Assembly (NCBI GenBank): GCA_946965045.2
Contig: OX337235.1
Span: forward strand, 1,240,001-1,304,000
Direction of reading: 5' to 3'
From: Epithemia pelagica
Taxonomy: Eukaryota; Protista; Bacillariophyta
DNA: 64,000 nt
In this document: one piece after another, positions 1 through 64,000 of the stretch
How the letters are laid out: each line of letters starts with the position of its first letter
Position numbering within the stretch: position 1 is the stretch's first letter
The notes under the pieces: model-generated
What the model was told of the DNA's origin: nothing
The model's input: only the letters and a program-made list of their open reading frames with translations
Databases searched by the model: none
Program-made: the position numbers and the translations under genes

Positions 1-21
1 CCGCAACATGAAACGAGAGAC

Positions 22-1647
22 TTAGCGACCACGAACCAAAGATACACATCCTCGTTTGTCGCAGACCAGAGTTCCGCCAGCGCGTGCGGCATTGGACCAG
101 GGAATCGTTTGATGCTGCAGTAACTTCCATTCGCCTTCCCCATCTTTGATCCAGTTTTGTTGCGCTAAAAGAGAAGCATCAATGACATCCATACCGACGT
201 CAGGAAATTCCACCACCGTGGAATAAGCGCGATCTTCGAACATAACCACGTCGGCATCTGCAACTCTCATGCCTGATGGTCGGTTGCCTTCCTTCAAACA
301 CAGTGCCCAGGGATCCAACCGTCCTCCTTCATTCATAATGTCTGTCACTGGTGGTGACAATGAAGCATTGTCACTTGAATTGTTCGGAAAGATTCCGGAA
401 CACATGGCGGTTTCGTCTCCTTCTGTCAACGCGCTGTAGAACTGCTTTAGCCTGTCGTAAACTAAACCTTCCTTTTCATTTATCTCGTTCTCCGAGGATG
501 ACTCAGACGCGCTGCTCTTAGATAAAAGAGGGCTGTCGTCCTCGTCTAAGACAATCGTTGGTCTCATGTGTTGTCCCATGAGTTGAATCCACGATGGGAT
601 ACTTCCCTGTCCAGAACCAAACGATCTTCCGAGTGCTGAGAGACCAAACCACTTGAAGTTTCCCAAAGTGCTGTCATCACTCTCGGGAGATCCGTCGTTT
701 GATGTCGTGGATGTGGACGATAGCTCGCTGAAATAAGACTTCCACTCAGCAGCATTGCCTGGAGCTGCCAACCATGGTTGTTGTCCCCTGCTTCGAAGGG
801 TTGACGCATCTAAACCCCAGTCCACAGGTGTGGAATCGTCAGACGGAATGGGAACAACGACAGTCTCGGATTGTACCAGTCGTCGGGAGAGTACAAACAG
901 CTGTTCCAGGGCTTGTTTGAGTGAATCTTTGGTGCCAAAGAGGGCCAGCACACGTAGTGTTCGAGATCCTTGGAGTTGTCGAATCGTCTGGGTAGAGGAT
1001 TCGTACATGGAATCGGACAAAACTGATTTGGCGGGCATTCGAATGGGAAGCTCCAATGCCTGAAGTTCCTTTTCAAGTCGCGTCAGTTGACGATTTCGGC
1101 GTCGGCACTCCCGCACAAAATTCGCTGCAAAAGCAAGACCAGCACCAATGCAAAGAGCAGTTGTTGTCATTGGTTCACCCCCGCTGAATGTGGACAGCGT
1201 CGCACTTCCACCACTGTCTTGCATCATGGGAAGGGATGAGGAAGATGAGCTCACAATCGACGGATAGGAAAAGGAAAAGAATGCTGCCAATAAACTCAAG
1301 TTGATCCGCAAGGGTTCACTTTGATTCAAGCTATTGTACTTGGCCAATGCATCTCCTCGAACACCTCGTAGGGTATACACGTCAAAGGTCGGTTTGGTCA
1401 AATCGTATGCCTTGTAATCCTCTCGGTCGTTATTGTCATTGTAAGACAAAAGCAAGGGTGACGGTCTATTCTTTACGACTTTGTCTCGTTTGGGGCTGAA
1501 TCGATTCGGAAGGAACGATGCTTTTGTTTGTGTTCGAGTTGGATTGGCAAAAGCGGTGCATAGGTTCAATGAATTGAAGGAAACAACGATCCATAGCACC
1601 GTAACCCACATGTATTTGACGAAAGCGTTTGTAAAGGGTAATCTCAT
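22..1647 (-). CDS. LPA1-like (LOW PSII ACCUMULATION 1 / DUF3493-type) plastid protein with a C-terminal SnoaL/NTF2-like domain
   Basis: Signal peptide ending ...NLCTA|FANP (ASAF-like bipartite presequence). Two hydrophobic helices. LPA1-like blocks VLALFGTKDSLKQAL..RRLVQSETVVVPI, WLAAPGNAAEWKSYF and GRSFGSGQGSIPSW. C-terminal QFYSALTEGD...WKLLQHQT resembles SnoaL-like folds. Recognised from memory of family motifs. Confidence 0.65.
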   Translation of the reverse strand: MRLPFTNAFVKYMWVTVLWIVVSFNSLNLCTAFANPTRTQTKASFLPNRFSPKRDKVVKNRPSPLLLSYNDNNDREDYKAYDLTKPTFDVYTLRGVRGDALAKYNSLNQSEPLRINLSLLAAFFSFSYPSIVSSSSSSLPMMQDSGGSATLSTFSGGEPMTTTALCIGAGLAFAANFVRECRRRNRQLTRLEKELQALELPIRMPAKSVLSDSMYESSTQTIRQLQGSRTLRVLALFGTKDSLKQALEQLFVLSRRLVQSETVVVPIPSDDSTPVDWGLDASTLRSRGQQPWLAAPGNAAEWKSYFSELSSTSTTSNDGSPESDDSTLGNFKWFGLSALGRSFGSGQGSIPSWIQLMGQHMRPTIVLDEDDSPLLSKSSASESSSENEINEKEGLVYDRLKQFYSALTEGDETAMCSGIFPNNSSDNASLSPPVTDIMNEGGRLDPWALCLKEGNRPSGMRVADADVVMFEDRAYSTVVEFPDVGMDVIDASLLAQQNWIKDGEGEWKLLQHQTIPWSNAARAGGTLVCDKRGCVSLVRGR

Positions 1648-2020
1648 GGTAGGATCCCTTGTCTACTGATAATGTCGTCAAGGAGAAAGACCTCCCTCGT
1701 CATCGTTACCAAGAAAATGATGAGTGGATCATCCCAACGCATCGACGTCATGAAAACGCGATTCATAAACGACTAATCCACGATTCGAAGTGTTGTTCAA
1801 CTAGCCAGTCAGGATACATGGGCCATGGCCAGAAGTATAGTTGGAGAAGCAGTAATGGTCACGGTCTAAGATAAAGAGGAATTGTAGTCACTTGATGAGG
1901 CTGGTCCTGTAACCACTCAAAGCTCAGGGACGTCCGGTCAATCTTGAATCAGTCCATCCATACCTTGGAATTGTATGTAACTCTCACGGTTTCTTCAGAA
2001 CATCATGACATGTTCCAACG

Positions 2021-4348
2021 TCATTTTTGAACTGAAAAGAAGGAATCAATGGTATGTCGTTTCTTTTTTCGTTGTTGACCGTTTCCCAATCGATGCCACG
2101 CCCAATCTTCTCGATCATACTGAGCTTGCAACTTCTTGGCCAATGCCAAGTCTCCGTCTTCATTGTTTGTTGTGTCCATGGAAACACCAGTCGTAACAGT
2201 GGTAACGCAGGGTCGATTGTTCAAGTCGGCAGCTTGTACATGGGATTGCAATACTTGTCCCTCACTTGGTAGCGCTCTTTTATTGTTTTTTCGGTGCACA
2301 GCGTCCTCCGAAATGACCACCACTTCTTCCTCTTTGGACGCAATGGTTTGCGCCATTTTCTTCTTTTGCCTGTTGAGAAGCTCCGCATCCGTCGTGCTGT
2401 GGGCCGTAAAATACTGATCCATCAGACTGTGCGTGCCCTTGGTGCCTGGTTGTGGTACAAAATCCGTGGCACTGAATCCCAATCGTGTCAGTTGGATGGT
2501 AGATCCTTCTCGCTGTCGCAAAGTATGAGCTACTAACCGAGACAAGTTTTGAACGGCTTCTTGTATTCGATTGGAGGAGGAGGAGGAGGAAGCATGCCCT
2601 GTCGATGACGACGGCGGTGGTGTCATGGAGGGAAAGGGTACTCGGGCACTTTTGGTTTGGGTATTGGATGCCCGTGCACGAGAAACCGTTGGGTGCCCTT
2701 GTTGATTATTTCCTAAAAGTTTGGTGTAGTGCAAGGTACACGTTTTCGGGAATCGTCCATTCCGACTCGAATCTCGTACCACGCGGGTGACAAGATCGGT
2801 GGCCAGCAAGTGAATCCAAGGACGCGCTTCGTCGATGGAATGTCCCACACCGGACCGACTGTTGGGTAAGGATTTAAAGGCGGTCAAAGATTTGGTTGCC
2901 GCCATACTGCTGGACGAAGATTCATGGTCGGATTGTTGTTGTTTGGATAGGACCGGTTCTGCATCCATGCCATAGGCCGACAGGTCAAACAACCATTGTG
3001 CCGTTTCGGCACTTTTCAAGGCACGTCGTAAGGCGGGTACCGACAAATGTCGGGCAATGCAGGCAACGGAAAAGGAAGCGTCGTCCTTGTTGACCGGTGC
3101 CCCCACGGTTGATTCTAGTTGGTCCAGGACTTGTTGTCCCAGTTTTCCTCCCAAATTACGACACTTGCGGATAGGTGTGTCTTGGAGTAATTGGGGAATT
3201 TGGTGCGGCAGTGTAATGGCTTGTCCATTGGGTTTTCCATAGGAGGCGGACAATTTGGCCAGGGTTTTGTTGATCCCAATCCCAGCCGTCAAGGTAAAGC
3301 CCAAGGCCTGATACACGTGTCGTCGAATGGCCAAGGCAATAGCCGCACCACGCCATAACAATAGTTCATAATTCGTGTCATTCCTATCGTCCTGTTCGTG
3401 TGGAAAGGCGACATCTTCCTCATTCTCATTGGTTTCGTCAAGATCGATTGCATCGTTTTCGGTGCGCATAGCGCTGGATGTTGCTTTGTTTCCAACTTGT
3501 TTGGTTTCTTGTTGGGCGGCTTCCACCAAGGCCGCATCCCACACACTGTTGTGGTTTGGTATTGGGTCTTGTTGTTGGACGGCCCGTGTGACATCGAGAT
3601 AAAATTCATCAATCGAGGCTCGTTCCAACACAATACTGGAGGAGGATCCGGCCATGAATTCTTGCACGACTTGGAAAATACGGGCCGAAGCAATCCGATA
3701 GCGTTCAATGGAGGCCTTGCCTTCATGACTGAGCCGTCGGACACCCAATTCTCGTTCCCGACAGGCACGTTGTTCTTCCAGAGACAATTCAAAAATGGAT
3801 TGGTATTCTTGTTCCAAGGTTGGCAATGCAGTTTGAGTGGCAACGGGTGAAGAAGAGGAGTTTCTCGAATGGAGTGATGCTTCGGATGGTGCACCATGGT
3901 CGGTCGAGGGCTTGTTGTCCTCTTGCAAGGACGTGGAGGTTGTGGAAAGTTCCTTGGTCGTCAAGAGTGGTACATGAATGGCGTGACAGGTGGTGGGAAT
4001 GGCCTTGGTCGTTTCGGGGTGCGCCTCCTGTTGCAGGTGCTCGTTTTGTTTCGTCGTGTTTGCGTTCGCAGCGGCTGTGGCGGTTGCCACTTTTTGTCGA
4101 ATCGCTTGCCAGGAATCTCCCCGTTTGACACCAAACTGTGTTCGTGCTGGATACGTGACCGCCAAGACCGAATTCCACTGCAATAAGGCCAATGCCGTCG
4201 TGGAGGCATCCCATCCCAATCGCAAACATTCACATTGCGCATAAAAACAATCCAAATCCAACAACAACACCACACGATCTGACCCGTGACGACGGCGACG
4301 GGCCTTGTTGTTGTTGTTGTTGTTTGGCACGTCGCCGTGTCGTTTCAT
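2021..4348 (-). CDS. POLH: Y-family translesion DNA polymerase eta
   Basis: Catalytic motifs LLLDLDCFYAQCE and ERASIDEFYLD, plus TAGIGINKTLAKLSA..KPNGQ. C-terminal PIP-like TIDSFF and ubiquitin-binding-like DLALAKKLQAQYD. Preferred ATG is 4348 (MKRHGD); the ORF track extends to 4393. Confidence 0.9.
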   Translation of the reverse strand: MKRHGDVPNNNNNNKARRRRHGSDRVVLLLDLDCFYAQCECLRLGWDASTTALALLQWNSVLAVTYPARTQFGVKRGDSWQAIRQKVATATAAANANTTKQNEHLQQEAHPETTKAIPTTCHAIHVPLLTTKELSTTSTSLQEDNKPSTDHGAPSEASLHSRNSSSSPVATQTALPTLEQEYQSIFELSLEEQRACRERELGVRRLSHEGKASIERYRIASARIFQVVQEFMAGSSSSIVLERASIDEFYLDVTRAVQQQDPIPNHNSVWDAALVEAAQQETKQVGNKATSSAMRTENDAIDLDETNENEEDVAFPHEQDDRNDTNYELLLWRGAAIALAIRRHVYQALGFTLTAGIGINKTLAKLSASYGKPNGQAITLPHQIPQLLQDTPIRKCRNLGGKLGQQVLDQLESTVGAPVNKDDASFSVACIARHLSVPALRRALKSAETAQWLFDLSAYGMDAEPVLSKQQQSDHESSSSSMAATKSLTAFKSLPNSRSGVGHSIDEARPWIHLLATDLVTRVVRDSSRNGRFPKTCTLHYTKLLGNNQQGHPTVSRARASNTQTKSARVPFPSMTPPPSSSTGHASSSSSSNRIQEAVQNLSRLVAHTLRQREGSTIQLTRLGFSATDFVPQPGTKGTHSLMDQYFTAHSTTDAELLNRQKKKMAQTIASKEEEVVVISEDAVHRKNNKRALPSEGQVLQSHVQAADLNNRPCVTTVTTGVSMDTTNNEDGDLALAKKLQAQYDREDWAWHRLGNGQQRKKKRHTIDSFFSVQK

Positions 4349-4492
4349 ATCTGCTGTACACTTCTTCGTCTTATTCCAAAGTATGGAATGCAAAGGGAGG
4401 CAAAGGCTCTATTTGCAGTGCCGTTCAGTGTGGTCCATTGTCGGTCACGGCGAACATCGTTCCGACAAACACAACGCGCGACCGCGTCACGC

Positions 4493-4556
4493 AGGCACGT
4501 CCTTCGAGATGGATACGCGCATGTCGAACAACCATCCGGCGTCACGAAACGGGCAC
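4493..4556 (+). repeat. Degenerate dispersed repeat, copy 1 (partner at 8301-8360)
   Basis: aggcacgtccttcgagatggatacgcgcatgtcg...gaaacgggc aligns by eye with aggcacatcctacgagatggacacgcgtatgtcg...aaaacgggc. Confidence 0.7.
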
Positions 4557-4748
4557 GCGGTTTTGTGCATCATGTTTCGCTATTTAGCGGACAAGAGGCG
4601 AGAAAAAGTCCGCGCAGAAATGGGGGAGGGCAATACTAACTCCATACCACACTGTGTAGGTAGTTCGTCTCACATTTTTATACTACAGTAGGAATTTTTT
4701 GTACGACCGGGAAGTAGTTTCGTGCGAGTCGCGCGGTTTCCCTCTCGT

Positions 4749-4781
4749 GTGTGACACTTGTGTGACACTTGTGTGACACTT
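4749..4781. repeat. 3 x 11-bp tandem repeat gtgtgacactt in the divergent POLH / coiled-coil intergenic region
   Basis: Three exact copies read directly; each contains the odd palindrome gtgt-g-acac. Confidence 0.9.
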
Positions 4782-5287
4782 TGTGACATGGCTTCCAGGA
4801 ATTTCTCACTACCTACACAGCTTGATAGGGAGTAAGTTTACTACTTCCCTGTGTCTGGCCGTCCTCTCGCGTCGGGCGCGCCCGGCTTGTCAGGAGAATG
4901 ACTCGACGGGCAATTGTCTTGTCGGGCGTGCGCCCTCCTCGACCATTGCCCTCCTCGTCATTCTACCCTCCGCGCCGGGCGGTCCCTCCTTGAAAGGACT
5001 CGACACCGGGAAGTATTAATACTACGTAAAGTGCACCGGGTGGTGTCACGCAGCTAAAACACTCATAACGAGCCCCACAAAGATTGGTCCCATTTCGCCA
5101 AATAGCCACTCATCCTTGGACGAATGTCGCCACCGTCCGTCGCTGTTTGACGGCACAAGGAATCTTTTCACATCATTCATCTTGTACACCATATCGTATT
5201 AACGAGCTACTTGTCTCTATTGCTGTTGAAAGAGACCTCCGCCGTGCGACGCAACGATTCTCAACGACAACATCAAAGCCATTTTCC

Positions 5288-5927
5288 ATGAATATCTTGT
5301 CCAGTCGGTCGATACGTTCGGAGGATCCTTCCGAAGCTCCCAGTGTTTCATCATCGACATCTGGTATGCTCAGGTTAACACATGACTTCAACAGCCTAGT
5401 GCGAGATTGTAACGCGTCCGATGTGTCCACGACCCAGTCACCAACGCCAAAAAGTAACAATATTGCCATTCTGAAAGTCCCAAACAAAACTGCTGCACCT
5501 GTGAGTCCAGACCTCGGTCCTCTCACAATTCCCAAGGACTTGAACACACTACTGCAACGTGGGGATCGCACCATGGCAGATGCGTTGAATTCCTCACCAT
5601 TACAAAGTCCTGAGCCTTCAGTAGGTGGAGATCGAAACAGGTTTGAGGGAATCGAAACTTCTCTATTGCACAGTCCGGATCTCAGTAAGAAAAGCAGCAC
5701 TGTTCTTCCACCCTTCATCATGGTACCCTCCCCCAAGAAATGCCCAAGTCGTGCCCCCGTCCGTCAAAAACAAATCAAGGCCTTCAATGCTACGCGAAGC
5801 CCTGAGAGTCAATCGAAACCAATCCTGCAAAAACCTGCGACGTCAGGACCATCCTCGATTCGTTCTGCTGTTCTGGGGGAAATAGACCGTGCCACTCTGG
5901 AACGAAAAACAAAGTTGAGCTTGAGGC

Positions 5928-5973
<46 letters not shown>

Positions 5974-7846
5974 GTCATTCCTTTCTCCTCAGTCGTCAAA
6001 GGAAGAAAGGGCCAGCCATGCGCAATCCGACATCAAGTACGACCAAAACAATATGCGTATTGTTACGGATCCTTCTGTCGGAAGGTCCATTGACGATGAA
6101 GAAATGACTGATGCCGGGGAATATCTCGAAGCAGAACATTTCCGCTGTGCCTCAGAATTAACCGATAACGACGAAAAGCAAGAAATTGAAATCGTGACAC
6201 GTCGGATGCATTTGCAAAGACTTCGGGAGCAACTTTCCGGAGCTGGGAATAAAAGCAAGAACAGGAACGAGTCATCGGGCAACAGCAGCAACAGTGGCAT
6301 TGACAGTGAAGAAAAAGAAGAGTCCAAACTTCAACTCAGTATCGGCTCAACAAAAGAGAGCAGTTATACCGAAAAGGAAAAAGAGAAGAAGCAAGAGACA
6401 TTGACGATTGACCAACAAAAGAAACTGATAGTAATGGTGAATCATTACAAAGGCCAACTTTCTGGAATGAAGCAAATATTGCAAGACACGAAACATCAAG
6501 CAAAGTCCGACAAAGAAAAACTTCAGAAGCAGGCAAAGGTGAACAGGGAAAAGATCGCTAAAATGGATTCACAATACCAAGCCAAGCTCTCTGCAATGGA
6601 ACTCTTCGTGAAACAGCAAATCGAGGGTCATGAAAAGTCTCATCAAGAGGAACAAGCAAAGAAAGACCAGGAGCATCAGGAGCAGCTTCTTCAAATGGAG
6701 TCAAAATACGAGAAGCAGCTCTCTGAAGTGGAACGTGTTGTACATCGGGAGATCATGAAAAAGTTGTACAAAGAAGAACATGGCATGAAAGACAAGGAAC
6801 ACATGGACCAACTTCGCGAACTGGAGAATAAATTCACGGCCCAGCTTTCTGAGGTGGAACGAGTCGTACAACATGAGATGCAGAGGCATCAAAAGTCTCA
6901 CAGGGAAGAACTAGCAAAGAAAGATCAAGAACACCAGGAGCAACTTTGTCAGTTGGAGTCGCAATACAGGGACCAACTGTCTGAAATGGAGCTGTCCGTA
7001 GAACGAGAGATGCAGGCTCATGAAAAATCTCAACAAGTAGAACAGAAAAAGAAGGATGATGGATATCAAGAGCAACTGCATCAACTTGAGTCCAAGTATA
7101 AAGACCAAATGTACAAAATGGAACAAGCCGTTGCAAAGGCACTGAAAGATCGCGAAGAATACCACAAGAAAGAGCAAGAAACAGAATTTCAGGAGCAGTT
7201 TCAACAGCTGGAGTTGAAATATAGAGATCAACTGTCTGAAATGGAAGATGCCGTACGTCAAACAATGCAAAGCTGTGAGGAATCCTACATAAAGCAAAAG
7301 CAAAAGGACCAAGAACACAAGGAGCAACTTCGTCAACTAGAGTCAAAATATAAAGTTCAACTAAACAGTGAAAGACAGATGGAAGCTCTCGAGGAGAAAT
7401 TCAGACATTCTTCTCTTCGGTATACTCAGCAAATCACTCATCAAGCGCAGAAGTTTGAACAAGAGATAAAAGAACAGAAGGATCATTACGAAAGACTCCT
7501 GGCAGAAGCCAGATGTAAAGCCGAGCAAACGGAGCTGCTCATGGGCCAAATGACCAACAGTGATGGGAATGGGAACGAAGCTGGTATCGAAAAGGGGGAA
7601 AGACATGTGCTGGACATCACGGGTCTAGGTTCAATTGCTGATTCTGACCAAGAATTCAATAAAACCAAAAACCTTGTCATGGAGCGACCGCATCACTTCT
7701 TCATCCTTGTTCTGCTTATCATCGGAGCTGTTGCGTATGAAGGTTGTTCACATTTGGTCATATTGGTTCAATATGGCTGGAATTCTCTTGAGATTCCAAA
7801 GGTGACTTTAACCTCAACTGATGATGAAGAAACAGAAACTGAGTAA
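5288..7846 (+). CDS. Uncharacterised coiled-coil protein with polyQ, about six 41-44-aa repeats and a C-terminal TM helix (tail-anchored, golgin-like architecture)
   Basis: Long open ORF. Q16 at 5927-5974. Repeats of type KSHxEExxKKDQEHQEQLxQLESKYxDQLSEME at about 6635-7370. Hydrophobic FFILVLLIIGAVAY near the C-terminus. Likely ATG is 5288 (ORF track starts 5084). Confidence 0.7.
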
Positions 7847-8300
7847 ACTGAGTAATGCTTTTGCATTGCAGTACGTTGCCAGCTATCTTGAGTGAAACAC
7901 GTCTTTGATGGAGCAAACGGCTTCAGCGACTTGTTGGGATTAAAAAAAAACAGGCAAAGAAACACGTGACATAACATGGTGATGGCGACTATACGGGTGA
8001 GAAGCAAGTAAACTAGGGAGAATTTCCTTTGCGTGTTAGTTTTTTCATGAAATGAACAAAGATTATTGATCAAATCTCGTCATTGCGGTATCGTTTGACA
8101 CAAATTCATTCTCTAGCCTCGAGTTCTCTGAGAGGAAATAATTGGACCTATTTTTTTACTAAATGTTGTGGTACTCTGACAATCCGACTAGGTAGAAGTT
8201 GTGGATCGGGATAATGGCAGAAATTAGTGGGTGGAAGTGCACGACCAGAAGAACATCCACCCTCTCGGCGAACGAGAAAGTACGAGCAGGAACACCCGGT

Positions 8301-8360
8301 AGGCACATCCTACGAGATGGACACGCGTATGTCGGACCGTCCGTTGTAACAAAACGGGCC
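8301..8360 (+). repeat. Degenerate dispersed repeat, copy 2 (partner at 4493-4556)
   Basis: See copy 1. Confidence 0.7.
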
Positions 8361-8564
8361 CTTGATGTGTTTCGAGAGGCGGAGGGCGGAGAATGATGAC
8401 CCGCCTGAAAGCAACTAGGAACGCAAATCTCTACTCCTAAATTGTATGCAACTAATCTCTAAACTGTATGTAACCCTATCGTAGAAGAACGGGAAAACTC
8501 AGTAGGGCTTTCCCCTGTGCAATGGGGATGGTTGACCCACAGCAGGCATGACGAATATTTTTGT

Positions 8565-10484
8565 TCATGATCGTTGTTGACGAATGACAAACACATGATT
8601 GGTGTCATGAACACTGTCGAGTACACCATTCAGTTCACAGTTTTCACATATTTTGTAGCACGGACAATTGGCGCATTCAAACAGCAGACCGCGAACTTCT
8701 GTTGAGCCACAGTGATCACAAATTTCATTTGGGTGCAATGCCTTGCGATCTTTGACATTGACGTCGTACTTGACATTGCGTCCCGCCTGCACGGGTTGAT
8801 AGGACTTGGCACGGGTCCAATCAAACTTTTGTCCACACCCGCGTTGAAAATTGGTATCTCCATGCGCATCCCTACCACAGTACATGATACTGCAACCTTC
8901 CAAACGTTCCACCAATCGATTGCAATGAGGACAATGACGGCAATTGCGAGCCTTGTATTGTTCGTCCGCTCGTTCCACTTCTCGCACTCGCTTGACTCGC
9001 TTCCGTTCCATGGCTGCGGCCTGCGTCATGGCCCGTTCGTGTTCTTGGTTGCTTTGTTGCCAATATTCGAGTCGACCATATCCTTTCCACTCTTGCCAAA
9101 CGAGTTGAATCTCTTGCCATTCTCGACAGGTACTACGGTAGTGATACCGGTCGTTGCAACTGGAGCAAAACTTGGCAAAGCACATGGGACAAGTCACCTT
9201 TTCTTGCGCCCCCTTGCGGCTCCGGGCCGCAGTCCAACGACAATTCGGGTTGGGACACGTGGTGTACGCTTGTGGATCTTGCGAAATGGCTTGATCGCGC
9301 TGTCGTAAATCAATTTCACGGTACAATGGGTGATAGTATCCAGCATCCATGTTTCCATGACCCAAAATCATGGCAATTTCATGAGGCATGAGTTCATGAG
9401 GGCACTTTTGATCATAACAGGTCATGGCGGTTGTGTTGTTCATGTTGCTTTGAACATAACGAAAGGCACACTCGTAACACAGAGAATGTTCCCCGCCCTC
9501 CACCTGCGTGTCCAAGGAACAGAAAAAGAACATGGTTTGGCTCTCGGGGAAATCATCCATGCAGACCGGACAAGCCACAATCCGCTCTTGGTGTGGAGTG
9601 GATTCCGGAGCAACGGCATTTTCGTCATGTTGTTCCATAGCAAGGAGGAGGTGGAGTGGAATTTCTTCTTCTTGTTTACTTTCTTCTTGTTGTTGTTGGT
9701 GCTCCTGTTGCTGGGTTCTATCGTCAATAGGTTCTTGTTCCATCTGCTTTTGCGTCGATGATGGAGGGGCCTCTTGTTGACGGGGCTCATGAATGGGATC
9801 CACTTGGATCTCTTGCTCGGACGGTTCCATGACAAAACTCAATTCGGACAACATTTGATCCAAATGGGCTGGATCCCCCGAAGATGTTGTGACAGGACCT
9901 GCTGTATCCTCATTGGGATCGTCGTCGTCGTCGTCATCGACCAGTCCCAAATCTTGCAAGGTGAGGGCCAAACATTTGGCTTGATCGTCCAAACGAGTAC
10001 AGGATTCGGTAGACATTATGTACAGATTCATGACAAGTTCTCGATCCACATTGTCTTGGTTAGGGAGCAGATTGTAAATGTCTGTAACTACATGGTCAAT
10101 CTGCAGATTATTACTCTTGGCGTGTTCCTCCAATACTTGAAGAACTTGATGTTCGAGTAAATCCAGTGGTGCAGCACCGACCGAGGTACCAGTCAAGGAA
10201 TGGTTCCCAGCCGAGGAAAGGGATGAGACGCTAGCGTTGGAGGATTCTGTTTGTTCGGGTAGTGTCGGAGTCAAATCATCCCTCGATGAGGACAAGGACG
10301 AAGAGGATACGGGTGACAAGGGCGGATCCTGGACCACTGCTCGATGAACAAACCCCGTTCCTCGCAACGCTCGTTGATTCTTGGGCGGTGGTCGTTTTCG
10401 TTGGTGTTGCTGCTGCTGCTGCACCTCCTTTTTGGATTTGGGTTGGCGCTGAAAGAGCTTGGTAAAGAGAGCGCCCCCAGCCAT
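8565..10484 (-). CDS. RBR-family E3 ubiquitin ligase (RING1-IBR-RING2-like) with C-terminal ZZ zinc finger
   Basis: RING1 CPVCMDD...HSLCYEC...CYDQKC. IBR CPNPNC...CPMCFAKFCSSCNDRYH...C. RING2-like CPHCNRLVERLEGCSIMYCG. ZZ CDHC...CANCPCYKICENC...H..H. Likely ATG is 10484 (MAGGALF). Confidence 0.85.
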   Translation of the reverse strand: MAGGALFTKLFQRQPKSKKEVQQQQQHQRKRPPPKNQRALRGTGFVHRAVVQDPPLSPVSSSSLSSSRDDLTPTLPEQTESSNASVSSLSSAGNHSLTGTSVGAAPLDLLEHQVLQVLEEHAKSNNLQIDHVVTDIYNLLPNQDNVDRELVMNLYIMSTESCTRLDDQAKCLALTLQDLGLVDDDDDDDPNEDTAGPVTTSSGDPAHLDQMLSELSFVMEPSEQEIQVDPIHEPRQQEAPPSSTQKQMEQEPIDDRTQQQEHQQQQEESKQEEEIPLHLLLAMEQHDENAVAPESTPHQERIVACPVCMDDFPESQTMFFFCSLDTQVEGGEHSLCYECAFRYVQSNMNNTTAMTCYDQKCPHELMPHEIAMILGHGNMDAGYYHPLYREIDLRQRDQAISQDPQAYTTCPNPNCRWTAARSRKGAQEKVTCPMCFAKFCSSCNDRYHYRSTCREWQEIQLVWQEWKGYGRLEYWQQSNQEHERAMTQAAAMERKRVKRVREVERADEQYKARNCRHCPHCNRLVERLEGCSIMYCGRDAHGDTNFQRGCGQKFDWTRAKSYQPVQAGRNVKYDVNVKDRKALHPNEICDHCGSTEVRGLLFECANCPCYKICENCELNGVLDSVHDTNHVFVIRQQRS

Positions 10485-12210
10485 GATGATAATGCCGAAT
10501 GGAGAATCCAAAACAGAGCCAAAGCTGGATTCAGAGAGCGATAGAGAGAAACAGGGGAGACGATGATGAATCCATGCAAGTAAAAATTGACTTTTGGAAA
10601 GTGGAACACGTGTAGGGAATGAGCTTGTAGCGACGCACAAAAAAATCCAACCCCTCAAAATGTGAGGAGGACACAGCTCGGACGCGGAAATAATACTGCC
10701 CTCCGATGGTGCGCGCGCCGATCTCACTCTCGACACTTTTCTTCTTTCGCCTATTGTACTGGAAATCAAGCTGCAAAGGCGCAGCAGATTTTTTTACGCC
10801 CCCACTTTCCCCCCGGATACTCGGCACGCGAGACCGCGTGGACTGCGAACTCTATCCACACATTCAATAACCACAACAAATGAACAGGAAACGTGGAACT
10901 CATAAATACAGGTGCATGTATCGGAAGACTTTGTAACACAACTTTTCTAACCTTTGCAGGACGACACGAGGAGGGCCCTTTGCTCTTTGATGCAACATGT
11001 TCCATGCGCGTTTGTTTGCTCACGGCTTGTGAGTTGTAATCGAGATTTCGCGATATCGGAAGTTTCACCTTCAGATTATCCACTATCCCAAGCTACATCT
11101 CTAGACTTCCAGAGATCTCACAGAGGACGGAATGTTGAGGTTAAACCATGAGCATACTCGTATTAACCTACCCTCACCCACTAACTAGCACTTGATCTAA
11201 CTCGTTTCTTGCCTATTGTATAGCCTGTGGTCATTGGAAAACTGCTTGTTGAAACAGTGTTGGACATTGTTAGCATATGGGAATAGATGAGAGCATGTGT
11301 ATCGGTTGTTGTTATCGTGACAAGGGCAAGCACCGAGATCTGTGTCCGTGTCCGCGCAGAGGGACTTTGGGGCGGTCCCTGATTGTTTGTTGGGGCGAAA
11401 TAATGTTCTCTTTTGGGGGCAAATAAACTCGTCGAATCAAGGGAACACAAATGACTTTGCGAACTGTCTCGTACAATTAGTCCTACATTGTATAAGTAAC
11501 AATATTGAAGTAAATTTTGTCAAAGTCATTGTTGAGTCTTGGGGTCATAACCGGACATCGACGCAAGTTGGTTGGTCTCAAGATAATACAAGGAGAACTT
11601 GGTAAGGTTTTAGAGGGTCCCCATGTTTTGGGGGTCGTCGAGACACAGCACGAAGCAAAAGGGTGTGTGTGTTGGTTTGATTTGGACAAACAGTCAATTT
11701 GTGGATGGACTGAGGCCACACCACGGATTTATAACAGAGATTGCGACCATCCCAGTGCTGTGCTGTTGCGGTAGTGTTCCGCTTTTGGCCACTGCCATCC
11801 CATCACCTCTCTATAGCTCGCAGAGGGCATATCCCTCACCCAGATCCTCCCTATTACTCAAACTGTTTCCGACGAGAGTGGTCTTGAGAGACCCTATTGG
11901 GTATTTGTTGTTGTTGTTGTTCTTGTCGCCGTGCTGTTGTATCGCGACATACCACCAAGAAGACAGACTTTTGAGTTGCCAGTCTGCTTGTCGACGTCGC
12001 CGGATCAAAGACCCGACATCGTTGGATATTGCAGAACCAAGGCCAATGGTGTGAGATACAAACATTTTCATCCTCATCAAACTCGCATATACAAAAGCGG
12101 AATCAACGAGACAAGAGAGAACTTTTGTCTTTGACTCTGCAGACAACGACCTTGCTGATTTTTCATCTATTTTTTGCGACTGGAAAAGCCATTTTTGATT
12201 GTCAAACACA

Positions 12211-15200
12211 ATGGACGACCAAGACCACAACGACAACGACACGAACGATGACAAAATGGAGGAGGAGGACCGCCAGATGCAAGACACGAATACTACGGGT
12301 CATGAACAGGAGCAACCATCACCAGATGACGATCCATTGCCGCAGTCTCCGCTGACCAGCAGCAACAACGATCAGGATGATGTGACAGAACATGAAACTC
12401 TACCTTCCGAACAACAAACGGATTCTCTACAAGACGCACCCTTGACACCAGTGCAACAACAACGGCCAACGAATAGCAACGACGACAACAACACCGAGTC
12501 GCCAGTGGAAGTAGAGTGCAATGCCTGTGGGTTTGATAGCAGCTATGTCCCCGATGGGATGCTCCAGTGTCCATATTGTACGCATGTTCAGTACTGCAGT
12601 CCAGAATGTCGACAATGGGATTGGGAGTCGGGTGGACATGCCGAGGTGTGTGTCGAGTGTGCCAAATCTCCCCGCACCAAAAAACGGTCCTCCCCAAAAA
12701 GCCGGAAACTGCAGTGCGTCGAAATTGTCAAAGCAAGCAACCAAAAGGACCCAACAAAGGAGGATGAGAACAACAATAATGAGAACTTAACGGAAACAGA
12801 TCCCATGGCTTTGTCCAATCCACACCATCAATCATCTTCTAGCGTTTTTGAGAATGATGTTGGTGGTGGAACGGATTTGGCCAATTCCTCGGTCGGTTCC
12901 TTATCTTTGGATGTCATGCAATTGCAATCTCATCCCCAAAGTCCTACGGGTGCCAGTCGAGGCTCCATGGGAGGCTCTCATTTTTCGGGTCGCCCTCCAA
13001 CGATTCCGGAAAGTATCACGGCCACCTCCCCCGTGCGCTCCATCAACATTATGCGGACAACCACTACTTCTTCCAGTTCAATGGGAGACTTGGTGCATCC
13101 GTACTTGCCCCATCATCCACTCTACGAAAGCAGTATAAGTAGCAACAGCGGAAGCAATGGCTTGTCTCTGTTTAACGGCAGCAGTCACAAGTCATCCTCC
13201 AACGATTCGTGGTCCAATCCTGAAACCAACAGTGCCACGGCTGCGACGACTGCCTTGTTGCCGCCTCACGAGTCGGACATGAGTGCAATGACGGATTTTT
13301 CCGAAACGAGTATTCAAAGCGATCATCCTGTACCTCCTGTACCCGACGATGCACCTGCACAACCTCCACCTCAAACAACAACAACAACAACAGCCTCCAT
13401 GAGTCCTCCCTCCTCACCAAACTCCTTGGCCATCTTTTTGCAAAAGCAACAACATCAACAGCGACGACAACAACAACAACAACAACGCGCCAAACCAACA
13501 CGACCCAACAATACCCATTGGACTCCCAATAACAACAACTATCATCACACCAATACTCTCCGGGATCAAGTGTTACATGCAGGACCACCCGTTCGTCCAC
13601 ATTCCTCTATTGGTTCTTCTGTCTTGCAGCCACAATCGTGGCACAATTCCGACGACGAAGAATTTGTCGAGGAAGACTGCGATGAGACAATTGAGGAGAT
13701 TGTCGAAGATGACGAAGAAGGAGAAAGATTGAACCTGATGGGAGAATTTGACGAAGATAGTTATAGCACCACAGAACATAAGGAAACAATGATTGATGTG
13801 GAAAAGTTTTGGACCGAAGAAGATGACGATGATTCCTTTGATATTTTAGAAACACAAGAAGAGGAGGACGAAGATTCGATATTGGATTCCGTCATTGAAG
13901 AAGAGTCTTCGGTAAGTGATGAACCGGATCGAGAAGGATCCTGGAGATCACGGCACTTTGAAAGCTTGACCATGTTTTCCTCGGATGACAATGTGCACAA
14001 TAGTGGATCCATCTCCTTATTGGATAGTGCGAGTAGCAATGACGGTGCACCAACGCCCTATCATCCGAATCCACGGCCACAACCTCCACCCGCACCGCCG
14101 CATCCACAGCAACACCTCCGAAATCGACGGCATATGCAGGGATATGACACGGACGCTTCCTCCGATTCCGAATATTATTATGAAGTTTTGGGAGTGGTCG
14201 AGTATAGTACCAGTACAGCCGGAGAAGGAGAGGACGTGATTTATATTCGTGACGGGTCAGCTCATGGAACGAACAGCAGCACCGATAGTGCGGCGAACGA
14301 CAGTCAGGAATCGGACCCAATGAGTTTCGCACGTGCCAAACAGCAACAAGAGTTGACATCCTTTCTGCAAAATTCCCGCAACAGCAGTCTTTTGGAGAAT
14401 TTCAACAGAAACACCAAACTTTCCAGTCGTCCAAGGACGCAAATCGACACTGTCAAACAAGAAGGTTCACGTAGTAGGGAGACGGACGCCAACAGCTACG
14501 ACAGCACTACCAACAATCCTGGAAGTGCAGACAAGGGCAGCGTATCCAGTGGGCCTTCTCAAGGCGGAGGTGAGACTTCTGATTCGGACCGCTTCGGTGT
14601 TTTGGGAGTGGTCGAACATAGTACAAGTGTGGGAGAAGACAATATCGATGCCGAAACAGATGAATCCATGTATGTTCATCAAACCTATACGGATGATAGC
14701 GAATCCGTTCCTTCCCATGACGGCATGGACAAAAGCAACAAAAAGCCCATAACGACTGCAGCAAAATTTTTGAAGCAACTAGAAATGAATCGAAACGAAG
14801 TAAGTGACAGCACAAGCAATGGTAACGACGATGACCAAAGCGTACAGTACGAAAGCGACGAAGACGATGAGGAAGACGACACTGAAGAGACAGGAAACGA
14901 AATGGACCTGGAAGAGACTGAAACAGAAACTGAGAGAAATGAAATGGATGACGACCAAGTTATGGCGACTGATAGCAGCGATGATCCATACCCAAACAGA
15001 CATGATCATTCAAATGAACAGAAAACCCAAGATGATCCTGTTGCCGCGTCTCCATTTCGCAACGCTTCTATTCCTGGCTATGATGTTATTGTTTCTTCTT
15101 CGTTTGCTGCAAGGAGTCAAGCGACGAATCCTTCCGAGACGGATAATGACGAAAGTTTTGCGATTCCCTCCGATGACAATGAACACTCGGGAAATCCAGG

Positions 15201-18200
15201 ATCGATCGGAGGAACATCATTCTCGGACAATGTAGAAAGTTTCGCCCAAGACTATGGAACTGTTGGCGACACGGATCTGGCCATTCCGGCATCCGCAGTA
15301 CAATCACCGACCTCGGGAATATCGTTGGAGCAACATTTGAAGAAGCAAAAAAGCTCTAGCAGTATGAGTGTGGGTTCGTCACCAAAGAGCCGAACTAATA
15401 TGACTCGCGAGGCAAGCAGTCGTAGTCTTTTGGACCTTCCGAGCGATCATAGTCCGGATGAAAACAAAGACGAAGTCGAGAGCATTGATTCTGTAACCAG
15501 AAGTGGTGTTAAGGGTGTTGTCAAGATAGAGGAAGAAGAAGAAGAAGGCGCTGGTGACGAAGACGAAGAAGACGAAGAACAAAACGAAGAAGACGAGACG
15601 GAGGAGGAAGAACAGTGGAGGATGATGATGGAAGAGGACGAGGAGAATGAATACGAAAGCGAAGAAGAAACCGAGCACGAAAATCAAGACAGTTTAGAAG
15701 GAAACGATAGCGATCGCAAACTAAATCTTAGTGCGGGTACTCTCGGGGACGACACCATGTCTGTCAGGAGTAGTTCTTTTGGTAACAATCCATTGGCGCT
15801 GAAAGACTTTCGACAAGCCTATTTACGCGAATCAAGCTTCTCTAGTCGTGGACTCAAAGACTTTCATCAAATTTATCACTCGGATGCGAACTCAACCTTG
15901 GGCGACAATATGACTGTCGGTTCGAGATCAAACAGTGGTGAATCTTCGGTTGCTAGTAGCATCGAAAGACACATCGTGGAAGTAAGGGGCCTTGATTTGA
16001 CCTCCTCGTCGTCACTTTCTAGACAGAGTCCATTGGCGATGTCGGACTCTCGCCCTTCCTCTCTTGGTTCAATGCTAGAGTCGCAACGAACACATTTGCG
16101 CTCGCTACCAGAAACTCGGCGTTCTTCTCTTGGTTCACTGGAGCACCGACGGTCTTCAATTGGCTTGAAGGATGAGCCTCGACGTTCGTCGCTTGGTTCT
16201 TTGCCAGCATCTGGAGTCTCTTCATCCAGCGGTTCGGGGATGACGAGGACAGAAACTCTCAAGATGTCAATCAATAAGGCATTGAGGGACTACGAAAAAT
16301 TGTATGGAGAAGAAGCCGCACGCGGAGCCTATATGAAACTGGCACAGGCAGTGTTGATGGATGGCAGTTCACAACCAGTGACCGCGCCGAAAACAACGAA
16401 CAAAGAAAATAGGAGTTTGACATCAACGCTACCGACGGTCCCACTGTCCCCAGAAACTCCTACAAGGGAAGATACAAGCTTCTTGTCAACAGAATCAACG
16501 CCATTTTCACCCTCTCCTCCCACACTAAACAAAGAGAAACCACCAGAAACTCCAGCTACCACACAAACATCTGTAGCAATAGCTACACCTATCGTTTCTA
16601 ATACATCTTCTTCGAATAATAACATGACGAGCTCCAGAGGATTGTCTCCGCTTCTAAAGGGTTTTGGGAAAACCAAGCCCTCTTTCTCTGATGCCAATGG
16701 GGATTTCCCTGTTCGAGGGAATCAGCTGGTACGGTGCACGTCCCCCAGTTCCCATTCTTCATGGGTGACAGGAACTGAACACAATTTGCAGTATTCACCA
16801 ATGTCTGACCATATTGATCAAGCGGACGAAACCTTGAGATCGATCCCTCGAAACAACGTACAAACGACCACCGACATGAGAATCGAGAAAGATCTGCGAA
16901 AGCTGCAGACTTCTGACAATCAAAATGATAGAGTTTTGCCTGATACAGGGCAAAGGGAGGCAAAGGAGAGAAAGGAATGGGTACCTTTCCCAAAGGAAGC
17001 TGGTACAAATGAGGCGTCACTGAAGCAGTCAAAGATCGCAATATCCAAAAGTGTACCAAATACTGTGTCCGTTAAGACAGACCCTTCCATCTCCATTGAG
17101 GGTGCAGGAGGGGAAACTGATGTTTTTAAGTACTCAACATTGGGTTCACCTCCCTCCTCAAAAGGACTAGAACAACCGGAAGGAGCTGATTCCAACAAAC
17201 TGAAAGAAAGTGCCGGGATATCCAGAAACTCTGTTCCTTCAGTGGTCTCCGTACGCAACGACAAAATGTTTCCTGCATTGGTATCTGTACAACACAGCCC
17301 GTCCGAGAAAGTTGGTCCAACACAGATTGAAAGATCGAATATCAAATTACATACCTCGATTCCGTCCGTGGTCAATGTGCCTCTACACGAAGAAGAAACA
17401 AAAGACGTCACAGTCGTCAATAGTAAGATGCACCAACCAATTCCAGCTGTGGTGTCTGTATACACAGAGGAAACAAAAGACTTGGATGTAGAGGGATCTT
17501 CCGATGATTCGTTTCCGAAATCTGCCCCTCCAGAGACCAACGCTCAAGGAGACATAGAAGAGGCTGGAGCCTCCTCTAATTCAATTTGCGAATCACCTGC
17601 TGCTGCTCGTGGACCAAATTCAAAGAAAGACTGGAATCCTCTTTTACCGTCCCAAGGTTATGGTCTGCAATCTTACGCCCCCTCGGTAGCTGCCAAGAGG
17701 GATATCGTAAATCGTACAATTTCGCTTACAGATCCAACTGGAGATGAAGGAGCGGAAGGATCTCGGTATCTCCAATATCGGTCCGTACTGGCACATAGTT
17801 CCGTCGCACTTTCTCCGTTGTCTCGATTGCTGAACTTTACGTCCACCAGCGGAGAGGATGTGCAGAAAGACGCAATCCCTGATCAGGAAGGACTGAATGC
17901 ATATGAGGGCGAAAACAACGCGAAGCAACTCTCTGTGGACGAACCAGGAGAGGTTCCCGAGCGGAATAGTGTCAGCTTGACCACGAAGGCTGGTAATGAC
18001 TCGTCTGCACGTGTGTCCAGTTACCAGAACTACAGAAATTTGCTTGTCAACGCTCTATCGACTGGAAAGATTTCCATGGAAGAGCCAACTCAGACTCCTA
18101 CTGCGCTTTCTCCTCCTTCGGCAAGTGAGCCTTCGGTACCGGTGGAAAGTCCTGATCGTGTGGAAACGCCAGGAATAAAATCCGCAGGAGCCCCTCGCTA

Positions 18201-20007
18201 CCTGGAATATCGTCAATCCCTTGCGCAACGAATGTCTACTTTCTTTACATCCGAAACAGAAACCGCTGATCACATCAAAGTAGAACCTGCACCAAGTCTC
18301 GAGGAACGACTCTCATCCTATTTGGGGAAGACATTAGCGAGAAGGACGGCTGCTTTGCAAGGGTCAACGGATGACGACATGGACGATCAATCATCAATTT
18401 ATTCGAAAAGTTCCGGAGTTTCTGGGGCTGACTCAAGCTCAATGGCACCACTTTATAGGACACCTAGTGGTCGCAATTCATGGCTCTATACAATGTTTGA
18501 CGTTTTGTCTGATTCATCATCAGACGATGACTCCATTGAAGGAATATCAAAAGAGTCTATGGATGAATCCAGCGCTTTCAAGTCAGTAGTTCCCGATAAT
18601 AAGGCGTCATTGGACAGAGAGAATTCAATGGTTCGACAAGCCGAAATTCCCTTTAATGGAGAAGTATCGAATGGAACCGAAATGTTTGCCGATGAACATG
18701 CGGACCTGGAAGCCGCGATCCCGGTAGACGGACGCAAGAAGAGAGAACGAAAAGGGGGTAAAGGTCGTAAGAAAGGACGAAAGCGGGTACTCATGTGGGC
18801 ACTGTGCGTCTGTTTTATTTTTTCTTTTGTGGCAGTTGTGGTTACGGGCTTGGTTATGGCTGCTAGAAAAGACGACTCGGAATCTCCATCTTCTTCTCCA
18901 ACCGAAAATTCGCCTACCGCAACGGGACCTTCCCAATCTCCGTCTCCTTCACCAACAATATCGAATGCACCCACGGCAGTACCAACGACAGAACAAACGT
19001 TCCCGGACCAAGACTTGTTGGAGACACTCACAGAGGCATTCCCCGATGGTGCAGTACAACTTCGAAAAAGGAACTCCCCTCAGAACCAGGCATACTTTTG
19101 GATGATTGAAAGCAGCACTACGTCAGGTCTTTCAAATTCAAGGCTCATACAAAGATATGTTCTTGCCACTCTGTATTTTAGTACGAATGGAGAAGCATGG
19201 GAAAATAACACTGGATGGTTGTCGGACGACGACGAATGCAACTGGTTCTCTTCCTCCGCTTCTGCTTGTGACAACGGGATCCTTGTTTCCTTACATCTTG
19301 AACTGAATAAGCTGCACGGGGAGTTACCCGACGAAATTGGAATGCTCAGCAATCTCAGAGAAATTCTTTTTCGAGACAACGACTTGTTTGGGTCGGTCCC
19401 CGACTCGATTGGGGATCTGACGCAATTGCAAACCTTGGATTTGACTCAGAACCGGCTTATAGGCTTGAGCAGCTCCATTGGTCGCCTTGGTATTTTGAAA
19501 AGCTTGATGGTGTCCGAGAATAGTCTCACGGGTCCTTTGTTTGACGACTGGGGATCCATGAGCTCCCTCCTCGTTCTCAACCTGACAAGCAATGTCATTG
19601 CTGGTCCCATCCCTCCTTCCATTGGCTCTCTCCCGCGGTTGCTAACATTGGACTTGTCGCACAACCAATTGAATGGAAACATTCCACCCGAGCTTGGCAA
19701 TCTGGCTACTGCCATGGAGGTTATGTTGAATTCCAATTACCTCAATGGATCCATCCCATCCGAATTATCGGGACTCTTGCTGGTATCGATACTGCGCGTG
19801 GATGACAATGACTTGACGGGCAATGTCCCACTTCCACTATGCCAGACTCTGGGTGGCAACCAGTTTTATTCCGATTGTGATCCATTGGCACAAAATGGTG
19901 AAATCAATTGTCCCTTGGGAGGATGTTGCACTCATTGCTGTCAAGATGGCGTAGGATGTGCCTGTGTCTTTGCCGACACAGTGTCCCGTTTGTGTGGAAC
20001 CACATGA
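12211..20007 (+). CDS. Giant type II membrane LRR receptor-like protein: N-terminal MYND finger, ~2,000-aa disordered region, TM helix, S/T/P stalk, LRR ectodomain, Cys-rich C-terminal cap
   Basis: MYND CNAC...CPYC...YCSPECRQWDW...HAEVC (12517-12654). TM VLMWALCVCFIFSFVAVVVTGLVMAA after a basic cluster. QRYVLATLYFSTNG..W...GWLS...C.W cap. Plant-type LxxLxLxxNxLxGxIP repeats. Terminal DC...C...CCTHCC. First ATG is 12211. Confidence 0.85.
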   Translation: MDDQDHNDNDTNDDKMEEEDRQMQDTNTTGHEQEQPSPDDDPLPQSPLTSSNNDQDDVTEHETLPSEQQTDSLQDAPLTPVQQQRPTNSNDDNNTESPVEVECNACGFDSSYVPDGMLQCPYCTHVQYCSPECRQWDWESGGHAEVCVECAKSPRTKKRSSPKSRKLQCVEIVKASNQKDPTKEDENNNNENLTETDPMALSNPHHQSSSSVFENDVGGGTDLANSSVGSLSLDVMQLQSHPQSPTGASRGSMGGSHFSGRPPTIPESITATSPVRSINIMRTTTTSSSSMGDLVHPYLPHHPLYESSISSNSGSNGLSLFNGSSHKSSSNDSWSNPETNSATAATTALLPPHESDMSAMTDFSETSIQSDHPVPPVPDDAPAQPPPQTTTTTTASMSPPSSPNSLAIFLQKQQHQQRRQQQQQQRAKPTRPNNTHWTPNNNNYHHTNTLRDQVLHAGPPVRPHSSIGSSVLQPQSWHNSDDEEFVEEDCDETIEEIVEDDEEGERLNLMGEFDEDSYSTTEHKETMIDVEKFWTEEDDDDSFDILETQEEEDEDSILDSVIEEESSVSDEPDREGSWRSRHFESLTMFSSDDNVHNSGSISLLDSASSNDGAPTPYHPNPRPQPPPAPPHPQQHLRNRRHMQGYDTDASSDSEYYYEVLGVVEYSTSTAGEGEDVIYIRDGSAHGTNSSTDSAANDSQESDPMSFARAKQQQELTSFLQNSRNSSLLENFNRNTKLSSRPRTQIDTVKQEGSRSRETDANSYDSTTNNPGSADKGSVSSGPSQGGGETSDSDRFGVLGVVEHSTSVGEDNIDAETDESMYVHQTYTDDSESVPSHDGMDKSNKKPITTAAKFLKQLEMNRNEVSDSTSNGNDDDQSVQYESDEDDEEDDTEETGNEMDLEETETETERNEMDDDQVMATDSSDDPYPNRHDHSNEQKTQDDPVAASPFRNASIPGYDVIVSSSFAARSQATNPSETDNDESFAIPSDDNEHSGNPGSIGGTSFSDNVESFAQDYGTVGDTDLAIPASAVQSPTSGISLEQHLKKQKSSSSMSVGSSPKSRTNMTREASSRSLLDLPSDHSPDENKDEVESIDSVTRSGVKGVVKIEEEEEEGAGDEDEEDEEQNEEDETEEEEQWRMMMEEDEENEYESEEETEHENQDSLEGNDSDRKLNLSAGTLGDDTMSVRSSSFGNNPLALKDFRQAYLRESSFSSRGLKDFHQIYHSDANSTLGDNMTVGSRSNSGESSVASSIERHIVEVRGLDLTSSSSLSRQSPLAMSDSRPSSLGSMLESQRTHLRSLPETRRSSLGSLEHRRSSIGLKDEPRRSSLGSLPASGVSSSSGSGMTRTETLKMSINKALRDYEKLYGEEAARGAYMKLAQAVLMDGSSQPVTAPKTTNKENRSLTSTLPTVPLSPETPTREDTSFLSTESTPFSPSPPTLNKEKPPETPATTQTSVAIATPIVSNTSSSNNNMTSSRGLSPLLKGFGKTKPSFSDANGDFPVRGNQLVRCTSPSSHSSWVTGTEHNLQYSPMSDHIDQADETLRSIPRNNVQTTTDMRIEKDLRKLQTSDNQNDRVLPDTGQREAKERKEWVPFPKEAGTNEASLKQSKIAISKSVPNTVSVKTDPSISIEGAGGETDVFKYSTLGSPPSSKGLEQPEGADSNKLKESAGISRNSVPSVVSVRNDKMFPALVSVQHSPSEKVGPTQIERSNIKLHTSIPSVVNVPLHEEETKDVTVVNSKMHQPIPAVVSVYTEETKDLDVEGSSDDSFPKSAPPETNAQGDIEEAGASSNSICESPAAARGPNSKKDWNPLLPSQGYGLQSYAPSVAAKRDIVNRTISLTDPTGDEGAEGSRYLQYRSVLAHSSVALSPLSRLLNFTSTSGEDVQKDAIPDQEGLNAYEGENNAKQLSVDEPGEVPERNSVSLTTKAGNDSSARVSSYQNYRNLLVNALSTGKISMEEPTQTPTALSPPSASEPSVPVESPDRVETPGIKSAGAPRYLEYRQSLAQRMSTFFTSETETADHIKVEPAPSLEERLSSYLGKTLARRTAALQGSTDDDMDDQSSIYSKSSGVSGADSSSMAPLYRTPSGRNSWLYTMFDVLSDSSSDDDSIEGISKESMDESSAFKSVVPDNKASLDRENSMVRQAEIPFNGEVSNGTEMFADEHADLEAAIPVDGRKKRERKGGKGRKKGRKRVLMWALCVCFIFSFVAVVVTGLVMAARKDDSESPSSSPTENSPTATGPSQSPSPSPTISNAPTAVPTTEQTFPDQDLLETLTEAFPDGAVQLRKRNSPQNQAYFWMIESSTTSGLSNSRLIQRYVLATLYFSTNGEAWENNTGWLSDDDECNWFSSSASACDNGILVSLHLELNKLHGELPDEIGMLSNLREILFRDNDLFGSVPDSIGDLTQLQTLDLTQNRLIGLSSSIGRLGILKSLMVSENSLTGPLFDDWGSMSSLLVLNLTSNVIAGPIPPSIGSLPRLLTLDLSHNQLNGNIPPELGNLATAMEVMLNSNYLNGSIPSELSGLLLVSILRVDDNDLTGNVPLPLCQTLGGNQFYSDCDPLAQNGEINCPLGGCCTHCCQDGVGCACVFADTVSRLCGTT

Positions 20008-20642
20008 GAAGAACGCGCCCTGGTTGCAAAAGATTCATACAGCAAGTCAAAGGCCTTTTTTACTTGATACAGCATTCATTTTTCAAGACTGATATACCTC
20101 TGGATATTTTGTGTTCCCCGCCAAACGTCTTGTTCTATCGACAACGTTCATGGCCTGGAACAAACGTTTTCACTTTTCAGTCGGACGAGAAAACATGTTC
20201 TCGAAAACAGCGTCACGAATGTTTGAATGCGGATAGTCCATTTGTTACCCTCTTGTGGTTGCAACACAAAAAATAGAAACAAACGGAAGAATGGGATGCT
20301 CTTTCCTCCACGAAACCATGTAGAATATACTATAGCCGTTACACTAGTGTGAGTTTAGTTCGCAAGCTTTTCCACTTGGGGCAGGCCTGCATTTGTACAA
20401 AACCAAAGCGCCCGGACGTTCCGCCCTCTTTTGACTACCACCACACCACATGTCTCCTCCCAAAGTGTCGCGTCATTATTTGTAATCAATCATGACAAAA
20501 CGAGTACAAGCAATGACGCCAACAGCAAAACCAATTGCAAGTATTGCGGTCGTTTGGACCAAAGCACCGTATCTCCGCGAATGATTGCCGTGCGCGAACT
20601 ATTTACAAGGACACTCCATCTACAATACCTCTCTGTGGCATG

Positions 20643-22330
20643 TTACAGGGTCGTCGTCGTCCCTTGTCCACCTGCAGCAACATCCACCGTTGTGGCAGTC
20701 ACCCCACCACTGCTGGTTCGAAGAGGACGACTCCTCTGGTGCGTACGACTATTCTTGGGACGACCCGTTCGTTGCCGGGACAAGGCTTCGACGTCTTGTC
20801 GTTGATACAAGTAGTGGCGTTCTTTGGATTCGGCCCGTTTGCAAATGCCTTGAATGCCGTGATAAAATTTGCGCGTCAAGGTATCCAAATCCAACCCATT
20901 TCGATCATGACCAAAGGGATTTTCAATTTCACACACCATACTTTCCACACCCCACACGGCATAGGCCACAAGATTGGCCAAGACAATGGCCCACCATCCA
21001 TAATATTCAGCCCCGTGCAGGGGAAACAAGACAAACCAGACAATCAAAAAGAATCGGAGCAACAAGACATAGGAAAGGGGCAGGGGTGTATGGACAATGC
21101 GTTCACAGGTTCCCAAGGCGTCACTCATGACGGACAAACAGGTGAGATTAATCACTTCGAGTTGCCGGTCGGATAATTTGCCCGTTTCGGCTTGATGGGC
21201 CAAATATTGCGACATGACATCTTGACAAAAGAGGGGCATGTGTTGCGAATGTTGAATGTTGGCAATGTCTTGATGACACAAGGGGGGTGAAAAATGAGAA
21301 TGAGAATGAGGATCCTCATGAGGATTGTTGGTGGTGGTGGTCCTGCTGTCATGAGTATTGGCGGTCGCAGTGGTCATGCCCAAGGCTTGCAAATCCCGAC
21401 GAATGTCACGTTCCTTGCGCAAATGGACCTTACAGGCCACGGCAAAGGCGGCGGCAAAATAGACGGCTCGTCGACGATCCAAGACATCGTCATAATTGCG
21501 AACCTTGACATGAGCACAGACCAAGCGCGCAAAATCCAATACCTTGCGGATACTTTAGAAAGTATAGAGACAAGAACAACAAGCAAAATTCGCAGGAGCA
21601 GCAGTAGAAACATCCAGGGTGGTTTGTCCCATTTGGTTGTGAATTGAAAGGGTAAAAATTGTGAGCGAGAAAAAAAACGACAACATGCCAAAAACAAAAT
21701 ATTCTTTGAGAATCGACGTGTCCATTGGGCTGGTGATTGATCGGACTGTTCTTGTTCTTACCCTCCCCATGCCTTGCGTCCTTCCCAAAAGCGATTGTAG
21801 GCTTGATTGGCGCGGAAACTCAACAATAAAAACAAGCCAAACGAAAAGCCTCGCAAATCCATGTCTTCGTGCAACATGAAATCTTCCGAACAAAATTGTG
21901 CCCCCTGCACATCTTTGGGACTCCCACAAAAGTTGGTAAAGCGGGTCAAACTGACAATCACGACATTGTAGAGCCAAATGCAGTACAAAATTTCGCGATG
22001 ATGTTCGGGAAACCACGTCCGCAACGGTGGTTCCCACCATTTGTGGGAGGGATCGTACGTGACATTGCGATTGGGCGGTCGAACTTCCTTGGCACCCGCC
22101 TGAAAGGTTTCGACACTGCCAATCAAGGACAAGGAGGAAATGTCATCTTTGTCGGCTCCTGCATCCGGTTTGGTGGCTGGTGGTTGTTTCATGGTTGTAC
22201 TGTGTTGTTGTTGTTGTTGTTTCGAGGACGACGATACCAGTGCCGGAACACTGGCGGTTCGACTCGTAGTAGTGGTAGATTCTCGAGGAGACACGATCTT
22301 GGTAGTTTGCGTGGTCGTCGACCGTTTCAT
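20643..22330 (-). CDS. Bestrophin-like anion channel (RFP-TM/YneE-type), paralogue A; exons 22330-21762, 21552-20643
   Basis: LLLSFRANQAYNRFWEGRKAWG, CERIVHTPLPLSY and EIENPFG motifs. GTAAGA donor at 21761. AAG acceptor at 21553 restores frame (1479 nt), with one residue fewer than paralogue B at the junction. Confidence 0.8.
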
Positions 22331-23832
22331 GATGGTTTTGGTCGTTCTACAAGAGGGTTTTCCAAAGATTTAAAGCAACGGGGCGAGACGGAGAATGATT
22401 CTAATATTATCAAACACTGTGCATCCGAACTCACAACGACACCTCCAATCTCTCATGGCTGGTCGTCGTCGTCTCGATTGGGAAATTCTCAACCTCTCCA
22501 ACGATCTTTGGTTCGCACCCGTTTCCCGTTTGGTTCCGGCGCGTGTGGTTGGACGACCGGCCATGATGTGTTGCCAGGAATGCGAACTGTTGCGAATCCT
22601 GAAACTGTCGTGATTCTGGATTCATTACGGAAGAGTGACAGATCCAGTTTCGGTACAAATGTCGCAGTTGGGGACACGTCGAATGTAGACATATGACGAA
22701 AACAGTACCTGGCATGACGTGGAAGAATGATTCGCCATGACGTGGATACTTCATTCTGTGAACTTTTCATTGCCCCAAAGCCCAGAGGACAGAGGATCTC
22801 TGGATCTTTTGGCAGACGTTGGCAGTTGGCAGTAGTCGGCACCTGCATGCGCATGTTCCATTGGCAATTGGCAATTGGCAGCTGCCGTGTGATTGCCTCT
22901 TGTCTCTTGTTGTCCAACGGGACGGAGAGGAGTACCATCTGCATCGAACAACAGACCCGTGACAATGGTCTCCGTCGTGTGCCCTGACTGGCCTTCTCTC
23001 TCTGTTCTCTCTCTCTTGCTTGGAGCCAACCACAAACCACCAACAGAGGTTTCGGCAGATGTGTAGAGTGTAGAATGGCCCGAGCTGTGTCGTAGATGAG
23101 CAGGAGCAGGAGGGTGTCTGTGGTTGGGGGCCAACAGCCAACAACCAACAGCCAACAGCATTCGTTGAATGACACCTGGAATCTTGTTGTAGGAGTACAT
23201 CATACATTCGTTGAATGACATATAATAATAATGGTGACACCCTAGTTGTCGTCCCCCAAGCATGTCGCACCCCAATGGAAACACAAACGTAATTGCGAAC
23301 CACGAGATGTTGATGGATGGGTGGTGTATGTTGCTCTGTGATTGCGAAGCGTCTCCTTGACAACCCCTCCTTTGCAGAGAACCACAAGGAATGCAGGAAA
23401 CGCGACGAATGCTGCAGCAGCAGCAGGATCCGGAATGATGTCGTGGGTCATGCCATGCAATTGCAACATTGGTCTCTATGATGCAGGTAGAGGAGAATGG
23501 CCATCACGATGATGCGGTTGCCGTTGGTCAATCATCATCCCCATGTCAGTAGATCGTTCCTTTGATTATGAATCGATGCTCTCCAGGAAAGTAGGAAATT
23601 TTATAGATGATCTAACAAGAATAGTGATCTAACCTTATGATACTAGATGCTGCAGTTCCTAGAGAGAGAGAGAGAGGATGTCTCGAGTCGTTGTTGTTGT
23701 TGTTGTTGTGATCTAAAAAGGCCTGGAGGATGGGTCCATGGATTCTTTGTGCAAATGAAATGTGTAAAGGAATGGGTTCGTGTTGTCCCATTCACGTCTC
23801 AAGCTCTCCTGTAGGATCCAGAAGAGCGGAGG

Positions 23833-25525
23833 TTACTTGCGGTCGGTTGCTTCAAACGATGACGTACTGGTTCGAGAGACCATGGGTGGTGGCGGTGCGG
23901 GTCCCCTTCTCAATGGCGCAGCCGCACCGGTATTTGAAGCATGGTGGTTGTTATTGTTGTTGTGGTTGTTGCTGGAGGTGCTGGTCGAAGATGACAGGGG
24001 TACGACGGTCGTCCAAAATTGATGCGCCAAATGACGATCGGAAATTTCTTGAATCCGTCGTCGATTGTAAATCAAATCCTTGTGTCGCGATTCCGACCGT
24101 CGCAAAATGGCTTGGGTATCCTTGTAAAAGCCCGCCACCATGGAATCCAAATCCAAATCGTTGCGTTCATGACCAAAGGGATTTTCAATTTCACACACCA
24201 TACTTTCCATACCCCAGACCGCAAAGGCCACGAGATTGGCCAAGACAATGGCCCACCAGCCATAATAATTGGCACCGTGCAGGGGAAACAGGAGGAGCCA
24301 CAAAATCATAAAAAAGCGCAATTGCAACACATAGGATAAGGGCAAGGGTGTATTGGCAATGCGTTCGCAGGAACCAAGGGCATCGCTCATGACCGCCAAA
24401 CAAGAGGTATTAATGACACCGAGTTGATATTCCGACAATTTGCCGGCTTCGGCTTGTTGTTCGAGATAATGCGACAGCACGTCTTGACAAAAGAGGGGCA
24501 TGTGATCGGAATGTTGAATATTGGCAATGTCTTGATGACATAGCGGCAATCCCAAACTTTGACAATCGCGACGAATGTCATGTTCCTTGAGCAAATGCAA
24601 TTTGCAAGCCACGGCAAAGGCCGTGACGAAATGAATGGCCCGGGCTCGATCCAAGACATCGTCCTCACACAACACCTTGACATGAGCACAGACCAAACGA
24701 GTAAAGTCCCGACTGACTTCGCGCATTCTGTGTGGGCCATCCGAATTGACCATAAACAAGAAGAAAACAACGACGAAACAAGTGCACAACAAATGTATCA
24801 GAACATACAACAAGACTGTGCAAATCTGATCCGTCGTTGTCGACTGTGCTGTCTTACCGTCCCCACACTTTGCGTCCTTCCCAAAAGCGATCGTAGGCTT
24901 GATTGGCTCGAAAACTGAGTAGTAAAAACAAACCGAGCGAAAAGCCTCGCAAATCCATGTCTTCGTGCAACATGAAATCTTCGGAACAAAATTGTGCATC
25001 GTCCACATCGGCTGGACTGCCACACAAATTGGTAAATCGGGCCAACAAAACGACTGCGGCATTGTACAGCCACAGCAGATACAAAATTTCACGATTTGTT
25101 TCGGGAAACCAGGCTCCGAGCGGAGGTTCCCACCATCGATGCGTGGGATCGTAGGTGACATTGTGATTGGACGGGCGAACTTCTTCCTTGCCCTGTTTGA
25201 AGTTATTCATACCACCAATCACGGACGAGGATTTGGTTTCCGACGACGACGATTCGGCTTCGTCGCCGCCACCGCGTGAATCATCATTGTCCTCCTGATC
25301 GTCCTCGTCACGATCGTCATCCAAACTTCCACCCCCTCCGGCTGTGGTGGTGGATGTGGACACCACTTCTTCTTCCTGTGTTCCACTATTGTAGCCTCGT
25401 CGAGTAGTTCCACCTCGAAAATCCGATGGTTGTCGCTGCCGTCTCGACTTGTGATGATGATGGTGGTGCTTGAGAATGAGCGGTACGGACGATTCTTCTT
25501 CGACAGTTGTCACGGGGGATGACAT
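23833..25525 (-). CDS. Bestrophin-like anion channel, paralogue B; exons 25525-24858, 24727-23833
   Basis: LLLSFRANQAYDRFWEGRKVWG|RMREVSRDF across a GT-AG intron (24857-24728). CERIANTPLPLSY and EIENPFGHERNDLDLD motifs. Intron is at the same position as in paralogue A. Confidence 0.88.
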
Positions 25526-26355
25526 GGTTGGTGCTGCTCTTGAACGATGACAATGATGATTTTCTTTCACAAGAGGAGCTGATGCGGGGTCCAAAAATCT
25601 GCTTTTCTTTGTTTTCTTTCGTCGTCCCAAAGAATTTGACAGGCAACCAAATCAATAAACTGCTGCTGCTGGACAGTGACGAGTCTCTCTCACTAGAGAG
25701 ATTGTGAGAATATGATTCCTGTAATGTTTCGATAGTTCTATCTGTACTCTAGGAATAGACAAGATAGCGAGAGAAGCTAGATCTCTCTGCAGTAGCCAAA
25801 AGATCCCAGAGACTGCATGTGCACTTGCTTCAGTTGTCTTTCGCTGTTGTTGTTTGATTGAAGTGCCTTCGTCGTTCCACTTCTCTACGACATGGGCCAT
25901 CTTTTGGCCATTGGTCTTGGTCCCCACAAATTGATCCAACCACAGCCGAACACCCAACCTCCTTACTAAAGTTTGTACTAGTGTACTACAGTGTACTATG
26001 GTGGCACCTGCGTGACACCTGGACCACCAACAAAAGCAGCTGCGAGGAGACGTGTCCCAAAAGGATCTGACGTGGGACGTGAGGGTTCGGACCAATGGGA
26101 CACGTCCCAGGCATCTGGTATACCGGTAACACTCTTTCCGAACTGCGAACAATTGCGTTCGGGTTTTCTGAACTATGCACTCTATACTTTGGGGTAGAGA
26201 ACGCTTTAATTCTATTCTCACAAAATGATCCCTCGACCAGCTTGCAAATTTCTCATTTCGTGCTTGTATCGTGTCTATTCTTATTTCTTTTTCTCCATGC
26301 AGTGCACCAGAGTGTATAGAGAGTCCCTGTTGGAACTATCTTTGCACAGCAAGAC

Positions 26356-26491
26356 GCAATTCCGATCGACAGTCAGAGGAGACTGTAGAGTTCTGGAACC
26401 ATGTTTGCACCAATTCGCAATTCTGATCGACAATCAGGGAGGAGATTGTAGAGTTCTGGAACCTTGTTTGCAGCAATTCGCAATTCCGATC
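26356..26491. repeat. ~2.2 copies of a 63-bp tandem unit
   Basis: gtagagttctggaacc(a/t)tgtttgca(c/g)caattcgcaattc(t/c)gatc recurs at 26385 and 26448. Confidence 0.85.
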
Positions 26492-26801
26492 TACCGTTCG
26501 TGGAACATCCAGATAGTTGATAACCGGTGATCAAACTGGTCGATCGTTTCGAAAAGGAAAAATTAACAACGCTTATCCTTGGTGCAAAACGTTGTTGTAG
26601 TTCGACAGTAAGAGTAGTTTTTTGATTTCCGCGAGACACTAACTCAGAAGAGCAGTACAACGACTGGACACCCACCCACCTCTATCGGACAAGAGTTGTA
26701 CCGATTCTGTGGTTGGCATGGCATAACGAAATGGGCAAAAGTCACACATCGCGGCATTTTTTTATGTAGTAGAGACGGGAATGGTCCATTTCGTTCTGCT
26801 G

Positions 26802-29153
26802 TTACCCAAGGCCCTTGAACAAGTCTTCTTTGGACTGTCGTGTCGCTAGTTTGTGTGCCGGTTTGGCATCGCAATCAATCGCCTTGATAGAGTAGGCAAT
26901 CCACCAACCTTGATGGTGGTTGTCATTGTGTCTTGTTGTTGATGTTGATGGTTTTTGGTCGTTTGGTGCTTTGCCATTTCTTGTGGGAGGAGGCGCATAG
27001 TACAACCATCCCGGTCTCTCGTTGGTTTGGAGACTCTCGTGCGCGGGAAGCCCATCCAACCGAAACCCAGAGGCGTCGTCGTCGTCGTCGTTACTGCAAT
27101 GGGTTGCTGCTGCTGCTGTTGCTGTAGCAGGAAACATGTGCAAACGGACAAAACAACTGACATCGCACATGGCCAAGGAGAACAACCACACTTGCAAGAG
27201 GTAGACGGTTTCGGCCACACCCAATTGTCCAATCCACTCCAAACACTTGGCATAGGCTTGATCGAGTACTTTGGGATCTCGCTGTTGTTGTGACGGTTGT
27301 CGAGACTTGTCGTTGTCATATAAGTCTTGAATCAAACACAGCAGGGCATGGAGTGCCCTCGTTCCATGCGTTTCCGTAGTCGAGGAGGACTTGGAACTGG
27401 AATCCAATGGTGGTCGGTGCTGCTGCTGTTGCAAGTGATGCGGAAAGGGAATAGGGCAGTGTTTGACAAGTTTGGGAGGATTGTGTTCCAACCAACACGA
27501 TGAATCGTTGGGCGGCGGTACAAAGGATGACGATGATAATGACTGGGCAACGTTGGGATGGCTCGTGTGGGTGGTTGTTTCGGGGAACCACCCAGGATCC
27601 GAATTACGATCACCGGCAACCAGTTGATTAATCAGTTGTTGGGCGTAACGTTCCACGGCGGCGGACACATCCTCCTCCAACAAATCATCCAAGGACGGTG
27701 TTGCTAGTAATGATAGTAAATGGCGGTACAAGAGAATGGCACCATCCGCATCAATCCAATCCAATTCTTGAAGGGTCAACAATTTCGACAACCATGGTTC
27801 TCGTACCAAAATCTCGGCCACAATCGCCAGGACCCGCGAGACATGGTCGTCGTCGTCCTCTGGAGTGTGTGGTGGAGTTGCATCCTCCTCTCGAGGAGCA
27901 AGTGGCAGTGGCAGGGCATGTGGCGTGTCCTTCGCTCCGGAATGATTCTCGCGATTCTTGTTGCTCCTAGTATTATTAGTAGGTGTACCACCACGCCACA
28001 TTCGTAAATTGTTGCCCGGACAGTCCCTCAAATCGTCCAGGGCTTGTCGAATTTGAGCACGATTGTTGGAAAAGAGCTTTTGCGGATCGTACCGACTCCC
28101 GTTTGTGGTAGTAGTAGTTGTGGCTGGCGGGGGTGCTCTCGTACTAGTACTGCCTTGTGGTTGTTGTGGTTGTTGTTGTTGTTGCTGTTTTTGTCGTTGC
28201 AAGAGTTGAAATCGCGAGGCAGTATACTTGATGCGATGGTGAGGATGAATCAAGGGCGAATAGGGACGATAGCCTGCCTTGGGTTTGAGTTCCACGGACC
28301 AAAACGTGGAGCATGACGACATGGTAAACAACGACGAGTTTTTGGGTGTGGTGTGGCAGAGATTAGTACTACTCCACAACGGACGCCGATAATCGTACCA
28401 CAACTCCACCGTCACGGTTCGTTCTGGTTGGTTCGATGGTTCGTTTCCTCGTCCTTGTTTCTGGAACAATGTCCATTCTCCTGGACGCTGTCGATGAGCC
28501 GGAATTTTGCCACTGGTCACCGCCTGGGTATACAAGGCATGGGCCAAGGCACACCACGGTTTTACAGAGGACCGCTGTGATGGTAATGATGATGATTCTG
28601 TGGCTGCCACCAGTGTCCAGGTCCAGGAATGGACCGGTACATCAACATAGGGGGACAAGGCGGGGACGACCAAATCACGGACATGATCCAGGAGACTCGT
28701 ACTATTCGTCGTTGAGTTGCGGCTGCTTTTGGAACTTGTTGTCCTTGTCCTTGCATCTTGTTCCAGAAGGACCGAGCCAGACTGAAACAATGATGCAGCT
28801 TGCATCAAATCATGCTTGTTCCATCGCATCAACCAATGCGGATGAGGTTCCAAGGATATTGCTTCTTCTTGTTGTTGGTGGTGGTGGTGGTGGTGTCGAT
28901 TGTCCTTGCGTTTGGGATCCCACAGTGGTGTCGCGTCGTCGGAGGAGGATGGTGCATAGGAAAACAAGACATGACGACCACCTTCCGCCATGTATTCCCA
29001 ATCACTCGATCGCAACACTAGTCGCTGGTGTTGTCGTAGCCACGCAGCATCCTTGGGTTCTCCTGGATGTTGCAGGATAGTATTCACCTCCACCACCACC
29101 TCCGCCACCACCACAGCCTCGTCATTTGGAGGCATGGCATCGTGTGGGTGCAT
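26802..29153 (-). CDS. IPK1: Inositol-pentakisphosphate 2-kinase (IPK1 family) with low-complexity insertions
   Basis: Ordered family motifs WEYMAEGGRHVLF, SVELKPKAG, RFQLLQ, YDPQKLFS, NNLRMW, SLAMCDVSCFV and IKAIDCDAKP..KL. Likely ATG is 29153 (ORF track extends to 29423). Confidence 0.85.
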   Translation of the reverse strand: MHPHDAMPPNDEAVVVAEVVVEVNTILQHPGEPKDAAWLRQHQRLVLRSSDWEYMAEGGRHVLFSYAPSSSDDATPLWDPKRKDNRHHHHHHQQQEEAISLEPHPHWLMRWNKHDLMQAASLFQSGSVLLEQDARTRTTSSKSSRNSTTNSTSLLDHVRDLVVPALSPYVDVPVHSWTWTLVAATESSSLPSQRSSVKPWCALAHALYTQAVTSGKIPAHRQRPGEWTLFQKQGRGNEPSNQPERTVTVELWYDYRRPLWSSTNLCHTTPKNSSLFTMSSCSTFWSVELKPKAGYRPYSPLIHPHHRIKYTASRFQLLQRQKQQQQQQPQQPQGSTSTRAPPPATTTTTTNGSRYDPQKLFSNNRAQIRQALDDLRDCPGNNLRMWRGGTPTNNTRSNKNRENHSGAKDTPHALPLPLAPREEDATPPHTPEDDDDHVSRVLAIVAEILVREPWLSKLLTLQELDWIDADGAILLYRHLLSLLATPSLDDLLEEDVSAAVERYAQQLINQLVAGDRNSDPGWFPETTTHTSHPNVAQSLSSSSFVPPPNDSSCWLEHNPPKLVKHCPIPFPHHLQQQQHRPPLDSSSKSSSTTETHGTRALHALLCLIQDLYDNDKSRQPSQQQRDPKVLDQAYAKCLEWIGQLGVAETVYLLQVWLFSLAMCDVSCFVRLHMFPATATAAAATHCSNDDDDDASGFRLDGLPAHESLQTNERPGWLYYAPPPTRNGKAPNDQKPSTSTTRHNDNHHQGWWIAYSIKAIDCDAKPAHKLATRQSKEDLFKGLG

Positions 29154-29605
29154 TCTACTGTTATTCCATAGAAAAACACAACATGTTTGCAATTGCTCGT
29201 ATGTATTAGTCTTTCGCCACGTGCCGTTCCGTTCAATCGACGTCTCAATGAAATTAAATTGTCTCTTATCGTTTAGCTTCATCACCCGCTCGATATTACG
29301 GGACTGGATATGATATCCTCTTTTAAGTAAATACTCCCTTTCATTCACTATTACAGAAACCGATGGGATGTACAATGTACAAAAGAATCTTCCCGATTTT
29401 TGTTGCTGCGACCGACAAATCATTCAATAAAGACAACCCCAGTTGCAGTCCGTGTGCTGTGCCAGCACCATTACACAACAATGACGACGACGACAAAAGC
29501 TCGACCTCCACCGTCCACCACCACGACACTATACTCTCCCAACAAGAACAACAATAAGAAGAACCGAAACTCCAACCTGCGGGTATCCAACAAAGAATAA
29601 TACGA

Positions 29606-31420
29606 ATGAGTCCCTCGGATTCAGCATCTCCCCAGCAACAACCACAATCAACACGACAGGAGGATGGTGCATGGAGACTGGAATTGCGTTCCGTCTGGAT
29701 CTCCCACTTGACAATCTTGTATTCTTTTATCCGCCCGCCCTCGGAGGACACAAGAACAACAACAACCGGCATGCTGAATTGGACGACCGATCGTGACACG
29801 GCCGAGATGCTGGACATTTGGAAAGAACAAAGCAAGGAATGGTTGGTACAAACAAGGAGGAACAACAGGACAAGGATCCAAACGCAGCAACAGCAGGACA
29901 ACGACAACGACGACGACGACTCTCTGGACCGCATTCTCCAAGACGTGATTCAGGAAGCTCACCATGTCGTCGCCCTGCAAAACCAACCACAGCAAGAGGA
30001 CCCAATAGCAAACAAGAAAATTACAAAGAACCTAACGACCGACAAGCCAACTACGGCCGTGTCCTTGTTGTCCTCCTCGTCCTTGTTTGGATCCTCCTCC
30101 ATGAGTTTCTTTGTCTGGTCCGTCGAACAAGAAGCAGCACAGGCCAAAGCAGAAGCCGCAGCCTCCTCGACAGGAGAGGATTCTCGATTTAACTCTTCAT
30201 GGTCGTCGCTCTACTTGTTGCGGGCCTTGTCGACCAAGGTCCAATTCATGGATGATTTGGTTGAGGATTGGACCGAAATTGCGGCCTTTGTTCGTAACCA
30301 ATTGATCCAGTCGGTCACGGACCAGCATGACTCACAAGAACAACAACAAGAACAAGAACGATTTGGATTGGCCCTCAACCTGCATCAAGAATGGTATAGC
30401 AAACTCAAGCAGCAGCAACAAGAACCCTCCTCCGTGCAACAATCGCTCGGGGGGAGAATGGACCTCATGGCCCATGTCTTGGCGGCTACTCAAGCTGCCG
30501 CTGCCCAAGTCGAACCGACAAATCATAATACCGTCGCGAACATTCACAGTCCTACTACTGCAACTACCATCCTATCCGACTTGGTACGCTTGTGGTGGAC
30601 CATGTGGATTGATTATTGGAGTACCCTTCCCTTTGTCTCCTTGGCCTCATGCAAAACATGTCCCAATCGACAGCAACTCTTGGCCAAGGCCTGGACACAC
30701 ATGGTACAACCGCTCCTGCAACAGCAGACCGGCAGTCTCTCAGCAGCAACATCGTTTACCGGGCAGTCGTTTCAGTCTGCCGTGTGGCATCAGGATCCAA
30801 TAGGTCTTTGGTTTCGTGCATGGATTCCTCACAGTGGCATTTCTTCGACTCCCCACAGTAGTATCACTCGTGGTTCTTTAGTCACAACCTCCGAACCAGA
30901 CGACCAAATGGCATGGCTCATTTCGCAACTGGTAGTCTCGGCCATTGGACCACCACCACCAGATTCGGACAATACTGCGAACAACAACGACCACTTGGCG
31001 ACAACAGTACCATTCCCACGGGACATTCGTGCCATGGTCTTGTGGACGCAATGGTTGCTGGTTACTCGATCCTCCCAGTTTCCGTGGCACATGGCACAAG
31101 CACATGGTCCTCCAACTTCTCCTACGAGCATGGACAAGAACCACTCGATCCGGTTGGTCTTTGTGGAACGATTGCTCCAATTGTTGCAGCAGCAACCATG
31201 GGGGACTCAACGTTCCACAAGCTGCGATCTCCATACCTTGTGGTGGCAAGGACTGGAAAGCGTTCTTAATCATGCCAAATACTGCGACACGCACGACGAA
31301 TCCAAATCAGCATCGTCCAATGTCGCGTTGTACCAAGCCCTGCAATCGAAACTGGAACAGTACTATCGCCACAAGAACAAGGACAGTCATTGTTTCCCAT
31401 GGAGTGGCCCCGTGTACTGA
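29606..31420 (+). CDS. Uncharacterised 604-aa, probably alpha-helical, Trp-rich protein
   Basis: Long ATG-initiated ORF with host-like Q/T/S/D runs between hydrophobic blocks; no family recognised. Confidence 0.6.
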   Translation: MSPSDSASPQQQPQSTRQEDGAWRLELRSVWISHLTILYSFIRPPSEDTRTTTTGMLNWTTDRDTAEMLDIWKEQSKEWLVQTRRNNRTRIQTQQQQDNDNDDDDSLDRILQDVIQEAHHVVALQNQPQQEDPIANKKITKNLTTDKPTTAVSLLSSSSLFGSSSMSFFVWSVEQEAAQAKAEAAASSTGEDSRFNSSWSSLYLLRALSTKVQFMDDLVEDWTEIAAFVRNQLIQSVTDQHDSQEQQQEQERFGLALNLHQEWYSKLKQQQQEPSSVQQSLGGRMDLMAHVLAATQAAAAQVEPTNHNTVANIHSPTTATTILSDLVRLWWTMWIDYWSTLPFVSLASCKTCPNRQQLLAKAWTHMVQPLLQQQTGSLSAATSFTGQSFQSAVWHQDPIGLWFRAWIPHSGISSTPHSSITRGSLVTTSEPDDQMAWLISQLVVSAIGPPPPDSDNTANNNDHLATTVPFPRDIRAMVLWTQWLLVTRSSQFPWHMAQAHGPPTSPTSMDKNHSIRLVFVERLLQLLQQQPWGTQRSTSCDLHTLWWQGLESVLNHAKYCDTHDESKSASSNVALYQALQSKLEQYYRHKNKDSHCFPWSGPVY

Positions 31421-31819
31421 TCCAGTCGCATGTACCTCCTCCTACTCCAGACCAGTCCAACGAGAATGACCCAAACAACAACCAGACATTTTCAACCAAC
31501 GCTTGAAGAGCTATAGGACACAACAACGTGCGGAAACACATGAGGCTAAACCTGTTCCGAACCTTTTCCTGGAGAATTGACAAGAGTCTACTCTTGAAGT
31601 TACGTCATGATGTGCGTATGGATGAGTCGTAGTATCTCATGTAGATGCAGCTACAGAGAGAGAACCTGTATGAAATATGAAAGCATCTACCCCGCGAAAA
31701 ATATTCTTATGCTAAGCATCGTACGTGCGATTACCAAAGACTATTGGAGTGTAGTAGTTCAGCAACAAACGTATCATATCCATGATACAAGGATACGCAC
31801 AAACCAACAGAGAAAAATC

Positions 31820-34800
31820 CTAGGTTGAGTGTACTGAACTTTCTTCACCAAACGTTGACTGGGTCGGTGAAGGTTCCGGGTTGTGGCTGCGTGATTCATT
31901 GATCTCCGTGCCACCTTTTGAATCCTCATGACTACCCTCTTCAATCGTCGAACACAAATCCATCCCGTTTCCATCATTGCCATCGTCCTCATCATCCTCT
32001 TCATTTCCTTCAAGTAAAGGCGACAGCTTCTTGAATCGCTTCTTTTGAGTTTGGAGTCGACCACGCCTCGAACTACTATTCAAACTTTGGTTCAAGGAGA
32101 CCGCTAATGAATCATCCCTTGACTTCTCGTCATCATCCTCAACAAGGAATGTACCAAGATTTCCACTTTGCCGGAAAACTGATAGAGATTTCTTATCAAG
32201 TTCTCCCAATTCTAAGTAGTCCGGGTGGTTCCGAAGTTCCACCTCCTTTTCGTTGAAATACTTGCGGAGAAGTTCCACATCCTTTCTGTCTTTTCGGATC
32301 CATGAAAGATATCTGGGCAACAATGCAATGGGTCAGAACAAATCTTGAAAACCAAACAACATAGAACAATTAAGCTCAACGTACTTGCTCAACACCGCTA
32401 AGAATGGCAGTCGTGCACCCAGATAGAGCGGTTCCCCTCCGTGAGGGTCATCCGTCGAGAACGCAAAGCGAACTCCCTCCCGCACAAATCCCACCAAGAC
32501 TGGTTTTAGGCTTGCATCACTCAACTTTCCAACCCCTAACGAGGATGAAAGTCGCTTTGCCTGCTGTTCCAGCAACTCAAACTGAGATGAAAGTCGAGCT
32601 AGTTAGTAAGTCGTTATTCCCAATCCACTCCATATGAACGCGCGTAACGTACCTTGGCCCTGTGATCTTTCTCAGCCTGTTCGAATTCTTCGATTTCCTC
32701 TACTGAAGCGTGTTGACTTTGTGGTTCTTCGGGCTCACTTGTGGCCCATTCTTCGAACGCTTGTCGTAGACAGGCCATATGAGCTTCCAAGAAGCGTACA
32801 GGTTCAACCTATTCAAGATCGGGTCAGAGAGACGAAAATCCAAGAAAAAGCAGACCGGGGAACATACCTTTTTCATGACGCGCGACATTGAAGATATGAT
32901 GGTTGACGCCTCTGTGCCACTACCAGTAATATGAGTGAGAAGCAAACCCGCCTCTCTACGATTCCCTTGTTTCCAATTTCGACAAAGACAGCGGGCGGTT
33001 GGAAGAAGCAAAGCTCTGGCCACATCGTTATTTCCTTCACCCACTCTCAGCTGCACAAGGGACGACAAGTTTGAGATTTTGAGCAAACATATAGTTCTAG
33101 TGGAGTGGCAACGTACCTTTCTTTCTTGACATTGCAGAAAGCGCATTGATCCGCCGATCATATGACTGTCATTTGTCAATGCACAGTCCCGTAAAACAGG
33201 GTCACTGGAGTTCATCCACTCTCTATGAAGCAAGGAGCGGAGGTCACCAGCGACGGCAGCTGCGTGTGACTGAACCGATCGAGCAAAGTCCTTGTGATGG
33301 CGGCTGTAGCTATCGCTTTCTTCATCAACGTGTATCTCGAACGAGTGGCAAAGTAGCCGCATCAGGCTATCTCGCATTGCGACAAAGGCTGTAGTGTTTT
33401 GCCTTTCCTCACCTTCCATATCAAGCTGTTCCTGTAGACGCCAGGCTAATGACTGCAGAAGAAATGAAAGACCGGCCAACACGGATTCCCTTACATGTCC
33501 GTGGAGCTGCTTCGGCGCAGTCTCCCAGATTTCTGGAATTAGCTCAATACCGTGCATGTCTTCACTATCAGAAACAAGTTTCCTGATTTTCAAGTCAGAG
33601 GCAAGGGAAGCACTGACAACCGAGCAGAGCTTTTCTGTACCATTCATCCCATCGGGAAGAAGTTTCGAGAGCGGCCATCGTTTTGTCAGAAGAGACAATC
33701 GTTGCAGACACGAGCTAATAGAGAGTTGCACATTGAGCTGTTCCATGGGATTGTCAATGGCAGATTTTTCTTTCAGCGTAGACATGAGCTGATCACAAAT
33801 TGAAACAGTCAGTTCTTTCAAGCAAACGAGGGACTCGCTACTTCGTGTGTGGTCTCCTTTGGCAAGAAAGGTCAGAGTCAGACAGCAGTTGAATAAGACT
33901 TGTGCGTCTTCCGACGTACGGAAAAGTGACGAGAGTTGGTTTAGCAACTTCGTGAACAGTTTCTTTTGCTGGGACGTGTTGAGAACACTTGCCACTAATA
34001 GGAAAGCAAATCAAACAAATGAGGAACACAATCTCAAATGCAACTGACATGCCTTCCTCTGAACTTACAGAAATATTTTGGGAGGGCTGTCAAACCGCGA
34101 AGGACACCTGCATCGGTGCGGAACGAAGAAAAAAGTTCCGGGAGCGCCTGTAGGGTGGCCACGGTGAACTTTTCCTGGAGTCCTTTCCGACGTTGTGCTT
34201 TCATTTCTCTTGAGGATGGCGCTTCTACGCGATGTGCTGCCAAAAGTGCAGGGTCTACCACAACCTCCAAAGTACCATCGCCAAACTCAGACATTTCTTG
34301 TCCAATACTAGCAACAATGATCTCGAGAAGGACTCGGCGTTGCACTGCATCCACATTTCGTTGGCCTTGGGAAGCAGCCTCTTGTCCACAAGCTTTGAGT
34401 GATTGTAGCATTGCCGAATATTCAAACAGGAGTGAGGCGTGTTCGGGGATACAACGCAGTGAAGACACTACATGACCGACACTATCATAAGGGAGCTTCT
34501 CAAACGGGATATTATTCGCAGAAATACGATGTGTGATCCTGAACCCAAAGCAAGGTGAGATATAATTTGAGTTTGCAACGATGGAATCCATTCTACAATG
34601 ACTTACCAACTTGCAAGAGCAGTAATACGTGCTACGACACCGGCCTCCGAGTGCATCACCTCTGAATCAAAGGCTTCCAGTTGCTCCAGGACAAACACCA
34701 ATGCGGTATGACGGACGGTTGGTGAGGTATCGCTAGCCAACGCCCGATCGTTGATTCGTTTCCATATCTCTTGATCACTAATATCGTCCAGGTACCCATG

Positions 34801-36623
34801 TCGCGAGAACTCCAGCATGCAGTCCAAAGCTTTTTCCTGTACGGCAACATCGACATCCAATGCACATTCAGATAATCGAGGAGCAAATCTCACTGCAATG
34901 CCGGTCATACAACTGGTATCAATCTTTTGCTGTGAAGAGGTTCTCTTGTTTCTCGAGGAAGCCTCACGATTGGCCTTGAAGGGGGCCAATAACCCTTCCA
35001 GAGCTGCGAGGCGAACTACTACAGCCTTGTCAGACAACATCCAACCCATGTATTTGAGAAATGATTGCTTCATAAAGATATCCGGTCTGGTCAGGATAAA
35101 ACGAGAGATGGTCCTCATTGACTCGGCACGAATCGTTGGGTTGACATCCTTGTATCGTTTCATAAAGATACCCACAACTGTTTCCGATACGAGCTCCTCG
35201 AGTTCGGAGCACATTCGATTCCATAGTTCGTTTTGAGCTCCAAGAGCCTCTGCCTTGCGTTTCATGTTATTTTTCCTTGCAACATTCAGCTGTCGCTGAG
35301 ACACTCGTAGTTTCTCTCGAAGCTCGACCGTCCGCTCCAGGATGGCCACGGCCAACTCGTACACGGATATTACCGATCCCAATCGAAGATCGACTTGAAC
35401 CAAACAAGTCATTTCAATCATACGTCGGAGAATCTCACGGATCATTTCAATCTGAAATCGAAAGCCTTGTTCCATTTGCGAGTCATTGACAGGTTCGTCT
35501 CTGTCCCGTTCATCCTTTTTTGATCTCTGGTTTCCAGAGAGGGTGTCCGATAATGATGTCACACCCAGCAAGTACCAGAATTCACGGTAAATATTGAGGT
35601 ATTCTCGAGAAGCAGACTGACCCTTGGATGAAGCAGGAATGTCAGCCATAAGAGGGACATGTTCCACCGGAGTCTCTTCCATACTGTTGTAAATGATACG
35701 CATATGTTCCGACAATTCACCATCAGACAGATTCTCCAAATCTACCTCTGCTGGATCCAGCAAGGATTCAAACTTGGCCCCCACCGATCGGAATAACAAA
35801 TTGTAGAGGGATACATGCACCGCGTTGGGGTCCTGGTGATGTTCGTCAAAAAGAGTCTTGGCTGTTGCCACCAAGTTTGCCGTGTACGGGCTCTCTTTCC
35901 CTCGCACAATCTTTCGAAGGGCACTCACGGCTTCCGAATCCGAGTTTGGGTCCCGCTTCGACGAATTCAACAACGCCGACAGCAAGGAATTTGTTGGAGA
36001 TTCATCCTCATGCAGCAATTTCTTGGACAGAGATGTCAATGCAGCATTCAAAGCTCTGCGTGGAGCTTTCTTTTTTGGCAGGGATGGCTTATTCCTGGGG
36101 GACAACTGTTTTGTTCTCTTTGGAGGAGAGGATCGCTTCGTGAAAACCGACGCCGTGGTTCGGCTCTTCATTTTGGCTGCGGTGCGTGGTGTGTATTCTT
36201 CTTCCTCCTCTTCGTCGTCGTCACTCTCCTCCTCCTCCTCTTCTTCTTCTTCTTCGTCTTGATCCGGTTGGTCGTCATTTTCGTCTTGTTCCTCCTCCAC
36301 CTCGGATACCGTAGACTTCTCTTCTTCTTCATCATCACGATCCGATTGGTCTGTATCATCCTTTTCTACTGTTGCTTTTTGCTCATTCGAACGCCTGTAG
36401 AGTAGAGTTCAGGGTTTTGGTACATATGGTGTGAGGCCACATTCTGCTCTCGGCAGCAAATTCATAAACAGCAATGGCCATGATGTCTCTCTACTCCAGT
36501 GCTACAGGCTTACCTCTTTTTCCGGGGGGAGTTCTCCTCCCTCAATTCTTTTTCCTTTTCCGCATCTTCATAAATGCTATGAACTTGCTTGCGTTCCCGC
36601 TTGGACCGACGGACACTCTCCAT
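31820..36623 (-). CDS. SCC3: Cohesin subunit STAG/SCC3; 8 exons 36623-36514, 36394-34607, 34538-34069, 33994-33117, 33050-32868, 32808-32653, 32581-32385, 32312-31820 (1424 aa)
   Basis: Stromalin conserved domain KRYKDVNPTIRAESM...FLKYMGWMLSDKAVVVRLAAL. All seven introns are GT-AG and join in frame (total 4275 nt). Confidence 0.88.
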
Positions 36624-36941
36624 GGTGGAATATACCTTTGTTGCTGCTTCTGTTGTCCTTCCAAAAGCCAAAAAGTGCAATCGCTTCGAAATCAACGCGA
36701 GTCGCCATCATCGCACTTCTGGGCGATGCGCGGCGGCAGGCCAGTTCCGCGACCGACCTGACCAGAGATATCTAGAGCTATGCATGCTATGTGTACACAT
36801 TACTCCCCTAGGAGCAGCTAGGAGTACTCCTACTCCTAGCACAATCTAGTGGCGCCGTGCTTGTCGACTTTTACTAGAGGAGTAGAAGTAGAGAGAGGAG
36901 TGTTCCTCTTTAGAGAGGAGTATCACGTCCATAAAGTCACC

Positions 36942-36997
36942 CCATGGACCATGGACCATGGACCATGGACCATGGACCATGGACCATGGACCATGGA
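36942..36997. repeat. 8 x heptamer ccatgga tandem array
   Basis: Eight exact copies read directly. Confidence 0.95.
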
Positions 36998-37313
36998 CCT
37001 ACTCGAAGACCCCTTGCTGAAGACAGAACCGCTTTGCTCATCAGCATTGGGCACAACGACCCGAAATAGCTAGGAATACCGGATCGGAGAGAGAGAGATA
37101 CCTGGCACGGAAACAAGACGATTCTTTTTTCTCAGTGGCAGCCGCCCCATGACTGATTCTATTCTACACATGAGATTCGGTCCGTCGATTTGGTTTGGAG
37201 CTATACAGAAGTCGTCTCTCTTTATTTCGACAGTTTGAGAAGAAACTATACGGAAAGTACTTTCATCCAAACACTGTGGTCAAAAGCTTGGAAAGTACCT
37301 ACTCCTACTCCTA

Positions 37314-37345
37314 GCTAGCTACTCCTCTAGCTAGGAGTAGCTAGC
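37314..37345. other. Perfect 13-bp inverted repeat (gctagctactcct-ctagct-aggagtagctagc)
   Basis: The arms are exact reverse complements. A related 14-bp palindrome taggagtactccta lies at 36819-36832. Confidence 0.8.
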
Positions 37346-37694
37346 AAGAGGAGGTCGGAGTCGGAGGTCATAGTTTCAGTCCCGTCATGTCCACTTCTTG
37401 AACAAAAACGAATAATCTGTCGTTTCTTGCCCTTCATTCTTTTCCCCACGTCGTCCGCATCCATCATCCCAATTTTTCCTGCAGTTGCGCCATGGAACAC
37501 AGATACAACTCGAGATCTCATAAAAGTCCATCCACAAGAACACAAGGAACCATCATCATCCAAGGTTCCACTTTCTCCTGTTGTTGCACGTGAAACGATA
37601 TCCAACCTCCAACCAGAGACACGAGGCAAAACACAATGACAAGTCGGTCGAGTTGATTCTCTATATCATAATATATATCTATTTGCAGGAAAGA

Positions 37695-40600
37695 ATGGAG
37701 CGACCTTTTTCTTTGCCCCCACGCGATGGAAGCGATACTGCGGAAACGGATGCCGCCGCCAGGAATCAGAATTCCCTGTCCACACAAACAGCTCCAAATT
37801 CGACTACTACCAAGAAAGATCCGCAACACCTGCGGGCCACCAACACTGCAACCACACCGTGGATGGTGGTCCATGCCTCAGAGTTGTACCCGCCATCCGA
37901 TCGAACCAAGAACCATTCCATTTCATCCGCGCAGCCACAAGATTCCAGGGCGACCAACCATGACTCTTCCTTGAAGGAGAACGAGGAGGAGGAGCAGCAG
38001 CAGTGCTCGCCGGAGGACCTTTGGTTGCATACTGCAACGTGGATGGATGCGGAACACGCTGCCCATCACGAGGAGGACGACTTGGGATTTGGATTTGACT
38101 CCTTCGAGTCGTGGGAGGCCCAGGAACCGAGCGAACCCATGACACAAAAGACTCTGGAACCCCAAACGACCTTTCCGTCCGTGGCACAAGCCCTGCGACG
38201 CCGCAAACGAAAACGAGCCCGTGACTCGCACCACCAGCACAAGAATCCTCCTGCGCAGGAGCCGGACGCCACACATGATCGAGATCAAGAACAACCACAA
38301 CCACAAAAGGATGAACCGAAACGAGCCAATCCGCAAGACATTCCCGAACTCAATGACGAACGCCTCTCAAAATCTCACCAACAGGAGGTTCCATGGCCCA
38401 CCGACGAGGCCCATGCCAAGGACGACTCTTTGGAAGTGATTGGTCCACGCGCTCAGCATGGAAACCTGGAAGCAGTCCAACAGGAGGACGAACCAACCGA
38501 TGACATTTTGTTGTGGGATGCCACCGAGGGGACATGGATGCCCGCGGAATGCAACAACATGGAGGCCAACGATTCAAACAATCATAACGAAAACGCCACG
38601 GAGGGGATATGGATGCCCGTGGAATCCAACAACATGGAGGGGAACGATTCAAACAATAATAATAACAGCAACAACGAAAACAACAATCAAGACCAGAGTC
38701 AACCCCTGCAAGCTCCCAGTCCACCAACCACGAACGAGCTAGAGACTGCTCGATCGTCTCGAACACCAGGACGAGAGCCGGTTGGATTGGTTTGGGATGA
38801 ATGGACCCGAGAATGGGTCACTGATATTCGTACCAATGGCCCTTTTGACAGTGGTAATGATCCGCAACCACGAGCCTTGGAGAAAACTCACGAGCAACAA
38901 CCACTGGTCGATCGTTTGCCCACACGGGGACAAGAGCCCAAGGGATTGGTGTGGGATGAAATCGAACGGCAATGGACCATGGAACTCGAAGGTGGACCAG
39001 TTCCAGTCTTTCCGAGTGGTCCGCCTCCAACGTTTATGCACCAGCAAATCGCGTTGGATAAAAGAAATAAGCCTTGTGAAACCGATGGTCGACCACGAAC
39101 TTGGCTGGGAAATTGCCCACTTCCCAGCAATCCACCAAGAACATGCACCAAAGCCACTGAACCTGTGCTTCCCAAGGAAGGGATACCCGCTTCAAACTCG
39201 AAACATGGAAACCTCGCGCATCCTGGAATGATCCAAACCGGCACAGCGACAGTAAACTCGAGAGATGGAAACCATGGGCACACTGGAATGACCCAACCCG
39301 GCACAAAATCGGCAGCAAGCTCGAAAGATGGAACCATTCGGCATCCTGGAATGACCCAAGCCGACGCGGAATCCCAGAAAACGGTAACAAACTCGAGAAA
39401 TGGAAACTTGGGGCATCATGGAATGATCCAAACCCACACGGAATCCCAGAAAGCGGTGGCGGCGGAACAGCCAGCAAAGGAGATACCCGGAGATGTCCAA
39501 TATGCCGAAACGGTGGACTTTAATACTTTTCGCAGCATTGTTGTGGGCAAGACGGTTCGCCCCGACCCAAAAGCAACGAACCACCACACGGAAATGGACA
39601 AGACAGTTTGTGATCATATGGGAACATCCAATCGTTCGAACCATGGGAATGATCTCATTGCACACAAACAACCGATTGACCGACCCTCACCAACCAGACT
39701 CGAAAATCCTCAGAGTGGATGGATGGTGAAGGAATCAGAGAAAAGACGGCAAACTCCTCCATCACACGCCGATTCCAACAAGACAGCTGAAACCCAAGCA
39801 AGCAAGCCATCGCCACAGAACAGCTTGAAAGCGACGACTGCGAAAAACAACTATTACAGATTAGAAGTCAAAATCGTCGACAAGAGGCAAAATTCGACGA
39901 GATTGAATTACGGCGTCAAAAAATCGGTGAAAAAACCTCCACACATGACTACTGAGACTTCTCGTCCGGTGGCACAAGAATCTCCGCCAAAGAAAAAATT
40001 GAAGCAGAACAATGAAGGAAAGTCTCTCCAAATGGGCCAGGGCCTACACAAACACCCTCCTTTAACTGTTGATGTTAATGACACAGGATACAAACAAACC
40101 TTTGACCAATCACAAGCATCCAGAGTCTATCAGTCCCAGGGAGAGTTGAAGGTGAAGAAACAAGTGAAAAGAAAACGAGCTTCTCCATCAAATGATTCCG
40201 GTGGGACTAAAGAAACTGTACCAAGGGGACCACTTCAAAAGAAAAGCTTGAAACAGAAAAATGGAGGACTGTCTCTCCGAATGGTCGGTGGCCTTTACAA
40301 ACGTCCTGCTGGTCGTACCCCCATAGGTAAAGTATGGGATCCTAAGAATGGTTGTTGGACGGACTTATGTCAAGAAGAAAGGACTGCGGTATCAAAGGGT
40401 TGCAACCTCTCGAGAAATGAAGAAAGGCCTCCCCAGCTTCACATTCCTCCGCCAGGTCGTACACCAGTCGGTAAAGTGTGGGATCCTCGAAAGGGCAAGT
40501 TTTTGGCCGTTGGGAAATCAAGACCTTCAATCACAGCAGGGGACAAATCCTCGAAAGACAAGGAGGGAAAAAGACCAGTCTATAAGGTTGCGAGGCTTCA

Positions 40601-40979
40601 CAAACGCCCCCCTGGCCCAGCGCCTGCAGGAAAAGTGTGGAATTCTCATCATGGAAGGTGGATCGACGACTGGTTTCTGGAAGAGCCGGAGGACGAGAAA
40701 GACTCCACGAAAGACCATGGAACAAAACCCACGGGAGCTGTTGGTTACAAACGTCCCCAGGGCCGTCCCCCCAAGGGCAAAGTGTGGGATGAGCGAAAGG
40801 GTGTGTGGATCGACGACACACAGCCTTCCGGGGTTTCGAGAAAGGACAAAGGTCCTTACAGCTGTCCTCTGGGCCGACGACCTCGAGGCAAAGTATGGGA
40901 TACGCACAAGGGAAAGTGGGTTCAGGCTGAAATTGATAAGAAAGTTTCACCCGACACCGATGAACCTACACCTTGCTAA
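37695..40979 (+). CDS. Low-complexity protein with seven (K/R)xPxG(R)xPxG(K/L)VW(D/N)xxxGxW repeats (AT-hook-like core plus Trp pair)
   Basis: Repeats at about 38767, 38925, 40299, 40443, 40601, 40748 and 40863. Four ~20-aa NS(R/K)xGNxxHxGMxQ repeats at about 39197-39445. ATG 37695 follows a possible splice acceptor (tttgcag), so an upstream exon is possible. Confidence 0.7.
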   Translation: MERPFSLPPRDGSDTAETDAAARNQNSLSTQTAPNSTTTKKDPQHLRATNTATTPWMVVHASELYPPSDRTKNHSISSAQPQDSRATNHDSSLKENEEEEQQQCSPEDLWLHTATWMDAEHAAHHEEDDLGFGFDSFESWEAQEPSEPMTQKTLEPQTTFPSVAQALRRRKRKRARDSHHQHKNPPAQEPDATHDRDQEQPQPQKDEPKRANPQDIPELNDERLSKSHQQEVPWPTDEAHAKDDSLEVIGPRAQHGNLEAVQQEDEPTDDILLWDATEGTWMPAECNNMEANDSNNHNENATEGIWMPVESNNMEGNDSNNNNNSNNENNNQDQSQPLQAPSPPTTNELETARSSRTPGREPVGLVWDEWTREWVTDIRTNGPFDSGNDPQPRALEKTHEQQPLVDRLPTRGQEPKGLVWDEIERQWTMELEGGPVPVFPSGPPPTFMHQQIALDKRNKPCETDGRPRTWLGNCPLPSNPPRTCTKATEPVLPKEGIPASNSKHGNLAHPGMIQTGTATVNSRDGNHGHTGMTQPGTKSAASSKDGTIRHPGMTQADAESQKTVTNSRNGNLGHHGMIQTHTESQKAVAAEQPAKEIPGDVQYAETVDFNTFRSIVVGKTVRPDPKATNHHTEMDKTVCDHMGTSNRSNHGNDLIAHKQPIDRPSPTRLENPQSGWMVKESEKRRQTPPSHADSNKTAETQASKPSPQNSLKATTAKNNYYRLEVKIVDKRQNSTRLNYGVKKSVKKPPHMTTETSRPVAQESPPKKKLKQNNEGKSLQMGQGLHKHPPLTVDVNDTGYKQTFDQSQASRVYQSQGELKVKKQVKRKRASPSNDSGGTKETVPRGPLQKKSLKQKNGGLSLRMVGGLYKRPAGRTPIGKVWDPKNGCWTDLCQEERTAVSKGCNLSRNEERPPQLHIPPPGRTPVGKVWDPRKGKFLAVGKSRPSITAGDKSSKDKEGKRPVYKVARLHKRPPGPAPAGKVWNSHHGRWIDDWFLEEPEDEKDSTKDHGTKPTGAVGYKRPQGRPPKGKVWDERKGVWIDDTQPSGVSRKDKGPYSCPLGRRPRGKVWDTHKGKWVQAEIDKKVSPDTDEPTPC

Positions 40980-41410
40980 ATGGTGTCAAGTTTCCTGCAG
41001 CGCCGCCCACCTATAGTTAAAGTATGGGATCCATCAAATGGTGCGTGGGCGCAAAGAGGTCCAGGATAAAGCAAGAAATTCATAAGAGATTCTTCCGGTC
41101 TTTTGGAGATTATTTGCTCCATGCATCGCATGCTATAGTGGATAACTCACTGTCCCCATAAATCACTCAGAAAGAAAGGAAGAGGACGATACCACTATGA
41201 GTTCTCTTTGCCGTATGTAGACATTTACCGCGTTCCTAGCTTTCTCCTACAAGAAGCAGACAGGAAGATCGATCTCGGTCTGATTTGTTGGGGCAATCGT
41301 TGTAGCCCTCATGCACCATGCCAAGTTCGCGCGCTGTGTGCGTCGATGGATCTGCTACAGAGAAGAGCCAATCGTTTTGTCCGGACATGGGCGCATATTC
41401 TCTTCGCGTT

Positions 41411-44400
41411 TCATGAGCGCAAATCAAACGCCACTGCAATCTCTCGTCCCTTATCCAATTGCGTGTAGACTTGTTGTGCGTCAGCAAGGGAGGCTGTTTT
41501 CGTGAGCAAGAACCGCGAGGGTTGCAATTGTTGCACCAAATCCCACGCCACTTGAAAGCGACGGTGCTTGGTCCACGTACCCGAGAGTGCACTGGGTAGT
41601 TCACTCACTTGAGATGTGACCAACGTCTTGTGACTTCGGTGAAAGTCCATACCCAACTGAAGCTCTACAGAGGTGTTTCCATACCAAGATGCCAGGACCA
41701 CGCGTCCAAAGTCTTTGGTTTGGTCAATGGCCATTTGCAACGCTTTGGGATTCCCACTCACTTCAATTGACACATCAAATTTACCAGCTTGGGCGACATG
41801 GGATGGAAAGAGACATTGAGAGGAACCTTGTGCTACCGAAACAGCCATTCGAGCCGGTATCGTGTCCACCGTGGTCAAAACGGGTTCCCGAATGGTGGAT
41901 CCTTGGCTGGCCGTGTTGTGTCGTCCCAAAATGGCCGTCACCAAGAGACCAATGAGTCCCTGTCCAAAGACAGCGACTCGTTCTCCCAGTCGTACATGTG
42001 CGTCATGGACAATCGAGAGCGCTGTTTCGACCGATGGCAAGAAAATGGCATCGTACGGATCAATACCGTCGGGTACAATTTGGATGGCATCCCGGTCCAC
42101 GACGGCTTGTGTCGCATGGGGTGCAAAGGCAAAGACGAGTTGTCCCAACAACGTGTCGCGATCCGCGACCTGGGTGCCACACTCGACAACCCGTCCCACC
42201 AAACTGTATCCATAGGCGAGGGGATATTGCATGCGTTCGTCTTGCATTCCTTGAATATTCACATCCAAGGCCGCGTCTTCAAAGTGTCCCTTGAAGACTT
42301 TGAGTTCGGTTCCAGAACTAATGAGAGAGCACACGCTAGCAATACGAACTTGAGTCTCGGTGAGCTCCCGTGATTTGCTTTGTCGTGTCGTGACAGTAGA
42401 GGGGGCCGTGAAGACGAGTTCTTGGAAAAAAGGCTCCACCAGAGCAGTGGAGGATTCTATTGCGGGGTCCGCAGTTGTGGAGAGTGGGGTACCAATCAAG
42501 GGCATGCGAAACAGCAAATCCTTGTTGGACACATAAATGGTTGGTTTGGATTCGTAGGCTCGAGACAGCCAGGCATGGGCATCGAATCCGGCTTGATGGA
42601 GGGAGGGTGCCGCCGTCATGCCAAAAAAGTACATCATGCATCGCCACAAATGAAACAGCTCTTGGTTCTCGGGGGGATCCTCATGATCCTGTTGATCGTC
42701 CTGTTTCTTGGTGGTGCTGACAAAGGGTGGAATGGTCCAGTCGGAAGCACCATGGGATAACAGTGTCGCACCATATCGTTGCATTTCGTCGATCAAGGCA
42801 TGGACTTGCACAGTGTGTCCATAATGTTGACACAGGGCCTTGGCATACAGGTCAAAGGCCAGGGCATCGGATGGAATGGCCCCCGTAGTCCCGGACGATG
42901 CAGCCACAAAGGGTTGCGGTGGCAAAAATTGTGTGGTCCCGCTAAAGGTAATGGGAAAATACACCAAGACCGACGACGACGAGTCCTTCTTTGTAGTATT
43001 GCTGGACGTCCAGGACCTTTCACCAAAACAACGAAGCAAACTTGTCACCAAGACATGTGGATGCCACAAATCGGCAAAGCAACAACCCACAATGGCATGC
43101 GGTCGTAGTATTGGAAGGGGGGCATCCTCCCGAAAATCTCGGAATCGCAATCGAACTTGGAGAGGAGGTACGACCCAGCCATTTTCTTTTTCTTGTTTGG
43201 TTTGCCGTGGTCGATTCCAAATGGTTTCGTACGTTGTGGTTGTTGTGGTTGATTCCTTGGTGTCTTGGGTAAATCCCAGCTGCACCAATTTTTCGGCACA
43301 CGGTCCGGCGAGATTGGAATTGCTTTCATAGGCATAATAGACAATCCCGTGTTCCAGGAGGTGGTCCTTCATGGCTTGATTCTGGGGCAAGGACAATACG
43401 CGAGTCAACGTCCAGCGCGTCTCGTCCTTACTGTTGTTATTGTCGTTGTTGTAGGGTGGTTGTTTGGGGGATGAATCCTCCTCGGGTTCGTGACTGGAGA
43501 GCGGCACGAGCCATTCCAGGAGGGACAAGAGACCGGCTCCGACATCGACCAGGACCAAGGGTTGTGGTTCTTGTTCTTGTGGTGTGGAGGTTGGAACGGC
43601 CTGGACCAAGTGTTGCAGAAAGGCATTCCACGTGGCCGTGTGCAAGGCGGGACGATCGGCGTGGGCATTTTTGAGTTGCAAATACGAGACATCGTCCCAC
43701 ACCAAGTGGGGATCAATCCATCCCATGGCGCGACACAGGGCTTGTCCCAAGGACCGTGTCGGAGAAACGTGTTGGACCTCGAGTCCCAGCGATTCTTGCA
43801 CTTGCTGACACACACTGGGCGAATCGTCCACCAGACAGACTTGATGGGGGGAATATCGGTCCAAGACGGATTGAAAAAAGACCGAGTTGGTCGAACCCGT
43901 CTTGGTGGGATACGAGACGCGTTCCTCGTTGTTGTTAGTGTTGGTGCTGGCTACCGCAGGCGTACTACAATGATCGGGTGTCAAACAGTACTGCAAGTGT
44001 GGCATGACATGGGCCAATCCCAAGGCTTGCATCACCTTGTCGACATGATGCTTGGGAGAATTGGAGGCCAGGCCAAATTGAGGGCCATGAAGACGAATAC
44101 GTCGATGCAAGAAAGAAGAGGAGGATGTCCCGTGAATCCAGTGTTGCCAATACTGCAAGGCCACGGCATGATCTCGAAGGGAGGCGGCCTGAGGGGAATA
44201 TCCCGTATTGCTGCTACCGCTGCTACTGCTCGTCGTTGTTGTGGTTGTTGTGGACGATTGGGAGAAATCTACTGTGGTTGGATACAGTCCCAACAAGCCA
44301 CGTACCGAAATGTTGTGATAGACACTCTTGTAAAACTTGTCCATGAAAAAACGCTGCAGGGGTCGACTCATTGGCTTGCGGTGGGGGTTGTTCCACTGGG

Positions 44401-44857
44401 TTTGACGAATTCCCTCAATCGTAGATCCATACTGTCGATGCAAGGCATCGGCTTGTGACGCCGTCAAATGGAACCAGGACGCGGAAACGTTGTGAATGCC
44501 ATGGACAATTTGATCTTCGATCCCCTCATCATGGCCCAAGTGTTCTTGTCGATACAAGGTATTGTCCACATCCAGCAAAATAAGTTTGGGTGGCGGTGGC
44601 AACACGACGGTCCAACTATTACTGTTGGAGGAAAAACCAGTCGTCGTCCTTGTCGTAGTAGTAGAAGAAGCAGTTGGTGAATCGACGACCTTTCGTGGTA
44701 ATGTCAAGGATGGCGATGACGACGACGACGACGAAGAAGAAGATGTTGTCGCATCCGCCACCACCATCATGCCAATGGTATTGTTGCCATGCAGCAACGT
44801 GATTCGAAACCACACGGTGCACGCCATGAAAACCGATCCAAGAAGAAATGGCTTCAT
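41411..44857 (-). CDS. Three-domain fusion: signal peptide/anchor, HAD hydrolase (pyrimidine 5'-nucleotidase-like), class I SAM-methyltransferase-like domain, MDR (zinc-free alcohol-dehydrogenase-like) domain
   Basis: HAD motif I LLDVDNTLY and motif IV LVDDS. SAM motif VLVDVGAG plus CCFADL, YFPITFSG and GASDW. MDR SLISSGTE, GYSLVG, AIFLPSVETAL and VFGQGLIG. Single uninterrupted 1148-aa ORF. Confidence 0.8.
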   Translation of the reverse strand: MKPFLLGSVFMACTVWFRITLLHGNNTIGMMVVADATTSSSSSSSSSSPSLTLPRKVVDSPTASSTTTTRTTTGFSSNSNSWTVVLPPPPKLILLDVDNTLYRQEHLGHDEGIEDQIVHGIHNVSASWFHLTASQADALHRQYGSTIEGIRQTQWNNPHRKPMSRPLQRFFMDKFYKSVYHNISVRGLLGLYPTTVDFSQSSTTTTTTTSSSSGSSNTGYSPQAASLRDHAVALQYWQHWIHGTSSSSFLHRRIRLHGPQFGLASNSPKHHVDKVMQALGLAHVMPHLQYCLTPDHCSTPAVASTNTNNNEERVSYPTKTGSTNSVFFQSVLDRYSPHQVCLVDDSPSVCQQVQESLGLEVQHVSPTRSLGQALCRAMGWIDPHLVWDDVSYLQLKNAHADRPALHTATWNAFLQHLVQAVPTSTPQEQEPQPLVLVDVGAGLLSLLEWLVPLSSHEPEEDSSPKQPPYNNDNNNSKDETRWTLTRVLSLPQNQAMKDHLLEHGIVYYAYESNSNLAGPCAEKLVQLGFTQDTKESTTTTTTYETIWNRPRQTKQEKENGWVVPPLQVRLRFRDFREDAPLPILRPHAIVGCCFADLWHPHVLVTSLLRCFGERSWTSSNTTKKDSSSSVLVYFPITFSGTTQFLPPQPFVAASSGTTGAIPSDALAFDLYAKALCQHYGHTVQVHALIDEMQRYGATLLSHGASDWTIPPFVSTTKKQDDQQDHEDPPENQELFHLWRCMMYFFGMTAAPSLHQAGFDAHAWLSRAYESKPTIYVSNKDLLFRMPLIGTPLSTTADPAIESSTALVEPFFQELVFTAPSTVTTRQSKSRELTETQVRIASVCSLISSGTELKVFKGHFEDAALDVNIQGMQDERMQYPLAYGYSLVGRVVECGTQVADRDTLLGQLVFAFAPHATQAVVDRDAIQIVPDGIDPYDAIFLPSVETALSIVHDAHVRLGERVAVFGQGLIGLLVTAILGRHNTASQGSTIREPVLTTVDTIPARMAVSVAQGSSQCLFPSHVAQAGKFDVSIEVSGNPKALQMAIDQTKDFGRVVLASWYGNTSVELQLGMDFHRSHKTLVTSQVSELPSALSGTWTKHRRFQVAWDLVQQLQPSRFLLTKTASLADAQQVYTQLDKGREIAVAFDLRS

Positions 44858-45326
44858 GGTTCGTTGTGGACGTGAAATGTTGGGACCAGAGACAAGAAGT
44901 AGTTGTCCACAGGTAGGGAGAATAAGGGCGGATGTGGATGGGATGGCACAGGTTGATGGCTGTGATGATGAGATCTTCGGGCAAAAAATCTTTTCCTTTA
45001 GTCGCAGATAATCGAATGTCGAATCGTGCGCGCGGCAACGCGCGGTGCATGGCGCGCGGTCGTGTCGCGGTCACAAAGCCTTCTTTGCTCTCTGGATTAT
45101 TTATTGGGGGCCATGACCACACTCTTCCGTCCATCATTTTCCAACCGAGACTTGACACAACACCAACGCATCCTTCCAAGGTGAGGACCATCACAACATT
45201 CCATCAAACACAAAACTGTTTCTTCTTTGCCACTGTCCCCAACGCCACGACGACCAGCCGACTGGAGTTTTGGAGCGTTGACGCGGCATTACCAGCAAAC
45301 CGATAGATAGCTCAGAACTCAACAAA

Positions 45327-46730
45327 ATGGAGCCGGCCCTTTCCACGACTTTGCCGGATTCGTATCATTCGACCAACGGCAATAAGGCATCCTCTGTGAC
45401 TGCCGACACGCCACAAGCTCCAAACCATGACGCCGTGTCGTCTCAACCACCATCCATTATCCAGCCATCGAAAAGTTATGATTCCAACGATTCGTCGGGG
45501 TCGTCCTCCTATATGCAATATCGTGCACGCTTGGCCCAACGATCCACCTCGTCCAAACTGTTGAGCAGCATGGAACCAACCACCACAACCACAACCAACA
45601 ACAACAATACTACCCAGAGCCACCACAAGACAGACACCGACCACACAGCTTTGGCTTCTTCTTCTTCCGACCCTCCATCCTCCCAGCAACCAGTTTCTCT
45701 CCCAACGGCACCACCGGCCGCGGCTGCCACAACGACGACGACCACAACAACAACCACAACGTCTGCACCAGCGTCCGCGGTCCCTCCGTATCTATCCTAT
45801 CGTGCCAGTCTGGCCACACGATATGGGTCACCCAGCAAACCATTTCGCAATAGTACTACCACAACCACCCACACGGTGGTCCCAACCACAAAGTCGCAAC
45901 CACCTCCCCCGCCTGCGTCGTCAACCACCATGGAGGAGCCGCCACCCGTGTTGTTGCCACACAACCCGTCGTCAGAAGGCGGGGACGAGGATCCGACACT
46001 GCTACCCGCCGTATCACCCGCCAACACACAGGAGGAGCCATCACCAGAACCACAACCAAACCAACAAGCCTCTGTTTCTCCCACGACTACGAATGCTACG
46101 GCCACACCTCGACTGGAAGAATCCTGGACCGATGAACATGCTCACCACGAAACTGGCATCCTCCACCACCACCACACTCCTCCGGAGGATCCCGAAGAAG
46201 AAAGCAGCAACCATGTACCAGACGAGGATGACACGATGGATGTGGAGCGTGGAGACACTAGGAAGGATTCTTCCTCCACTCCACCACAGTCGGCCATTGC
46301 CGTGGCCACGGCACATCGACGAGGACTCGAGCCGAATGCTCACGATAAGGACCCCCACATCACCACCACCAACAACAACCACAGCAAGACGGCTCCAGCA
46401 CTGGCACAACAATCCCCCTTGGCCAAAAAGTCCCAAACGGCCATGGATATGGAACAGGGGATGAGCCTTCCCCACAAAAGCCATACTACGAAACCACACT
46501 CCCCACCACCTCGACCAGCCGTGTCGTCCACGTCGTTTCCACAACACAAAGCCTCCACCAAGGACCATTCGAACGACAACGACAACGACGACGACGACAA
46601 GGACACGCTGTTCTCTGGGAGTCGCCGTCGTCGTCGGGAATGGATCCAACGAGGATTGGGCATTGGTTTGTTAATCGCCCTTCCCTTGGCGATTGGATTG
46701 GGTGTGACACTGCAAAATCACCATGAGTAA
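45327..46730 (+). CDS. Disordered S/T/P/H-rich protein with a single C-terminal TM helix and two YxxYRxxLAxR motifs
   Basis: 467-aa ORF ending RRRRREWIQRGLGIGLLIALPLAIGLGVTLQNHHE*. Confidence 0.65.
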   Translation: MEPALSTTLPDSYHSTNGNKASSVTADTPQAPNHDAVSSQPPSIIQPSKSYDSNDSSGSSSYMQYRARLAQRSTSSKLLSSMEPTTTTTTNNNNTTQSHHKTDTDHTALASSSSDPPSSQQPVSLPTAPPAAAATTTTTTTTTTTSAPASAVPPYLSYRASLATRYGSPSKPFRNSTTTTTHTVVPTTKSQPPPPPASSTTMEEPPPVLLPHNPSSEGGDEDPTLLPAVSPANTQEEPSPEPQPNQQASVSPTTTNATATPRLEESWTDEHAHHETGILHHHHTPPEDPEEESSNHVPDEDDTMDVERGDTRKDSSSTPPQSAIAVATAHRRGLEPNAHDKDPHITTTNNNHSKTAPALAQQSPLAKKSQTAMDMEQGMSLPHKSHTTKPHSPPPRPAVSSTSFPQHKASTKDHSNDNDNDDDDKDTLFSGSRRRRREWIQRGLGIGLLIALPLAIGLGVTLQNHHE

Positions 46731-47295
46731 AAGGTCACTCCACAAACAAACTATCCTTGCACAACCACCAAGAGACAACAACATCTGAGACGCGACACGG
46801 ATACAATACGGACCTCTTCCATTCGATCCATGGTTCTTTTTTCGAGGAGGAGCAATAAAGGAACACAACTCCACGTGGCAGGATCGGCATTTCTCCCTCC
46901 CCCATTCCCTATGGAATGCGCAAAATTGCAACTTTTCGTTGGAGGATCGTCCTTTCTGCGAAGTGGGCCATACGCTTGCCGAGACAAGAGAGCGTTACAC
47001 AATTCGCTATGAGCTGTGGTGTGATATCTCCACCAACAGTTCCATGTCGCTAGCTAGAGACACGGCGATGGACGTTGTTTTCGGTGCCTTTTTCATGGCA
47101 AAGCTGTAGCAGTACATTCCCATTCCATGGACCGGGGAGAACGTGGATCTTTAGGAGTGCATATCACATTACGAATAGGCTACCTAGAGAGCTATGGAGT
47201 CTCCAAATAAGGTAGAGAAAAATGAAGTCGCGTTTCGGTAGCTCATAGTGACCATCGGCCTCATTTTTGTGGTCGCGCGGAAGAGGCCCACTATT
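46698..47295 (+). repeat. Local segmental duplication, copy 1 (uninterrupted)
   Basis: Colinear blocks shared with 49461-49976 plus 57789-~57920: ttgggtgtgac..caaaatcac.atgagta, ttccattcgatccatggt, ctccacgtg, gctgtggtgtga, tttcggtgccttt, ggatctttaggag, tacgaata, gtcg.gtttc, ctcatttttg.ggtcgcgc. Confidence 0.8.
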
Positions 47296-47387
47296 TTGTA
47301 TCTTCATCATGATGAGACGTTGTGAATTGTGAACAAACCAAAAGTTCCGTCTTTGCGCATGTTTTAAACAGGCCAAACGATCCAACC

Positions 47388-49493
47388 ATGTCAACTCGTA
47401 GTAGCAGGGAAGTTGGGGGAGGAGACTCCTCTACCGGCAAGGGCAATCGTACCTTGATCTTTTTCGTTTGTTCGTTCTTGGCCGTGGTGGGTTTGGTGGT
47501 AGGACTGGTCCTTGGTCTCAGGAATCGCGAGAACGAAAATCAGGCACGCAAAAGCAGTTCAGAAGGAATTCAAGAATATGTCGTGGCGAGGGGCCTGTCG
47601 CCCTCGTCCGCCTTTGCCTCATCCACTTCCCCGCAGTCCAAGGCGGTGGAATGGATGGCGCAGGAGGATCCACAAAACTTTGCCACACCCGATGCATCCA
47701 TGGACATGAATACCAATGATCAAACATATCAATTTACCTTGAGATATGTCATGACGGTCGTGTATTATTCCACAGGCGGTGACACCGATTGGTAGAATAG
47801 TTTCAACTTTCTCAGTGACCGGCCCACCTGCGAATGGAATGACATTCATGAGCCCAGCACATGGCAAAAGGTTCGATTTGGGTTGCTTTGCTCCAATGAT
47901 AATGTCGTTGACCTCTTTCTTGGTACGTTCCTTTGTGCAACTTGGTGCTCTAAGGTGCTGTTTCTCACTTTTGGAACGAAACCTTGAACCTATCGCTTCT
48001 CATCCATGAACTATATAATTTTGTTGTACTTATGCGATACTGCAGATAAGTTGAATGCAATTGGTGCCATACCAGAAGAACTGGGTCTCCTAACGACACT
48101 AGTCAGGGTCGACTTTAATTTTAATGAATTCCTGAGCGGTACGGTCCCCGAAGCTATTTGCGAGTTGACCAATCTAGAATATTTGTCCATGGGATATACC
48201 GCTGTGGGAGGATCTCTTCCTTCTTGTATCAATAGGTTGTCAAACCTCAAACAGCTCTTTGTAAGTTGAAATGGTCGTATCGGACAATGTCAGTCATTGC
48301 TGCTACTGACTTGCGTGCCTTGTTCCCTATGTTGTCCTTTTCCGGAATACAGTTCCCCAATACCAAATTATCGGGACCATTACCGAATATGAGAAATATG
48401 GTAAGCCTGGTTTATATCTTTCTAGATGACAATGATTTGAGCGGTGATATCTCGACAGCCTTTAATTCCATGACGGAGCTTCGCTACGTTTTTCTGGAAG
48501 ACAACAAATTTACGGGCACCATTGACGATTCCTTCATGACGCAAAATCCGAATCTGTACATGTTGACTCTTTCCAATAACCCACTGGAGGGGTCCGTCCC
48601 GCCTCATTTGTTCCAAATACCGGACCTGGTTATGATTGATTTCCATGGAATTGAGGGTATTGCTGGCTCGTTCCCCGAGATTCCACAGAAAAATTCTGCC
48701 TTGTTGTTCATTGCACTTCATGGGTGTAGTATGAGAGGGCCCTTACCAGCAACGATGAGCAATTTGCCCAATGTTGTCCATCTCGACCTCTCCAAACAAC
48801 TTCAGTGGTGAGATACCAACAGAAATTGGAGCAATGACAAATCTGCAGTATCTGTTCTTGGCCAACAATCAGGGCTTCGAGCCGGGCCCCATCCCCGACA
48901 CCTTCAAAGAGCTTACTCAACTCAAAGAACTTTCTTTGAAGGGAACTCAGCGCTTCCAGAATCTTCCAGAATTCGTCTCGACACTTGGACGCTTGATTTT
49001 GTTAGATTTGAGCAGTAATGATATGTATGGAAAGCTTCCGTCGAGTTACGGAGACCTGGTGAACCTCCAATTCATGCTGTTGAACGGAAATGATTTCAGT
49101 GGGGAGGTTCCAACGTCATACGCCAAACTCGCCAGTTTGCGGGCCATGTTTCTCGAAGACAACGTTTTAACAGGCGATCTAACTCATATGTGCGCTTTGG
49201 ACACCTTCAAGGAACCTCGCGACGATGTGGACGGAACAGAATAGTTGGTGGCGGATTGCGATGGTGGCTTTATCGTTTGTGACTGTTGTATCTGTTGCAA
49301 CCCAAACAGCGAGAATGATGTGAACCCCATATGTAACGACAACGATATGGCCCCTAACCTAGATCCCGAGTGGGAAAGTGCATATGATCGCGTGGTGTAC
49401 ATCTTTGGAAACGAAACACGCTTCATTGACAAGAAGTTTTTACATGAAGGACAGCCGGACTTGGGTGTGACGCAGCAAAATCACGATGAGTAG
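47388..49493 (+). pseudogene. Type II membrane LRR protein pseudogene; exons 47388-47922, 48046-48260, 48353-49493
   Basis: N-terminal TM, then LRR cap and LRRs, then ADC...VCDCCICC cap. In-frame TAG at 47793-47795 (W*NSFNFLSDRPTCEW), frameshift at about 48794 (LDLS/NNFSGEIP) and in-frame TAG at 49242-49244 (GTE*LVADC). Confidence 0.85.
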
Positions 49494-49976
49494 CTACTTC
49501 ACACATTCGTTGAAGATTCACCAAGAGACAAATCCTTCTTTCAAAACGTGGATCCCTTCCATTCGATCCATGGTCCTCTCTTCGAATAGAAACGAGCATG
49601 TAACACGCCTCCACGTGACATGTTATGCACATTATTTGCATCCTCACCTTGAGATCATGAGTGAAGGCGTTTTCCATGTGGAAGTCAGCACCACATGGTC
49701 CCCCTTTGGAAAACTTTGGAAAAGTGTTGATGTTCCTGCCTGGTTCATAATTGGGTGATCGGTGATAGGCTTAGAGAAATGTGACTTGGCCTACCACACG
49801 AGAAGCCACTGTGCGATCATCAGCCTAGGTAGTTCCCAAGCTGTGGTGTGACGTCCACAAACAGTGCCATTGCCGTAGAGACTGCGGTACACCTTCGCTT
49901 TCGGTGCCTTTCATAAAGCGTCGCATTCCTATTCAATGGCCTGGATCTTTAGGAGATACTCCTACAGATCTTACGA
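49461..49976 (+). repeat. Local segmental duplication, copy 2, left part (continues at 57789 after the insertion)
   Basis: Matches 46698-47174 in colinear blocks. Confidence 0.8.
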
Positions 49977-50008
49977 TCTGTACATAGTACCGATAATATA
50001 ATGTTATT

Positions 50009-50203
50009 GATATCCGGACAACACGGGGTTATCCTGGGATAAGGGACCCACCCCCGCAGTCAATCACGTAGGATATGCGCCGATTTATCCCAGTCCAGTA
50101 AGCCCGGATCGGCTCAAAATTACCGACTAGAGCCATTTTTAACGGTTTTTCGTTTGATTTTCGCGCCTGCTCAACCACATTCCCAACAAATTACAACGGA
50201 TAA
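50009..50203. promoter_or_regulatory. Left subterminal cluster of GGATAA/TTATCC motifs (putative recombinase binding sites)
   Basis: ttatcc 50029, ggataa 50037, ttatcc 50085, ggataa 50198; near-matches at about 50010 and 50071. Function is inferred. Confidence 0.55.
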
Positions 50204-50349
50204 AACATTGGGTAAAAACCGTTATCATTAACCAGTGACGTACTTCTCAACCTATACTACATTTTGTCGTAGGTGATCCCACCATTCCCTGTAGGGCTTC
50301 TACATCACTTAAAGGCAGTATTTCTGGGTCTTTAATTTTTGACATCGTT

Positions 50350-50724
50350 CTATTTCGTTATGGGATATTTCTCCTTTACTATCTTGCGTTTTGTTCTCGG
50401 ACTCGATGGGAAAATGAGTTTGCGTTTTGTTTTTCCCAGATATGCTCTCCTTCCTTGCAGTGTCACGACTTCCTTCCCTTCCCTAATGGTTTCGTCAATG
50501 CATTCCTCCCTTGTTGTCGTGATGGGCAAATGGTCACCTGATGTCTGTCTTCTTTTTATTTTTTTCGTCCTTGTCGTTGTTTTGCTGTGTTCTGACAAAC
50601 CCATTGCTACTTGGACCGACATGGCAGTGACAAAGATCCTGTCACAGTCTGCACAGTTTCTGTTCCTGCATACGCCACACCATAGATAGCCCTCCTCTTG
50701 CCTACCACCCGTAGACTTCTCCAT
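50350..50724 (-). CDS. Small basic cargo protein with CxxC-x4-CxxC motif
   Basis: MEKSTGG...WCGVCRNRNCADC followed by a K/R-rich tail; short, so coding status is uncertain. Confidence 0.4.
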   Translation of the reverse strand: MEKSTGGRQEEGYLWCGVCRNRNCADCDRIFVTAMSVQVAMGLSEHSKTTTRTKKIKRRQTSGDHLPITTTREECIDETIREGKEVVTLQGRRAYLGKTKRKLIFPSSPRTKRKIVKEKYPITK

Positions 50725-51074
50725 TGTAGTCAGAGATGGTTTGTTTCGCTCCTTCACTCTCGTTGTTGCTTGCTTTTTCGTCTATTTCACGTCAAAAGTT
50801 TGCTTCCGAACCAGTATCTAGTCGTTAATTTAAATAACAACAACTTACATTTGCACGTGCCAACGTAGTATCAAGGTAAGATCCGGCTTGTTAAATTTTA
50901 TGAATAATTAATCGCGCCGCTAAATAGGTGGATGCTTGCGTTCTGTAATATGGTTTCTGACCGTTATACATCGGCATGCGCTAGACATTGTTATTTATGC
51001 GCGCCCCTATACAGGTTGATGCCTGCGCTGGTAGTAACTTGGCAGACAGAAATGAAAGAAAACAGTAAATCACC

Positions 51075-51524
51075 ATGGAAGACCACGACGACGAAAACAC
51101 TGTTACGACCTTCGACAAAATTCTCAACATGAATATGGATGACGATGCAAGTTCCGACCCGAGTTCCGACCCTAAGCCGAAGGATACATCGAAGAAAGAG
51201 GTTTCTATGGACGAATCGAAGGACAACTTGGATGATTTTTGGCCCGACGAAGAATCCTCCGTCGAACTCTCCTTTCTGAAAGACGAACCCGATCCTGCAC
51301 CTACGAAGGAAGATATGAAGAACGATCCGGAGTTGGTGAACCCAGACGACGTTGATTTTGGTCATCCGAATGACAAAATCACGGCCGTGATGTTACTTAC
51401 GAATGGTGGTACCATCCTCCATTATGGCTCGTCTCGTCGTGTCTACCAACCTCCGTACGACAATTCTCTGGAAAAAAAATACTCTCAGATGAAAATGGAA
51501 GATTTCTTTAATGTCAAAAAGTAA
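51075..51524 (+). CDS. Acidic cargo protein of unknown function (may be spliced)
   Basis: 149-aa D/E-rich ORF. Possible upstream intron 50877-51012 (gtaaga...tacag) and possible donor at the 3' end. Confidence 0.45.
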   Translation: MEDHDDENTVTTFDKILNMNMDDDASSDPSSDPKPKDTSKKEVSMDESKDNLDDFWPDEESSVELSFLKDEPDPAPTKEDMKNDPELVNPDDVDFGHPNDKITAVMLLTNGGTILHYGSSRRVYQPPYDNSLEKKYSQMKMEDFFNVKK

Positions 51525-51560
51525 ATTACTATTAGTTTATGTTTTTCTACTATTCTTCTT

Positions 51561-52322
51561 TTAGTACTTACTAGACCGGTTACGCACATTACGGTTATTT
51601 TCTGATTCTCCGCGACGGATACTGCGAAATCGATCTCTCTGAACTGTTCCTTCCAATCGTGATGACCATGATCCTAACGGAAGAACAAGGTAAAAATCTC
51701 TCGGGTGAACTGTGTTTGCATCTTGTCCTGGAATTAAATTCAACATGTCGTTGGACAAAGCGATCCCGGGCTTAAGCGACATTGGCGAATTTTCATTATG
51801 GGATGCCCGACGTACTTCAATTAGTCTCCGATCACTGTTAAATACATACCATTCTGGGAGAGTCGTTTTAATTCTCAATACGGGATTGCCACTTAGATAT
51901 AGGATCCTTGAGCATATGACTTGATAAATGATATTTTCCGACTCTCCGGCATCTTGTGGGAAAAAATCCATCGATTTAACATGGGTTCCATCCGGTATTA
52001 GTCGATGGAACCGGCACTCCGTTGTATACGTCTTCGTAGTACTTTCGGTCTTTTGGAAACTCCTGGGCGTGACATCTTCTCCCATTACATTGAGGATATC
52101 GTGTACTATCTTCTCGATTTCACCAACTCTTTCAACTTGGTCGCCATGGAAAGAGAAGTATTGGAGAATACGGTCGTTCCACGAGTACCGGATGTCCTGA
52201 ACTGGATCAGGATCCACGTTATAATGGCGACCTTCCAGGAAGGGCCATACTCCTCTCTGTGTATTCATATTCTTCTTCGAATTTTCTTCTCTTGAGATTG
52301 TGACATTCTCTATACTCTCCAT
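51561..52322 (-). CDS. Cargo protein, unknown family, paralogue 2
   Basis: 253-aa ORF sharing YFSFHG, RLIPDGTH and ILYLSGNPVLRI blocks with 52498-53364. Confidence 0.6.
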   Translation of the reverse strand: MESIENVTISREENSKKNMNTQRGVWPFLEGRHYNVDPDPVQDIRYSWNDRILQYFSFHGDQVERVGEIEKIVHDILNVMGEDVTPRSFQKTESTTKTYTTECRFHRLIPDGTHVKSMDFFPQDAGESENIIYQVICSRILYLSGNPVLRIKTTLPEWYVFNSDRRLIEVRRASHNENSPMSLKPGIALSNDMLNLIPGQDANTVHPRDFYLVLPLGSWSSRLEGTVQRDRFRSIRRGESENNRNVRNRSSKY

Positions 52323-52497
52323 TAGAACACAAGATGGTCGTGTATGTTACTGTGAAATTTCAGTCGTATTCATTCCTGCCTATATTTGTTCTGAAGATAG
52401 ACAATTATGTGTACTAAAATTTGGTGTTACTAATCAATTATGGCTAATTTATAGGACTCATTTTGTCCAATCACTGGTCTTCGGTCGTGTATGTGGC

Positions 52498-53364
52498 TCA
52501 AGGGTGAGGGTAAAAAGTTGTGACACCGGATTGCCCAATGGGACTCATGGCAATCGTACAAGCAACAACCACCTGGTTTGAATCAGATGGGTCTTCAATC
52601 TCGCGGGTTCCAAAATGTAGATATCCAGATACAGTCGCTGGCTCCATCAAGTGAATCTTACGCTCCGACATTGTGATTCGCACAGTAGGACATCCGGCAG
52701 CGTAGAGAATAAAGGTCTGGACAATTTGACAAGTGAAAACACGGCGAACGCGGATTTCTGGGTGCTTGATGTAGTATACATCTAAGCGTACCAGGTGAAG
52801 ACCATCTGGAATCCCGCGGCGATACGTCATCGAGTCTTCGTACTGTACTAGAGAGCGGGATCGGAACGACAGTACATCACCTTGTTTGTCAAGACGCGTT
52901 AAGAAACACTTGATGAAATCTTCTCCCTCACGCGTCGAATCTGGGACACGTTCAGTACCGTGAAAAGTAAAGTACCGTTTATACTTGCCTGGATCAAGAT
53001 TGCTTCCACTGTGGAGCACGGGCAACCCAAGTGGTAACGGATAGATTTGTCGACTGGTGAACGAATAGTTGTACGACACAACTGGGACAGTCACATTTGC
53101 AGAATGGACAGTTTCTACATTCTGCAAACTCACCGAACCAGTACCCAATCCAGAGTCGTTTGTCTCCGTCGGTGTCTCCGTAGGTGTCGTAGTCGTCTCA
53201 GCCGTGTCATTGGGCGGAGGCTTACGGTCTTCTTCGTCTTCTTCCTGCTTTGTGGGACGTTCCTCTTCTTTGACCTTCCCTTCTTTCGTCGGTGCCTTTT
53301 CATCATTGTCGCTATCGATTACGATAACATCGCCTGTCTTTTGTTTCTTGGGTGAAGACTCCAT
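52498..53364 (-). CDS. Cargo protein, unknown family, paralogue 1 (acidic disordered N-terminus)
   Basis: 288-aa ATG ORF with YFTFHG, RGIPDGLH and ILYAAGCPTVRI blocks. Confidence 0.65.
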   Translation of the reverse strand: MESSPKKQKTGDVIVIDSDNDEKAPTKEGKVKEEERPTKQEEDEEDRKPPPNDTAETTTTPTETPTETNDSGLGTGSVSLQNVETVHSANVTVPVVSYNYSFTSRQIYPLPLGLPVLHSGSNLDPGKYKRYFTFHGTERVPDSTREGEDFIKCFLTRLDKQGDVLSFRSRSLVQYEDSMTYRRGIPDGLHLVRLDVYYIKHPEIRVRRVFTCQIVQTFILYAAGCPTVRITMSERKIHLMEPATVSGYLHFGTREIEDPSDSNQVVVACTIAMSPIGQSGVTTFYPHP

Positions 53365-53532
53365 CCTTATTCAATTTGTGATTCCAATCAGCAAATTGTT
53401 TGATTGTTGTGTTTCTTTGTTTTTCTTGTTGTCTCCGTTGGGATAGTGTTTGATTCCTTGCAAGTGATTCAGAGTCGTGTGTTTGGTCCCTTTCTATCGT
53501 TGAGTTTGGAATTTCTGGGAAATTGTTGTGTT

Positions 53533-54222
53533 ATGGACGATTCCTCTCGACGTAGTTTCGTTGATTCGCCGCGACTTCCTCGTTGGCAGTTGGGGGATCT
53601 TGTGGCTGTCAAGTCACAGTGGTCCGTCAGAAAGGACCATTGTGGTTGGGTGACTAAACTCCCAAGTCCCGAGAAAAGAAAGCCACGTGTTACTGTCCAA
53701 TTCGCGGATGGACATAAAAATTCCTATGCCCCACAAAATTTGCGGGTTCCCCATAATGTCGATCAAGCATGGGCTATAATCGAGTCAAACCCACATTACG
53801 TAGTGTTCTGTAACGAGAACCGTACCGTGCAGAAGAAAAAGTCCGAGAATATCGTTGACGAAGGAATATCGGCTGAAGTTCCCCCAGATTTTACTACTTC
53901 TGGAGTTAGTGTTAATACACCTCCGAGTGATTATCGGCAAGATCCTGCAAACAACCGCATGGAGTCAATGTTACAAACGCTGGTGCAACAAATGGAACAC
54001 TTAAGTGTACGGATGGCCAGTATGGAACATCGCTTCAATGAGCGTTCGGGCCAACTTAACGAAGACGAGAGATCCGACCCACTTGACGATTACAGTGAAT
54101 ATACCAGGGAAGTTATCCTTCGAGGAGGCGATCAGTCGGTGGTCCGACCAGAAGATATAGCACAGTTTGAAAACGAGGAAGATGAAGAGGAAAGGAAAGA
54201 CGACTCTCAATTGACAGAGTAA
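53533..54222 (+). CDS. Cargo protein with N-terminal SH3/Tudor/KOW-like beta-barrel and a short coiled coil
   Basis: WQLGDLVAVK...GWVTK...RVTVQFADGHKNSYAPQNL pattern; MESMLQTLVQQMEHLSVRMASMEHRF heptads; acidic tail. Likely ATG is 53533. Confidence 0.6.
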   Translation: MDDSSRRSFVDSPRLPRWQLGDLVAVKSQWSVRKDHCGWVTKLPSPEKRKPRVTVQFADGHKNSYAPQNLRVPHNVDQAWAIIESNPHYVVFCNENRTVQKKKSENIVDEGISAEVPPDFTTSGVSVNTPPSDYRQDPANNRMESMLQTLVQQMEHLSVRMASMEHRFNERSGQLNEDERSDPLDDYSEYTREVILRGGDQSVVRPEDIAQFENEEDEEERKDDSQLTE

Positions 54223-54327
54223 GAATGTGACAGAGTAAAAACATAGGAATAATATGCTAAACAGGATGGATATTATGTAAAAAGAAGTCCCACCACCACC
54301 CGCCTTCAATGAGGCGACATCCTTGTA

Positions 54328-57300
54328 TTAGTCTTCCGTGCGTTTGCGCTTCCCCTTCTTGGCAATTTCTCCAGAACCTTGTAAATGCCGCAGTGCTCCA
54401 GCTACACCTTTCTTTTTCACGTATTGGTCCCATTCCGTACATTGTGCCTCCACTTGTGCATTCCACACACCGAATTCGACACCTGCTTTTGTTGCGATTC
54501 CTTTCAATAAAGCATTTACCCGTGAAAAGAAATTTTGGTCGGACGGTGAATAACCGGGACGCCACTTAGTCTTGTACTTCTTATCCAATGCTGCGAAACC
54601 ACCAGCTATAGGAACTCCTTCGTATGCCTCCAAACCGTAGAATTCTTGATAGATTTCGGACAGTGAAAGACTGGAGTTGTTGCCAACAAAACGACAAGAC
54701 AAAATTCTGTTAGAGACCATAGTAAGTTCGTCGTCAACTGACTGATCTCCATCAGTCAGAGAAGGAGGTAAAGTAACTTGTACTGTAGGTTGTTGGTCAG
54801 CTGGAGATTGTTGGTCAGCTGGAGGAGAAATTGCCAGGGGTGAGTACGTCTCCACTGTGAGAGTAGGCGTCGCAATTTGTGGGCTTTGGGAGACACCGGC
54901 TGGGGACTCGTTGGTTGGGGATTCGTTCTCGTTGGCGATATTTGTATGGGCGGCGACGACAAATTGTTCCATCTCTGTGGCACGCTCTGCTACTCCACGG
55001 GAAAAAAAAGAGCTGAGAGTAGATGTGAGTTGCAGTTGGCGTCGTTTGGCTTGTTCTGTAAGTCGAAGCTCCAACTGATGAAAGTTGTCAGCTTGGTTCA
55101 TCTGCTCCTCTTGCAACTGTGTGTTGACCTCTTCCATTGAGCGCTCTAATTTTACCACACCATCTGCAACTTGGTCGAATCTTTTGTTGAGTCCAGGGAG
55201 GCATCGATCAATCAGAACCACACTGGGGTCATTGTTGATATCGTTCTCTTCCAACAAGTGCTCGCGCATTGATTCGGTGAATGACCAAAAAAGAGGGGAG
55301 GAAAACATGGGAAAGCGACAAAACAGGTCGTGAGATAGTCGTTTTTTGGCACGTGGGTCTTCTGATGATTGTAGGAGGCAAATCATCGCAGCCATGTCTT
55401 GAATGAATACCGTCCGAAGAAACTTTAGGAACCTAAGAAATTCCATGGCTGTTGGGTGCTCTGGGGGAGGACGGTCGTCGTCGTCTCCGACATCCTCCTC
55501 TGTGTAACCAAGTGTGAAGTCTTCTGCACTGTCAAGCCATGGCCATACGAGATTTTTCACATCCTCCGGTACCTCCAAATTTCCACGAGGAAGCCAATAG
55601 CCATCTGAAACTTCAAATCCTGCCATGCATCGAATGGCAGATATCGGAACTTTGGCACTGTACCTTGATTCTTGGACATCCCGGTCCCAATTGCCTTGTG
55701 TAATAGGAACAATATAGTTAGATATGTATAGACAAAACGATGACAACAACATTAGGGGTGACAAACTTACCAAGTTGTTTTGTGAAGTCAGGTGACAGCT
55801 CCTTAAATTCGCAGTGAGAAGGCGCTGTGTGACGACACCAGTGGGTTACATGGTCGGATACTATACCAAGCTTTTTGAACACCTTCGACAATTCACGGCG
55901 GAAGCATTGCTGGTCCATTTGACGACAGTGGTCTGAACCAAGCTCGACCAACAATTTGATGTCAAACCATGATGAGTTGTCACGGAGGTCAGGAAAATTG
56001 TGCGATGGGACAAACTCAACGTTGGTTTGAAAACGGTACACTAGATAAGTCGCCAAAGCACCCAACGGACAGGTAAATACATCGCGGTGTCGTGTTGCGC
56101 GAGCGAATTGCGAAGGGGAATCGGCCTTGACAGTTTTTCCGGTGAAAAACTGCATGAGTACTATGTTCATCGAGTCGTGGTCTTGCTTGCATTTAATTTT
56201 GAAAACCCTTAAGTCCGACAATTCAGCGATATGTAAACTCTCGCTCCGGAGAATAGAGGCGTAATTCATGAGAAATGAGAAGCGGTTGCGAAGAGAAGTA
56301 AATGTGGTTCGAATAACGTTTTCGTCGCAACCAGCGAGCCAAAATACTTCTTCAATTTTTCCGACTAATTCCGTGTGTTCAAATGGCGAGCATTCCTTCA
56401 CTTTCTCTTTGTAATTCTTCTTCGCAACACGAGCCGACCGCCCCTGAGGAGTAAATCACTGGTTAGTTACACATTCATTTGAATCACAGTTCGGTTGACT
56501 ATTGTAGTACTTACTTGTACAATTTTCAAAAGGTTCTTGATGCTGGTTGTACAGATCTGTGTGTCCCAGTTGAGTGAGTTGCTTCCGTTCCCTTCTTCGG
56601 CCTGGTAATCATATAACTTGCGTATGGCGGAGCGATATGTTGATATGGACGAAAACCCTAGAGGGTTCCTAGGTTCCATTTCGTCCAGAATCGCAGATTC
56701 ATTACCAGAGATCGTACCGTTGTGTGCGTCGAGGATTGCCACATATTTGTCACATAGACGGTCATAATCAACAACGTTGAATACTCCAGGCTTTTTGTTA
56801 TTGGTTTTTTGGTCGCGGAAGACTTGGTAAAACATGAATTGGTACAATTTCTCACCAGTAACGGTGAAACGAGTACATTCAGTTTGCCAGTTGTAAATTG
56901 TAGCGCAGAAACCTCGAAACTCTAAAATACGATACTTATAAGCTTCGCGCGTGTTTTTTCGCATAAGAGTGTCCATGATCTGGTGTGTCACAGCACGCAT
57001 CTCCGAAACACTCATACGCATACGGGGTTGGGGAAGTACTGCACTCCCACGTACAGCCTCAAGCAACGACTGCGGTGGTGTACGACGAGAATTGGATGGA
57101 GGGTTCCCATTGTCATCGCCATGGACAGGATGGTTGTTGCTGGAGTTAGTGGAATTGTTTGTGTTTGGTGGATTTGTAGTTGCTGTTGTTGTATTGGTGG
57201 GAGTGGTTGGTGTTGGTGATAGTATAGGAAATAATATACGGCGATGAGTCGAGTGAGTAGTAGCTTCCTCGTCTCCATTCGTAGGCTGGTTGTCAGGTTG

Positions 57301-57402
57301 GGAATCCTCATTACGAGGATTACGACGACGAGTAGACGACGAGCGACGTGAGGAGGAAGCCGTGCCATTAGCCCGTTGCGTGGCTCTTTGCGTTCGCGGC
57401 AT
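54328..57402 (-). CDS. Crypton-type tyrosine recombinase (NDC10_II-like) with C-terminal GCR1_C DNA-binding domain; exons 57402-56515, 56443-55771, 55694-54328 (975 aa)
   Basis: Core-binding helix NTREAYKYRILEF. Catalytic set R (ILRSES), K (GKT), HxxR (THWCR), W (LG|NW), Y (SRYS). RHRDVFTCPLGALA motif. GCR1_C-like LSEIYQEFYG...LDKKYKTKWR...FFSR. Both introns are GTAAGT...AG and join in frame (2928 nt). Confidence 0.88.
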
Positions 57403-57654
57403 GACGATTGAATGCACAATAGGAAAAGTAAATGTGTTAATTTTTTATCTGTCTATCGAAAAGGTCAGATGATCGGCCATTACGGTCATCATTCGACTCG
57501 GATGAGCCATTTAGGTGCTTCAGGTAATGACTGTGGAGAGCATTGCCTGGTTTTTCGTCATTGCAATTGCTGGCGACTGCTATGGACGACATTGGTCGGC
57601 AGGCGTGCTTATCGAGCGTGCCACTCTCTACGTGCAACTACGGTGGATGAAACC

Positions 57655-57784
57655 TTATCCCAATACAAATAAGACTGTTTATCCAATGAATAATCATCGT
57701 TATTGGTCACGAGATAAGCAGTCTCAGGATAAAAAAGACGTTTGTGCGACTCAAATGAGGATAAAATTACTAAAATTTTTATCC
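57655..57784. promoter_or_regulatory. Right subterminal cluster of GGATAA/TTATCC motifs
   Basis: ttatcc 57655, ttatcc 57679, ggataa 57727, ggataa 57759, ttatcc 57779; the last two form an inverted pair. Function is inferred. Confidence 0.55.
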
Positions 57785-58082
57785 TGGGTACGAATAATAG
57801 CTATGTCGATGTCGGATTTGGTCGTGTTTCAATCGCTCGTTTCTCTGTACGGGATCAACGGCTCATTTTTGCGGTCGCGCACCACCACGCTTTTTCTCAT
57901 GCTCATCTCCCACTTTTGTTGTTGTTGCGAAATCTGTGCAGTTGACGTTGAGTTCAGCGTTCTGCCCAAAAATCCAAGTATATTGTTTGAACGGCAGCTG
58001 ATCTGGGTGCTTTATCGACTGGTGCAGTGGTGGATCGATTCATTCATCTTGAGTTCATCCACGGCAACACACAAACAAGAAC

Positions 58083-59480
58083 ATGTACTTTGGCGGAGAT
58101 CCTTTTGAGCATTTTGCTCATTCATCTGGTCGCGGTGGTCGTGGTGGAGGCCCTGGACGGTCGGGACGAATGAGTGGGCAAGCCGACACCACGAAGCTGT
58201 ATGAAACTCTGGGTGTACGTCATGGAACAGGATGGGGGGTTAGGACGGCGAAACTGTGGTTGTTTTGATCTGTTTATCAGTTGTTCGCTCGGTGTTTTGT
58301 CTCACATGCACAATCTGTTGTTGTTCTCTTTTACCTGTGTTTTGTCGCATCACAGGTTGAAAAGTCGGCTACACCGCAAGATATCAAAAAGGCCTATCGC
58401 AAGCTTGCTGTCAAGTTACATCCCGACAAGGGCGGTGACGAACAAAAGTTCAAGGAAGTTAATGCTGCCTATGAAATTCTCAGCGACGCCGAGAAACGAA
58501 AGAAATATGACCAATATGGCTTGGAGGGGCTGGAAGACGACGGTGGTCCCGGTGGTGCCACGGCCGACGATTTGTTTAGCATGTTTTTCGGTGGGGGTCC
58601 TCGTCGTCGGAGTGCCGGCCCTCGTCGTGGAGAAGATGTCAATCATGCCATTAAAGTGAGTTTGGAGGACTTATACAATGGGAAAACCGTCAAACTGGCC
58701 GTCAATCGACAAGTTTTGGATGGCGAACCGCGGATGTGCACGTATTGCGATGGTCAAGGTGTCGTGGTGGAATTGAGACGCATTGCCTTGGGGATGGTAC
58801 AACAAATGCAACGAGCGTGTCCCCATTGCGACGGGGAAGGCTATATTTGCAATAAGCGAAAAGAACGCAAACTGCTGGAAATATTCATTGAAAAGGGAAT
58901 GCGACACAATGAAAAGGTGGTATTTCGGGGAGCCGCCGACGAGAAACCAAATATGGAACCGGGGAACATCAACTTTATCGTACAAGAACAAGCCCATGAG
59001 GTATTTAAACGCAAGGGGGCCGATTTATTAATTACGAAAACCTTGTCCTTGAATGAGGCACTTTGTGGTTTCGCCTGGAAAGTCACTCATTTGGATGGCC
59101 GACAAGTTGTCATTGAATCCAAACCGGGCGAAGTGATCCAGGCCGAGGCACCAAGAGGCAAACCATTTTGCAAAATTGTTCCCAACGAGGGAATGCCGAG
59201 TCGAGGCAATCCCTTTGTTCGGGGTAATCTATACGTGCTCTTTCAAGTAAAGTTTCCGCAAGACGGAGAAATTTCCGAGAGTGCTATTCAACAATTACGT
59301 CGGTATTTACCCGGCAAAGCCATGGATATTGAATACAAACCAGAAGACGTCGAAGTGGTTCATTTGGAAACGGGTGATGCGAGACAGTTTGGCAGAGGTG
59401 GTGCGGCAAACTCTAATTCCGCGTACGATTCCGATGACGAAGACGATGGTCGTCAAGGTGTACAATGTCAACAGTCTTAG
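58083..59480 (+). CDS. DNAJA: DnaJ/Hsp40 class A co-chaperone; exons 58083-58214, 58356-59480
   Basis: J domain LYETLG|[25 protein letters not shown] region, two CxxCxGxG motifs, C-terminal CaaX CQQS. Confidence 0.93.
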
Positions 59481-59709
59481 AACTGCATAAAGCATGCTAG
59501 CAAGATGGCTCTATTTTGTACTATATAGATTGCTTTTATTCTGTTTAGATATGAGATGGAACACTAGTTCAGAAAATAGAATCGCGCTGCCCTCAATTTA
59601 GTGTCTTCATAAGAAAGTTTCTCAAATAATTGTCCTGACACGACCAGATATTGTTCCATGGAAACTGGTGTCACAAATGTTATCAGTCCCTTCCCGACAG
59701 AACCGCCCA

Positions 59710-61084
59710 CTACGATGCTTTGCGGCAAAGCTTTACACTGTAAACTTGCTCGACCTCACTCACTTGTTCTTCAAACAGTTCAGTTGCAAGTTGGTACAAC
59801 TTTTGATCCAATTGCGTGAATTCCTGAATCAACGACAGTTCCTCATCCGTTGGAGTAAAGGAACTCCCGTGGTGGAGGACACCATGATCCGCCATCTTGG
59901 CAGGCAGTTTGGTGACCGGTTGGCCAGTAGAGCAGTTGCAGTCGTCCGGGACCTTTTGAAGAATCGTTGTCGCAAATACACAGTAGCTTAGATCCATATC
60001 GTCCATTACACCGACCGCATCAAAGAGACCCAGCAAGTCATCTTTTGATTCTGGGAACATGGTCAACCAACTCTGGAAGTTGAGGGGGATAAAGCAGGTA
60101 AAATTAGGATCCCTCCAATGGATAAAAGGGTCGGACATGTTTCGTTCAATTTGTGGATCTCGTTGTCTAATCTCGTGCCATGCTTTGAGCCATTCCAACA
60201 ATGTATCGGGCATTGCGTCCGCTTTCCCCAAGCGATTATGTTCTATGGATTCCTTACAATGAAAGTACTGAGAAAGGACATGAGACACTGGCTCACGAAA
60301 CAGGGTAAGCGCGTGAGGGGGTTGGTACTGATTGAACCCCATCTCGGTCATAAAGACTCGATAAGTCGGATGCGATTGTGTCCAATTCTGCCATTGCTCA
60401 ATATTGAATCGACGCCCCATACCCAGTTGTTGGAGCGTAACTCCTCCCCTACGCAACATTTTATGCATTGTGTAGCCTCCAGTCTAGAAAGGAAACACAA
60501 ATTGGTGTAAGATGCACTCGTCGATCATGTAATTTCAAGCATACAATATCTGGATCTACCTTGGGAATGTGCAAGTACTGATTCCATGCAGGAAAAGGAA
60601 CGAGAGCAGGACAACATTTGAAAACCGGAACACACAATGTTGGGATGAATGTTAGAATTCAAGCTGTGAGCGACAAGAAAAACGACAGTGCCTTCCGTCT
60701 GCTTACGTAATACTGGGTTGGGCTGGTCATGTTTGGAAGCGGTTGCTGTTGCTCGGCTTGGACGGAGGAAGGACTACCACTCAGTGTCGTATTGGTGTCC
60801 CCGAGCCAGGAACGTGACTCTGTGTCATTCGTCATGACGTTGTTGCAGCAGGGCTTTTCACTCCGCGATACGGTCGTGAGGACAAGGCCAGTGATCAAAA
60901 GAAGGAGAACCAATGCCATGATTCGTTTGTTGCAACAATGCTCCAAAACCATTCCTGTGATTGTGTTGCATCCCCCACTCGACTTGTTTGTACCATAGTC
61001 CATGGCCGGAACTCTGGTATACACACCCCATGCTCCGTTCCTTCGTTCCGAACGATCCTTACTTGGTGAAAGACTCAAACGCAT
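59710..61084 (-). CDS. Type II membrane (Golgi-type) sulfotransferase-like protein; exons 61084-60707, 60577-60560, 60483-59710
   Basis: TM ALVLLLLITGLVLTTV and a stem region. Splicing builds YYYLHIPKTGG (5'-PSB-like). TLFREPVSHVLSQYFH is 3'-PB-like. Total 1170 nt in frame. Confidence 0.8.
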
Positions 61085-61866
61085 GATTCTTCTCGACCAC
61101 TAAAGAGAAATAATGAACTCACTTTTCCGTCAAGAAGTGTGTTTATCCTCCCAAATCCTTCTCAGCAATTTGAACGATCGCTGGACGAGTAGGCGCGAGG
61201 CGTGACAGATCTCGCGAGTGGAAGTTGGAAGACAAAGATGTCTGTCTGTTGGAGCGAGTCAACCTTCACGTCCATCTCACTGGAATCCAACGAACCACAT
61301 CAACAAAAGGAAAAGATTCCTCATCGTGGCTTGGTATTCATATTCCATAGAACCTATTTGCTTGCATTGGAGTTGATTGTTGATACAAGCATCAAATCTA
61401 CAAGGCAGATTCTCCAGAGAGTCATGCGGTGGACTCATCGAGAAGACAGGACGACTCATTCAACCGAGCTGGTCTTCCGTTCAGAACCACGACCTTCGAC
61501 ATTTTATACCGATTATAGCGCATCTCGCGACTTCACGCAGGGGCGTCATGGTCAAAGGTTGTTCATCATGGTCATGGATCAACGGACGATGCAAGTTCTG
61601 AATGGCGTGACAGTGTGACGCACGAAGGACACTACGACATCCGCTCAGGTGTGCTCATGGAGTACAATGTTTTGATGCAAACGCTTTTATAGAAGTAGCC
61701 GAAAAACCGACAACTAAGCTGTTGAGTTATGATGCCAGTCGGGATGACCACATTTCGTTCTTCACCTTCAAGACGAGAATAGCGCCATGGAGCCGCTGCT
61801 GCAACTGAGCAAACATCATCACAGTTCTTGTCACCCTCGAATACAGGAAAGCACTCATCAAATCAC

Positions 61867-63711
61867 ATGGAAGAACAAGAGCAACAGGTGGAAAGAAATG
61901 GAGACGATGCCTTGGGTAAAGACCAGCCTCTGAACTTTCGAAGAAGACGCCTCAGCTTACCCCGACACCATCTCGAAGCGGCCAATGCTGCAGCGCTTGT
62001 GGCCAAAGCTGAGGACGACAAAGCAGAGGAACCTGAGACTAGGAACAAGGAGGAATGCGAAAAAGATTGCTTGTCGAATGGAGACGTCGTTACTCCTCAA
62101 ACAACTTCGGAACAACCGCATGGAGAGGACGACGACATGGATGAAAAGGCCCATACGTTTCGTAAACGACGGCTTTCGCTTACCTTCAATCGTATGCCAA
62201 ACTTGGAAGAAGATCCTTCCAATAATGAGGACGACGATGCTGATGGACCGGATCCGAAGCGACAGAGGCGTTTATCGACAGCCGAGAGCAGTGTTGCATC
62301 CAATACATCTGCGTCGCCCTCATTGAACAATAATAACAACAACAACAATAGCAAGGCGCGCATTATGCATTCGGCTGAAATGATTTCTGGTCCATTCGCC
62401 CCTCCCAGTCCGATCCATCACAATCATGTGTTGCACAAACAGAATCCGTTGCCTCCGTCACAATCTTCGGCCTTGGATGATGATGCCGCGGATACTGTAC
62501 ATTCTACGCACTTGGAGTCCCATTTGTTGGAGTTTAGCCCTCGCAGACTTCGCACGAGAAGTCGACGAAGATATTCGTGGAAGCAACGGCACCATCATTC
62601 GGACGAAGAAATGTTGCCCTTTCCCAAGCATGTGGTGGGGACTTACTCTTGTCATGGTATTGAACCAATCTACGACGAGAGTGATTATGAACAATCACCC
62701 CCTCCGAACGAACAACCATCCATAACTACCGGAGACAAGCTGAGCAGAGACAATGAGTCATTTTGGGGTGATTATCAAGACAGCGCGGAAAGCTTTGACA
62801 ACGAAGCCAAGATAAATGGTACACAGAAAGAGCAACAAACATCCATATCGGCCAAAATCAATCAAGATCGAGGTGGAATAACATATCCATATGCCAATTC
62901 CGATAAGACAGCCTTATTTGCTGTGTATGATGGTCATGGACAAGGTGGTGAATTGGTTTCCCAATTTGCCTTGCATGAAATCCAACGTCGCCTTGAAAAA
63001 CATCCTTTGTTCTCAACCAACTTGGAAGCTGCCATGAGGGAAACCTTTCTTACTGTGGACGAAGCCCTAAAGCACGAACCTATTATTGAACCATTTTTTG
63101 CTGGCACCACGGCCTGTTTGGCCTTGTTGCAGGACAAGAAAATAACCTTGGCGAACGCAGGGGACTCGCGTGCCGTCTTGGGTCGAAAACGCGAGGACAA
63201 TGGTGATTGGGAAGGTATTGATTTAACAAACGATCAAAATCCGGACTCGCCTTTGGAAATGGAACGAATCTTAAATCTGGGTGGTTTTGTGTCGCCACCG
63301 CCCGGTCCAGGGCTTTCAGCGCGTGTGTGGTTGGATGCGGAAATGACTCAAATTGGATTAGCCATGGCGCGATCGATTGGAGACCATGCCGTGTCCGACG
63401 TGGGCGTGATTGCCGATCCCGTCGTCTCGACACATACTGTGAACGAACGGGATGAATTCATGATACTGGCATCGGATGGTGTCTGGGAATTTTTGGAGTC
63501 TCAGGAAGCAGTGCAAATTGTAGGTGACCATTTGGAAGAACTCGGCGCAACCAAGGCCTGTCAAGCGTTAATTGAAGCAGCCGCGTCGAAATGGCACGAA
63601 GAAGAAGGGGAATATCGAGACGATATCACTGCGATTGTGGTACAATTGCACCACTTGTGGAGTGGACAACCATCCAAGTCACAGAAACGGCAACAGACAG
63701 AATCAAACTAA
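61867..63711 (+). CDS. PP2C / PPM-family protein phosphatase with long N-terminal regulatory extension
   Basis: NQDRG, AVYDGHG, GTTAC, ANAGDSRAVLG, LAMARSIGD, LASDGVWEF and DDITAIV motifs. First ATG is 61867. Confidence 0.92.
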   Translation: MEEQEQQVERNGDDALGKDQPLNFRRRRLSLPRHHLEAANAAALVAKAEDDKAEEPETRNKEECEKDCLSNGDVVTPQTTSEQPHGEDDDMDEKAHTFRKRRLSLTFNRMPNLEEDPSNNEDDDADGPDPKRQRRLSTAESSVASNTSASPSLNNNNNNNNSKARIMHSAEMISGPFAPPSPIHHNHVLHKQNPLPPSQSSALDDDAADTVHSTHLESHLLEFSPRRLRTRSRRRYSWKQRHHHSDEEMLPFPKHVVGTYSCHGIEPIYDESDYEQSPPPNEQPSITTGDKLSRDNESFWGDYQDSAESFDNEAKINGTQKEQQTSISAKINQDRGGITYPYANSDKTALFAVYDGHGQGGELVSQFALHEIQRRLEKHPLFSTNLEAAMRETFLTVDEALKHEPIIEPFFAGTTACLALLQDKKITLANAGDSRAVLGRKREDNGDWEGIDLTNDQNPDSPLEMERILNLGGFVSPPPGPGLSARVWLDAEMTQIGLAMARSIGDHAVSDVGVIADPVVSTHTVNERDEFMILASDGVWEFLESQEAVQIVGDHLEELGATKACQALIEAAASKWHEEEGEYRDDITAIVVQLHHLWSGQPSKSQKRQQTESN

Positions 63712-64000
63712 AAAGGGTTATATTATTTTTCCAATGACAAAATGAATGGTTGCACAACCAATCATATCTTTCACGTTGAGAACAGATCCTCTCTTGTATT
63801 TTGACAAGCGGGTATAGGTCGAACCTGTTTGCAAATTCGGTCAGAATTTCTGTGAAACTGAACCTTGGTTCGAAGAGGTGACTGCTTGTCTTGTCGCACG
63901 TTCTTAGAGAACTGAACGGTGGTCTGTTGTCGTATATGCGGAGCCCTTCTTGAAGTCCTTCTCCTCCTGCTTGGCGATCACCGTTGTTGTGATGTTGTTG

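Follow-up and report, generated by a model that had tools for sequence, protein, structure and literature searches.

A probable Crypton-type DNA transposon with six conserved genes in the diatom Epithemia pelagica

The window analyzed here is a 64,000-nucleotide stretch of the Epithemia pelagica genome (assembly GCA_946965045.2, contig OX337235.1, forward-strand positions 1,240,001 to 1,304,000), and all positions given below refer to it. It contains a 7.8-kb element whose ends can be placed to the base at 49993-57799, flanked by the 6-bp direct repeat ATAATA, and encoding a tyrosine recombinase at one end and five further ORFs arranged in divergent and convergent pairs (Table 1).

Table 1. 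Features of the element and its immediate flank, in window coordinates.
Feature	Position	Strand	Basis
TACGA in target flank, 16 nt before the core, outside the element	49972..49976	.	lies within empty allele
Left terminal direct repeat / crossover core ATAATA	49993..49998	.	similarity to L002, L010 and L012 starts exactly at 49993; contig break and empty-allele contig at 49998
Left subterminal region, ~250 bp, four GGATAA/TTATCC motifs including palindrome TTATCCTGGGATAA	49993..50240	.	comparison among copies
Small Cys4 basic protein: LWCGxC-x4/5-CxxC, then KRKLLF and basic tail	50353..50724	-	listed ORF 50350-50757
Acidic protein: N-terminal TFDKILxM motif, C-terminal candidate PIP box QMKMEDFF	51075..51524	+	orthologues in L002, L010, L011, L012
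P1: paralogue 1 of an unrecognized ~170-aa domain, basic C-terminal tail	51561..52322	-	orthologues in family copies
P2: paralogue 2, low-complexity N-terminus with candidate SUMO-interaction motif VIVIDSD	52498..53364	-	aligned with P1
SH3-like barrel (residues ~15-75), then helices and long predicted helix	53533..54222	+	AF2, structure search
Recombinase exon 3: catalytic-domain end (ESRYSAKVP), linker, conserved GCR1_C-like C-terminal domain	54328..55694	-	Pfam, alignment of members
Recombinase intron 2, predicted, 76 nt, GT..AG	55695..55770	-	Pfam alignment contiguous across intron
Recombinase exon 2: catalytic core (ILRSE, TGKTVK, THWCRH)	55771..56443	-	NDC10_II 3e-18
Recombinase intron 1, predicted, 71 nt, GT..AG	56444..56514	-	sequence
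Recombinase exon 1: low-complexity N-terminus and SAM-like core-binding region	56515..57402	-	sequence
Right subterminal region, ~170 bp, five GGATAA/TTATCC motifs, ends ...TTATCCTGGGTACGAATAATA	57630..57799	.	comparison among copies
Right terminal direct repeat ATAATA	57794..57799	.	comparison of copies and empty-allele contig

The recombinase gene is intact, and its three exons form, with predicted splicing, one reading frame of 975-980 aa. Pfam NDC10_II matched the window protein at 3e-18 and 2e-9, contiguously over intron 2, and the best score among family members was 1.8e-30. Identity in exon 2 was 74-93% among subfamilies A and B and 59-60% for clade C, and the 94% identity to copy L010 is retained although synonymous sites are saturated. 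Catalytic residues were identified from their conservation and not by comparison with a recombinase of solved structure: all eight aligned copies agree in the candidate R (ILRSE), K (TGKT) and H (THWC), the candidate box II R (CRH) occurs in seven of them (L007 has Q there and then ends), and the candidate Y (ESRYSAKVP) stands in the consensus of six exon-3 sequences from subfamilies A and B. An earlier note on this DNA had described an intact YR-GCR1_C recombinase; the gene is indeed intact and its NDC10_II match is strong, but the GCR1_C match is weak (E 0.032 in the window and 0.018-0.032 in three of six members, under the Pfam 23-bit cut-off). Among the 100 named clusters nearest to it in the atlas, 25 carry GCR1_C (score 0.86), which we treat as a lead only. 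All eight ORF pieces were scanned against Pfam, and neither a reverse transcriptase nor a DDE transposase was found.

All five further ORFs that the earlier note had listed are present, and none has a Pfam family. The Cys4 protein, which also lacks a PHROG match, has orthologues in L002, L003, L004, L010 and L011. The window copy, L002 and L010 all retain the PIP box of the acidic protein (Qxx[IM]xxFF); in subfamily B the acidic gene is relocated and remodeled, with the same N-terminal motif and without the PIP box. P1 is 60% identical to its counterpart in L002 and 54-55% to those in L010 and L012, and it aligns with P2 over 21 invariant columns; the candidate SUMO-interaction motif of P2 is retained in all five orthologues. 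A profile search of 1.84 billion proteins with P1 gave seven matches, the five placed ones all from this genome, and a search of 5.8 billion proteins with P2 gave a single homologue. The P1/P2 domain may tentatively be called NTF2-like on the basis of structure models, in which the P1 core reached a pLDDT of ~73 with weak NTF2-like matches, and the domain fold as such is of low confidence (pLDDT 51, best Z 4.5). The model of the SH3-like protein confirmed its fold, with a pLDDT of 83-90 over residues 20-100 and a barrel that superimposes on PsaE, NdhS and NusG-KOW (Z 9.3, rmsd 1.6-1.8 A); Foldseek matches include Tudor and PWWP proteins, and orthologues occur in L002, L003, L010 and L012. The PIP box, the SUMO-interaction motif and KRKLLF are short motifs that could be due to chance or have other roles.

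The element is hemizygous, lying on one of the alga's two chromosome copies. One assembled contig joins 49998 directly to 57800 and represents the empty allele, in which ATAATA occurs once; the joined left and right flanks align without a break to a paralogous 3' flank at 46690-47310; and depth over flank and element was 160 versus 81 and 137 versus 60-70 in the contigs of two DNA runs. These observations bear out the discrete insertion proposed in the earlier note, and the empty allele that it had anticipated was found, but the ends that it gave, 49972 and 57793 with TACGA as the terminal repeat, have to be moved to 49993 and 57799, with ATAATA at each. The left TACGA is flanking sequence present in the empty allele, and the second, at 57789-57793, falls inside the conserved right end of the element; TACGA occurs at the same offset in the L012 flank as well. 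Given the true ends, the circle junction predicted with TACGA should instead read ...TTATCCTGGGTACGA-ATAATA-TAATGTTATTG.... Neither terminal inverted repeats nor long repeats were found in the element.

Comparison among copies showed that the conserved non-coding DNA of the element is confined to its two outer ends. The left subterminal region is 81-82% identical to L002, L010 and L012 and 73% identical to L003, and the right is 88-91% identical to L002, L011 and L012 and 74-77% identical to L003, L004 and L005, so that the terminal ~150-250 bp are 73-91% identical between copies despite saturation of synonymous sites. GGATAA occurs nine times in the 418 bp of the ends, versus 0.13 expected. 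All copies start with ATAAT(A/G) and finish with GGGTACGAATAAT(A/G), and between subfamilies the two ends show the same change in the 6-bp core, which is ATAATA at every subfamily A end read and ATAATG at both ends of L003, a member of subfamily B.

At least three further complete copies (L002, L012 and L003) exist in the same genome with unrelated flanks. The same six genes lie within the same ends at unrelated sites in L002, in L012 and L010, and in L003 and L004, as the earlier note would have it: the five extra ORFs move with the recombinase as one unit. That note had staked its proposal on the existence of other copies or an empty allele sharing the ends, and both exist. Complete copies range from 7.8 to 9.2 kb with nearly constant gene order. 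Recent movement is indicated by L012 and L010, which occupy different loci and are 98.85% identical, and variant contigs in the reads are explained by a derivative copy, L011. L012 adjoins hAT and glycosylase fragments. Protein identity between copies remains at 33-65% in the face of saturation at synonymous sites. The five accessory genes had a pS of 0.74-0.85 (saturated) versus a pN of 0.25-0.38, and their dN/dS relative to L011 (~88-89% identical) was 0.19-0.56, with 0.44 for the Cys4 gene; judged by these substitution patterns, the five genes are under purifying selection. Since the same five genes occur in all complete copies and appear to be so constrained, they form a conserved accessory module rather than a set of variable passengers. 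In clade C, which is more distant, only the recombinase and a single P-like gene are present, indicating that the association of a P-domain gene with the recombinase is old. Homology searches with the recombinase returned this genome plus three clusters on short contigs; among the relatives placed none lies outside this genome, and all come from one assembly.

We conclude that the element is most likely an autonomous Crypton-type DNA transposon, CryptonF-like by its features, whose family members each carry six conserved genes. We propose that recombination between the two ATAATA cores, carried out by the recombinase, would free a circle with the junction ...GGGTACGA-ATAATA-TAATGTT..., which would re-insert by strand exchange with an identical target hexamer. 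Such an exchange would leave one copy of the core at each end and one in the empty site. The end regions of 170-250 bp, packed with GGATAA/TTATCC, may serve as binding platforms, like the arm sites of lambda att. The five extra genes would then be element genes whose products, the Cys4 basic protein among them, control or assist recombination via host machinery. The SH3-like barrel protein could be a chromatin or nucleic-acid tether, P1 and P2 perhaps pair as a heterodimer through NTF2-like domains, P2 contributing the candidate SUMO-binding motif, and the acidic protein may engage the host through its PCNA-binding box. A bolder form of this scheme, which we regard as possible but doubtful, is a eukaryotic site-specific integrating element of phage-like complexity, in which the recombinase acts on arm-like sites with dedicated accessory proteins that plug into SUMO, PCNA and chromatin, and these proteins time and direct excision and integration or maintain the circle as a small nuclear episome. 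If true, diatoms would possess a multi-gene recombinase element of a new class, and the family would be more than a large Crypton. We found no published description of a multi-gene Crypton in the literature.

Other readings of the locus differ from a transposon with its own accessory genes in what they make of the five extra proteins. The yeast 2-micron plasmid has about the same size and number of genes and is under SUMO control, and the element could be the integrated form of a small plasmid or episome of the nucleus, or of a virus-like replicon lacking a capsid, that exists mainly as an extrachromosomal circle, its accessory proteins serving replication and partitioning through the PCNA box, the SH3-like chromatin tether and SUMO control. 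The six small genes in divergent and convergent pairs with a tyrosine recombinase would fit this reading, as would the PCNA and SUMO motifs and the SH3-like barrel with its long helix, and the copy number of a Chlamydomonas Crypton rises despite clean excision (bioRxiv 10.1101/2022.05.23.493040). We nevertheless think it unlikely: element depth was half that of the flank in both DNA runs, which indicates that a multicopy circle was absent from those samples, no replication initiator, capsid or partition protein was recognized in the element, no relatives came up in IMG/VR, and long inverted repeats of the 2-micron kind were not found.

The earlier note had likened the element to the cargo-carrying Starships, which would have a Crypton recombinase mobilizing host-useful, interchangeable passenger genes between its ends. 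This comparison was not supported, gene content being the same in every complete copy, with near-constant order and evidence of purifying selection. The element does hold several genes besides the recombinase, none of them with a recognizable transposition function, and content differs slightly between subfamilies through the altered acidic gene of subfamily B. Against this stand the retention of the same gene families across a divergence that saturates synonymous sites, the small size of all complete copies, and a Pfam scan that reports no DUF3435-type recombinase. Moreover, the earlier note had seen no resemblance of the ORFs to the host genes around them, no host paralogue was found, and every placed match adjoins a recombinase of the same family. 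Passenger cargo is accordingly a very improbable reading. We assign an even smaller chance to a composite, in which a recombinase-only Crypton landed beside or inside an unrelated five-gene element and the two are now jointly bounded. The limited gene content of clade C and the hAT and glycosylase fragments next to L012 could be read in this way, but neither end recurs internally to separate the recombinase from its companion genes, conserved non-coding DNA is found only at the outer ends, these ends and the inner order are common to all complete copies, and in clade C a P-domain gene is already associated with the recombinase.

Few eukaryotic transposons are as poorly understood as Cryptons, which are regarded as single-gene elements whose ends lack features, and we know of no account of how they are controlled. 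The family in the window provides clean natural data, with exact ends, a hemizygous insertion and its empty allele, nearly identical copies (98.9%) at different sites, and a paired core change, and shows that a Crypton lineage can keep a five-gene accessory module over a long time. Through it, possible connections of recombinase-driven transposition to the SUMO, PCNA and chromatin systems of the host become open to testing, and it points to a compact site-specific integration machinery native to diatoms from which a genetic tool could be developed. Should the direction of recombination be set by the accessory proteins, the family would be the eukaryotic counterpart of the integrase/excisionase systems of phages.

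Among known systems, the Starships of Pezizomycotina share a tyrosine recombinase at one end, several genes and short direct repeats that reflect the target, but they have a DUF3435 captain, reach tens to hundreds of kb and carry variable cargo; the 7.8-kb element, with its NDC10_II-type recombinase and fixed gene content, is not one of them. Nor is it a retrotransposon of the DIRS/Ngaro type, which would carry reverse transcriptase and RNase H with split or inverted long repeats, neither reverse transcriptase nor long repeats having been found. It is not a plasmid of the 2-micron type either, given the half depth, the absence of long inverted repeats and a recombinase of NDC10_II rather than FLP type. 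Lambda-type integrase resembles it as a possible mode of working, with a tyrosine recombinase, a short core, complex flanking binding regions and small accessory proteins; neither lambda integrase nor 2-micron is related to it in sequence, inverted repeats were not found in the element, and its read depth shows no multicopy circle.

The closest likenesses are to Cryptons, described as a recombinase plus at most one other gene. As expected of that superfamily, the element has a tyrosine recombinase of the Crypton/Ndc10 type that keeps its candidate catalytic residues, short terminal direct repeats (4-6 bp in Cryptons) with one copy at the empty site, and neither reverse transcriptase nor DDE transposase nor terminal inverted or long repeats. 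CryptonS elements, known from oomycetes and the diatom Phaeodactylum (PMC3212892), share a stramenopile host and have terminal direct repeats of 5-6 bp, and some carry one extra gene for a Ulp1-type SUMO protease, which likewise points to the SUMO pathway. However, they lack GCR1_C, have a C-terminal region of their own and mostly have TATGG termini, whereas the window family has ATAAT(A/G), a C-terminus leaning towards GCR1_C, no C48 peptidase and five extra genes instead of one, and thus falls outside CryptonS. CryptonF elements (Goodwin 2003; Kojima & Jurka 2011, PMC3212892) have 6-bp terminal repeats and GCR1_C (PMC3212892), are hosted by fungi, oomycetes and Chlamydomonas (PMC3212892; bioRxiv 10.1101/2022.05.23.493040), and include the active CryptonF-1_cRei, whose ends read CACCG, whose target is CAYCG and whose excision is clean (bioRxiv 10.1101/2022.05.23.493040). 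The window element resembles them in its NDC10_II-type recombinase, its C-terminal domain with a below-threshold match to GCR1_C, its 6-bp terminal direct repeats matching a single copy at the empty site, and its lack of inverted repeats and reverse transcriptase. It differs in its host, only CryptonS having been reported among diatoms, and in the number of its proteins: described CryptonF elements encode one, while the window family encodes six, five of them orphans conserved across subfamilies, between long conserved ends with motif arrays.

In our assessment, the 7.8-kb insertion is real, has precise bounds, is hemizygous and belongs to a previously undescribed family of Crypton type with six genes; its features and those of related copies are collected in the table. 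A diverged tandem pair of host genes, the second of LRR type, lies upstream of the element, and because their 3' flanks are similar (about 66–74% identical), the window allows an internal empty-site comparison. When the left and right flanks of the element were joined, they aligned continuously across the joint to the paralogue of the LRR gene's 3' flank; the 7.8 kb is therefore extra DNA. This alignment supports insertion, but does not distinguish between TACGA and ATAATA as the ends.

Features of the window and of related copies (L002–L012, loci in the same genome assembly, each in its own coordinates)
Feature	Location	Strand	Basis or remark
Insertion bounds	window 49993/49999 to 57793/57799		
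Recombinase ORF pieces	window 57417-56467, 56401-55718, 55773-54328	minus	ORF list for 48-60 kb
Putative recombinase introns	window 56514-56444 and 55770-55695	minus	GT..AG in sequence
P1, accessory gene	window 51561-52322		
P2, accessory gene	window 52498-53364		
Subfamily A	window copy; L002; L012; L010; L011		L002 7968 bp; L012 7770 bp, all six ORFs open
Subfamily B	L003; L004; L005		L003 9165 bp; L005 shows only right end and recombinase
Clade C	L006 (from 8629); L007:8632-14115; L008:8426-12756		about 4.3-5.5 kb
Recombinase exons 2 and 3 in one ORF	L010:5812-7920; L012:10001-12109		702 aa
Split match to recombinase exon 1	L003:8831-9977		gap of about 1.1 kb
DNA around complete copy L012	L012:1-4456 and 17330-17572		hAT transposase fragments; HhH-GPD glycosylase gene
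Upstream host gene pair, each with 3' flank	window 45327-46730 with 46690-47310; 48006-49244 with 49450-49976		second gene LRR-type
Tandem duplication	window 20877-22055 and 24139-25151		period 3.1-3.3 kb
Short tandem units	window 6660-7374		six units of 123-132 nt

Three public runs from the same organism, all of kind '?', were mapped on 49700–55699, and two of them resemble genome assemblies (longest contigs 443 and 509 kb). Depth in these two was 160 and 137 in the flank, compared to 81 and 60–70 in the element, a ratio compatible with an element carried by a single homologue of the pair. With low probability the element may be the integrated form of an episome, a reading to which the read depth lends no weight. 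The shared contig in the reads stops at 49998, not 49976, and one contig matches the window through 49998 and then continues with GCTATGTCGATGTCGG..., the sequence from 57800 on, so that the empty allele consists of the left flank, one ATAATA and the right flank. The proposal of a discrete insertion in the earlier note is thus upheld by the joined-flank alignment, the half depth and the empty-allele contig. The same note had proposed TACGA as the terminal repeat and as the core of a circle junction; neither is supported. Comparison of four copies, the position at which the contig breaks and the contig of the empty allele agree on ATAATA as the ends, and TACGA at 49972–49976 lies inside the empty allele. 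In two independent insertions, the window copy and L012 (on its left side, 16 nt outward of 16392), the target DNA does have TACGA at a distance of exactly 16 nt ahead of the ATAATA core. It is absent at that offset from three other insertions, and the element's own right end has TACGA adjoining the core. This spacing could reflect chance (about 0.004 by a post hoc estimate) or a secondary cue for target choice.

Two further repeats were observed in the window. A tandem duplication is about 77–80% identical between its units (repeat families D3, D4 and D6), and an array of six units lies in a coding-like region with many Q, E and L codons, where a coiled-coil repeat protein may be encoded.

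Among 5.8 billion proteins, P2 had a sole homologue, which lies on a different contig of the same assembly (ENA ERZ21939226), at locus L002, where the gene order is that of the element: recombinase, SH3-like gene (opposite strand), P2, P1, acidic gene (opposite strand) and Cys4 gene. Searches with recombinase exon 2 and a P-domain profile, followed by examination of genomic context, revealed further loci, all in this assembly. The flanks are different in every case, indicating independent insertions rather than segmental duplications. Other copies with the same ends and genes thus occur at unrelated sites in this genome, in addition to the empty allele, as the reading in the earlier note required. 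Within subfamily A, L010 is 98.85% identical to L012 and truncated at the recombinase end, while L011 is about 88–89% identical to the window copy and lacks 51990–54626 and all sequence left of 50381, which accounts for two features of the reads, a 51987>54627 joint and a loose end at 50381. The foreign sequence that the reads show joined at 49993 corresponds to the left junction of L012. The complete copy L012 has hAT transposase fragments on one side and an HhH-GPD glycosylase gene on the other. Clade C recombinases are 58–60% identical in exon 2, with a convergent P-like gene in L007 and L008, and the recombinase-side end of the clade (TCTTTATTTCGTGCCAGGCCAA) is apparently homologous to the TATTATTCGTACCCAGGATAA end in the six-gene copies. 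Word-indexed protein searches (5.8 billion proteins for P2) found no relatives beyond this genome, and an additional search of this kind yielded only three clusters, on short contigs. The P-domain profile gave seven matches, five of which were traced, all to this assembly; JGI metagenomes contained no match to the exact right-end 20-mer or to the recombinase profile.

Left ends read ATAAT(A/G) in every copy where they are readable, and right ends read ...TTATCCTGGGTACGAATAAT(A/G) in every one read. ATAATA occupies all subfamily A ends read (both ends of the window copy, L002 and L012, and single ends of L010 and L011), and ATAATG occurs in subfamily B (both ends of L003, right ends of L004 and L005). 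The cores at the two ends thus change together, as would be the case for the overlap region of a tyrosine-recombinase site, where both partners need the same sequence. Conserved non-coding DNA is found solely at the two ends of the element, where the adjoining 150–250 bp are 81–91% identical within subfamily A and 73–77% identical between subfamilies. These ends contain 9 GGATAA/TTATCC hexamers in 418 bp, compared to 0.13 expected from the remaining window (Poisson P about 2e-14), and the clusters recur in the ends of other copies. No terminal inverted repeats were found in the element, and no Rfam families or tRNA in the region scanned. Based on this anatomy and on published Crypton behaviour, we propose that recombination would occur at the ATAAT(A/G) core via a circle with the junction ...TTATCCTGGGTACGA-ATAATA-TAATGTTATTGATATCC..., that the arm-like motif arrays at the ends would take part, and that element-encoded helpers may engage SUMO, PCNA and chromatin. 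Inspection by eye of this putative junction for symmetric half-sites around the core revealed weak ACG/CGT symmetry only.

The second and third recombinase pieces match NDC10_II in Pfam (3e-18 and 2e-9), covering profile positions 18–196 and 196–295 and hence contiguous across the gap between the pieces; GCR1_C (0.032) and Phage_int_SAM_1 (0.026) matches were weak, and exon 2 had no match among PDB sequences. Removal of both predicted introns would leave one uninterrupted frame of 980 codons (975 if counted from the first ATG, at 57402). In L010 and L012 exons 2 and 3 form a single ORF, in which the stretch equivalent to intron 2 reads through in frame, being either retained without a stop or unspliced there. 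Matches to exon 1 are split in L003, where the gap could be another insertion or a large intron.

The five accessory ORFs (124–288 aa) have no Pfam match better than E 0.3, and the activities postulated for them here derive from sequence motifs and predicted folds. The SH3-like protein was modelled with AF2 (pLDDT 83–90 over residues 20–100), and its residues 15–75 superpose on PsaE, NdhS and NusG-KOW (Z 8.6–9.3, rmsd 1.5–2.6 A). Foldseek also returned Tudor and PWWP proteins such as SETDB1, SMN and HDGF-related proteins, and profile matches to PDB sequences were weak and judged chance. The predicted fold is an SH3-like barrel, followed in the model by a long helix at residues 138–177; the protein is a candidate histone-mark reader or nucleic-acid binder. 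P1 and P2 have about 170 aa in common, with 21 invariant positions. The model of this P domain is weak (mean pLDDT 51, core about 73), and Foldseek (PDB, AFDB clusters), atlas and VIA-wide searches gave weak matches only (E at least 3e-3, TM at most 0.5, Z at most 4.5); those in PDB, the atlas and VIA were mostly NTF2-like, none significant (best Z 4.5). A sacsin-related identity, pointed to by an atlas feature search, was unsupported by Pfam, and an interpretation of P1 and P2 as capsid or viral proteins was rejected, with no significant match in BFVD or PHROGs and no relatives in IMG/VR. The P2 N-termini are unalignable, yet all five have a hydrophobic core and then an acidic/serine run (VIVIDSD, IYILDSSSE, VIVLLGESSDD, LVIDLCDSAESDD, LFIDLCDSSETEE), a pattern suggestive of a SUMO-interaction motif. 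The acidic protein ends in QMKMEDFF, QKNIKDFF or QTKIDSFF in three diverged copies, resembling a canonical PCNA-interacting box; the degraded L011 has lost this putative box, and subfamily B lacks it. The Cys4 protein carries LWCGxC-x4/5-CxxC, then AYL..KRKLLF and a basic tail. For KRKLLF, a role in cyclin docking or within a nuclear localisation signal is conceivable.

The earlier note had likened the element, with its cargo, to fungal Starships. Clustering of all ORFs recovered shared families across the copies. The acidic gene is seemingly missing from subfamily B; however, the N-terminal TFDKILxM motif of the acidic protein recurs there in an ORF located between recombinase and SH3-like genes, which is most likely the acidic gene, relocated and remodelled. 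Synonymous differences from L002 and L010 have reached saturation (pS 0.74–0.85), whereas non-synonymous differences are 0.25–0.38 in the five accessory genes, and recombinase exon 2 is 94% identical to that of L010 at pS 0.77. Values of dN/dS against L011 were 0.56 for the acidic gene, 0.44 for Cys4, 0.25 for P1 and 0.19–0.30 for the recombinase. Purifying selection therefore acts on all six genes, and this, together with the constancy of the gene families, argues for a fixed accessory module rather than variable cargo.

Among described Cryptons, CryptonF elements encode a recombinase with GCR1_C and mostly have 6-bp terminal repeats, while CryptonS elements are without GCR1_C, mostly have TATGG termini and sometimes carry one extra Ulp1-type peptidase gene; Phaeodactylum, the only diatom in that study, carried CryptonS (Kojima and Jurka, PMC3212892). 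The active CryptonF-1 of Chlamydomonas has a terminal CACCG and a CAYCG target, and excises cleanly, leaving the target only (bioRxiv 10.1101/2022.05.23.493040). In the literature searched, which included a 2026 CryptonA paper and work on Starships, we found no multi-gene Crypton. The six-gene family has the defining features of a Crypton. So far as tested, it differs from Starship, CryptonS, DIRS and 2-micron elements in the features that define them, and it most resembles CryptonF, with a GCR1_C match below threshold.
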